This document shows positions 1 through 64,000 of a DNA stretch of 64,000 nucleotides, one piece after another. Positions within the stretch are counted from its first letter, which is position 1; each line of letters starts with the position of its first letter. Source of the stretch: Leucoraja erinacea (Eukaryota). The translations under genes were made by a program, and so were the position numbers. The stretch spans positions 23,560,001 through 23,624,000 of the forward strand of contig NC_073394.1 of the NCBI RefSeq assembly GCF_028641065.1, written 5' to 3'. The notes beneath the pieces are model-generated. The model saw only the letters and a list, made by a program, of their open reading frames with translations, had not been told where the DNA came from and searched no databases.

Positions 1-54
1 TGAATACGATCTATGATTTATTTATCATGCAGCACATCGCCTTATGGTCTGATG

Positions 55-87
55 CAAAGATCTTATAGCAGAGCTATAGAATCTTTG
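55..87. mobile_element. 33-bp palindromic micro-MITE (hAT-like)
   Basis: CAAAGATcttatagc-aga-gctatagaATCTTTG flanked by a perfect 8-bp direct repeat GTCTGATG (47-54, 88-95). Confidence 0.7.
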
Positions 88-2494
88 GTCTGATGATCTG
101 CAGTCTCCACAGTCAATTATTGTTAAATTAATTTATCTCCCTCTTGATGTTTAAAATAATGCAATTTTGAATGTTCAGAAGTTTCCTTATTGCAATGATC
201 ACCTGAGCGACGTACCCTGGAAGACAAAGCGATGTAAGTGACAATGTAATAACAAATTTAGGCAACGATAAATGCACCTCGAGTCACTAATAGTGAACTT
301 AATAGCAAAACAGCAATGAATAAAATGACATATGTGAGCACATGTACTACAACAAAGATATCTCAGCAAGCCATTGTTGTATTAAATCTGCTGCTTTAAA
401 ACACTGAATCATAAACACTCAGCATGAAAGGAGGCACAAAATTTATTACAAACAGTTGACCTTACAAAGCAAAAACATAAAAATCAGACATTAGGGAAGT
501 ATCTGTGGGGGGAAAAAAAAGAGTCAATGTTTCAAGGATGGAGGCCCTTCATCGAAACTGTTCAGGTGACAACCCTCCGACCTGAAATATGAGTTTGTTT
601 CAAAAGATTCACAATTTTATTAAAGAAAATTCCACCTTTTTTACATTTTAATTGGGCAACATCTTATCCTGAAGCGTTCCAGATTAGCCCATGAATTGAA
701 ATATATTCTCAGCATTTATCCAACCAAACCCTTCAGAATCCTAAACATTTCAATAAGATAATTTCTCATTCTTCTATCTCCAATGAGTACTGGCCCAACC
801 TGCTTCAACTTTCCTCATAAGATCCCTTCATCTCAGGAAACTTAGTGAACTTTCTCGGAATTGCTTTTAATTTAAACATTTTCCTTTTATAAGGAAACTA
901 AAACTGTGCACTTTTGAAGGCATGGGCTAATTCATATCTTGTACAAATGCTGTAAGCCACTTTTGTACTATGCCAGAGGTCTGCAATTTATTTTTTGTTG
1001 TTGCTTGTTATACTTGTTCGAAAACTGTGCCTCTTGTACAAGAACACGCTCAGCAGCACATAAGCATTGTATAATCACTCTCCATATATTCTATTCCTAA
1101 ACATCACCTATCCGTGCTCTCCAGGGATGCTGCCTGACCTGCTGAGTTACTTCAGTATTTTGCATCTTTCCTCTGCATAGTTCTACATTAACCCAATGCT
1201 TGTGCAGTAGCCTCTATATGTGCCTTGTCAAATGTGATTATGGAAACTGAAATAAATTTATTTACCAGCTGCCTTTATCCACTTTGTTTGTTATATCCAA
1301 TAAATATATCAAATATAATTTCTTAGATAAAACCATGTTTGTTGAGTCTGTTTGATTACATTAATTTTCCAAGTGTTCTGCTATTATTTCTTTGGTAATG
1401 TTTTCTTGTGTTTCCCCAACATGTCAGACTAATTGGTCGAACACATATTGCTCACTGTCTCCTTCCTTTCTTAATTAGGCATGGTGCAATCTGCTTCAAC
1501 CTTTCCAGCTCAAAGATTACAAACAATGCCTTCATTATCTCTGCAGCCATATCCAGGATGCAGGTCACCAGGTTCAAGAGACTTACCGGCCTTTTGTGTC
1601 ATTGGATTCTCAGATCCTTTTCTCAAGAGATGGATTTTTTTTTAAATAGTCCTCTTCCTTTTGCTCTCAGATATTCCACTGTAGATGGAATGCTATAACT
1701 GAAGGCACAAAGAAAATACTTATTCAAAGTCTCTGCTGTTTCCTTTCTTTCCATTAATTCTTAAATCATTTTCTAAAGAACCAACACGTATCTTACCTCC
1801 TCACTTTTTATAGGCTTGTATAAAAGCTTTTAGTATTTTCTTTTCTATTATCTCCTGCTGGGGGTGGATGATCAACACAGTATATAGTACTCTAGCTACA
1901 ACCTAACGAGTACAGAAATTCCAGACTCAACTAGTAAATACTAATAACCCTTCTGTCCGTTTAGCATTTTTGCTTCCTACATATGTTTAACAATCCTACA
2001 CGTTTAAAGGTATGTTTAAAGTGTTACTCCACACATCTCAATTCCTACTAAAATTCTGGGCACTCATTTTGATTCTCTTCCCCTATATCCCTCATTTTTA
2101 ATTGTCTTGAACAAAGGTAATGGATCCCATAACTCACTAACTGCTATTTTGCAAATGAATTTCCAAATTTTTGTGGGCCATGTTTTCAATTCAGGTTGAA
2201 TAATTTTAAAAATATTTGCAAATTGGATTATCAAGGAACCTAGCTTTACTAGATTTGTGAGCATAATATGCAGTTGGATAGGACATAAGTTTGGTCCGAG
2301 GGTACCCACGACTTCAATTCATTGTATGTGATCCTTGTGGAAAGTTAGCTGCAGATGTGTCTCATCTGTAGGTTGTTCCTCTACAAATGCAGCTCTTGAA
2401 AATAAAAAGACAGCAAGGTATCAGGAATCTACATTTTAATGCACAGGAGTGTATTTTGTGTCACTAAAATATACAGATTAACAAGCTACAAAAG

Positions 2495-5161
2495 AAAACA
2501 CGCAACAATTTAATTTTTTTAATTTCACAGTAAACGCACAAGCACAGTACAAAGTCACTGACAAATTGCTTGTCATTAAATTGGTACAACTAAAAAAAAT
2601 ATTTTTTACCATTTTAAAAAAGAAAGCAGAAAACTGTCCCAAGTGAAGAAAGATTGAAATTCTATGTGGAATGCTTTAGTTCTTCCATCATTTCTCCTGC
2701 ATTCCTCTCCTCCCCTCTAGTACTGGCACCAACTGCAGCAGCACCAGGCCAGCAGGTGCCAACCCAGCTGCAAGTCTCAGGATATTCATGGTATTCTCAT
2801 TTCAAACTCTCCAAAATGCAAAGCACGAAAGAAATAAAATCAAAATCTTAATGGTCTAGCCTAATTTAGGGCTTAAAAGAAAAAAACATTCCACACAAAG
2901 CTTGCTGGCAAATTTCAGAAATTCTCACCATTAGTATGTTGCCTATGCAACAAGTCATCAAGGTGTACTTTGAAATAAATCACTTGATTAGTAGCTACGT
3001 TTTCAGCAGTGATTCGTTTGTCTCACTTGCTTTTCCTTCATGGTCTACACTACATTAGTCCTCAGGTAGAAACTTCCTACAAAGCACCTAAACAGCAACT
3101 TGTGTTATCATTCAAGATTACTATCACTGACCTCCATCATGACGCTATTGAAGACATTATTGCACAATATGGTGTTCAGTTTTTTAAGCCTACTTAAAAC
3201 TATTGAAAAGTATGTCACTTTAAAGCTGGATGTGTGCAAACAACAGCTCTTCATAACTGAAAACAATTGGTTTTGGGATTAGAAAAATCCAGCTTGAACC
3301 AAAATGCTGAGGGTTCACCATACTCATTTGTGTTACTAGATGCCATCAATGTGCATTCATTTATTGTACACGAGTGTATCCTGATCTGGTGTGAATGACC
3401 ATTTCTTTTCCAGCGGAGAACGGGCATGACAAAGGCTACAGCAGTCTTCAAGGCTTTAATAACACCAAGTAATTTAGTTAGAAAATTCACAAAAAAGAGT
3501 CCCTGGGATAACCCAACTCTTTAAAAGGCGCAGCCATTGACATTATCAGCTATTGATGAGGGGGGAGCCTATATTATATTGATTGTGAACTAGTGGGGCT
3601 TTCATTTAAGATGATTGTGAGCCAGTTACATTTGTCATTCCAATAGTTCACTAAGGACATCCAGTGGCAAAGAGCAAAATGTATTTCACAAAGATTGCAG
3701 TGGTGTCATAACAATGTTTTATCATTTCTCACCACCCTACTGTGGCAGAACTGTAGCTGGCCCTGCTGCAGTATACCTGACAATGTGCGAATCATAAAGG
3801 CTTAGAAAATTCAATGTCTTCTTACTTCTTGGGAAGGGAAAGATTTGTCTTGCTTACTGCATTATCTGTCACCAAGATTGTTGTCAACACTTGCCCAGTA
3901 ATTCTCAACAACTTATTCTAATCCTTTAAACAAGTTAAACTGTAGGCATTGTCTTTTGTTATTATTTATTATCTATTAAAAATAATAAGTTCAGTAAGAT
4001 TTCCTCTTTTAAAGTAACAGTGATGTGAAGTAACGTTGAGCCCGGCTAAGTGACTGGAGAGGATTTCCAAGAACTAAGCTTGGCACAAAGGAAAACTGCT
4101 CACTAGGAGTGGCTAGAAGTTACTTGAACAATCTGAGATCACTAGCATGCTGTAATTTAGCTTTTAAAAATTCTTCAGGTAACAATAAATTGTAGGGGGT
4201 TCTCTACACATGGTTTTTACTAAAAAAATCTGTATTTTATATTGTAAAAGATACTAAAAAACGTCATTTATTTCTCTTAAATTTACAACCAAAATACTTT
4301 TCCAACTCTACTATCACAAAGAAAAATTAATTCTGTTGGCTGGGTGTGATCCAAGTTGACATCAGGGTGCCTACGGGGTGATCTGGATGATGACAGCACT
4401 GTCTATATACAATTCTTTTTAAAATAGGGTCTTCAACCAGGTCTTGGCACAAAAGGTTTCTTTGTCCTGCACCCCATTCTCTCCAAATACAAAAAAAAAT
4501 TAAAAAAACATTTACTTTTTGACTGGAGCAGGAGCACTGAGGGTCAGTATTCATCTGTGCACTTGCAACATGGAAAATGTTAAAATTCCTGACAGGAACA
4601 TATCATTCTGATTGCTATCGTCAATTAAATCATGAGATACCAGAAGACCTGTTCCAATGTGCCCACAGAAAACAAAACAGATAACATTAATTGTAGGGTT
4701 TTATTCAAGATGATGCATATTACTGAAGACATTATACCCTTAAACGTTTGATCAATGACTCTGAGCAAGTTCAGGCTCAATGCCATCTGTGAGCAATGAA
4801 AATATTGGCATGGTCAATCATGGCAGACTATAAAACATGCAACCTCCTTTTGAAGATGTCCTCCCAGCCAACTGCACCTATAGTAAAAAGATCTGACCAG
4901 CCAGCAACCTTTAAAGAAACTGAGAATGTATAAAATGTTTAATGTAATTGTTGAAAACAGGTTGTTCGACATAATATGTTCCAGAAATCCACTTCCATCT
5001 GGAGAAATTCTTCAAGTTGCAGCTGTGTGTGTACTAATACTTCAGGCACACACCTCTCCCAAGAATTCAGCTCCTTTCTTCACTCGTTTCAAAATGTCTT
5101 CCTGATTTTTTTTTAAATTTTTCTCCTGCTCCAGGATCTGTACAAAGGTGAAAATTCTCCT
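2495..5161 (-). other. cpsf7: Probable terminal 3'UTR exon of cpsf7
   Basis: Donor G|GTACGC lies 1 nt after the stop codon. A long pyrimidine tract plus CTGCAG acceptor ends at 5162. The sequence is repeat-poor and AT-rich. Tandem ATTAAA at 2509-2523 is followed by a GU/U-rich tract. The 3' end is inferred. Confidence 0.6.
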
Positions 5162-5841
5162 CTGCAGATTGATGGCAGGAAGAGAGAGAGGAAGAGGAGA
5201 AAAATAAGAGGTATTAATTTCAGTTTGATGAGACCCACAAGCGTAAGGCTATAGCACTGATACACCTTCCATTAAAATAATCACATTGATCTTCCACTTT
5301 CCTCCATTCTTCGCCTCTTCTCAACCCATTGGCTTGTTATAATGGTTAAACTGGATTAATACTTCTACCACCACGCCGATGTAGTCCTTCTGCATCGGAC
5401 CACAGAGGGAGGTGCGGGAGAAGGTATGTAGAGAGACGCCTACCGTGCCCTCAATTAATGTCAAAGCATTTGCACTTTCCAGCAGGGTCAGTGAATTCTG
5501 AACAAGAACACAAAACTAGTTAATTTTTCTCCTTCTAGTTTGGTTACAGATGTGGCATCCATATTACTAATATTTAAAGCAGAATGGAGCAAACGGTGTG
5601 ATTTCAAGAAGTGTGTCCTTCAGATCTTGCATTAGATTCAAAGTTGAAATAGTTAAAATTTCATCTTTAATTAATACCATCATCCCAACACTTTTTTGGG
5701 AATCTGCTATACAACGAGGCCTCTCTATTTGCTTACACCACAAGAGCCCCTGCATCATACAGAAATTAATTGGGTGCAGAATTAGAAGATAATAGCAATG
5801 TTATTATCACACTTCAACTGTTCTTGTTTACGAAGCGTACC

Positions 5842-6034
5842 TTAGCGGTGCCTATATTCCCTGTCCCGATCTCTTTCTCTGTCACGGTCTCGGTCTCTAT
5901 GCCGATCACGTTCCCTGCTTCTCTCACGATAATAATCTTCATGTCGATCTTCACTGTGAGAGCGCTCCCTGTGCCTGCGGCTCCTGTCGTGGGAACGGCT
6001 GTACTCTCGGTCTCGTGATCGATCTCTTTTTCTG
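5842..6034 (-). CDS. cpsf7: CPSF7 last coding exon (RS/RD/RE domain)
   Basis: TAGCAG tandem acceptor, then [66 protein letters not shown]. The summed CDS of 1512 nt is in frame. Confidence 0.95.
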
Positions 6035-6310
6035 CTAATGCAAATTTAATTAAACCATAATTTCAGCAGCAATGCTTGATTGCGTATTTGAATGTCGATA
6101 CAGTTATAAGAGATACACACAAAGTGCTGGAGTAACTCTGTGGGTCAGGCAGTATCTCTGAACAAAAAGGATGGGGATATTTCGGGTCAGCATGAAGAAG
6201 TGTTCCGACCAGAAATGCCACCCATCCTTTTTCTCCAGAGATGCTGCCTGACCCGCTTAGTTACTCCAGCATTTTGTGTCTATCTTTGGTATAAAACCAG
6301 CATCAGCAGC

Positions 6311-6816
6311 AATTAACTAAAAAAGAAAATATAAATATTTTTTTTGCTTATCCTCCCTACCAAGATATCTCTCCTATCACCCCAATTTAACTGGAAAGGG
6401 AACCCTAGCATACTCCTGACCCAGCCCCATCTCCCTCTCTACTCCATAATTTCCCTCTAGAAAAAAAAAATCCCCCCTCTAAGGCTCATTTTTGTAACAC
6501 CATGTAGAAATTACAGCTGTGTTTATACTCCAGGGTACCGTCCCTCCCCCCAGGCGTTTGTAATTGCTCCCCCCCCCACCCCACCCTCTCTACCCCAAAG
6601 TTGTGCTCAAAGAAGCCCTCCCTACCCCCCTTCTCTGAGCTAACTAATCCCCCCTCCCAGTTGATGACAGAAGAATTCTACTGCCCCTGACCCTCATAAA
6701 CACTCTTCCTAACCCTCCCTCTCTACCACCCCCTTTCCTCTCTACCACCCTCCTTCCTCTCTAACCCCCCCCCCCCGCCTTGGGGGATGGGACCCAACGG
6801 TTCCCATTTGGTCTAG
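6311..6816 (+). mobile_element. Non-autonomous Helitron (C-rich interior)
   Basis: 3' hairpin GGGACCC-aac-GGTTCCC followed by ...GGTCTAG|T; same terminus as the element ending at 30203; 5' boundary approximate. Confidence 0.7.
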
Positions 6817-8048
6817 TAGATTATAAATCCTTGAGTCCCCAGCATCGATCCTATGGCTCCCAAATAGTTATTGACTGCCAGACAGGAGATTACCCATTCG
6901 TCCAAACTCTTTGTTCCTAGTACAGACGTAAATAAATAAATGACGGTCTTTTGTCCCCATGATAATATATTATCTTCCAACACTAGCCTATTTTCCTTGA
7001 TTCCACACACATCCTATGGCGGAACAGGAATCCCAAATCATTATTGAATTTGCCAACAGGACCTACAAATAAACCCCCCTCATCCTACCTGGAACTCTTT
7101 GTTCCTTTCCCATGACCTATATTATCTTCCAACGTGACCGGGCCGAGAAAGAATGAAACCAAGGCGCCTGGGACACTCTTACTCTGGGTGGTAATGTTTT
7201 ATGTGCTACCTATGTACACAGTGGACGGCATGATTGTAATCAGGTATAGATTTTCGCTGACTGGGTAACAAGCAACAAAAAAGCTTTTCACTGTGCCTTG
7301 GTACACGTGACAATAATGGTAAAGTAAACTAAACCATATCACAACATCTAACCTGGAAATGAGTCTCAGATGATGAGAACATTTGACAGAGAACAATAGC
7401 CTTTGGGGATTAATGAAGGTGGAATTAGAATGGGCAAGTGGAATTTTTCTTGAATGGTGGAGTAGGCTCGAAGGGCAGTGTGACCTCATCCTGCTTTTAT
7501 TTCTTATATTGGAACATTGCAATTTTCAACTTTGGTCTATGCACAGTTAGCTCATCTTAGTCTAGTAAAGTTAAATCTGCCAATTACAGTTTGTCTAATA
7601 ATAAAGGTCTAAAGAAGATGGTTAGGACAGGTTTGGTAGGCCAGGTGGGACTAGTGCAGTTGGGACATGTTGGCCAGTGTGGGCAAGTTGGGCCAAAGGG
7701 CCTGTATCCTCACTGTATCATAATATGACTCTGTAAAGAAGGGTCCTCATCTTGAAACATCACCTACCCATGTTCTCCAAGTATGCTGCCTGTCCCACTG
7801 AGTTACTCCAGCATTTTGCATCTTTTTGTGTAAACCAGAACCTGCAGTTCCTTTGTTTCTACTATCTAATGAAAAATTGTTGGGACAATAACTCCTAGGT
7901 ACCATCATATGAGAGTAATCTTCCTACTACCATGACTGATGATAATTTCAACCAAGAAAACTAAGATGCTCAGTATCTGAAGAAGGTTCCCAACCCAAAA
8001 CGTCACCTGTCCAAGTTCTCCAGAGACGCTGCATGACCCACTGAGTTA

Positions 8049-8264
8049 AGGGCCTGTCCCACTTACACGACCTTTTTTACTCGTGGACATTTTTCATCAG
8101 GTTAGTAAAACGCCCCGACCTACTTGATGCCACGAGTACTTACGACTAGCATCACGACCTACCAAAGTCCTAACTACGACCTTGTGACGACCATGCTGCG
8201 AGTATGAGTTAAGGGCAAACTCGGCAGAGGTCGTGAATTAGGTCGTGAAAGTGGGACAGGCCCT
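8049..8264. mobile_element. PIF/Harbinger-type MITE
   Basis: TIRs AGGGCCTGTCCCAC...GTGGGACAGGCCCT with TTA TSD; splits the host repeat motif ctgagtta|ctccagc. Confidence 0.9.
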
Positions 8265-8343
8265 TTACTCCAGCACTTTATGTCTTTTTTTTGTTTGTAA
8301 ATCAGCACCTGCAGTTCCTAGTTTCTACTCAGTTTTTGCATAC

Positions 8344-8497
8344 CTGGATCCTGACCCGTATGATTTGGACTCAATTCCATGGAGACAGTCCTGCAGAGAG
8401 CTGACTAAAACCTTGCAGCGGTCATCTGCTGCAACCTTTGACTGTCTGATCAATGCGATGGCAGTAAGCAACGTCTCGATGGCATTCCCATAGTCTC
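8344..8497 (-). CDS. cpsf7: CPSF7 coding exon 7
   Basis: tgcag|[51 protein letters not shown]|gtatgc; 154 nt. Confidence 0.96.
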
Positions 8498-9198
8498 CTG
8501 CATAACACAAAAGTTGAAAATTGAACCAATTTTTTGAACTCTGCACCAAATCATTCATTAGTAATTCCAAAGTAAAAGCCTGGAGTGATCCAGTGTGTTG
8601 TTTGGCGACATATCCAAAAATCCAATGCAATGTAGTCCTTCTTGAATGTGTTTGATGTAATTCATGATTTGTTACAATTTAAACATTATGGCTCTGGAAT
8701 TATTGGACTAATGTTAGCACTTTTGATGTGTTGATTACTAAAGTGCAAGGCCCAACATCACATTGAAATGGATATAATTAATTAGAATAGAGCGTCCTCA
8801 CTCAATATTCTGCAACTCACAAGGATGATATTATTTGATTCAATTTCTACTACCTGATCACAGTGATAGCATCCTGATCACCATGTTCTCTTCCTGCAGG
8901 GGCAAACACTGCTATACAGTGGGCAGCTTTAATCAATAATAATATTTCAAAATTTCCTTGTTTGTCCTTTCTCATTTCTAGATAGCTTACTTTGTACACA
9001 ATGCATCATTTATTAAAAGTGAGACATCATATTATTTCTGAAAAATGCCCCTGGAAGGATAGGAGCAAAGGGTTAATGTGATATTTATTGAAACAGTTAT
9101 TCTGCACTCCTCTAAGCAAGTATATGTTTTCTGAACTGATGGGCCTTTTAGTGCTGAGAGTTTTGATGCGAAGGTCTGCGTCCTGCAAAATCACTGAC

Positions 9199-9314
9199 CT
9201 GTGCTGGCCCCGGCGACAGCTTTGGAGATGGCGCTACTAGAGATTGCTCGGTTCTTGTTCATCATCTCTTCGAAATCTGCTTCATTTAAAGGAGGACTAC
9301 CGGGATCAGGATCT
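9199..9314 (-). CDS. cpsf7: CPSF7 coding exon 6
   Basis: ttgtag|[38 protein letters not shown]|gtcagt; 116 nt. Confidence 0.96.
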
Positions 9315-10557
9315 CTACAAGGCAAGGACAAAGCACTTCACTATTAACACAGTAATCAAAATAAAGTAACAACATCTCCGATATAATTCTGCACATACTA
9401 TTAATTTAAAATCTTTCTCTATTTATACAACTATTAAACCTCATAGGGGCAAACTGCCATCTAAACATACTCTGAATATAGATGGCAGAGAGATTATCCC
9501 ACACCCAGTGTGTGATGTCATTGCAGTCCAGGCATATGTGCCATTTTACAAGTAAAGTGAAAGAAGAATACCACTTCATTCTAAATCCAAAAGTTGTTTA
9601 TCAATCGTCAGTTCTCTCAATGTCGAAATCACCTTAAAAAATTGAGCTAGGAACAAATATGACCAAATAATTAAATTGAAAGGATGGAGTATAAATACAG
9701 CAAGTCCTGCTGCGATAGAGGAGTGCTTTGGCAAGACCACTGCTAGAGTACTGAATGTAATTTGGGTCTTTAATTCTAAGGAAGGATATCCCTGCCTTGG
9801 AGACGGTGCCTATGCTTCACTTCAGCGACTCCTGGGTTGAAGTGGTTGTCATCACAAATGATTGAGGTCGGTTTATCTATATATATACTGGATTTCAGAA
9901 AAATGGGAGATAATTTCATTGAAGCTACCAAGGTTCTGAGCAACTGAGACACTGTTTCCTCAGGCTGAACAGCCCAGAACTAGGAGCATAGGTTCAGGAT
10001 AAGGAATATGTCATTTAGAGACAAGGTGAAATTTCTGACCTGGCACTTGTTGAGTTGATTTTTTATCACTGAAGAAATCAAGGGATAATTGCTGGACAGT
10101 ACATAGATGAGGTGCAGAATGGTTTGTGCGATGGTCTTGGCTGCAGCCATAATTCTCTGCAATTTCTTCCGGTCTTGGATGGAGCTGTTCCCAAACGAAG
10201 CTGTGAGACATCCTGATAAAATGGGTATTTTATGGCTATTCACTTTATCTATGTCGTTTATGGATCTTAGAAATGTTTATAGGGTCACCTCTCGGCCTTC
10301 TATGCTCCAGGAACAAAAAAAGCCACTCTATCCATCCTCAAACCCTCCAAACATTTTTTTTAAAAGAGGGAATTAAAATCAGTGCACTCAGTTATGTCAT
10401 CAACAACAAAATTTAGTGTTACAACTTTTCCTCAGATGAGCTCTTGGCTGAACATATCTAACATCCAAACAATCCAACTGGCAATGGATGGAAATCAGAA
10501 GCTCCAACAATCAGAAGTCCCACTTACAGTGATGAATCAGCTCAGATCTATGTTCTT

Positions 10558-11682
10558 CCTGAGCCGCGGAACGGGGGGGGGGTGGGTGGGAGGGGGTGCT
10601 GCAGCCCCCCCCCCCCCCCCCCCACTTTTTTGGCTAGACATGTTTCAATGTCTCCGGCTTTGTTCGAGGCGCTGCTGTGCTCTGAGCAACCTAGTCGTGG
10701 GTGCTGGAGAGAGGGATGGAAGCAGACGTAGCAGCGGGGGCAGATGCAGATGCAGGCAGGAGTCGGGGCTGGCGAGATTTGCTGGCGAGTGTTTGCCGGG
10801 CTGGCGATTCTGGAGCAGCCTCAGTACAAGAGTCCCGGCCTGTCGGAAGCGTTGCGCCACTGCCGTGAAAATCTCTGTGCTGCATTCGCCCTGGAGACCG
10901 GCATGGACCAGGCTGCGGCTCGGTGCATCCTGGAGGACAACCAGTGGCTGCTGGAGGTAGGTACCAAACACTGGGTAGAAGCGATGGAAGTTACTGGCCT
11001 TCAAATGGGGGTGGTTGGAGAAAGCATCCTGCTTGCCTGCTAGATTTTCATTCTTACTGTAACTGCAGGAAAAATGTTCCCGATGTTGTGGAGTCCAGAA
11101 CCAGGGGTCACAGTATAAGAATAAGGGGTAGGCAAACATAACCACAGGCAAACATAATTACAAACATAATTTGTATGACTTTGCAACATCAGGAAATGTT
11201 ATGATTATTTCTTGTCCCTTTTTCCAACTCCAAAATAGCACTTGAAATGATAACACATTTAAAGGTTTTTTTTGGTCCAATTTTCTGTACCATGGAAGGC
11301 ACTGTCGTCGATCCGGGGTGGGGGGGGAGATGGGGGATATATCCCCCCACTTTGAGGTGGGGGATGGCCTGTATTATTATCCCCCAGTTTTTGGAGGCCG
11401 AGCAATAACGAATAATAATAATAATCGCCTGCTCCTATCTCTCATGTAGGCCCTACATTATCTTAAAAATACTTCAAACAAAAAAACATTGAAATCATTC
11501 TTTTACAATGCAGTAAAACATAATTTTAATACATCAAATTTCAAAAAGTTCCTACCGTGGGATGAGTGCCCCTCTCCCACCACTCGGTCACTCCACTCCC
11601 TCGCCAGGTACCCCCAAGGCCAGTGATCAGTGATCGCTCAGCCCCCCCCCCCCCCCGACTTTCAAAAACACTGGAGCCCCTG
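10558..11682. mobile_element. Composite non-autonomous DNA element(s) enclosing the TDP2-like fragment
   Basis: Both ends carry CAGCCCCCCC...ACTTT G/C-run motifs, and TGTTCTT occurs at both flanks (10551-10557, 11681-11687). TIRs are degenerate. A second terminus-like G/C-run at about 11300 suggests nesting. Confidence 0.5.
10744..10956 (+). pseudogene. Orphan TDP2 exon-1-like fragment (UBA-like domain)
   Basis: RENLCAAFALETGMDQAAARCILEDNQWLLE aligns without gaps to the TDP2 N-terminal UBA-like segment (RRLLCVEFASVASCDAAVAQCFLAENDWEME, from memory). It ends at GAG|GTAGGT. No further TDP2 exons are seen. Confidence 0.65.
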
Positions 11683-11798
11683 TTCTTGATTCATACCATT
11701 TCAATACATTCAGTCATATATTTAGAAAATTAAATAAAAAGAACATTAGAGGCTCATGAAGGTGAAGTACAGGTGACCTTTCATTACTCTGTTCCTAC

Positions 11799-12333
11799 CT
11801 GCCACGCTTGAATTCCTCTCTGTTGAACTGATTTGGTGGTGGTCTTCCAAAGGCATCAGGTGGTGGTGGAGGGAGCCCTCTGTTATCCACCGGTGGAGGC
11901 AGGCCGGCATTTGGTGGTATAAAGAATGCTGGGTTGATGTGGGGAGCAGGTGGGACGGCACCTGGAGGAGGCACGACTAGATGGGGAGGCATACCGGGTG
12001 GCAATGGTGGTACAATGGATCCAGGAGGGCCAGGTCGACCCATGAACGTGCCATGTAGTGGCATGTGCCCCGGCTGCATGTGAAGTGGTGGCCCGTATCC
12101 AGAGTTGAGAGGAAGTGGCATAGGAGGGGGGAGGAGGCCTGGGGGTGGAAGTCCATGTGGGATATCACCATAAGGAGACCGCCCTGACATGTGGAAGGCA
12201 AGTGGTAACTTATCCCTCCTGGGTGGAGCAACTGCATTTTCAGCAGGTGATGGCCCTCTCCGGGGCAATGGGGAATCGCGGTGGTCGGGAGAATTTATTG
12301 AGTCATGTGACTGGCTTCTCTGCGGATTTTGTC
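11799..12333 (-). CDS. cpsf7: CPSF7 coding exon 5 (proline-rich region)
   Basis: ttttgtag|(R)QNPQRSQSHDS...PPHLVVPPPGAVPPAPHINPAFFIPPN...EFKRG|gtagga; 535 nt; PHxNPAFF motif typical of CPSF6/7. Confidence 0.93.
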
Positions 12334-15029
12334 CTACAAAAACATTTATAACACAAAGTCAGCATTCTAACTTTATTAAATATGCTCTCAAATGCAAAAT
12401 CTTTCGCACATGAGAAAATAAGAATATTTAACGCGGCTCAATGCCTGAGATAACAGCATTTCAGATCTTCTACTTTGAAAACAGAACCACCAGCTGCCCC
12501 ATCAACTACACTCTTGCCTAATACCTGCTGCCAAAATGGAACTAACTGTTGAGTTATAAAGTTATCTCCAAGAATTTAGATGTAGTTTGCTCAAACCACC
12601 AGATCTCCTCAGATTAAGCTGGGGTGTCAGCTCCAGACATGGAGAACAGAGAGTATGGCTTTTATTACACCATTGCAATGTAATATTCTTGATATATCTT
12701 CAGGTGAAATGTGAAGAGTGCTTGCTTTTCTCTGTAATTCATGGCCAGCTAGCAAGGTCAAACATTTCTCCCCAATCTTATTAGTCTCACCACTGTGCAG
12801 ATAAAAAGAAAATACAGCAAAATAATAGATTAATAATAATTGTGAAGAAGTCTTTATCCAGAATCCAGGAAACAGAAAATACTACTTCTTGGCAATTGAA
12901 ATGTATTTATTTTTACTGCATGTTTACTCACTGTTCTGCCATGGAGTCAGATAGTCACAGTGTGGAAAAAGGCCCATTGGCCAAACTTTCCCTTGTCAAC
13001 CAAGAGGTCTCATTTATGCAAGTCCCACCTGCCTGCGTTTGGCCCATATTCCTCTAAACATTTTCTATCAGTGTACCTGTTCAAATGTGTTTTAAATGCT
13101 GTTATGGTACCTCCCTCAACTACTTTTCTAGCAGCTCATTCCATATACAAACCTCCCTCTTTATGAAAAAATTTGCCCCTCAGGTTCCTATTAATCTTAA
13201 TGTAATAAAAATGAATGGCAGATGCTGGTTTATAGCAAAGATATACACAACAAGCTGCAATAAGTCAGCGGGTCAAGCTCTCTGGAGAATATGGATAAAT
13301 ATGGGGAAATTTTGAGTCGGGACCCTGCTTCAGATTTTTCTATCTATGTGTCTATCCTATTAAATCATCCCTCCTCTCATCTTAAACTCCGCTCCAAAAT
13401 AAAGTCCCAGCCTGCCCAATCTCTTCCTATAGCTCAGGCCCTTGAGTCTTGGCGACATCCTCGTAAATCTTCTCTGCAATCTTTCTAGCTTGACAAAATC
13501 CATCCTGTAGCACTATGACCAAAACAAACCACAATACTCCAAATGCAGCCTCACCAATGTGTTGTACAACTGTAATATAATTTAAAAAATGGCAAATATT
13601 TTAAGGTCCTATCCTTCCACACAACTGTCTTTTTTCTGATGCTATAAGGCCTTGTGGTGATGGGGTGTTTGAATTTGATTTTAACTCTCAAAGTTAACTT
13701 TAAAGAATTGTGTTTAAAATTCTCCAAACCAAAACTGAAGAAAAATCCAACAAATGACAGAATAATGTCTGCTGTTATGAATTACTGATATTCCTCACTC
13801 CAGAAGTATCTGCTTTCTTTACTTTAACATGTTTTATAATTCCCTTTCCTGCCTCAGAAAAACACAAAATTGTTACCAACAAATCGTTCCATATCGAAAA
13901 TAAAAAATAGAAAAGTATAGCACAAGTTCTAACCTTTGGTCCACAATGTTTGTGCCTAACATGATGCCAAGATAAGATAATCTCATGTCTGCATGATTCA
14001 TATTCCTCCGTTCCCTGCATATCCATGTACCTATCATAAAGCCTCTTAGACGCCACTATTTGGATCTGCCTCCACCAACACTCCAAGCATTTTCATATCT
14101 TGACAAAACAGCCACGCAACAGCCTCAAGCTTTAAATTATTCAATTTAAGAAATGAAAAACAATCTATGCCGAAATCTAACTTGGATTCTGCCGTCTCCA
14201 GAACTACATTTTCTTCTAAACTCACAAGCTGATAGCAACCTCTTCAACCTGCTAAATTCAGCAAGCTCAAAACAGATTAAATGTTTCTTGGTGTCCATTT
14301 ATCAACTGCTCAGTAATACACTGAGTGCCTAATGAAGGCAAAAACACATGTACCTGATACTATCCACTTTCACCGTGGCAAACATAAATGTTTTATCTCC
14401 TGTTCCTTTCCTGTTCTACAAACAGAAAATTCTGTAAATTCTCAGCAGGTCTGGCAGCATCTGCAGAAAACAGTATTAATGTTTCTGGTCTATTTCTCTC
14501 TCCAAAGATGTTTCAGCTCTATTTTTCTCTCCAAAGATGTAACCTGACCTGAATATACCTATTATTTTCTATTTTTATTTAAGATTTCCAGCATCTGTAT
14601 TCTTTTGCCTTTCTTCAATGTTCTACAAGTTATTTAGAAACTTGCTTTATTAATTGATGAGCAAAGCCATTGGTGTTTGGTTTTATGAAAAAATTAAAAG
14701 AATTGTAAAATACACAGAATGTTGTCCTAAGGTACAATCCCCTGACTATTACCTCACAGCAGGACATTAGCAAGGACTTGTTAGTTCAACTCTCAACTTT
14801 TTGATAAAGTCATTATCCAAAATGGAAGGTGCTTCAGGTACTTGCAGTTTCTTTAATTCAACATTCATTTGGATTTGTATCCAACAAACAAAAAAGAAAT
14901 AGCTGAAGAAATAACTAAACTAATGTGACCTTTCAGAAGACATTTGATTTGCTTCCATATAAGAACCCGTTACCCAAAATAAAGCTCATGGCAAATTGTT
15001 CATCGTGTTAAAAGATAGAAATTGGGTTG

Positions 15030-15790
15030 ATGGAGAATATACTAAAATTGGTGCTCCCTTGAATTTGTGCTGGGTTTTCAAATGTTCATTACATTTTATA
15101 ATGGCCTACCTAAAACAATATTGAACATATTATTAAGTTTGCCAATGGTTGCAAAAGTAGGTGGCAAAGTAATGCTGACAGGAGCACAAAATTACGGAGA
15201 CATCAATAAAGTAACTGAATAGACAAAACTGTGGCAGATGGATTTTAAGTCCAAAGTAATTCTGAATATCTTTTAAATACCCAAAGAGATTTAGGGATTC
15301 AGACATAGAGGGTGTAATGAGGAAGAAATTTTGCTACAGCTAAACAAAGTTCTCGGGTAGACCACGTCTGGTACGCTGTGCGGAGTTCCATGCCCAGGAT
15401 TGCATAAAAGATAAATCACTACAGAACAGATTAATTGTAATGTTACTGACCAAAATCTGTATAGATGTTTTTTCAGGAGTGACTGAGTGAAGTTTTTAGG
15501 ATTTTGAAAGGCGGGTGGAAAGAAACAACTTCGGCTGAAGGAAAGTCGTCGATTTGGTGAGGCAACAAAGTCAGAAGCAGGCCATTCTGGAAGTCGAGGA
15601 ATACTTTCACACACAAAATGTCTTGAAAAAATGTGGTACCCTCACCCACAAAGAACAGTTAACAGTATTGGAACAGTAACTATATTAAAAAGTTTAACAG
15701 CCAAAGGTATGAAGGGATTATGAAACCAGGAAAGGTAAATAGAGTTGGGATACACATTATCCATTTTCTCAGTGAATGGTAGAATGGGTT
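15030..15790 (+). mobile_element. Old, degraded CR1 LINE 3' fragment
   Basis: Residual similarity to the CR1 RT C-terminus and 3' end seen in the younger copy at 43265-43850. Confidence 0.55.
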
Positions 15791-17175
15791 CATCCTTTGT
15801 TCTCACGATTATTTTGAAGGTAAAGTTATTTTGATTTATCTGTTAACAGAAAAAAATCAAGTCTTATTTTGGTATTTTTAGCTTTTAGTGCAGTACACCA
15901 TCGATGTCAGAAGGAGAATGCTTGTTAGGTCAGGAATCAGAAGTATGTGTACTGGGGTATTAGCATCGGCACCGCTATCTTTTCTCAACAGTCACCAAGC
16001 ATGTTCAGGACATGTGCATTATATGCATGTATTATGTGCATGTTTGACTATCCCAAAAGCGATCACATTTCTGCACATCTTCTCATAAGGTCGTAAATGG
16101 TGCCAAGTTGCAAAACTTCAAAACTATGTAAGTTTAAGGAAAGCAACTGGTTTGAGTCCTGGTTACTGACAATAGCTGTTCATTTCAAGGTAGTGAAGAT
16201 GCCTTCACTTGCCTTCAGAGAAACACTGGAATTTTTTAGCGCACCCTAAATACAGCAGATCAAAGATATTATGTTTCTCCCGCTGTGCACAATATCAGAA
16301 CTGGTAACAGCAGCACCAATTAACCCATTGACTGCAAAAATCACCTGAAAACTATCTGTAATTCATCTGCACAGTTGGAAATATGGTTTAATAAATAGAC
16401 GATAATTCCTTCAAAGGGGGATTTGCTCAGCATGCAAGGGAAGGTAATTTGCAGAGCAATAGGTCAAAAGCATGGAAATTACACTGTCTAGAGTATTCTA
16501 CAAAAAGCTGGGATAGACACAGTGGGGTGAATGGCTTCCTTCTGTGCAGCCGAGATTAAAGGAGACCAATGTGATAGAATAATCACATGAACGCTGAATG
16601 CAGCAAGCCTAAGAGACTTAATGTTCTTTGTGCACTCCAGGATTACCGGCTGGTTAATAATTACTAAAGTAAAAGTCAAGTACAACAAGGTTTTATATTT
16701 TAAAAACCCATAAATGATTTCAATTTGAAATATTAAAACAAAGCCAGAACTGTATTTGCTTCCTACTGCTGAACACGAGGTGATTAACAAATGCCACAAG
16801 TTAAATTCACAGAGAAATAGAACACGCTACTGCAAAGCACGGAGCGTTTCCTGAAATTGCAGTGCTGAGGATGTTGGCAAAATAGTTTCTGAATTAACCT
16901 CCATCTTCCAGATGACTCTGTCATCCCTTCATAGCTTAGCGAATGACATTTAGACAGCGTGGTACCACTTACAGAAAGTAACCCAGCAGTGGTTGATTGC
17001 TGTTGGATGGTCACCACAATTCGATCAAACAAAGGGGCAGACCTGTGCAAAGAAGTTATGGGAGTGAACATGTGAGCTAAGTCTTTGGGATATGATGTAT
17101 CAGCTCCCTTCAAAAGAGGTCATTTATATTGGACCTTCAACATCGAGATGCTTCACATGGAGTCTTTCTCCCAAG

Positions 17176-18187
17176 CAGTGCTTCCACAGCTCAACAAAAA
17201 AATTCCTGAAATAGAATCCCAAATTACCTGGAATTTGATGGTATTTCCTGACATTTTCAAAAGTGCTTCCTATGTGCTATTTGTTGTTGGTTTTTTTCCA
17301 TGGGCACATGTTAACAACACAAAGAAGAACAAGGCAAAACAGATCTATGTAATTACACCGTATCTGCCTGCTTCTGTTACTCACTAGTGTTATGCAAGGC
17401 AGCTTTCGTTGCTTCCAACAGCTTTCATTGTCTTAGTTTTTTTCAACCTGTTCTCATGTGGCATGTCTCATGCTCTAAGTCTCTGCTCGCTCTCTCTCTC
17501 CCTCCCTCCCTCGTTCCATCCCTCCCTTGCTCCGTCTCTCCCCATTTCCCTCCCTCCCCCCCCTCTCTTCCTTCCTCTTTCCCCCTTCCTTTTTTTCTCT
17601 CCCTCCCCCCTCTTATTCCTTCCCTCCCTTGCTCCCCCACCCTCCCCCTCTCCTTCTCTCCCCCTCTCTCCCTCCTCCCTCTCGGCCCCTTGAGCCCATC
17701 CACCGTTCTGCAAAATCAAGGCCAATCTCAATGTAACTGCAATCGCACCGCCCACTGGTAACTTTTCACCAAAGGCTTATCCAGAATTCTACCACTGCCT
17801 GAAAAATAATCAGGCTCAACTTCCACTGAGAAAGAGAATGCCAAAGACTCATTGTTATACGAGAATTTTCCCGAACAGTCTGTGACCCATAGCGTTTGTG
17901 GCCATAGCGCCATGTTTAAAGCCCATAGCGCAGCAGCCAGTAGTGCTATATTTAGAATCCATTGTGCTGCAGCCGACAGCTCTTTGTTTAAATTCCCATG
18001 TGTTAAAGTGACAATGCTCTGTTTAATCCTTTGAGCGCCAAACCGGCAGTGCTGTGTGTATTATCTTTACACCCCTTCGCGGTCCGGTTGCAGACATTTC
18101 CCGAAATTATTCAATTTCCCTAAAATGATCCGAAGACAACCAGAATTTCCCAAATTTCAGGTCATTTCCTTCAAAGAGGAAACACTG
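17176..18187. mobile_element. Non-autonomous hAT DNA transposon
   Basis: TIRs CAGTGCTTCC / GGAAACACTG and a perfect 8-bp TSD CTCCCAAG (17168-17175, 18188-18195); internal CT-rich tract at about 17480-17690. Confidence 0.9.
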
Positions 18188-19669
18188 CTCCCAAGAAACA
18201 TTTTAAGGCACATATAGGCAGAGATTTATATAAACAATTAACAGTAATTATGATTGGGAAGTGGCAGCAGAACACAATACAGAGGCTGCTGAGAGGTGAA
18301 TAAAGGTCATGCATGCATAGTCTTATCCTTTTCCGAAAAACATTTACCAAGATCTCCAAGCAGCAAAAATCAAGAAAGAGGGAGATCTTTGTAAATGTTT
18401 TTCGGGAAGTATTCTCTCGTGATTCAGTGTTTATTTCTCCCACATCTGGTTACATCTGAGCTAGAACCTCTATTTAGTTGAGGCTTTTTGTTAAAAATGT
18501 GAAAAGGCATTCTGAAAAAGTTCAAAGGCAAAACAGTTTTGTCACTAATTGGAGAAATGAGACAAGCATTTGACCACTCCTAACTTGGCAATGGCTCACC
18601 TAAGGAAGAACGCTGGAATCTGTTTTACTATCATCCTGCTTTTGTAATGTCATAGCGGCTCAAATATCGGGTAAAACATTTGATCTAGGTAGACTTGATT
18701 GAAACAAGACCCAATGAGAAGAACGAAGATAGACACAAAAAGTTGGAGTAACTAAGCGGGACAGGCAACATCTCTAGAGAGATGGATGGGTGACGTTTCG
18801 GGTCGAGACCCTTCTTCAGAGGACCTGGAACCAAGGAAGATTCTGGGGAAGGGCCAAAGTCACTGTCATCAGCCTCTAACTGAGAGTAATGGCCAACATT
18901 ACTTGTTCCCCAGGTGGCAATAATCTGACTCACCTTTGATCATTCAGCGACAGTTTGATAACAAATTGGAAACAATTATGGAAAAATTATATTATCTGCA
19001 TTGGAAAATTCGCAATTAAATAACTCGTTACTATTTTCTGCCTCTTGTAAGTTTTTAAGCTCCCACACCCAACACCAAAATAGCTTTAATTACAGAGTTG
19101 ATTTTTTTTTTTTTTTAAACATAAGAATATTATAACTACCTCAGTGTAATACTGTTTAGGATAAAATGGCCTGTTGTACTGATGAAATATTGGCCTTTAT
19201 AACCCGTCCATTTTATTTGAAAGCAATATATTTTTCTTGAAAGTTATTTATTTTCAAAAAATGTGGGTCAAGTTCAGTAATTTCCTACAGCTGAACCAAA
19301 TTGTCAATGTGAAATTGAAGGTAGGAACCAGCTTCCATAATTGTAGGGATGTTTTCTATTCAGGAAGGAGTACATTTACTGCTACTCCGACCAAATGAAA
19401 CGAGGCAAAGAATTCACTGTGAACTCAAGTTCCTCTGTAAGCATAACAATGAAAAACCAACTGGATGTGAATCTATTCTAATCCATTGTAATATCTACCC
19501 CTTCATTATAAAAATGCAAAATAAATTAGGACAAATAACAGAGTAAACAACGTTTGGATTCTAACAAAGTTAATTCTATTGCTTGTGTACGGTTTTCTCA
19601 GTGGTATTGTGACTCTATACAACATTTATTTAGGAAAATAGACCAAAATGTCACCTTATCTATTGAGTT

Positions 19670-19940
19670 ATTGAAAATTAGCCCTTCGGCCCACCGAGTC
19701 CCCGCCGACCACCCCGTACACCAGCACTATCCTACACACTAGGGACAATTTACAATCTTTACCAAAGCCAATTAATCGACAAACCTGAACATCTTTGAAG
19801 TGTGGGAGGACACCGGGGAAAACCCATGCAGTCAAGGGGAGAACGTACAAATCCCGTACAGACAGCAACGTAGTCAGGGTCGAACCTGGGTCTCTGGTGC
19901 TGTAAGATTGTAACTCTACCATTGCACCACCATGGCTCTT
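19670..19940 (-). mobile_element. tRNA-derived V-SINE-like element
   Basis: Minus strand has an A-box (GGTGCAATGG), a B-box (GGTTCGACCC) and the core ...GTACGTTCTCCCC..GCATGGGTTTTCCCC; related copies at about 40380-40600 (-), 40750-40910 (+), 44520-44680 (+), 56590-57115 (-). Confidence 0.8.
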
Positions 19941-22900
19941 GTGCAAGAGATATAAAAATTGCTTGATTAAAAATCTACATTTAGTAACACTTTACACTGG
20001 AAGAATTTCTGATTTGAATATTGTAAACAAACATTAATACGTCAAAGACACGAAGAAATGTAGATGTATGGTGTATTTCTAAACTTGAGATATGTGAACT
20101 TGGTCTGTATTTCCAGCGATTCAAATATAAGAAACTGCTTTCCATTGATTTTGGCATCAAATTATTTTTTCTCTCTTATTCAGATATGCAATCCATCTAT
20201 CCCTCCCAACAATTATGCTTTTTTTTTTACAATTAGTCTTCTTAGATCATGTTTCCTTTGTATTTTCCCCCCTCATCCTCTGGTCACCATTCTTCGTGTG
20301 GGGTTGCAAGTCACTAGACAATTTTAAATCGGACACATTTTAAATAATGTTTAAATCACTCTAAAGATGGGTTGGCAGCATGTCACTTTTTTGAAACAGC
20401 AAATTTTCATTGCACCTCAGAGTAATAATGACTCAAATACTCTTTCTGGTAGGAAAGGTCTTCCAGCATTATTTCATGAGTGACAGAACTTCCTATTAGA
20501 CAGCTTTACTTTCCTTCCATTACTTTTTTCCCCAAAATCTTTTCAGCTTCATGATCACAGTTACATCTAACGGAGGTCAGTATATGCATATATCCAACAC
20601 AATCTGTTGAATGTCACTTTAAGGAAATGCCATGTCAGCTTTCAAGTGCCTACGCACATTAATTCAAAAATAAACAACACTTTTCATTCATTCTTCTTGA
20701 ACCTATGCAAAATAAATGAAAGACATGAACATTTTGAGTATCCCGTTTTCATTCTGTGATGATGCTATTTTCATATCTATCAAATAGCCTGATGCCTGAC
20801 AAGATCTTTAATGTTTTCACATATGGTGAATCTTCTGATACTTTTCTGTACCCACAGGCAGGATTCAGATGAAAGCCTCACATGTATCATCCCATCATTT
20901 GCCCATCACCAGACTCCATTTTGTCTTAAACATTGTCTCTATTTTGTTGGTACTGGTTAATATAATCTGACCTTATTTTCTCCCTACTACAAACACACCA
21001 ATCTTAATTATCTTTATTTTTGCCTTAATTATCTTTCTTTAGTGCAGATATCAGAATGCAATTACACTCTGTCCTCTCTAGAAACTTAAGCTTTAATTTT
21101 AAATAGACTTTAAAACCCAGGTGTGGCAACAACTACATTTAGATTTGATTGTGCCTTGGAAATGTAATCGGAAGGAATTGTAATTGGCAAATGATTTATG
21201 AGAAGTGATTAGGGAAATAGATTTCAAAGAAATTATTGAAGATGGCAAAAAATGCGTGGGATTTTTCATTAATTCCAGAGTGCAAAGACTCTGCAAAGTT
21301 TATGAAGTGTCCACATGCGTGAGGATGCAGAAACCAACACAAGAGAACAGAGTTGAAAAACACAAGGAGCAAGTAGCATGGAAAGCTGCAGAGAGAAGAG
21401 GCAAAAGATTCATAAATGCAAAGAAGACTTTTTTTTAAATCACTTTGTTAGAGATGATATGCCACTGGACAAAGTGACAAGAAAACCACTAATTCGATTT
21501 ACCCCGGACTTAAGACACGAATGCAAGGGGCCAGACACGTTGCTAAACGGACAAGAAATCAGGAGGTCACCATTAGAGTGGTCAAAGTTGCCACTGATAA
21601 AGCCATTGGTTTAAGATTTTGACATTATTAAAGAACAAGTTCTGGCCGGCAGATGCTGGATGGGAAGACTCTCTTGGTTGAGGTGTGGAGGTTTGAAACC
21701 AGATTCAAAATAAAATATAACAGTAAGATCCTTTGTTGGATTTAGCCAGAGCAAAACATTAGAAAGGAAGGGAGGTTTGGGGATTTGAATGGGGTATTCC
21801 TGATGGGAGCCTAAGAGGGTGCTACACATGAAGATCATCCATGATGTAATGTCAGATAGCACAGCAACAGTAACAATGGAGGTGGTAAAACTGAGTATCG
21901 CTAGTGTACACATTAGATTTGATTGTTTAAGTATGTAGCTAAGAAAAGTTGGAAACTTGATAACAGGGTTGAGATGCTTTCAGAGCTACATAGCTCATAT
22001 ACCATCTAAGAGAATTTGAACATCAAAAAACTACCAGAACCTTTTATGAAACCAGAACCAGTCTTACTGTCTCTGACTACATTCTATCTCTGTCTCGCCC
22101 ACTCCCCTGACCTCAGTCTGAAGAAGGGACCCGACACAAAACGTCACCCAATCTTTCTCTCCAGAGATGCTGCCTGTCCTGCTGAGTTACTCCAGCATTT
22201 TGTGTCTACCTTTTATGAAAGATTTATCCATGGTAACCTAGCAGAATGTGATCAAACTGTGAGGTCAAAATCCAGCATTACTCTGTTCAATGAAAACTAA
22301 ATAGAAATTTGCTGACTCATTCGAAACAAAAATAGAGAAACCTTGATTTCAATGCTATTGTCTAAAAGAATGAGATGAGAAAATGTCCATAGAAAATTTA
22401 GAATAAACAGGATTCCAAGCCTAACAATTTCAAGTGAGTTACTGGCCAAGTACCTGCCTTTTAAATCAATAAGATTTTGCTCTCTAAAGTCCGACAGAGG
22501 TTTTCATACGTTTATTTATTCTATCACTGTGAACAATTAATGAGGATGGAGGATTTATCTGACTGGTGGGGATTTAATAACCTCACTGTTCATGTTTCAT
22601 TCAGATATGAAATGTCTTATGCCCTGTTATTGGAAATTTGCTGGATGTAAAATACAGTGTGAATAAAGGTGGGCCTTTCAATAACGTGTGATAGAGAAAG
22701 GTTCTGTGTTGAATTCTGGATTGAGGCTCTGTTGATTTAGCTCTCTGCACGCAATGTGCACACGATCATATGCATGTCAGCTGAGATCACAATGATGCTC
22801 CACCACAACGCATCTCCGGACCACAATCTCTGAGCTCCACAGGAGGTTCCCATCAGATTTGTGCATTAATCAAATCTTTGTCTGTATATAATTAACACTT

Positions 22901-23534
22901 TGATTTTCTTCACTTACGAGCAATGTTATTTATACCTTCATTACTCTATAGTAATAGAACAGACTCATTGTCACTGTTTGAGAACTGTAGGATATGGGTT
23001 CCTAAATACTTGTATGTAGAAAGTTCCTTAACTCAAATAAAATTATGATTTGTGCTCTTATTCAATATGAAGAATGGCTACCTGATTTAAATACCAACGG
23101 TTTGCCAATGTCCTGACAACTGAATGTTTTTAATGTCAATTTCTTTAAGACAGTGGGAGAACAAGAGGTACGGAAGTCCATTTTAATCAATAGCCCCTCG
23201 GAGAATGGGTAAAACTGATAGATAGATATTAAAAGGAAACTACTTTCCAAACTGAAATTATGCAGTAATTTTGTGGGACAAGAGTAGAATGTTCTTGGGT
23301 CACATCGTGTTTTCCAGTTACTATAATTTTGTAAATAGTTTTTTCCTTTCCACCAATTCAACAGTTTTCATATATCATTCCAAAAACAAGTTTCTTGAAT
23401 GAACAGGGTTGAATAATTCAAGATTGTGTCAGATACAAACAATTGCATGGTTATTTTTGGAGACACAAGAAACTGCAGATGCTGGAGGAACTCTCAGCAG
23501 ATCAAGCAGCATCCGTGGAGGGAATAGACAGATT

Positions 23535-24968
23535 TAGGCTGTGGGCCAAGCATCAAAAATGTCTAGAAATCAACTTTCGTGACCCATGTCTCGGAACTAC
23601 ATGATATTTTGCACAGATTTAGATAAAATATAATTGAGGAATCATAACTCGTCAGTGCCAAAAGTTGCACATTAATTAATTAAACTAATTAGAAAATGAG
23701 ATCAAAAAAGTAAGTGTCCAATGCCCATATTACACCATAGGGAGCCTATTTCCGTTTTGCAGTCTATTTAAACTATATATTATTATACCACCTATATATA
23801 TGACTTGTGAATATGACTTGTGAATTATGTATAATTATATTATATAAAAAATATAATTAATATAATTGTGTGCGTGTTTTGAATGAGACTGCCGCAGAGG
23901 TCTGGCTCCTCAACCAGCCTAATTAATGGGTGAGGACAGTTCTTCTGGGTTCCCCCGTTTACTGAAGCCCACAGACTGCCAGTGTGCAGAGTGGGGGGTC
24001 ACGGCCATAGTGGGACTGGGGCAGTGCCAGGCTGGAGGAAGGCTAAGGCATCTTCCACTGAGAGGAAAATGCCTAACCCTATACTAACCCTAACTCGCCC
24101 CTCCCTTCCAGAGCTGCCCACGGCTGGAGCTGGAGCCGCTTTGGGACTGGCTGCGGGCTCTGTACGTGTGGCCGCTGAGCGAGCCCACCTCGGCCAGCAT
24201 GCCCTTCTGGATCATCGTGGTGATGATGGTGGGGAACAGCACAGCTGTGCATGCCGCCCGGGCCGCCTTCAGCACCCCCATAGCTCCGGCTCCATCAGCC
24301 CGCCCTCTCACTCCCTGCAACACCGGCCGGCCGACAGTCCGACCAACCCCTCTTAGCACTCACGGCCTACCAACTGCCCGACTGACCCATCACAGCACTC
24401 ACCGGCCGTCCGACCACTCTCACCATTCACCGGCGGACCGACAGCCCGACCGATCCTTCACAGCATCTATCGGCCTACCGACAAACCCGACCGACTGACT
24501 GACCCTAACCCTGACCCTAAAGGTAATCCTAACCCTAGCTGTACATCTGTTATTTATCATTTTTATTTAACAGTTCACATCATAACTTTATAATGATAAA
24601 TTAATTGAAAAACAAAATGATCAACAATGTTAGCATTACCTTTATCCTTGGAAACCTTGTTATTGTTATTGATCTAATGAGGAGGCAGCCATGATCCCAG
24701 AGTCCTCGCTGCCTAGCGACCATAAAACAACGCGCGGGATTGGTCAATTTGCGCCTGACCTCAATGTCAAATGTGCATTGATTGGACAATTACTACTCGG
24801 AAAATTTGAAGTTTTTGTCATATTTAAACAAAATGTGCGTTTTTTGTTCTTGACGAGTTTCAGGTATGATTTATATAATATTTTTTACACACAATATGTT
24901 AAAAATTCAGGTGGTTCGGTGAGTTAGGTCACGAACCTGAACGAAAAAGCTCCTCAGCCCACAGCCTA
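23535..24968. mobile_element. Non-autonomous TIR DNA transposon
   Basis: TIRs TAGGCTGTGGGC...GCCCACAGCCTA, flanked by ATT on both sides (or read as a TA TSD); interrupts a Penelope-tail repeat; interior has CCGAC and CCTAAC repeats. Confidence 0.85.
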
Positions 24969-25249
24969 ATTACCTTTTTGGGTCGGGGCCCTTATTCAGA
25001 CTGACTGTTGGGTGGGGACGAGGGGAGTACGCTGGAAAGGAGAGATGGGGGTAGGATTAAGTCTGGTTAGTAATCGATGGATGGCTATTATTGTTATACT
25101 AAACTATAAAGGCGTGGAGCCAGGTTTCAAAAATTTTTAGTTAGCAAACCAATTTCAACTACAAGTGATAAAAATGTCAGAGGCCTTATTCTCCAGATTT
25201 GTGTGAAAAATTAGAAAGGTGTTTGGGTGCCCAAGAAGAAGTAGAAGAT

Positions 25250-25845
25250 TCACAAGAGGCCACAAAAGAATATTGAGGAAGAAGGGGACAGAGGGACTAT
25301 AAGGGAACAGACAAGAAATAAGAGTAAAATGGGAGCAAATAGAAATGTATGGAAAGGAGCATAAACTGAAGGGGGAGGGTATGCAGAGTGGGGCGTGTGG
25401 GTAGAGGTGACAGGAAGTGGGGCATGCTGGCAAGGCTGAAAGGAGGATAAAGAAAGAGGACAAGCTGAAAAAGGTATAGGGTGAATGAGAGAATGAAAGA
25501 GAAAGATTTCATGGAGCAATGCAGGGAAATGGGGGGAAGAAGGAAGTGATAAGGCATGAAAAAAAAACAGCTGGGACGAAACATGAACATCAGAGTAGTT
25601 GATATGGAAAAAAATTGGGAAAGGAATACTGATGAAGAATTTGGAATTGAGGGGAGGCTATAAAAGTGATAGAGCGGAAAGTGGAAGTAAGATAGGATAG
25701 TGAGCGGGAAAGAATGAATGGGAAAGGATAAAGGGCAGGACCAGGAAAGAAAGAAGGAAACAGGGACGCAGCAGAAAGGGATGAGAAAAGCAGGAGATAA
25801 ATGAGAAAGACAAATCCGTGGGGAGGAAAGCAGGTCTAGAGAAAT
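25250..25845. repeat. Purine-rich (GA) low-complexity tract
   Basis: About 600 bp almost free of C on the plus strand; it is a pyrimidine-rich tract in the cpsf7 pre-mRNA. Confidence 0.8.
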
Positions 25846-28089
25846 CAAAGCGGAGGGGACTTAAAGTAATTGATAATAAACATCAGGTAACCAAATTCGA
25901 ATGCAAATATAGTCCTTGTTTTCAGGAGAAAAATGGCCAAATAAGTATTTAGTACCAGTGGAAAATTCAATACTAATAAAGAACAGAACCTAACTCCATC
26001 CCATTCCGCCGGTATTTTCCTGTTTCCTGGCACTATTAAAGTGGACACAAACACCAAGACATGCTGGGTAGCATCAAACTGAACAACAACAAAAAAATCA
26101 CAAACACTGCTTTAGTTTTAGGGTCAGCCAATGATCTTGCCCATAATTCTTCTGGTGTTGGAATGTTTACATTTTCAATTTCTATATATTTAGTGCTAAC
26201 TTACCATAATTTCCAGACAGGAATATCTGTTATGACATTATGTATCATCAGGCTTCATGATTGATTTGTGTGATCAACGTGTTTTATTTTTAAGTTACAA
26301 CATTTACCACACACAGGTACAAATGCAGCTAAAAGGCAATTATGTTCTTGGTGCTAGGGGTAAAAATATTCAATTTTGCTCAGCACTCCAAAAGTGACAA
26401 GAGATGAAGCCTGACGGTGTAAGGAAGCTGAATTAACACAAGTTCATTTTAAGTAACTTTCTAAAAGGTGACTGGGCATGGGGCAGACCCATTAAGGGCA
26501 AAATCCCATCGAACAGAAAACAACCAAAGATTAAAACTATAGAAGTTAAGAAATAACTATGTTAATCCTAGAATTTTAAAAAACAGTAGCCTTCATGGAG
26601 AAAGAGAGGCTGAAGGAAATAAGTAGTTCTACATTTACTGAGAAACAAAGTTGGAGACCTCCATGCAATGTTCTTGGGATTTAGATTTAATTAAGATGCT
26701 GTGAGAGATAATGTACAGACTGGAGCATGTTAACTTAAAGGAGCAAAAGGGAACTTCAGAGCAGCATTGATTTTTGATAAAATAGAAGAAAATTAACTGC
26801 TTGCTAATTAAATCTCCGCACACCATTGGACTCGGCAACTTCCCAGCTGGTACCCAATGCCAACAACATTAGTCATTCAAAAATATTAAACTTTTCCGGA
26901 AACTATAAATAATCAGTAATCAGTGTTGATTTTGCCCCTTTAAGAAATTATGTTTATAATTATATTTAAGTGCATTAGGAAGACTAAACTAATCCTAAAC
27001 TGCGAGCATTTCAACATGGGACATGCTGAAATGAAGACTAATGAAACCATTGGACTGAGAAGGTGTTCTGAAACCTGTGGTTGATACACAAAAAAAAAAT
27101 CAAATTTTGCATATCTTATGGTTATAAAAAGGTATTTCCAACATTTGGGGATGGAGTTATTCCTAACCCTTGAAGGGTAAAGAGAAATAATGTACAACGT
27201 GTAAGACATTACCCGTTGATCAGTTTGAAGTCTCAACAGTTACCATAATGAAGAGCTTTCTTTCTCTTGTCCCCTCAAATGCACAGCACATGTAGACCTC
27301 AGTGCAGTGAATTGCATGAACACAAGATTTTATTGCAACATCAACATGCAGGAGATCATGGACTCTGGGAACACTGACGGTAAAGGCCAACATGGGCACA
27401 ACACAACAAGAAATCTTTTGAAAGAATATAGGATATTTCGCTTTCCTTCCATCATATTTTAAATAAGATTCATTAAAAAGCAAAGTTACAGTTCACAAAT
27501 ATAAAAAATAGAAACATTTGTCATATTAAACAGTTGGGCAGGAGTCAGTGAAAACAATAGCAAGTCCATGATTTGATGCTCCCAACAATCTCCCAGTCTC
27601 AAATTGAGCAATTCAATTATATATTGAATCCTGCAACTGAAGAACTTCTCTTATTATACTGAGAGGCATTCACATCTTCTATAAGTGCTGCTGCTACATA
27701 GCAGAAGCAAATTCCTCATAATAATTTTGGTTATTGTTTTCCCATTACCCTGTTTGTATTTCAGAGCAATATGATTTTCCTGCCCATGATGATCTTAATA
27801 TGACAAAGTCATAGAAATGAATTTAGCATCCATTAAACGCGTTCAGTTCATTACCTAATGACAATACTTGCACTTAATAGATTAATCAAATGGAAACATA
27901 AGCTGCTGCATAAAGACAGTGATTGTATTGGGCATATTGGTAAGTGACCAGAGTAATTCCTGACATATGTGGATGAGAAAGAGTTATTCACAATTCCACT
28001 ACACCAGGTATTACTTTGTGTCAAAAAAATACAGGGTTGTAAAGAGGTTAATGAAGATCTAATGTAGTGTAGAATTTCCAAAGATTTAC

Positions 28090-28235
28090 TTTTCTTGGAT
28101 TGTGCTTCAAATTGGTTGAGACTCTGTTTGTTGCAAGGCATGACCTCTGGTCTTTGTCCGTGAAGTTCTCTTTGTGGAAGCAGCTCCATGAGACGCCGAA
28201 CAGAACTTTCGGATCCCAGATACACTTCAGCAAAC
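28090..28235 (-). CDS. cpsf7: CPSF7 coding exon 4 (RRM C-terminal part)
   Basis: tag|FAEVYLGSESSVRRLMELLPQRELHGQRPEVMPCNKQSLNQFEAQSKK|gtaaat; 146 nt; frame continuous with neighbours. Confidence 0.96.
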
Positions 28236-29707
28236 CTAATCAGAAAATAAAGACACAAGAAAAAGAGTTCTGTTACTGATCATGAAACAGCATTCTCACG
28301 TGATTTCTAGATTTCTCTCCATCTATGTACCATGCTTCCGGTAGTTTTTTATGTCTCACAGCAATTCTTCACACAGAAAAGGGGCTCCAGTATGCTCTTC
28401 AAACTTGGAGAACCGTCTAGTTCACTCCTGTCATGACACACACTACCTGCTTATATTGGTACATCATTCCTCAGCAGAAGATGCTGCATAGAGATTAGAA
28501 AATGTAGCATTTGCTACTTTCCCTTTTCCAAATAGATGCTTTGACTTTACTACATGCAATCTCAAAGTGACATTGGATAGTTCAGCAAAATCCAGGGCTT
28601 AGGCATGAACTGGATTGCAAACCTTCTACCCATTTTGTTCATCTTTAGGTTTAGGTTTGTGCCATGTGACGCTGTTCCCCACTAAACAACACCAGCACCA
28701 TCACAGTGCAGGTGGTCATGAAGTGGACAAGAGCGAGAATAACCGATAAACAGAAATTCTTAGCTCTCACTGCTATCCTGGAAATTTCTAATAGAGAGTG
28801 CACAAAAACAACTTAAATCCTAGTGTGGCTCCAAACATCCTGTTAGCATACACATTACAAACTCTTACTCGAAAATGAACCTTTAGATAATGCTTGGGTG
28901 GTGATAAGGTATTGATCATGTATGCGAGAAAAATGAAGGACAAAAAGTGTGCGCGTGGGCATCTGAGAGTCGGGATGACTTGTGCAGCCTAATAAAAGTG
29001 AAGTCTCCACTCATTTCTATTGCACATTTCTATATCGTGATCCAGGATAATATGCCAAAACCAACCTTCCTAAATTTGCATTCTGATCTGATGATAGTTT
29101 TGTTTGTATGAGTTTGTAGTAAAGGAAACATGAAATAGCTTGTCAACTGTGAAGGCATTGCAGTCAAACCCAGTTTTGTCCTTGGGGATAGAACTCTTCT
29201 AATGCCCTAGGAAAGACTGACCAGCCCAGTAGGGACCGTAAATTAGCCGTGATAATTTTTGGTTTGCATGGCTTTGTACTGTGCGTGCATGTGCACCGCT
29301 ACTCATTTGGTCACAGTTTCTTAATTTTTATTCCATAATTGAAGCATTAACAGTCCTTTTATCGTCAGAGATGCTTCAATGGCATTTCCAGTTTATATTT
29401 TCATAAAACATCTTTTTAATCAATATTGTTAAAGGCGCTCCATGATAACACTATTTTTTTTCCTGCTGTTGTGAAAACAAATTGACATTTGAAATGCAAT
29501 TCACATTTCTGTTCTTTCTTCCTAACTTCCTCTGCACAAAAGAAACAGCATGTCACAAGGTTATTAAATGACAGTGAAGCATTTTGGAATGTCCCCAGGT
29601 ATCAAAAGTGCTCTGTGATTGCATGTTCTAATCCCATTACATCCCATCTATCTACAAAGTATTCGGCCTGGCATCTCCTTGTCCCGTGATCTGATATATT
29701 CATCTTA

Positions 29708-30203
29708 TCCTTATTATTATAACTATAAAACTCTGATCTTGGGTGCGTGCGCATGTGATCATGCTGCTCGAAAAACCGACGCTCCAACGGTAAAATGTCG
29801 GTAGATGCCGATAGAGATTTATGCCGTGAAGTCAAAAATTGCCATATCTGAAAATTTCATGCATTATTTCTCGAGTTATTTATGAAAATATTCACAAATG
29901 TGCAGAAAGTTGGAAAAACAATAACTGCTTTCTCCTGTGCTTACAGCTGTGACATCACAATGGGATTGTAGCCCTGCTCGTAACATTGTTGCTATCCAAG
30001 TACACCGAGTTCTGCTAGCCCCAGCAAGTGCAAATGCATTTTTTTTTAAGTTTAAAAATGAGGGAGGGAATAAGGCAAAATGAGCAGCCCCTGCGCAGTT
30101 GTCGGTCATGGGCGAGTGGTGGAATATTGCGTTGGGGAACGGGTTGCGTTGGGGGACCAGGCCTCCCGTGTGACAGGGACCCAACGGGTCCCACTTGGTC
30201 TAG
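29708..30203 (+). mobile_element. Non-autonomous Helitron
   Basis: Probable A|TC 5' start; perfect 3' hairpin GGGACCC-AAC-GGGTCCC (30176-30192); terminal CTAG|T; no TSD. Confidence 0.85.
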
Positions 30204-31252
30204 TATTATTTATAACTGGTTTGTACATTTGTGCATGGTATCTCCCTAAACTCTCAATCACTTGAGCAAATACACCAACCAGGTAATTGGGAGAAAGTAG
30301 CAAGCCCTACAAAGGAAGGAATCAATCAACACAAAGATGAAATGGATATTTTTTTAACCTGCTTTTGCAAGGAAACTGAAAGGATTCGGCTGAATGGCAA
30401 AAGCTCCAGTGGTTGGTGATAATAAGTTAGTGGGCTGTATCCCTGGCTGTCTTCTGAACAATTTTTGACTCGCTTTCCTTATTTGTACTTTCAATAAAAT
30501 TAACACGAAGAATAAAGTGAATAAAAATGATAAAACTAAATTTAAATCAAAATTCCTTTCACAGATATGTTTAAAATAAGCATTCTTTTCCTCATTTAGG
30601 TGACTCCAAGTGTGTCACATATGGAGATTCTACCTGCAATATACCAACATACAAATTAAGATTTGATTACGTATGGCTGGTGTACATATAGCTGCTAAAT
30701 TTGTATAAGATAATTACAAGCAGTTGAATAAGGGGTGGGAATTAATAAGCTTTGGCTTCTTCCTGCTCCTTTTCGGACACATACGATTTCATTTATTTAT
30801 AGATATTGTTTATGACACTTTATAAATATTCTTGTTTTGTTTTTGTATGCTTTTCACACTTGCTTTTTATTCTTTTATTCTGTTCGAAATGAATAATAAA
30901 ATAAATAAATTAGTCAATTATTTTAGCATCATGTGGCTGATGCATTTGCAATTTCAGCATGCAAATAACAGCAATGCAAGCTGCAGCTGACACCCTAATT
31001 CAATAAATATGCTCTGATTCCATTGCAACAGTGAAATGACAGCACTGAGTTCTGTGTACAGAACTGTTGGGCCTTGCTTAACATGAAATACCTGCACTGC
31101 CTTTCTGTATCACAACAGTCACAGTAATTCAGTCTATAATCTGGGAATGAATCAGATGCATCATAAAGGAATAGAGCTATTTAATACCTTGTGGCGAAGT
31201 TGACATGGGTATTAATTGTAGCTCATTAGGCCAGTCACACACACACACTTAC

Positions 31253-31356
31253 CCCTTTGATTGCCCATTGGCACGGTTTTCATAGAACTTGATCTCCAGT
31301 AGATCCTGCACGCCAACTGAATGGACAGCATCTGCCACATCTTGATCTGTTGTCCA
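31253..31356 (-). CDS. cpsf7: CPSF7 coding exon 3 (RRM)
   Basis: cag|[35 protein letters not shown]|gtaagt; 104 nt. Confidence 0.96.
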
Positions 31357-33021
31357 CTGAATGAAACAAAGCACAAGGATAATAAATTGATAAGATAATA
31401 AAAGGATAAGATTTTTAACAACTTATATGCAGGTTCTGAAGCCAAAATATACTAGAGCTCATTAGTACATATTTTAACTATTTTTTTAATTATTAAAGAT
31501 GGTGGAAAAGTGAAGTAGATTGCCCATTAAGAAGTTAGAACATTACAGTACTGCAACCTTCCCGTCGGCCCATAATGTTTGTGCCGAACATCATACCAAG
31601 TTAAAGAGATCTCATCTGCCCTGCACATGATCCATGTCTTTCTATTCCTTGTATTTCCATGTGCCAATCTAAAAACCTCCTAAATGCAACTATCGTATCC
31701 ATCTCCAAAAGCACCCCAGGCGAAGCGTTCTAATCTTCCACCACACTCTTAATAATACTCTCACTACACTTATTTGCACGGACTCGCTTTTGCTTATAGA
31801 GTCAGAGTCAGCACGGAAACAGATCCTTTGGCCCAACTTGCCCATGCCGAACAAGATGCCCATGTACACTAGTCCCACCTGCCTGTGTTTGGTCCATATC
31901 CCTCTAAACCTTTCCTATCCTTGTCTTATATCAATTTTACACGTTCAAACTTAAACAAAATTCGCAAAAATAAATTCACATAGCCAACAAAAACAAGCTT
32001 GAAACCTGTGAAATTGCGATTGAATAATTCATATGGTTGAGGCTGGCTATCAATTCAAGCCTAGTATGACCTATATATAAATACCATTTGGCATTTGAGT
32101 TAATCCAGCTCTGTACTTTGATGGTTTGCTCGATATTAGCACATTTGATCTTTATCAATGTTTGGTGTTAAATATAGAGAAAATGAAGTTGATGGGTTTG
32201 GGTGGGTCCGATTTGAATTTTATGCCCAGATTGACCTCTCATCCCTTTCATTTGAAATAAGCTCTTCTCATTGGTTCTGGGTATTTGTGATGAGTGCTAA
32301 ATCAACATAATTTATATTTAATGACACCCTGACATTAAAACAAGAATAATAAGTATTAGGCATAACAAAGAAGAATAACTCCTTCCTCTGGATAATTAGA
32401 TGACAATAAATGCAGACCTTGTCAATAACACCTATTTTCTTTGTTTCCTGTTACATGAATATGCAGGGAATGGAGGGATATGGATCATGTGCAGGCAGAG
32501 AAGATTGGTTTAACTTGGCATAATGTTTGGCATGGACATTGTGGGCCAAAGGGCCTGCTCCTGTAATGTTCTTTAATGTGGACACCGCTCCCAACATTAC
32601 CTTGTACGAACTTAATGGAGTTTCAAAAAGTGATAAGAAAAAACAAGAAACAACAGAAAATTGAAGTTTACAGTGTAAAGTAGTAATTCAAATAAAAAAG
32701 GTCATGAAGAGAACAAAAAATCAACAAAGGTGTTAATGATGAGGGTTACATCAGGAACAAACAGCAACATTAAAGCTAAACTGGGCAGTATCTAAAGGGA
32801 AAATGTGAAAAAAAAATATTTGAAAAAATATGAAATATGTTTGCAACAAAATAGGGAGAGGAAATTAGATGACGATAGAATAAAATAAAGATTGTTGAAA
32901 GGATATTAGCTTGGGAAACCAATTCAAACAAATCAATTTGAGCAAAGCTAAAAGAAAATAAGGAATGATAAACACCGGTGGGAACAGTGTAAAGTAAAAT
33001 GACTCAGTAATCACAGTCTTA

Positions 33022-33254
33022 AGGGCCTGTCCCACTTGGGTGTTATTTGCGCGTCACGCAGGTGTTGCGCAAAGATTTTGCGAATCCCAAAATCCTGGAG
33101 CGCTGCACGTGACTATGTCTATGCCTATGTCACCATGCACCATGCGCACGTAATGCACGCCATGCACGCATCACGTGCGCGTCACGACGCGCTCGCCATG
33201 CGTCGTGACGCGTCAATTATGTCACATAAATGACGCCCAAGTGGGACAGGCCCT
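33022..33254. mobile_element. PIF/Harbinger-type MITE
   Basis: Same TIRs as the element at 8049-8264, TTA TSD, different CpG-rich interior. Confidence 0.9.
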
Positions 33255-33339
33255 TTAAGCAACATACAAATGGGAACAACAGATATGCACATAATGGAGT
33301 AATCACAAGAGACTGCGATAAATAAATCTCCGGTAATTA

Positions 33340-35255
33340 TGTTAAAGATGATTTTGGGGAATGCATTCAAAATAATTCCTCAAAATACACATCTGGATCA
33401 GGGGCGATTTTGAAGACATTAGGCAGGGACTTGCAGTGGTCGCTTGGGCCAGTCTATTTGCAGGTAAGTGGGAGGCTTTTAAGATGGCAAAAGCACAGGG
33501 CAGCATGTTCCTGTAAGGGTGAAGGACAAGGCTGGCAAGTTTAGGGAATCCTGGTGGATGAAAGATATTGAGGCTCTGGTCAGGAAAATGGAAGAAGCTC
33601 GTGTCAGATGTCATAAGGTCATAAGTGATAAGAGTAGAAATAAGCCAGTCGGCCCATCAAGTCTACTCTGCCATTCAATCATGGCTGATCTATCTCTCTC
33701 CTTACGCCATTCTCCTGTACCAATCAAAACTCTATCTATCTATGCCTTAACAATATCCACTGACTACAGCCTTCTGTGGCAAAGAATTTCACAGATTCAC
33801 CATTTTCTGACTAAAGAAATTTCTCCTCATCCCCTTCCTAAAATAACGTTCTTTAATTCTGAAGCTATGACCTCTAGTCCCAGATTCTCCCACTAGTGAA
33901 AATATCCTCTTCATGTCCACTCTATCCAAGCCTTTCACTATTCTGTATGTTCCAATGAGGTCCCCCCTCATTCTACTTAACTCCAGTGAGTACAGGCCCA
34001 GTGCCGACATAAGCTAACCTACTCATTCCTGGGATCATTTGTGTAAAACTCCTCTGGACCCATCCCCATAGCCAGCAACATCCTTCCTCAGATATGGTGC
34101 CCAAAATTGCTCACAACATTCCAAATGCAGCCTTATCAGTGCCTTACAGAGCCTTGGCATTACATCCCTGTTTTTGTATACAAGCCCTCTTTAAATAAAT
34201 GTTAGCATTGAGTTTGCTTTCTTTACTACCGATTCGACTTGCAAACTAACTTTTTGGGAATTCTGCACCAGCACTCCCAAGTTCCTTTGTGTGCAAAGTA
34301 CTATTGATATAGAGTCATTATATATCATAACAAGTACTTTAATTAGAACACATACAGAGACCATCGAAATGAGTACTGTAGGCTTGAAATCGTACGTTGA
34401 ACTGCCTAACCAACATGGCTGCCCGCATGCCACTAGGTGGTGGTGGTGTAGAACCCCGACATGGATTACGGATCAGGTAATCAGCAGCAAAACCAGACAC
34501 GGATCAATTCAGCAATACTGTTTGATCTACATTTTGCACCACTGATTTCTGGATTCTCTCCTCATTTAGAGAAGATTAGAAAAAAGATCGGCAGTTGGGA
34601 TCCAGTAAGTTCCTCGGTGGGTAAAGAAATGTAGGAAAATATTTAAGAAGGCAATAGTTGGGCAAAAACAGGACATCACATGGAGTTGCCATGGAAAATC
34701 CTAAGAAATTCTATCGGTATATAAGGATTAAAAGGGCCTGACCAAGTGTATTCTCGGACCTTGTGGAAAGCCAGGGAAGAAATTCCAAAGGCCTTTATAG
34801 GGATCTTCGCATCATCTTTAGCCACAGGTGAAGTTCCAGAGGACTGGAGGGTAGCCAATATTATACTGTTATTTAAGAAGTGCAGCGCGGACAAGCCAGG
34901 GAAGTTCAGGCTCGTGACCCTAGCGTTAGTGGTGGGAATGTTATTGGAGGGGATTCTGAGAAACAGGATCTACCTGCATTTAGAAAGTCAAGGACTGATC
35001 AGAGACAGCCAGCATGACTTTGTATGGGGGAAAATCATGTCTCATGAATGTGGTAGAGTACTCCAAAGGGGACATCAAGTGGATTAAAGAGTGCAAGGCA
35101 GTGGACATGTCCACAGCAAGGCCCCACATGACAGGCTAATGTGGAAGGTTAGATCACATGGAATCTAGATGGATTCAAAAGTGGCTTGGAGGAAGGAGTC
35201 AAAGGGTAGTTGTGGAGGGTTATGATTAGTGACCCGTGACCAGCAGTGTGCCCTA
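33340..35255. mobile_element. Nested CR1 LINE fragments
   Basis: Plus-strand ORF2 pieces (EVPEDWRVANIILLFKK...) are interrupted by a minus-strand CR1 3' fragment at about 33610-34290 (LGLYSLE..RMRGDLI; RTRGHS-like motif). Confidence 0.8.
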
Positions 35256-35278
35256 AAAAGGACAATGTTAAGGACAAT

Positions 35279-36097
35279 GAAATTCTTGTGACTTATTTTA
35301 CAACAAACAGCATACAAATACCCAGTAATACATTAACCTACCCACAACACTTTCACAATATTAGTTCCAGGTAGAGTCTGGAATGAATCGTGCTTCATAA
35401 CTAGCAGGTATAACATAGGTGGAAAGTCTAGCATACTATGATACCTTTATTTACTTTGGTGTACTCAACAGTGTTGTATTACTGCTCAATATGGGTTGTC
35501 AAATGAATGCGAGCAACAATCAAGCAAGTCCCAGTTCAAAATGTGATGGGGACAAAGATCCTTGCATACTTTAACAAGACATTAAGCAAATACCCTGGCT
35601 CCATTTTTGAGGTAACATAAAATGCCTCAACACTATTCTATAAGGTCATAGAATTTCCTAAACATCACAGTCAATATTTAATTCTTAAAAGCAAAATGAT
35701 GAGCTTGTCGTGTATCTCATTGCTATTTGTAGAACCTTAGTATGTCTAAATTGGTTCATTTCCTTACATTGCAACATTTCAAAAAGCAATTATTTGGCCA
35801 TTAAACACTTGGAACAATGAGAGTATGAATGGCACTTTTAATAATTAGATTCTTTTGTGGCCTAAAAAGAGTAATGTTAAAGACAGGGAAATTCTTGTGA
35901 CCTTTTACAACTGACAGCATCCAAATACCCAGTAATACAGTAACCTACCCACCTGGAATAAATATGTTTCATAACTAGCAGATAACATAGGTGGAAGATC
36001 TAACATACTATGATACCTTTATTTACTTTAGTGTACTCAGTGTTGTAGTACTGTTCAATCTGGCTTGTCAAATGAATGCGAGCAACAATCAAGCAAG
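35279..36097. repeat. Local direct duplication (35279-35528 and 35888-36097)
   Basis: Two colinear copies from GAAATTCTTGTGAC to GAATGCGAGCAACAATCAAGCAAG, with one indel of about 30 nt. Confidence 0.9.
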
Positions 36098-36817
36098 GCA
36101 ACCCATGAGGATTACTTTTGACACACATCAATATATTTGATGTCAGCCAATTACAAATCTTACTCATTTACCTATAGTATACATGGTACTCGCTATAACA
36201 GGGAACTTATGATATATTTTACAAATGAGGATAAAATCAAAGAGATGTTACTGGAAAACATTCAATATTCTACAGACAGAAAGTATCCCTCTACTCAAAG
36301 GCAACTCTTAGTTATGCTCTTACAAAACTTTCTCTGGTACTGGATCAAAGTATGGAAGTGCCAGACATTAAACCTTCCTCAGAAAACCTGGTTCACTGAA
36401 AAGTTTTAGAATAAAGTCCAGGGGAAATGCAGCCACATTTTCAAGTGGTAAATGCATAGAAAGCAGAGCTATGATAATTGCCATGGGAATTAAATTATTA
36501 TGAACTGAATAGGTCTTCAATTGTAGCTCATCATCCATCCTCCTGATAGGAGGAATTAGATTCTTTGCACATGAGAGGTTTTGGACGAGGTAACAGATAA
36601 CAGATTTGTGTCAATGTTTTTACATTAAAGAACCAAGACTATCTGCCCAAAACAGGAGCAGCAAATAGAAACGTGTTTAATCTAGCCAATTTAGGGATAA
36701 CAGCAGAAAAAAATAGCGACTCCATTAAGAAACCTTTCAGCCTGCCAAAATGCAGCTGTCATCCGTTAAATATATAGCTACGTGCATCAAAATAACATTA
36801 AACTGACATTCACTCAC

Positions 36818-37027
36818 CCACGTTAGGTTTCCCACATAGACAGCTTGCCTTTTGCCTCCATACGTGTAAACGATGGTTGGCCTGGCGCTATTTTCTGTTT
36901 TCTGCGGCTCACCAGGTGTCCGGGGCGATATCTCATCGTAGCTTTGATCTTCGTGGTTATTACCATCGGCAGCTGCTATTACATCGTCGTAAAGGTCAAC
37001 TTGATCATTTGCAACGTAGTCAGTCTC
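36818..37027 (-). CDS. cpsf7: CPSF7 coding exon 2
   Basis: ttcttctag|ETDYVANDQVDLYDDVIAA...TIVYTYGGKRQAVYVGNLTW|gtgagt; 210 nt; start of the RRM (RNP2). Confidence 0.95.
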
Positions 37028-37666
37028 CTAGAAGAAAAACACACATTTCATTCAGGACAGAATAATTAAATATGCAGGATACATTTTTATGATGCACAGC
37101 CCAATGATATAAAGTAGCAGTTACATGTCCCTTTGGGCACTGTAAATATTGCCAACATAGTTATATCTCCTCCAAGGTCTCCTTTTCTGTAAAGGCCAAA
37201 GTGTAAGTATATAGGAAAGAATGTGGAGTAAGTGTAACTAGTCATTTCAAAAATGCGATTTCAACACACTGGTCTAATTACACTTTGTACTATTGCACTC
37301 ATTGTCACTCATGATAACAATGAAACAAGTATCACAGTCCATTCAAAGGGCCATAGATAGTTCAATTCGGTCCATGGAATGAACTGAGCAATTTATTCAA
37401 CCTCAGGATATCCTACACCCCCAGTAAGAATCATGTGACCGAAAATCTGCTAAATAGCAAGAAAAATACTCAAAGAAAACTGAATTTGCTTTCAGATTCT
37501 GATTTTATCTGGCACACACGTTTGACAATATTTATTATACAACATTATGAAATAATGTGAAGTGTCATATGCAAAAAAAAAGTCCCGGAGGAACTCAGCA
37601 GGATAACATCAGTGGCTGGAGATAGTGACAAAGACAAGAAGTAAAATGGAGACCTCTCCATTTCTA

Positions 37667-39125
37667 CAGTGCCCTCCATAATGTTTGGGTCAAAGACCCA
37701 TCATTTACTTATTTGCCTCTGTACTCCACAATTTGAGATTTGTAATAGAAAAAAAAAAATCACACAATTTCAGGGCACCATAATGGCTTCACAGGCGTTC
37801 GTAATTGGTCAGGTGTGTTTAATTGCCTCCTTAATGCAGGTACAAGAGAGCTCTCAGCACCTAGTCTTTCCTCCAGTTTTTCCATCACCATTGGAAACTT
37901 TTACTACTGTTTATCAACTCGAGCACCAAAGTTGTACCAATGAAAGTCAAAGAAGCCATTATAAGACTGAGAAACAAGAATAAAACTGTTAGAGACATCA
38001 GCCAAACCTTAGGCTTATCAAAATCAACTGTTTGGGACATCATTAAGAAGAAAGAGAGCACTGTGAGCTTACTAATCGCAAAGGGACTGGCAGGCCAAGG
38101 AAGACTTCCACAGCTGATGACAGAAGAACTCTCAATAAAAAAAGAAAAATCCCCAAACTGCTGTCCGACAGATCAAAGACCGCTGTCCGCAGAAGACTTT
38201 GTGAACAGAAATACAAAGGCTACACTGCAAGATGCAAACCACTGGTCAGCCACAAAAATTGGATGGCCAAGTTACAGTTTGCCAAGAAGTACTTAAAAGA
38301 GCAACCACAGTTCTGGAAGGTCTTGTGAACAGATGAGATAAAGATTAACTTATATCAGAGCAAGAACAAAGTATGGAGGAGAGAATGAACTGCCCAAGAT
38401 CCAAAGCATACCACCTCATCTGTGAAACACGGTGGTGGGGGTATTATGGCCTGGGCACGTATGGGTGCTGCAGGTACTGGCTCACTTATCTTCATTGATG
38501 ATACAACTGCTGATGGCAGTAGCATAATTAATTCTGAAGTGTGTACACACATCCTATCTGCTCACGTTCAAACAAATGCTTAAAAACTCATTGGCCGGCG
38601 GTTCATTCTACAGCAAGACAATGATCTCAAACAAACTGCTAAAGCAACAAAGGCGTTATTCAAAGCTAAAAAAATGGTCAATCACCCGATCTGAACCCAA
38701 TTGAGCATGCTTTTTATATGCTGAAGAGAAAACTGAAGGGGATTAGCCCACAAAACAAGTATAAGCTAAAGATGGCTGCAATACAGAGAATACACCCATC
38801 AACTGGTGATGTACATGAATCGCAATCTTCAAGCAGTCATTGCATGCAAAGGATATGCAACAAAACACTAAACATGACTACTTTCATTTGCATGACATTG
38901 CTGTGTCCCAAACATTATGGTTGCCCTGAACTGGGAAGGGACTATGTATAAACACTGCTGTAATTTATACATGGTGAAACCAAAATGCATAAACATGGAC
39001 TTCATTAAAATCTGACAATGTGCACTTTAACCACGTGATTTTTTTCTGTTACAAATCTCAAATTGTGGAGCAGAGGCAAATAAATAAATGATGGGTCTTC
39101 GTCCCAAACATTATGGAGGGCGCTG
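37667..39125 (+). mobile_element. Full-length decayed Tc1 transposon
   Basis: TA TSD; long TIRs beginning CAGTGCCCTCCATAATGTTTGGG; frameshifted transposase with HTH (ISQTLGLSKSTVWDIIKK), TDE, VKHGGG, QQDND and SPDLNPIEH motifs. Confidence 0.95.
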
Positions 39126-39944
39126 TACCTCCACCTATCTGCTAATGCGTGCCTTCCATGCCAATCACCCCTTCTCACTTGTATCCACGTATCATTTGCC
39201 AGGCTTTGTCCCACCCCACCCCACCTCTTTTTCAGCTTTCTCCTCCCCACTTCATCGGTTCAAAGATGGGTCCAAACCCAAAATGTTGTCTATCTATTCC
39301 CGCAACAGATACTGCCTTGACCTGCTGAGTTCCTCCAACACATTGTTTTTTTGTTCAAGATTGCTGCAATTCCCTGTGTCTCCGTAAAATGTCATGTTCT
39401 TTCTAAGAATTATAGAAAGAAGAATTTATTTAAAAAGAGAATGCTATACTCCCACCTACAGGTCATAGAAAGACACATCTGGTTTTACTAAAGGTGAAAG
39501 CTTGCTTCCTAGAATGAGTTTTCCTGCACAAGTAACATTCAATAGATGGAAAAACTTAAAGAATTACATTTATTTAGTGCTTTACGCATCTTATTACATT
39601 CCAAATCTCTAATCCACATCTCCCCCAGCCTGACCTTATGATTTTTCATCTAGCCCTATCACTTTTTGTCGTTGAAATATTTCGCGATAATGTGCTCGGA
39701 CGAAGTGCATAGTTACCATTCAGAATTATGCTCAATGAAGCATTCACATATTATTTTTGGTTCAAATAAAGTCACAAACTAAACATATTCACCAATCAAG
39801 ACATAATATATACCACAATGACATGCAGCAAAATTATAATACAGTATCTCAACTCTTTTTACACGTTACAATGAATGCAATTTCTATTATTTCTTTCCAC
39901 TTCCAAACAAAAATGTGGTTGGATTATTCAGCGTGTGATCAATC

Positions 39945-40375
39945 TCAGTGAGACCAAGTGCAGGCTTGGCGATCGCTTCGCACAACACCTCCACTCAGTT
40001 CGCAATAACCAACCTGATCTCCCAGTGGCTCAGCACTTCAACTCTTCCTCACATTCCGAATCTGACCTTTCTGTCCTGGGCCTCCTCCATGGCCAGAGTG
40101 AGGCCCACCGTAAATTGGAGGAGCAGCACCTCATATTTCCCTTGGTTTACACCCCAGCGGTATGAACATTGACTTCTCCAATTTCAGATAGTCCCTGCTT
40201 TCTCCTCCCCTTCCCAGCTCTCCCTCAGCCCACTGTCTCCTCCTCTTCCTTTCTTCTTCCCGCCCCCACCCTCACATCAGTCTGAAGAAGGGTCTTGACC
40301 CAAAACGTCGCCTATTTATTTCTCCCCATAGATGCTGCCTCATCCGCTGAGTTTCTCCAGCATTTTTGTCTACCC
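39945..40375 (+). mobile_element. Penelope-like element 3' fragment
   Basis: GIY-YIG C-terminal part (ETKCRLGDRFAQHL...PVAQHFNS...RKLEEQHLIF) followed by the CTGAAGAAGGG..CCCAAAACGTC terminal motif. Confidence 0.85.
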
Positions 40376-41093
40376 ATTCACACAAGTTCTGTTATCCCAC
40401 TTTCCTCATCCACTCCCTACACATTAGGGGGAATTTTACAGAGACAAGTTAATCTACAAAGTCAGTGCGTCTTTGGGATGTGGGAGGAAACCCACACGCT
40501 GGCAGGGAGAATGTGCAAATTCATCACAGACAGTGCCCGAGGACAGGATCGAACACAGATCTCTGGCGTGTGAGGCAGCAAGTCTACCAGCTGTGCCACT
40601 ATATTTTGTTTTTCAACACACAAAAAATTATACATTGATAACTTTGGGTACTAAAAAAAAGAAACCATCCAATTTCAGTCTTAAATCTCTAAGTGACGCT
40701 CTGTCCCCCTTTACAGCTACTGTATGTTTTAATTCAGTTCAAGACTATTAGGCAGCACATTGGCCATAAAGCTGCTGCCTGAAAGTGCCAGAGACCTGGA
40801 ATTGATCCTGAACATGGGTACTGTCTGTATAGAGTTTGCTCCTTTTCCCTTTGATCGCATGGGTTTTCTCCGGGTGCTCTTGTTTCCTTCCACATTCCAA
40901 AGGTGTGCAGGAACCTTTTTCAGACCCAACCCAAAACATAATATTTTCCTTTTGTCCAGAGATTCTGTCTGACCTGTTGAGTTACTCCAGCTTTATGTGT
41001 CCATCTTCAATTTAAACCAGCATCTGCAGTTCCTTCCTACACACACACAATACTATACATATACGATAGAACTTTATTAATCCCAGGAGGGAA

Positions 41094-41126
<33 letters not shown>

Positions 41127-41159
41127 ACGTACGTACACACACACACATTAATATAGTTA

Positions 41160-41840
41160 TATATTCATATATAAATATACACTTTTTTGTTTTCTCGTTT
41201 ATAACATTGTTTACAGAGTACTATGTTTACATATTATGTTGTGCTGCTGCAAGTAAGGATTTCATTGTTCTAACTGGGACGTGAGAGAATAAAACACTCT
41301 TGACTCCTGACTTACGTCGTTAATGTGTGGGATAGAACTAGTGTGCGGGTGATCGGTGGTCGACGTGGACTCGGTGGGCCTGTTTCCACGCTGCATCTTT
41401 AAATTAAACTAAAAACACTAAAACCAGAGGGAGTTTAAAGAAGGGTCTCTACACAAAACGTCACCCAATTTCTTCTATCCAGAGATGCTGGCTGATCCAT
41501 GGAGTCCCCCGCACAATTAAAGCATGGAATAGTCTTCAACCTACCAGTTACCCAACCAGATGCAACTAAAATTAAGGTAGCTCTTTTTTCCCCCCAAGGA
41601 TCCTTTTTCACTTAAGTCCAAGTCAAGAGTCAAGAGAGTTTTATTGTTATGTGTCCCAGGTAGGACAATGAAATTCTTGCTTGCTGCAGCACAACAGAAT
41701 ATGTAAACATAATATAGAACAGGAGATAAAAGTTCAGTGTGTCTATACATCAAAGACCATATATATACACACACAATAAATAAACAAATAAAGTGCAATA
41801 GGCTGTTATTGTTCAGAGTTCGTAGTTTGCTGGTGGACCC
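41160..41840. mobile_element. Two inverted Rex/L2-type retroposon 3' tails
   Basis: 41160-41315 (+) and about 41615-41840 (-) share TATGTTTACATATT..GTTGTGCTGC..CAAG..A.TTTCATTG...AATAAAAC.CTCTTGAC(T)n. Confidence 0.75.
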
Positions 41841-41899
41841 TTCACCACCTCCAGTTTAAATTCCATTTGGAATATTTTTGGAGGACCAGGAAACCACGA

Positions 41900-42377
41900 A
41901 GCAAGAGTTTCTCCAGGGAGTTACTCCAGCTCCAGGGAGTGATTCTGCGTTGGTTTTCAGCTGTCGCGGCGACCGGACAGCAATGGCGTCGATCTCCCAC
42001 AATGCAAAGGGAGGGAGAAAGTGCCCGGTGCCAACCAGTTGTCGTGGCAGTGTGCATGTGCAGGGCGGTCGATGATGTGCTGGCCATGGTTGTGCGCATG
42101 TGCAGGGGGAGGATGTGCAGGCCGTGGCAATGTGCATGTGCACGGCGGCCGGCCGTGCCAGCGGATGAGGAGCAGCGGAGAGTGGAGACCCGGCGGCCTG
42201 GGCACGGATGGTGGGCGGAGACGGAGAGTGACAGATAGAGAGATAGAGAGGGGGGGCCCCGGTCATAGTTGAACGGCAGGTGCTTGCCAAGCCGGGTGAA
42301 ATGGCACGGCTTTTAGGTTGCCCTGCAGGACTTTAGGTGGCCATTGGCACCCGGGCAACCGTTAATTTCGAGCCCTG
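41900..42377. mobile_element. One-ended hAT-like element remnant
   Basis: Right end GTTAATTTCGAGCCCTG; GC-rich interior with GTGGCAnTGTGCATGTGCA repeats; matching left TIR not found. Confidence 0.55.
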
Positions 42378-43264
42378 CTATCAATGAGATGATACAAAGA
42401 CAAGTTGAAAATAAATTCATGTTTATACATTCAAAGACACCAGTTTGCGCTGTTTTACTTGTACTTCAAATGGAAACTGACAATCTCACACCTCATCTCA
42501 ATAAAAACTTGCGAGTTGTTCAACAGACCCAATGTGGTCACCAGTTGCACCAAGAAGACAGTCAATTTATTAAAAATAACACAAAATCATCAGGTTTTTA
42601 TATAATATTGCATAGTGTTTGTGTGAACGTTTAATCCACCGCGTGTGATTTTTTTTTTTAATCCAAAAAAAAAAAAAAAAAAGCTCCCGCCACAAATAGT
42701 TTGTGGCAGAAGCACAAGCAACTATGCAAAGTGCTGGAGGAACTCAACATGTCAGCAGCATCTGTGGATGGTTTGGGCAGGCGACAATTCAGATATGGAG
42801 TTCATGAAAGAACTGCAGATGCTGGAAAATCCAAGGTAGACAAAAGTGCTGGAGAAATTCAGCGGGTGCAGCAGCATCTATGGAGCGAAGGAAATAGGCA
42901 ACGTTTCGGGCCAAAACCCTTCTTCAGAAGGATATGGATCCTTCTTCAAAGTTTTCCTCAAGAGGTTAGTGCTAACCTTTCACCTGGAGTTAAACTTCTA
43001 AATAGGAGTGCTATTTAGTCTAACCCCCATATGGGAAGGTTGAAAGAACCAATTGTACTGATTGGCATTTTAACTATTCAACTGCTGCAGTGTAAATATT
43101 TCAGAAAGGGGTGGGAGGGAACTAATCTTGCCACGGTGGAGCTTTCCAAACTAAATACAACAACGCAAATAAGTGCAACATAAAGCCAGAGAGAAAAGTA
43201 CAAAGTTATATAAAAATTCCAAATCTTCTTCAAGAAATTAAATTCCGTAATCAATTTCTGTGTG

Positions 43265-43850
43265 AGCATGCTCCTTCTGAAATTGTACAGGGCCTGGTGA
43301 GACCACAACTATTGTGTGCAGTTTTGGTCTCCCAATTTGAGGAAGGACATCCTTGCTATTGAGGCAGTGCAGCGTAGGTTCACAAGGTTAATCCCCGGGA
43401 TGGCGGGACTGTCATATAAAGAAAGATTGGAAAGACTGGGCTTGTATTCACTGGAATTTAAAAGGACGAGAGGGAATCTTATAGAAACGTATAAAATTAT
43501 AAAAAGACTGGACAAGCTAGATGTAGGAAAAATGTTCCCGATGTTGGGGGAGACCAGAACCATGGGCCATAGTCTAAGACTAATGGGAAGGCCTTTTAAA
43601 ACTGAGATGAGAAAAATACTTTTTCATCCAGAGAGTTGTGAATTTGTGAAATTCTCTGCCACAGAAGGCAGTAGAGGCCAATTCACTGGATGAATTTAAG
43701 TTAAATACTCTAGGGGCTAGCGGAATCAAGGGATATGAGGAAAAGGCAGGCACGGGTTACTGATTGTGGATGATCAGCCATGAACACAATGAATGGCGGT
43801 GCAGGCTCGAAAGGGCCAAATGGCCTCCTCCTGCACCTAGTTTCTATGTT
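43265..43850 (+). mobile_element. CR1 LINE 3' fragment
   Basis: QFWSPNLRKDILAIEAVQRRFTRLIPGMAGLSYKERLERLGLYSLEFKRTRGNLIETYKI plus a CR1-type 3' UTR. Confidence 0.92.
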
Positions 43851-46734
43851 ACTATAATTTGCACAGAACAAATTGATGTTACTTCTTCTTTCAGACAAAA
43901 CCATCTGTTCCATGTTTCCTTGTGTCAAATTAGCCAAGTCTAAGCTTCATATGGAACCTGCTGGTTTGACCATGATCACAGATGCATCCAATTGAAGTTG
44001 TACATTCTGGTTATTGCAAGGAGATAATGACAGGGACTAGGAATTTTGCATATGATAGTTAAGTCATCAACAAAATCTATATTGAAGGACAAATTACCCT
44101 CTAACAAAGAAGTTATTTAAATTTATGAAAGCATGAGGATGCTATTTGACCCCCTGAGTCAATTCCACCATTCATCAGCAAGGTTGACCTCTCATCCAAA
44201 AGCCATTTTCCTGCATTATCTGATTCACTTAAAATACAGAAATCTAACAATTTTTGTTTTTAACTCAATGACAGAGTCTCCCCTGGGGTAGAGAATTCTA
44301 GCTTCCCCATCCTCTGAGTGAAGAAATGTATCTTCATCTCAGTCTTAAATGTCCGATGCCTTATTTTAAAGCTGTAAGCCATGGCTCTAGCCTCCTTTGC
44401 CATAGAAACATGCTCCAGTTCATTGAACCCTGTAACAATTTTGTAAGTTTCAACAAAAGCACCCTTCATTCTTCCAAACTCATACGTCTTCACGAATAGC
44501 ACAGTTTTGCAACAATTAATGTTGGTGTCTCATTCAGCGAACTGGGTTCAATTCTGATATCTGGCACTGTCAGTGTGAAATTTGCACATTCACCCTGCAC
44601 TCTTATAGGTTTCCCCTGGGTCCTCCTACATTCCAAAGACGTGCTGGTTGGTTAGGTTACCCTCAATGTAGTAAGTGGCAGGAAAATCAGAATGATGAAC
44701 AATTGAGAAAAAATGAGGAACAGGAAATCAGAGGGGGAATGGAATTGATGGAATTACTCTGCAAGCTGACATTGACTCAGAGTCAAATGATCCAATTCTA
44801 TACCTTAAGAAAAACGAGATTATTTGAGATTTAAGGAAGCAATATCTGCTAAGAGGACCTAAAGTAAATTAGAAATCAATGTGGGTTTGAGGAATATCCA
44901 GTTCAAGAAAAATTGCTAACTCCAGGTTGATTTCTAATAGGAATGGAAACTTTGAAATTAATCTACCAAAAACCTCAGAAAACCACAATTAAATTACATA
45001 AAATGAAAATACAGTAAAAGGCCAAAACCTCAAAGAAAAACGGAAAATGTCATCGATATTCAGCAGTTCACACGCCATCTGTGGAGGTGCAGGGAAATCC
45101 CAAATACCATCTAATATAAAAATATAATTGAGAATGTTCAATATTAACTACCACTACTTCCTGCACAAACCACAAACATTTATAGCAACCTGTGGTTAGG
45201 GTACAAACACCAAGAATGAAAACATTTTTTAAAAAATGCAATCATACCACCCCAGTTCCGCCTGATATTTAATAAGGAAACACAACACATGGTATTGGAT
45301 CTATAAAAGCAAGATGATCTTCGGTTTAATCCATGTTTAATAGCGAGTTTACTAGTCACAAGTAAGGAGGGTAACATAATAAGATATTCTGGGGAAAGAA
45401 GAAAAATCTGATAGGAGTCCCAATTTTCTGAAAATGGATAGCTGGAGTAACTGAGCAGGTCAGGCAACATCCCTGGAGAACATGGATGGGCGACAAATGA
45501 CTGTTATCTGATCGCTCCAGCGATCCCTTTGCCATTCAAAGTAGACAGTATAAATCAGTAATGGATGTATGACCAACTAATACATACATTACTCACATAT
45601 CTGATTGTAAAAGCACAAATTAATGCCAAATTAAATTTTAAAATATCAAAAATAATTTAGCAAATTCCATTTGATTAATGAGATTACTATTTTAAATTCA
45701 TAGTTATTTTCTAATCTAGTTTATAAAAGCCAAATGTATCAGAAATTTAAGTTGCAGAGTTGCACTTAATGGAAATTAGAATCCCAAATGAGGGAGATAA
45801 TAATAAGAATGGATTCAAAAATGGGGTTAGAGGAAGTTTGTTCACACCAAAAGCACCAGCAAATAGCGAACCTTATTTCTCTGCTGTAAATTCATGGCAA
45901 TTATACTAATATTTATTAAGATTTCGTAAAAATGTTTTATCTAGCATCCTTTTAAGAAAGCACGGTATATATATAAAATAAATTAGAAATTAATCAATAT
46001 TCAAAATAAAAGTTCCTGAATATTCAGCTACAAGTACATTTTCCACCTGCAACTCCATCAGAATCAACCTAGGATAGCAGTATGAAATTGCCTTTACTAA
46101 GAAAAAGTGTAAAATTTGACACTTGGAAAATTGAAGTTTGACACACACAATTATTTTGTAAATGATTTGTACATATTTGCTGTAAAGACCAATTTATGCT
46201 CACAATCTAGAATAGCATGCAAGTAGTGCCACATTATCATATAAGTTATTTTGGTGGTTAAGTGTTCATCCAATGCTGTCCTGGGCAGATAAACGATCCA
46301 ATGGCATTATTTTGAAAAACAGCGAGAGTTATCATGTTTCTAGCCACTATCCATCCCTCATTCAACAACATCAAAAACAGATTAGCTGGTGATTATCTCA
46401 TGCATGCTTGTGGAGCACAAGTTGACTACCTACAGAATTTCATTGTTCTGTTTTAGGATGTATGACAATAAAACATTCTTGACTTCTTCAGTGACTAGAT
46501 TTCAATAAACACTTCACAGACTATAAAATACTTTGGGAAATTCAAAAAGGATATGAAAGGTTCTATGTAAATGCAAGTCGTTCTTTAACTAACAGAGCTT
46601 TCAAGCTCAGGAGAATGCAAGAGAATGGGGTTGAGAGGGAAAGATAGATCAGCTACGATTGAATGGCAGAGTAGACTTGATGGGCCAAATGGCCTAATTA
46701 CACTCCTATAACATTGGAACTTACGATGCCTAAA

Positions 46735-47480
46735 ACGATGGAGACACAAGACAGCAGGTGCTGCAGATGGGAGCAAAAAACAAACCAGAAGAACTTAGCG
46801 GGTCAGGCAGTTTCTGTGGAGGGAAATGGACAGTAAACACTTTAGGTCTTGATGGAAGATTGGATGGAGGATTGCTGGAGGTGAGAGGCTGGGACAAGAG
46901 CTGGCATGCACTATGTGGATGCAGGTGATGATGCGTGGATTGGTGGATGGAATCAGGTTTGAGATCTGTGGAGATAGAGACAGAGGCTGGGAGGTGATTG
47001 GTGGAGTTAACAAGTTGCTGCAGTTGATGGAATATGATGGGAAAGAAAGGTGCAGTGAGTGACCAAATCTGAGAGGTGAGGTGGGAGGAGAGATCGGGGG
47101 GGTGGGGGGTCTGATGGACAAATGGAGTGGATAGAGAAAAAGCCAAGGATCAGGGTGAATGTGGAAAAGAAGGGAATGTGTGGATCGGGTTAACGAAGGA
47201 GAGAGAAAGGGCCTAAGGGCAAGCAAGTTACCTGAAATTAGTGCATTCAAAGTTTGATGAGATTTATGTTATAGACGACCCAGGAGGAACATGAAGTGCT
47301 GTTCCTCTGGTTTGCATTTGGCCTCATCCTGGCAGCGGAGGAGGCCAAGAAAAGACAGGCTGGTATGGGAGTGGGGAGGGGAATCAAAATGGCTAGCGAC
47401 TGGGTATTCCAGGTGCCCATCGCAGACGGAGCGCAGATGCTCAATCTGCGTTTGGTCTCACTGATGAGATGAAGCCTTGT
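46735..47480 (-). mobile_element. Penelope-like element 3' fragment (degraded)
   Basis: ISETKRRL.. GIY-YIG remnant, CT-rich spacer and the shared terminal repeat on the minus strand. Confidence 0.7.
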
Positions 47481-47489
47481 ACATTCTAC

Positions 47490-48330
47490 CTTTCGTGCGG
47501 CGGCGCAACTCACATTGCAGTGGTCCCTACAGCCTGTCTGTCTTTTTTTAATTTTTTTGTCTAGTTAAATGTTGTTGTTAGTGGGTTTTTTTTAATACTG
47601 TTTTTAACTGTGTACATGTGGGGGGGCGGGGGGTGGGGGGAGGGGGAAACTGTTCTTGTCTGGCCTCCGTAGTCGTTGGGGCCTAGCACCGTGGAGTGGC
47701 CTCCAACAGGAACAACCTGGGGGGCTCCAGTCGCGGAGCCTGCGGACTTACCATCGTGGGGCTGGCCAGCTTTGGAGCGTGGGGAGCGGTGGTGGCTCGC
47801 GCTGCTGCGGCCCTACTCCGGAGCTCGGAAGCTCCAACTGCAGACCTGTGGACTTATGACATCGGGAGCTCGCGGGTCCGGCAGGAGACCGCTTTTCAGA
47901 GCTCCCGCAACGCGACTTCTCCCGCCTGTGTCGCGGGGTTGCAACGACCCGGAGCGGGGCCGTACATCGCCTGGCGAGGATTTAATGGCCGCGGAACATT
48001 CCAGCACCCGCTGGGGGCTCCAACTTTGTGACTTTTGGGCCTGGAGCGGGGCCGTACATCGCCCGGCGCGGCCTTAAATGGCCGTGGAACTTACCATCGC
48101 CCGCCTGGGGCTTCGACATCGGGAGAGAAATGGTGCAGGGGAGAGAAAAGACTTTGCCTTCCATCACAGTGAGGAGGAGATTCACTGTGATGGATGTTTG
48201 TGTAAATTGAATTGTTTGTATGTCTTGTAGGAATTGTCTTTGTTTGTATGGCTGTAGAAACCGAGTTTCGTTTGAGCCTCATTGAGGTTCAAACAACATG
48301 GAATAAAATATTGTATATTGTATTGTATTT
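47490..48330 (+). mobile_element. GC-rich non-autonomous retroposon with Rex-type tail
   Basis: Internal repeat GGAGCGGGGCCGTACATCGCC twice; 3' tail CCATCACAGTGAGGAGG...CACTGTGATGGATGT...AATAAA plus (TATTG)n; related copy at about 59980-60330 (-) with a pentamer microsatellite tail. Confidence 0.75.
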
Positions 48331-49139
48331 CAGCAACATCCATAACACTAGGTTGTCCAACAGGCATGATCAGAAAAAAAGCTACTTCTCTGGGTTAATA
48401 AAATGTAGATTGGAGTCAAGAGTCAAGAACAATTTGCCCTTGCTGCCTGGCCAGCTGTGCCCTGAGATTATATTTCCAACGTAATTTGTCCTATTGGAAT
48501 ATTAAGTGGCTGGAAATTTGGAACAAGCTGTTGTTAATTGGCAGACAAATCGTAAATTTGAACACCAAGATGTGTTAATACCGGTAACTTTAGATATATA
48601 AAAGTTAATTGGAAGATGAATTAAATTGTATCTGGCCCCTAGGTCTCCATGATACATTTGTCTATCTATTCGTAGCCCAAGAATTTTTAAGCTAGGATCC
48701 ACGTGCCGTGGACAACTGAAACAACTCTTAAGATGGCTTCACCTTAAAATAAATGTGGTCATACACACATTTCATGCTCTTATTCAGATTTCCTGCTGAG
48801 AAAACAGCTGCAGACTACAGTCTTAATTTATATTTCAATTAATGCAAGTCGTAGGAACACAGCAACATGGAGAACTGGAGGAAAAAATCTGCAATTCATT
48901 TGGCTGATCCTTGAAAATTAAAAAAGTTAACAAGCCTTTCTGTTATTGTTTCTCTCATCATGGAATTGTAAAATTTGTATCTAAATGAATGTTATTTGCT
49001 TTTACTGTCCCTTGAGAGCAAAATATTTTTAAATACAAACCAATTTGTTAACAAAAATTATTGAGAATGGATTAGGGTAAATGTAATTTATGCACATTCA
49101 TAACATCATGTTCTACCTACAATCTTACTTCAGCAAAAC

Positions 49140-50210
49140 ACAAAGTGCTGGAGGAACTAAGTGGGTCAAGCAACATCTGTGGGGGAGAAATGGCAGATGA
49201 CATTTCGGATTCAGAACCCATGTTCAAACTGACAGGAGTAGGGGGAAGGAGAATCTGGAAAGAAAAGGTGGGGTGGGACAAAGCCTGGCAAGTGATAAGT
49301 GGATACAGGCGAGGGGTGACGGGCAGATGGGTGGAGTAAGTGACAAGGTATGAAAAGGAGAAGAAAATGTGTCAGATAATGAGAGAAGAGGTTTGCAATG
49401 TAAAGCCAGCAAGAGGGATTTGGATAGAAGGGAACGGGGAGGGAAAAGGTGGGAGAGCAAAAGGGAGATGGGGCAATAAAAGGGAAATGGGTGGGGTGGC
49501 ACATGTGAAGGTGTGGAAAGGAACGGGGTAACTGGAGGGATGGTAGATGGTGCGTGCATTGGGGTGGATACGGGGGAGGAAAGACCAGGTGCAGTTTGAA
49601 AGAGTATACCTTAAAATTGGAGAAATCAAAGTGTACACCATGGGATTGTAAGTTACTGAAGCAGAATATGACGTGCTGTTTCTAGAATTTGCATGTGGCC
49701 TCACACTGACAATGGAGGAGCCAAGGACAGGACGGTAAGGGGAAGGGGAGGTAAAATAGACTGGCAGGCCTTGGTGGACAGAATGCACGTGTTTGGCAAA
49801 ACAGTAACCCAGTCTGTGCTTGGTCTCACTGATGGAAAGGAGGTCATACCAGGAACACTGAATGCAACAGATGTGTTTGGAAGTGGTGCATGCCACTTGA
49901 AAGGTCTCACCTGAAAAGGCTGCTGAGTAAGTGAGAAAGGAAGTTTAGGGACCAGTGTTACATCTGCTGCGGTTGTCGGGGAAACTACTTGGGGAGGAGG
50001 TGGTGTGGGTGGGAAGAGATGAGCGAACCAAGCTGGTACAGAGGGAGTGGTCTCTACGGAAAGTAGAAAGGGGTGGTGACGGGAAGATTTGACTGGTGGT
50101 GGAATCACATTGAAGATGGCAGAAATGTCAAAGAAAGATGTGTTGGATACAAAAGCTGATGGGGTGAAAGGTAAAGACCAGGGGAACTCTGGCAAGGGGA
50201 ACTCTATCCT
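49140..50210 (-). mobile_element. Penelope-like element fragment
   Basis: GIY-YIG remnant (ICCIQCS..LLSISETKHRLG..FAKH) and the shared terminal repeat. Confidence 0.8.
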
Positions 50211-51453
50211 TGTTACAATCCTACTTTCAAGGGATCAGTATACAAAGACACCTCATCAATGAAGTACTACCAACATTCACACTGCCACTCAGCAGCTACT
50301 TTCATGGCACCTACCAGACCGCCCTCAACCTGCCATCTTTCGCCATAATTTTTCCATGTGCAGAAGATCAGATGAGTTGATTTCCCCCATCCAAAAGGTG
50401 GGTGGCATTGTTGAAATGCTGCCATACCATGAGCAGACCTCAAGCTGCCTATCCTATGACAAGCTGGTTGTCAAAGGCTTCTTAGGATTACTTTTAAATC
50501 TTTTGAAAAAAAAAACTTATTCAAACCCATTTATTTGAAAAAAGAAAAAATAGAAGCACATTAAAACACAAATCAAAAAGCTGATGTATAATAAAGTAGA
50601 GCAAAATAATTTTTCACCAGCATCTATCTTTTGCCAGTGTTTTCAACTGGTTCAACATAGAGTTGCCATTTGTACACTTGTCCTTTCTGCAGAGAAGTGT
50701 AGATGCTGGTTTAATTCGTAGACACAAACTAGTCGAGTAACCCAGCGGGACAGGCAGTATTTCTGGAGAAAAGGAATGGGTGACGTTTCGGGTCGAGGCT
50801 CTTCTTCAGACTGATCAATTAAGGATAAGTTTGCTGCACTACAAACGTGCTGCCAGTCACACAAACAAACTTACCATACTCAACCATATTCAACAAATAC
50901 ACCAGCAAGTAATTTAGATCTTAATTGAGAAGATCTGAACAATTAAAACGTCTTGTTCCTTTTAAACAGTGTTTTTTTTTTGCCAGCACATTATGCTCAC
51001 TTTCAGATTACTGTCATGATTCCCTTATGAAATTGCTTCTTACACGTGCATGCATCATTACTCCACGTCGACCCGCGGCACATTGGAACTCTAAACTTTA
51101 ACTCGTGGATGTTTTCTTTATGTGAAATTATTGACAATAAAATCCAAGGCCAATTCCCATTTTCCGGATTTTTTCAATATAAAAGTGAATTCCTGCGACT
51201 TATTTCACCGTGTATGGGGCTCGCTTCCTCATGGGTCTCGAGACTCGGCTCCAGGCTGGGGTTTTTTTTTTGCCGCTAACGCGGAGCCCGGGAGAGGAAT
51301 CTTCCCCCGGCTCTCGAAATCGAGCCAAGGCCTGGACCGCCAATCTCCACCCCTACCCACTCTCTCCGAGAAATCTAGTAATTATTCTCTCCACTAATAT
51401 TAAACCACGCACCACTTTTATTCCCCCGGTCCGCAGAGCTCGTGTTCACCCAC

Positions 51454-51507
51454 CTGATTAAACTCTTCGTCCGCGTAAATGTCGATTAAGTCGGCTCCCT
51501 CGGCCAT
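51454..51507 (-). CDS. cpsf7: CPSF7 (CFIm59) coding exon 1
   Basis: Translates MAEGADLIDIYADEEFNQ, matching the CPSF7 N-terminus (MSEGVDLIDIYADEEFNQ). Ends CAG|GTGGGT, phase 0. Head-to-head with sdhaf2 as in human. Confidence 0.93.
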
Positions 51508-51844
51508 TCCCCCAGCCGCGCCGCGCCGCGCGAACACGGACAATTAAACGCCCGGACGCCTTTCCGGGACGGACCAAACTGCGCCGGAGCCGCGGACCCA
51601 GTGGTGTGTGACACCGGGGATACTTCCGCCCCGCTTTTGACTCGGTGAATGAAAGATACTGGCGGTGAATGATCTGTCACCGTGTCGCGGGCCCATCCCG
51701 ATCCTCACCATCAGATCCCGGGTGATCGGGGCCGGTCCAGCTGGTCCTCAGATCATCAAACCCTTCCTCCTTGGCCCCTCCAGCACAACGATTTCCGTGC
51801 GTCGCCCCGGGTTGTTAGGCTGCGGGATTACAAGAAGGTGAAGG

Positions 51845-51862
51845 ATGTCGATACTGCGGAAT
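51845..51862 (+). CDS. sdhaf2: SDHAF2 coding exon 1
   Basis: aggATGTCGATACTGCGGAAT|GTGAGT = MSILRN; phase 0, joins exon 2 in frame; lies in the CpG island. Confidence 0.75.
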
Positions 51863-52589
51863 GTGAGTAAAAAGCAGCGGCAAACCAACCAGCTTTCTCC
51901 AATTATAGTCAGTCATACAGATCGGAAACAGGCCCTTCGGACCAACTTGCCGATGCTGACCAAGAAGCCCATCTAACCTAGCTCGTCCCATTCCCATTTG
52001 GCTCATATATCCCACAAAATCGTTGCTTTCCATGTACCTGTCCATATGTCTTTTAAGTGTTACTATAGTACCTGCTTCAACGACCTCCGCCTGCTGCTCG
52101 TTCCATATACCCACCACGCTAGAAAAAGAATGAAAAAAGTTACCGCTCCGATTCCTAATAAATATTTCCCCTATCACCTTAACCCTGTGCCCTCTATCTC
52201 TAATCAACCCCTACCCTGTCTTTCCATTTCTCTTCAGCCAGTATTCAGCTACAATGGGGTATTTTCGATCAATATTCTCCTTAACCTCTATGAAGTGTTT
52301 TGACACTGAAGACTACACAATAATTATATATTCTATATTATACATATATTCCAAACCTCTCCCGAGAGCATCACCCACCCTGCATCTTCATCTCCAATTC
52401 CAAAAGTTCCACCTGAATTGTTCTTTCAGAATCAGTAGACTTGTAGACAAATAACCTCTTCCCTGCTGTATTATTTTATAATTCTGTCATGATAATCTTT
52501 CCTTTATATAGGTGTAATACCTTGTTCGCATTATCTTCCATTATAAAATCTAGTCCTAAATGATTGTGGGTTGTTCCCATCTTAATACC

Positions 52590-54150
52590 GAATTAATTTC
52601 CACACTCCATCCTATCCCCCCTGGTCCAATCCCTCCCTCCATACGTCTAAGACACCTCACACGCACTTTGTCTCTTCAATGACTTCCGTTTTCCAGGCCC
52701 CCACTCCCTCATCTTTACTATGGATGTCCAGTCACTCTACACCTCCGTCCCCCACCAGGAGGGTCTTAAAGCCTTCCGTTTCTTCCTCGACTGCAGAACC
52801 AGCCAATTTCCGTCCACCAATACTCTCCTCCACCTAGCAGAGCTGGTCTTTACCCTTAACAACTTCTCCTTCGACTCCTCCCACTTCCTCCAGATCCAAG
52901 ACATAGCAGTGGGCATTCACATGGGCCCTAGCTATGCCTGCCTCTTTGTAGGGTACGTTGAACAATCCCTGTTCCAGTCGTACACTGGCCCTATCCCAGA
53001 ACACTACCTCCGCTACTTGACGACTGCGTTGGTGCTACCTCCTGCACCCATGCAGAACTCACTGATTTCATCAACTTCACCACTAATTTCCATCCTTCAC
53101 TCAAATTCATGTGGACCATCTCCGACATCTCCCTACCGTTTCTAGATCTCATCGTCTCCATCACAGGAAACAGACTAATGACTGACATCTACTACAAACC
53201 TACTGACTCCCATAGCTTGATTACACTTCTTCCCACCCTTCTTCTCGTAAAGACTCTATTTCCTACTCCCAATTCCTCCGTCTACGCCGCATCTGCGCCC
53301 AGGACGAAGTTTTTCATACCAGGGCATTGGAGATGTCCTCATTCTTTAGGGAACGGGGGTTCCCCTCTTCCATTATGGATGAGGCTCTCACAAGGGTCTC
53401 CTCGATATTCAGCAGCTCCGCTCTCGCTCCCCCTCCCCCCTCTCGTAACAAGGACAGAGTCCCCCTTGTCCTCACCTTCCACCCCATCAGCTGTCGTATA
53501 CAACCTCCAACATTTTCGTCACCTCCAAAAGGATCCCAATACTGATCACATCTTCCCATCTCCACCCCTTTCTGCTTTCCTTAGACACCGTTCCCTCCGT
53601 AACTCCCTGGTCCACTCATTCCTTCCCACCCAAACCACCCCCTCCCCGGGTACTTTCCCCTGCAACTGCAGGAGATGCGACACCTGTCACTTTGATGATC
53701 ACCTCATCTCAGTCCGTCTTAACCAAGCTGATCTCCCGGTGGCCCAGCACTTCAACTCCCCTCCCATTCCCAATCTGACCTTTTTGTCCTGGGCCTCCTC
53801 CATTATCAGATTGAGGCCCAGCGCAAATTAGCGGAACAGCACTTCATATATCACTTGGGTAGTTTACACCCCATCAGTTTGAACATTGATTTCTCTAACT
53901 TCAGGTAGCCCTGGCTTTCTTTTAATCCCCCCCCCCCCCCCCTCTCTTCATCACTCCCCAGTTCTCCCACTAGTTCCACTGCCTCTGCCTACATTCTTTG
54001 TCCTACACCCCTCACCTGACATCAGTCTGAAGAAGGGTCTCGACCCAAAATGTCACCAACTCCTTTTCTGCATAGATGCTGCCTCACCCGCTGAGTTTCT
54101 CCATCATTTTGTGTCTACCTTTACCAGCATCTGCAGTTCTTTCTTAAACT
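52590..54150 (+). mobile_element. Penelope-like retroelement, 5'-truncated (RT plus partial GIY-YIG)
   Basis: MDVQSLYTSVPH...LAELVFTLNNFSFDSSHFLQ..MGPSYACLFVGYVEQ; TDIYYKPTDSH; PVAQHFNS; frameshifted; ends in the CTGAAGA terminal motif. Confidence 0.9.
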
Positions 54151-54734
54151 TAACCTCACTATTGCCTGTCTCAGCACTGCTGCCTCTATGTTTTTAGAAT
54201 CCGTATACAATATTCAGTTTTGGAATAAACAACGTTCTTGAGCCATAACTATTAATACTATATCCTCATCATAGATCACAGCAAACTCTTAAGGCATCAT
54301 CTCGAGCGGAACTAGACTTTTTAGTCTTTAAGAAGGAACAGAGGATGCTGGAAAATCGAAGGAAATAGGCAACATTTTGGGCCGAAAACCTTCTTCAGTC
54401 AGTTGTCCAACACTTTTGTCTACCTTAGACTCTTTAGTCTGCTGCCTGTATCCAGTCCAATCCCATATCTCACATGACTATATTCTTGCTGGCTTCTATT
54501 GTTCCCCAATTTACCAAGACTCCAAATTAAAAGTTTTGTTCTTTAAATTATATATCCTCAAGGACTGCTCCATCATTCTCTGCCAGCACAACAAATCTAA
54601 TCCTTTCCCCACCGTCATCAGAGTGCCAAATGAAGAATAAATTGTCACGGTCTTGAACCAAAACCTCATCTGTCCGGCAGTACCTCCCCAGATGCTGATC
54701 CAGCACTTTGTGTTTTGCTCAAGATTCCAACATC

Positions 54735-55965
54735 TGTGCGGCCCTACACTATGCCCTGACCCACCTGGACTACAACAACTCCTACATCAGGCTGCTGTTC
54801 ATTGATTTCAGCTCTGCCTTTAACACCGTCATCCCAGCCAGCTTGATCACCAAACTCAGTGGACTTGGCATCTCCACCTCCCTCTGCAACTGGACATTGG
54901 ACTTCCTCACTAACAGACCACAGTCTGTTAGGGTCAATAACCTCACCTCCTCCACTATAACACTGAACACCGGAGTGCCACAGGGCTGTGTGCTCAGCCC
55001 TCTCCTCTACTCCCTCTTCACCCACGACTGCATCCCAAAGTACGGATCCAACGCCATTATTAAGTTTGCTGACGATACCACGGTAGTAGGACTGATCAGC
55101 GACAACGATGAGTCAGCCTACAGGGATGAGATCCAGCACCTGACCACCTGGTGTGCCGACAATAACCTCATCCTCAACTCCAAAAAGACGAAGGAGATCA
55201 TTGTCGACTTCAGGCAGACCAGAGGAGGCAGTCATACCCCCATCCATATCAACGGGACTGAGGTGGAGCGCGTCTCCAGCTATAAATTCCTCGGAGTGCA
55301 TATCTCGGAGGACTTGTCCTGGTCCCTCAACACCTCCAAGCTGATCAAAAAGGCACAGCAGCGCCTTTACTTCCTTAGGAGGCTCAAGAAAGCCCACCTG
55401 TCCCCCCAGATCCTGACCAACTTTTACCGCTGTACCATAGAGAGTATCCTGACCACCTGCTTCATGGTATGGTACAGCAGCTGCACTGCTGCGGACAGGA
55501 AAGCACTACAACGGGGGGGTGAAAACCGCGCAGCACATCATCGGTGCCCCGCTCCCTGCCATGGATGCCCTCCACCGAAAACGGTGTCTGAGACGGGCTG
55601 GGAAGATCATCAAAGACCCCTCACACCCCAACCATGGACTGTTTGCCCTCCTCCCATCAGGGAGGCGGTACAGGAGCCTCAGGTCACGTACCAGCAGGAT
55701 GAGGAAAAGCTTCTATAACAACACAATCACACTGCTGAACTCGGAGTCCCGACGATAGACTTCTCTGGTCCCTCCGTCCCCCTGTGTTTAATCATTCTGT
55801 ATTTCCTGATTATTCTGTATCTTCTCTCTTTCTATTTTTTTTTCTTGTTTTTTCTCTTTATGTACAACTACTACGGACTGACGCAAAACTGCATTTCGTT
55901 GTACTGATACTTGTATTTTGTGCGATGACATTAAAGTTGAATTGAATTGAATTGAATTGAATTGA
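54735..55965 (+). mobile_element. Rex1/Babar-clade LINE, 5'-truncated, young
   Basis: RT motifs [27 protein letters not shown] and KFADD; one frameshift in the G-run at about 55513; (TTGAA)n tail. Confidence 0.92.
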
Positions 55966-56226
55966 AAAGAACTCAGTGGGTCAACCAGCCCTCTGAGTTC
56001 TTCCAGCAGTTTATATTTTGCTCCAATTTCCTGCATCTGCAGTCTCTTGTGCCTCCAAATTTCTGTAGAATTTCCATGATGCTTTCAGTCAGATGTAACA
56101 CTATGATGGGCCTAATTGAAAAATTTGCAAATGTTGTTGCTCAGCTGTACCAACATTTACGAGGGAGATGTAACAGTGTAATTTAATATACAGAAGTCAG
56201 CTGACTCTCCATCTTGTTTTCTGTAG

Positions 56227-56444
56227 GTTTGGTACTTGAACAGAGAAAGGGTTTCAAGGGCCATATTTGGCGCTTACTCTCTCCGATCATATCGTGGTGA
56301 TACCTCTGATGATATGACAGATATCAAACAGATACCACTGCCTCCATGGGAAGAGCGAACCAATGAACCACTGGACACGAAGCGAGCACGTCTGCTGTAT
56401 GAGAGCCGTAAACGTGGAATGTTAGAGAATTGCATCTTGCTGAG
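56227..56444 (+). CDS. sdhaf2: SDHAF2 coding exon 2
   Basis: ttttctgtag|[25 protein letters not shown]...[37 protein letters not shown]|gtaaat; contains the Sdh5/SdhE RGxxE motif. Confidence 0.96.
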
Positions 56445-58083
56445 GTAAATAATATCTTACTGAACTTGAAGATGGATTCACACTTTTCGCTTACAATTTG
56501 TTACGGTATGCTTCTTTTCCGGGTGCCACTCTGTCTTTAATAGATTAATTGAAAGATACTGCATGGAAATAGGGCCTTCGGCCTACTATGCCGACCTGTT
56601 CACACTAGTTCTATGTTATCCCACTTTCGTATCCAGTCCCAACACTCCAAGGACAATTTACAATTTAATTGAGAAGTCAATTAAAGGAATTTAAAGATGA
56701 GTTAACACCTATTATACTCCGTACATTAAACTGGGTTTAAAAAAAGGCACAAACACCACTGAGTTGGGGGGGGGGGGGGGCAATTATCTCTGCTATTCCA
56801 AAAGAAGGTAAAGATAAAGTGGATGATGTATACATGATGTAAGTGGATGATGTATACATGTAGCATTATACCTGAAACCCGTTTTATGGAAATGTGTTTG
56901 CAGTGGAATGCCAATAAAAGAGTATATTTGAAAAAAAAGGTCAATTACTACAAATCTGCAAGTCTTTTAGATGTGGGAGGAAAACGGATCACCCGGAGTA
57001 AACCCACGTGTGGGAGAATGTGTACACTCCATGCATGCAGCATCCAAGGTTAGGATTGAACCAAGATCTCTGCACTGTGAGGCAACAACTTTACCGGCTG
57101 CACCACTGTGCCATCCTGTTAGGCATTACAGTAAAACTCTGATTATGTGGCACGTTCAGAACTTTGGTGGAACTGGATTAGCAGGTTTTCTTGAACTAGT
57201 GGATGTCATTCAGTTTAATACTTAAATTATCTTTTAATTCATTTTTAGATGTTTCACAGTATGATAGTTTTCTAGTGTATCAGTTGTGTGGCATGGGAAG
57301 GCTAGAACTGTGGCCTCAGTGTGAAAGGAAAGCATGGGACGATATGCTAGTGAGTGGAAAGGGGGTGCAGCAAACAATATTTGGTGAGCCAGACGGGAAC
57401 CATTGGAATTTCTCGGGAGCCATATAATGGATAATCAGAGTGCTACTGAATTATACGTCTTGTTCTGACCAGATAATTATTTGAGGGGCAGTTTAATTTT
57501 ATATTTCATCTCGTCTGCAAATGTTATAGTGGTTCTGCTGCCTTAAGTATTTCTACCCCACTAACAAAGAGCAGACTTGTAATACAAATTTAGAACAGGC
57601 AGCATCACTGTGGAGCAGAGTAATTCCTGGGTTAATTCATCATGTGAATTAGATCACTACTGAAATAGAGCTAATCTGTACCATTGAAGCATTGATGTCA
57701 TTAAGATGTATAATTCTACAGAAATTGGTATGAACAATTTAAAAATACGTTTACCCAAGAATTCATAACAATTCAAAATAAATTAATGCTCAACATAAAA
57801 TAGTTTTGCGTTACCTTTAACAAAGATTAATGAAATTAAAAGTGATTCCAAGCAATCCAAGGAAGGGGAGGGAGTTTGGGTAGTTACCTAATATTCATAC
57901 AATTTTTATGCCTGTTACTTTTTATAAAGAAAGGCGTCAGTCTGATTAGCATTAGAAAAAATGGCATATTTCAAAAATGTGCACTATTCAGTTGCTAATA
58001 ATCTTGTCCAGGGTTAAAATATTGTGTCACAGCCCAACACCAGCGGTTAATTTGTAGAATGAAATTATATATTTCAATTTCAG

Positions 58084-58193
58084 TTTCTTTGCAAAAAAGT
58101 ATCTGAATGAAATGACTGAGAAGCAGCTGAGTTTGTACGATAAACTGATCAATCAACCAACCAACGACTGGGACATTTACTACTGGATGACAG
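58084..58193 (+). CDS. sdhaf2: SDHAF2 coding exon 3
   Basis: tttcag|(S)[36 protein letters not shown]|gtttgt; 110 nt. Confidence 0.96.
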
Positions 58194-59052
58194 GTTTGTA
58201 TAGTTACAACTGTTCACTGGCATCACTGAGCTTCCATCTTGATTCAAAGTTAATTGTGGAGTGACTTTATTCCTTTAACAATTAATTTTCCATGTAAACC
58301 TGCAAATATCATGGGAGTTCTATGAAAAGTCAGGTCTATGATCGACTAACAATTAATACAGATAGGGTCAGTGCGGCTAACCATTGTTACATGGACCTAA
58401 ATGCTATCCTAAACAACAGCCAAGTTGAGGTGGACAAGACAGGGAGATAATCACTTCACTAACCCTGGACTGTTTTTTTGCTGGAATGGATGGACCCAGG
58501 ATCAAGTGGACCTCCCTCAATCTCTCCATTTATCTGAAGTCAGAGAAATGAGGAGGGCTGATGATTTTGGGTGGGGGAATGACTTTTGATGAATAGATCA
58601 TTGGTGTCACTGGTTATGTGAATGCTGGAGCCCTAAAGGAAGAGGTATCACAGATGGGGCATTAACAAATAGACCAGACTGTAATTAATTATCCCCAGTG
58701 ATGGTTAAATACCCATGCAAAATGAGCATAGATAAGGACCATTAATGTTGAGCCAAGAAACTGTACCAAACAATATCTTCCATCACTAAATAACAAGCAA
58801 CAGTAAATTATTCAGACTGATGGGAGTTGTATCCTGAAAGTCAGAGTATTCAAAAAATGGAGTAATTATATCTGAACCATGATTTTCATCATCCAAGCTA
58901 ATTTTCTTTCCAGAATATGGCTAATGGGAAATAACTCTGCTTTTTGCGATTTGAAGAGGGTATTGGGCTTGAATTGTATTCATACTGAAATTTGGTCATT
59001 TCATGGTTTAGTTGATTTTTATGTCCTTTTTTTCCCATTTTCATCCAAACAG

Positions 59053-59183
59053 AAACAAAGCCTACTCCTCCTGAATTTGATACTGAGATAATGACTTTGC
59101 TGAAGGAATTTACCAAAAATCGTAACATGGAGCATAGAGTCGGGCAGCCGGCACTCGACTACCTCTTTGAAGACAAAAAGTAA
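59053..59183 (+). CDS. sdhaf2: SDHAF2 coding exon 4
   Basis: aaacag|(E)TKPTPPEFDTEIMTLLKEFTKNRNMEHRVGQPALDYLFEDKK-TAA; total CDS 477 nt; candidate AATAAA near 59498. Confidence 0.95.
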
Positions 59184-59759
59184 AATGGATTTATTGTATG
59201 TTGCTCATACATTAACTGTGGATATTCAATTTTACTTTGGAAATGCTAATATGTTTAGCAGCATACAGAACTTCATATAGTCAAATGTTACTTTGTGTTG
59301 GCATTTATAAAATTGTTTTTTTAAGGTGCCTGAATCGCAATATATTTATAAATATTCGAAAACTGAGCAACTGAAATCATCCCCATTGAAGTGAGTCCTT
59401 GCTGATCCTGTGTTAAGAATTAACCTTCATAAATACCATTGAACTGGATATTTTTTTGTGTTTTGCAACAAAAAAAAAAACTGAAGCAAGTCTTGAAAAT
59501 AAATATGACTATTTTCTGAAAATCTATTTCATTGAAAATTGTTAATTAATGAATAGTTTGTGTATCATGTGGCTAATGTGCTACAAGTTACACCTAGTCA
59601 GTTCTCCTGAATTAGCGAAACCTAATAGGAGAATAAGATTGGAATTAGAAAGCCTCCAAACTATTTCTTCTCCCAGCGCACATAAAAAAATTATGAGGGT
59701 GTGTGAAAACAATATCATGGTTAGATCTTTTGCACTCACCATTACTAAAATTTAGGGAG

Positions 59760-61021
59760 TGTAGAGGATGGCGAGGATTATAAGGATTTGTTCATGATAC
59801 ATGAGGCCACGTTTTTCAATAGAACTAGATAATTGCAAGAGATTGAGGAAAATAAAGTACTTATCATGAAAGTCTACACTGTCTTCTGGCATTGGGCAGT
59901 CTTTTATTAAGTTTAGAATAACAGTATCGCTAATGGAACATTATTTAACGCTTTAAAATGCTCCCATCCCTACAAGGTTGAATTGAATTGAATTGAATTG
60001 AATTTCCTTTATTGTCATTCAGACCTTTCAGTCTGAACGAAATTTCGTGCCTGCAGTCATACATACAATAATAGACAACAGAACAGACAGTAAACACAAA
60101 TTAACATCCACCACAGTGAGTCCACCAAGCACCTCCTCACTGTGATGGAGGCAAAAATCGTAGGGCTGCAGTCTCTTCCCTCCTCTTCTCCCTCTGCGCT
60201 GAGGCGATACCCCACCGGGCGATGGTAAATCAGTCCCGCGGCTCACCGAGCTCCACGAACGGGCCGGTTCAAACACTGCGGCCCGGGGTGGTCGAAGCTG
60301 CCGCCCTCCAGACCAGCGGACGCAGCTGTTGACGACATGATAACAAATAAAGAAAAATATGACACGGTTCCTGTTATGCAACTTAACAACGATGGCGATG
60401 TAATTTATCAGAACACTAACTTCCAGAGTTTGCATGGGCATAGTTTCACGACTTCTGACTGACGAGTCTCCATCTCCCGAGTTTGCATGGGCGGAAATCC
60501 TCTTTGTCCATCTCGTTAGCTTAATGTACTCTTGACTCTGGGTGGGTATGATGTTACCTAAGAAATTCCTTGACGAAAACAAGTTAGCAGCTTATTCTCC
60601 CACTAAGGGGAGGTTGTGACGGCATTCTAGGTCACGACCCATGACCCGTACTATTGCCACGCCACGCCTTCTGGCCGGACTCCAAGCTGACTAGTTTCAC
60701 ACTCGTGGACCCCGGGTCGTTTGTCCCTGCAGCCGGCGGGGGGGGGGGGACGGTCGGGGTGCCAGTGCAGTGCGGTCAGTGACTCTGGGTGGGCGGAGGG
60801 ATCATACTGTCCACAACTCTTGCTTCAGCTGACGGGGACGTTGCCGGGTTTTCGTCCCCGGGTGTCCATTGCCCGGAGCCGCGGCCCCGCTCCACCCGGC
60901 CCCATGTGTGGGCGCTGCCGACTAACGGTCCTTACTCGTGTATGCGGGAGGCTGCCATGTCCTCCAGAAGGATTGAGCTGCTCAGTGCATCACGCCCTTT
61001 GACCCAATGACCTTACGTACA
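59760..61021 (-). mobile_element. Putative 3' LTR of the ERV, interrupted by a retroposon at about 59980-60330
   Basis: PPT-like AGCGGGGG(T) then TGTA at 61021; ends ...CTACA at 59760; AATAAA near 59905; 14-bp direct repeats inside. Boundaries uncertain. Confidence 0.5.
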
Positions 61022-61029
61022 ACCCCCGC

Positions 61030-64000
61030 TATACTCTTACAATGGTGAAGATGGACCCACGCATTCTTTCCTACTTTCAAACGCTGTTTGAGTCATCAGG
61101 AGAACCTGGTAAGGTCCCTCCCACCAAACCTCTCCCTACCCAATTCATCACTAGTACATAATCACCAGGCTTGACTTTAATGGAAGAAACCAAAAGAGGT
61201 AATATACTATATGCTGCTCGCACCCTAGAATGCAAATCCCTTAGTGCCCGAGTCAAGGCCAGAACGTAATCGGTCATCTCCGTAGTCATGTGATGGAAGC
61301 TTACGACTTTTATGTTCTTTTGGTTCCAAGAAGCCGAATTGGGATACCGAATCTAGGGATAATTTCTCGCATAAGTACCTTGACAACAGTAGCCGCTTTG
61401 TTATCAAGTGTTGGATAGGCCTCGATCCATCTGCAGAATACATCGACAATCACAAGTACATATCTATATCCTTGGCATTTCTCTAGCTCGATATAGTCCA
61501 TCAGAAGAGTTTCAAAAGGACCCATGGGCAAAGGTGTTTTCCCATCTTCATAACCTACTCTTTTCCCAGGATTATACATCTGACAAATAATACAACAGCT
61601 ACTCAGTTTCTAGGCCAAAATTAGTTATCTTGGATGCCACCAAGTAGCCGAAAGAGCATCACCAATTGCTCTCACACCACAGTGAGTCGCAAAATGCATA
61701 CACTCCACAACCCAAACTGCAAGAGGATCTGTCATACAAGTCTGCCCTGCCGGAGTAACCCACAATCCCGACATGCAATCTATTGTACATCCAAGCTGTT
61801 TCCATAATCTTATATCCCCTTCAGAAGCTTCTTCCTGCAACTGAATAATTTCCTGGATTGTTGGCATTGGCTTTTCCGAGGGAGACGTTACCCAAACTTT
61901 TTATCTGCCTCTTCATTCTTGGCACCACCGCTTTGCGTTCCCAGAATACTTCCTTTGCTGCTTGATCAGCAAAACGATTACCTATGTCTATCAGGGTCTG
62001 TCCTTTGTGTGGGAGCCACACTTCATCACTGAAATTTCCCTAGGTATCACCAATTGCTTATGAGATATTTGAGTTCCTTCCGAGGTTAGGAATCCTCTAC
62101 TCCTCCATAGTTGTCCAAAGTCATGTATTACTCTGAATGCATATCTAGAATCTGTATATATGTTCACCCTTAAATCTTTCCCAACAGTATATATACAGCT
62201 CAGCCTGTTGAGCTGAATAGGGTGATTCAAAAGCAGCTGTCTCTACACTGTTCTCATCCTGGTCTACAATAGCGTACCCAGAAAGTCTCTCTCCCTGGGG
62301 CCCAATGGATGCATGTCCGTCTACGTATAGTGTCATGTCAGAGTCTTCTATTGGAGCGTCTCTTAGTTCCTCCCTTACAGATGTTTCCTGCATTATGAAC
62401 AAACAGTCATGTCCTGCTTCCGACTGGTCCTCTGGACGTGAAATGAGGAAAGATGCCAGATTAATAGAAGTACAGTGTCTAAATTCGAGTTTTGGATTGT
62501 TCAATAGATACATTTCGTAGTTATTTTGACGAGCCATTGTAAGATGCTGAGTTTGCAGTTGTCCCAACAAATCTGCCACCGAATGGGAACTGTACACTAC
62601 TATTTCCTGCTGTAAGGTCAAGTTTGAAGCAGACTGTAGACTATTACAGATTTCTGTTCGGGTCTGGGTGCATAGTGGGTGTCCCCTTGCTACTGGGTCG
62701 AACTTTGATGAAGCCACTGGTCTGTGCTTATCCCTGTGTTTTTGGGTGAGGGCTGCAGTCGAGCAGTCAGAAATGATGGTAAAGTAAAGTTGGAAGGGTC
62801 TATCGTAGAGTGGCCTTCCTTGTGCTGGGGCCTGCATTAAAGATCTCTTCAAATTCTCGAAAGCTTTCTGAACATCTTCGGACAACTGAAATTCGCCCTC
62901 TAGGCTAGTCAATTCCTTGGTGTCTAGTGCAATATTAGGGATCCAGGGTCAGCAGTAGTTCACCATACCGAGCCACTGTCTCATTTGCTTAGCCTCCTTT
63001 GGGACAGGAAATTCGCAAATTGGTTCAAGTCTGCTGTTCTCTAAACTTCTCTCTGTAGCTGAAATTATTACTCCCAAGAACTTAACTTTTTGTTGAGCCA
63101 TCAATACTATGGACTGAGAGACCACATATCCTAAATTTGCCAGATGATTCAATAATTGAGCAGTGTCCTCACGATTGCTCTGCTCATCTAAACTAGCCAC
63201 TAACGTCTACATACTGCACTAAAGTGGATTTCCTTTTAAAACTTAAAGTGCTTAACTGTTCTTGAAGACATTGAGAAAACAAGGTGGCCGAATTAATAAA
63301 TCCCTGAGGTAGTTTTGGCCACGTATATTGTTGTCCCCTGTAAGTAAAGGCAAATAAATACTGGCTGTTCTTGTGCAGAGGTAATGAGAAGAATGCATGT
63401 TGCAGGTCAACAATTGAAAAATGTAGACCGCTGGAATTAAATCTAGAATATGAGCCGGGTTTGGCACCAAGGCATGGAGTGGTTCTACCACTGCATTGAC
63501 AGATCTTAAGTCCTGGACCAGCCTGTACTGGCCCTCTTTCCCTGCCTTGGGCACTGCAAGGATTGGTGTGTTCCAAATAGACTGACACTTCACTAAGACG
63601 TCTTGTTCCAGCAATCCCCGAATCAGCTTGACTATACAGGTACTAGGAATTGCCTGTTGTTTCAACGGGTGCTGATGTATCGATGACAGTGTCACCCCTT
63701 TCTGGAGAGCTACCCGGATGGGATCAATGCAAACACATCCTACCTGAGTTGCGTCTTCTGCCCACACTTGCGGGTCCACATACTCACATACCTCACTCCC
63801 CAGATGCTGGCGTAGCTGGGCAACAACTGTCCTCGGGGTCTGATAAAACTTAACAATACATTGATTAGACAAGTTTTGTTCTTCATATACATTCGGATCT
63901 GCCAGATCAATTGCTTTCTTTACCATTGCACCCAAGTCTTTTTCACTTGCTGGAAAATTCACCTTCCCCGTGATGTGGGGAGCAACCTCTACCAGACAGA
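61030..64000 (-). mobile_element. Decayed class I (epsilon/gamma-like) endogenous retrovirus pol
   Basis: RT (WNTPILAV, YRLVQDLR, WPKLPQGF, QYVD), RNase H (YVDG, SAQQAEL, NIYTDSRYAF) and integrase (H..H, MDYIEL, VDVFCRWIEAYPT, WVHLHHCK) motifs; many stops and frameshifts; continues beyond the window. Confidence 0.93.

Follow-up and report, generated by a model that had tools for sequence, protein, structure and literature searches.

The window, a stretch of 64,000 nucleotides of Leucoraja erinacea (contig NC_073394.1, positions 23,560,001 to 23,624,000), contains on its minus strand a gene which we take to be cpsf7 rather than cpsf6, from its N-terminus and from synteny. The exons downstream of the intron considered here match the Pfam family RSLD_CPSF6 (E 8.6e-24 and 6.5e-9). 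The gene starts at about 51507 (ATG), and its head-to-head neighbour resembles Sdh5, though with E 9.8e-5 the match misses the curated cut-off; a CpG island at 51200-51800 holds the minus-strand start exon, and SDHAF2-like exons lie on the plus strand at 56227-59183. Repeats are also seen elsewhere in the window. These are a GC-rich sequence which contains direct repeats, bears a tail of GTATT-like units and looks like a separate interspersed element (47480-48320), a little-decayed LINE reverse-transcriptase 3' region with a GAATT microsatellite tail at its end (54740-55960) and, by eye, a degenerate pol region resembling an LTR element or endogenous retrovirus on the minus strand downstream of the SDHAF2-like gene (about 61000-64000). 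The cpsf7 intron carries an insert of 1118 bp with CTG on both borders, which is antisense to the host gene and ends 116 nt from the intron donor. Its parts are summarized in Table 1.

Table 1. Parts of the insert and its host intron, in positions of the window.
Feature	Position	Strand	Basis
CTG, left copy of a candidate 3-bp target-site duplication, preceded by C	10559..10561	+	sequence (putative)
Left end: G-run / GCTGCAGC / C-run palindrome, GC 0.77	10562..10635	+	repeated; hairpin z -1.97
Likely tdp2 5' UTR, homologous to the P0003 copy only from about 10693	10636..10715	+	tblastn
Coding part of TDP2 exon 1: N-terminal extension and initial two thirds of the UBA-like domain, broken by a frameshift	10716..10956	+	structure, protein matches
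GT donor and putative start of tdp2 intron 1	10957..11063	+	kept in other copies, absent from spliced TDP2
LINE scrap, ORF2 C-terminal, sense-oriented	11064..11133	+	84.5% identity with window 43522-43592 over 71 nt
AT-rich internal segment, GC 0.31, lower-copy	11134..11299		depth 44-66x
Internal block resembling a second G-run/C-run end; paralogous contigs connect it with the parts on either side	11300..11430	+	X1 record 5; X7 records 21-23; X12 records 13-14
High-copy right part, C-run, then terminus starting GGG on the minus strand	11431..11679	+	2289-4732x per bin
CTG, right copy of the candidate target-site duplication	11680..11682	+	sequence
Host cpsf7 intron, GT..AG, 2485 nt	11798..9314	-	between exons 11799-12333 and 9198-9313

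The peptide encoded by the fragment is read in frame +1 up to 10956 and is followed by GT at 10957. Its only PDB match below E 1 is the human TDP2 UBA structure 6q00 (E 0.0064), and in the longer-protein search, which 2 of 23 candidates passed, it matched TDP2 of Leucoraja (E 4e-12, 65%). Its closest named relatives are skate proteins. The Pfam scores for UBA_4 (E 0.011) and TAP_C (E 0.02) are both under the cut-off and undiscriminating by themselves. Judged by sequence similarity, the best match is the N-terminal UBA-like domain of TDP2 and not the TAP-C domain of NXF1 or DCN1. The assignment to TDP2 in a preliminary description of this DNA is thus borne out by the structural and the skate matches; between the UBA-like and the TAP-C profile Pfam is undecided, and it is the PDB search which gives TDP2.

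Up to the GT at 10957, two spliced TDP2 proteins share 30 and 31 of 37 amino acids with the window; beyond it the agreement is 3 of 28. Because the similarity to spliced TDP2 breaks off at this GT donor, the end of the exon is placed at 10956/10957. The N-terminal extension of Amblyraja TDP2 (P0004) is also found in the window, where frame +3 opens with an ATG at 10716. Through a deletion at about 10812 the second Met is lost and the reading passes from frame +3 to +1, and therefore the TDP2 copy in the window is broken. More indels are found near 10755-10790 and at about 10846. The exon as first outlined had the correct end, but its true start lies upstream at the ATG in the other frame, and the frameshift had been overlooked. 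With a GC content of 0.63 and an observed/expected CpG ratio of 0.69 (whole window 0.42) the exon part from 10716 to 10957 is CpG-island-like, though only about 240 nt long.

Three database proteins (P0001, P0003 and P0008) run on past this donor into the intron sequence seen in the window and share a common stop position. Behind the donor the window is identical to these genomic copies at 20-23 of 28 amino acids, which supports the view that the donor and the start of the intron were kept, since similarity to spliced TDP2 ends at 10957 and the other genomic copies continue. When the three proteins and the window are compared, 20-28 of 28 residues are kept in the intron frame and 25-33 of 37 in the exon. 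As the intron frame is kept about as well as the exon, there is no sign of an exon-specific constraint. In the aligned copies the intron start appears to decay as fast as the exon. P0001 may be the true tdp2 locus or a copy. Upstream of about 10693 the sequence of P0003 is unlike that of the window and looks AT-rich. In all three, be they copies or true loci, the frame stays open for 110-141 amino acids; it begins with the ATG, spans the UBA part and takes in 28 residues coded by the intron. An AlphaFold model of the open frame of P0001 (5 rows) has a mean pLDDT of 50, the intron-coded tail prolonging a helix to residue 96 with low confidence.

Four of the 24 listed sequencing runs were examined, namely the DNA runs X1, X7 and X12 from three skate-like organisms (A, D and E, respectively) and the RNA run X22 from organism D; none of the runs listed as carrying this DNA is recorded as RNA. 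Depth is given as summed word depth in relation to the single-copy depth of the flanks (25, 41 and 25 for X1, X7 and X12), which is not a strict copy number and is inflated by overlapping short contigs. The TDP2 fragment reaches about 300 to 12,000 times the single-copy value per bin in all three DNA runs. For X1, X7 and X12 the values are 304, 370 and 1482 in bin 10654-10764, then 464, 450 and 2997, and finally 4092, 2902 and 11818 in the next two bins. The left-end bin (10543-10653) lies at 81, 137 and 951, and behind the fragment 44-66 (11209-11319), 74-237 (11320-11430) and 2289-4732 (11431-11652) were found. At 10754-10756 the depth goes down to single copy in all three runs. Variant-carrying contigs number 37-74 per run at each of the positions 10869, 10881, 10968, 10984 and 10994, which is a firmer floor on the number of copies than depth; our reading of the inflated depth is hundreds to low thousands of copies in the genome. 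Together with the three additional proteins reading into the intron, these data establish the multicopy nature that had been suspected for the fragment. In organism E the depth over 10654-11051 is, in relation to single copy, about 2-7 times that in organism A, which hints at further lineage-specific amplification; GC bias explains only a part of it.

Depth over the TDP2 part is 10-30 times that over the middle of the insert, and most copies therefore differ from the window copy behind the intron. The mismatch with the window is 10.3-17.6% for the five listed TDP2 pieces, in comparison to 0.1-3.1% for the flanks (one difference in 1079 for X1, about 3% for X7 and X12). As the divergence of the pieces is several times that of the species, the relatives of the window copy are older than the split of organisms A, D and E. 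Summed word depth is blind to whether copies are dispersed or in tandem and would also fit a tdp2 5' region multiplied in tandem or by segmental duplication, the intronic copy then being a stray. We regard this as very improbable, given that the copies are 10-18% diverged, that the contigs with P0003 and P0008 are 4274 and 4646 nt long, and that the window copy is itself dispersed with element-like borders.

G-run/C-run ends are located at 10562-10635 and at about 11640-11679, and a third end-like block at about 11300-11400. The preliminary description had spoken of transposon-like G/C-run ends; they are present at both borders, but compared as inverted repeats the outer ends agree in only 3 of 12 and 4 of 20 letters. 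Pairing among the three blocks amounts to 1-3 of 12. The left end begins with A, the GGG start is seen at the right end alone, and the hairpin of the left end was equalled in stability by 6 of 200 shuffled sequences. The CTG at both borders provides a candidate for the 3-bp duplication of DNA-transposon type, and the letter of organism D at 11683 is G, which yields a CCWGG-type site. Two other duplications were considered and rejected. An 8-bp hAT-type duplication is not found, as the 8-mers around a CAG..CTG-style reading do not match, and a 7-nt direct repeat (10551-10557/11681-11687) is broken by the letter of organism D at 11683 and leaves ends that are not inverted at their start.

Joints and loose ends of contigs from the four runs were taken from the best-supported rows of a longer list. 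The junctions at 11299/11300 and 11430 recur in paralogous contigs. Among the joints listed, the intron is connected to the LINE scrap in three contigs of X7 and one of X12, and a single X7 joint (11088-11589) ties the LINE scrap to the right part, while none of the listed paralogous contigs spans the junction of the left end with the TDP2 part or the one at 11133/11134. If TDP2-bearing contigs are supposed to reach the left C-run, bin arithmetic fits in organisms A (2135 versus 2013) and D (5781 versus 5557). It misfits in organism E, where 32189 is predicted and 23388 found; here the palindrome alone gives 22337 and accounts for the left-end bin, so that co-amplification of this bin with the TDP2 part was dropped for E.

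The right end is joined to the flank in organism D (record 24) and the left flank to the left end in organism E (record 10; 27 differences, 35 gaps). In E, the 49 letters just before the right CTG at 11680 do not align, and in D the left contig ends at 10460 with 32 unaligned letters; one of these could go back to partial excision, deletion or a nested insertion. Another explanation takes the stretch from 10562 to 11679 for a nest of adjacent or deleted insertions from different families, in which a DNA-level TDP2-bearing family, perhaps of another superfamily, stands beside a separate miniature element at 11300-11679. The unpaired end-like blocks, the very uneven depth along the insert and the clean GGG start at only one end would agree with such a nest. 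It nevertheless seems improbable to us, because both outer borders carry the identical CTG, paralogous contigs share the internal junctions, and relatives show the left end (E) and the right end (D) at orthologous positions.

The LINE scrap at 11064-11133 stops about 260 nt before the LINE 3' end, and the continuation of the LINE is visible as loose ends. Its local relative in the window is a 5'-truncated CR1-type LINE with a 3' end at 43280-43855. Database matches for the scrap are unnamed clusters only. What had been called a CR1 scrap is a LINE scrap by its similarity and is presumably of CR1 type. Neither a poly(A) nor a LINE tail was found when both borders were read for them, ARAGORN predicted no tRNA gene in the insert, and the 31 Rfam matches at E up to 1 include none at its gathering score.

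A further explanation takes the main family for a retroposon. Transcripts from the tdp2 promoter, running from exon 1 through intron 1 into a sense CR1 3' fragment, would have been copied by a tail-recognising CR1 reverse transcriptase; the window copy would have lost the tail and then have been carried along by a Harbinger-type element, as the subfamily of about 50-fold depth. The fragment starts 23-80 nt before the ATG, where transcription would be expected to start, the intron start is directly followed by a LINE 3' piece in sense orientation, and the TDP2 part is far more numerous than the middle part. The same explanation is favoured by the AT-rich-looking, different sequence of P0003 upstream of about 10693. 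CR1-group LINEs make up 22-34% of elasmobranch genomes (PMC13343379), and sharks and rays are known to have SINEs with a borrowed LINE tail (PMC3747384). Depth also climbs from 5' to 3' as 5' truncation among copies would predict (304, 464 and 4092 times in X1), but this gradient is confounded, since it could stem from the indels of the window copy itself, as indicated by the single-copy depth at 10754-10756, and in X1 from GC bias (0.6). Against retroposition, the scrap of the window copy breaks off some 260 nt before the LINE 3' end which stringent recognition requires, and two of the three runs fit TDP2-bearing contigs that extend to the G/C-run left end. At its 3' border the window copy has no intact LINE 3' end with tail, and neither ARAGORN nor Rfam at gathering score revealed a head derived from tRNA, 5S or 7SL. 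Overall we consider a retroposon origin of the main family unlikely, though it is the strongest of the alternatives. Somewhat more doubtful still is the view of the tdp2 locus as a retroposon master gene, by which its promoter, exon 1 and intron start headed a CR1-tailed element in thousands of skate sites, one copy being re-captured by a Harbinger-type DNA element. If that were true, the dispersed copies, read on both strands, could act back on a DNA-repair gene through antisense or small RNA.

We think it rather probable that the many-copy, frameshifted TDP2 exon 1 with its intron start was captured at the DNA level and is a neutral passenger of a non-autonomous cut-and-paste transposon of Harbinger type (PHIS, NuwaI-like). 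The CTG at both borders and the GGG of the right terminus agree with the definition of NuwaI (PMC4482050), and the lack of a tRNA gene, Rfam family, poly(A) or LINE tail as well as the recurring internal junctions are also counted in its favour. A matching CTG would be expected about half the time even without joint mobility if both ends stem from CWG-inserting families. Terminal inverted repeats of 12-61 bp starting with GGG, as in NuwaI, were not found at the insert ends, which share only 3 of 12 letters and start with A on the left. The rise in depth towards the sense LINE scrap and the upstream departure of P0003, both of which also fit retroposition, count against the transposon as well. 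So do the failure of the bin arithmetic in X12, the unaligned letters of organism E and the contig stop of organism D. Since the ends agree in so few letters, the insert likely works like a NuwaI miniature element but is not filed as a member. The preliminary description had argued for DNA-level transduplication and against retrocopying from the retained donor. The candidate CTG duplication and the kept intron start are in line with transduplication; however, the retained intron 1 is also compatible with retroposition, as a prematurely terminated, unspliced CR1-tailed transcript would keep it, and the ends are not real terminal inverted repeats.

For the favoured Harbinger-type passenger the following course can be proposed. 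Template switching or gap repair would have placed an ancestral tdp2 5' piece, comprising the UTR, exon 1 and the start of intron 1 and probably already containing the CR1 scrap, between Harbinger-type ends. The unit would then have been moved to hundreds or low thousands of CWG sites by a transposase acting in trans. The window copy would represent a rarer composite subfamily, with about 50-fold depth in its middle part, whose antisense insertion into the cpsf7 intron may predate the split of organisms A, D and E and may have decayed since. It would be spliced out along with the intron, without a UBA protein being made from its own ATG.

In the poly(A) RNA of organism D (6% of X22) reads of the family cover exon and intron positions with the strands about equal (8 and 11 at 10869, 15 and 21 at 10968, 13 and 17 at 10994), in a library which is apparently stranded because other bins are strand-biased. 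Such coverage is in keeping with copies being read through as parts of host transcripts, and it shows that antisense TDP2-like RNA is present to some extent. The reads are not identical to the window and are not attributable to its copy. The zero depth of X22 on exon 11799-12333 is possibly a result of filtering and uninformative on splicing of the host intron. Of the functions considered in the preliminary description, that of a ready-made UBA-like first exon fails for the window copy with its frameshift and its orientation antisense to the host gene; as to that of a source of antisense RNA, low-level antisense RNA from the family is seen in X22. The repeat is probably neutral.

A link between TDP2 and HUH/rolling-circle transposases had also been suggested. 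Helitrons are recognized by a 5' TC, a 3' CTRR with a hairpin and insertion between A and T without target-site duplication. Reading the two strands of the borders by eye revealed no such termini, and each border has the CTG. DDE transposases leave no phosphotyrosyl adduct. The transposases of Harbinger elements are DDE enzymes (PMC4482050), and the suggested link therefore finds no support here.

Further searches gave no relatives of the fragment. A metagenome scan with alignment A2 yielded one locus among 147 candidates, which was rejected, as it lies on a bacterial-looking contig and has no DNA similarity. None of 30 candidates from a viral contig scan and none of 261 candidates in a protein search with the antisense frame matched. 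The two end motifs were absent from the viral contigs, and the 22 matches there of a 17-nt exon-end motif, all only 17-23 nt long, were taken as chance. The one match in a search of representatives with frame +2 is a tandem-repeat protein and was rejected.

The insert can be compared with several known systems. In SVA_F1, exon 1 of MAST2 is reportedly joined to a retroposon by splicing, which makes it a model for the retroposon explanation; in the TDP2 copy, by contrast, the intron is kept. The CR1-tailed SINEs HE1 and HER1 of sharks and rays have tRNA heads (PMC3747384), which were not found in the TDP2 insert. The NuwaI group of PHIS transposons, which includes Harbinger3_DR, is described by CWG duplications and by GGG-starting termini with terminal inverted repeats of 12-61 bp (PMC4482050), and the target of Harbinger3_DR has a CCWGG core (PMC3016246). 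The insert shares the CTG (CWG) borders, the GGG terminus on one side and, in organism D, the CCWGG core, but lacks such repeats, a transposase and a Myb ORF. Table S5 of PMC4482050 contains no family from cartilaginous fish.

Animal Pack-TIRs are likewise pieces of host genes between non-autonomous DNA-transposon ends which were moved repeatedly. Tan et al. (2021) described 370 of them, mostly hAT and TcMariner, of which only four are multicopy and the two detailed ones occupy three loci each (PMC8277862); examples are Pack-hAT-N8_XT with a piece of the CAPSL 5' UTR and Ssk-FB4. The TDP2 cargo differs by its hundreds- to thousands-fold depth. Shark, Harbinger and TDP2 are absent from the main text of that paper, the supplements of which could list such cases. 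A search for a TDP2-derived repeat in the literature, with most subscription papers and the repeat databases outside its reach, found none. The high-copy TDP2 gene-fragment repeat is real and seemingly undescribed, as a variant of known transduplication. It has a practical side in skates, where false TDP2 or UBA gene calls and mis-mapped reads of tdp2 exon 1 are to be expected.

The closest counterpart in cargo and scale is HelibatN3, a bat Helitron which carries the promoter, 5' UTR, first exon and part of the first intron of NUBPL in about a thousand copies (PMC4224331). The same study reports that elements with gene 5' ends amplify most. Both elements are alike in the layout of their cargo (5' UTR, exon 1 and start of intron 1) and in scale, whereas the skate insert has no Helitron termini, shows a candidate 3-bp CWG-type duplication and carries TDP2 in a cartilaginous fish. 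Multicopy Pack-TIRs of animals are rare and of few copies (PMC8277862), and among the papers considered, thousand-fold amplification of a first exon is described for the bat Helitrons alone (PMC4224331). If confirmed at scale, the TDP2 repeat would mean that in a vertebrate a first exon can also be amplified by a cut-and-paste family or by a CR1-tailed chimera, and it would serve as a natural test of whether gene 5' ends rich in CpG, once captured, promote their own spread and whether they disturb the parent gene via antisense or small RNA.
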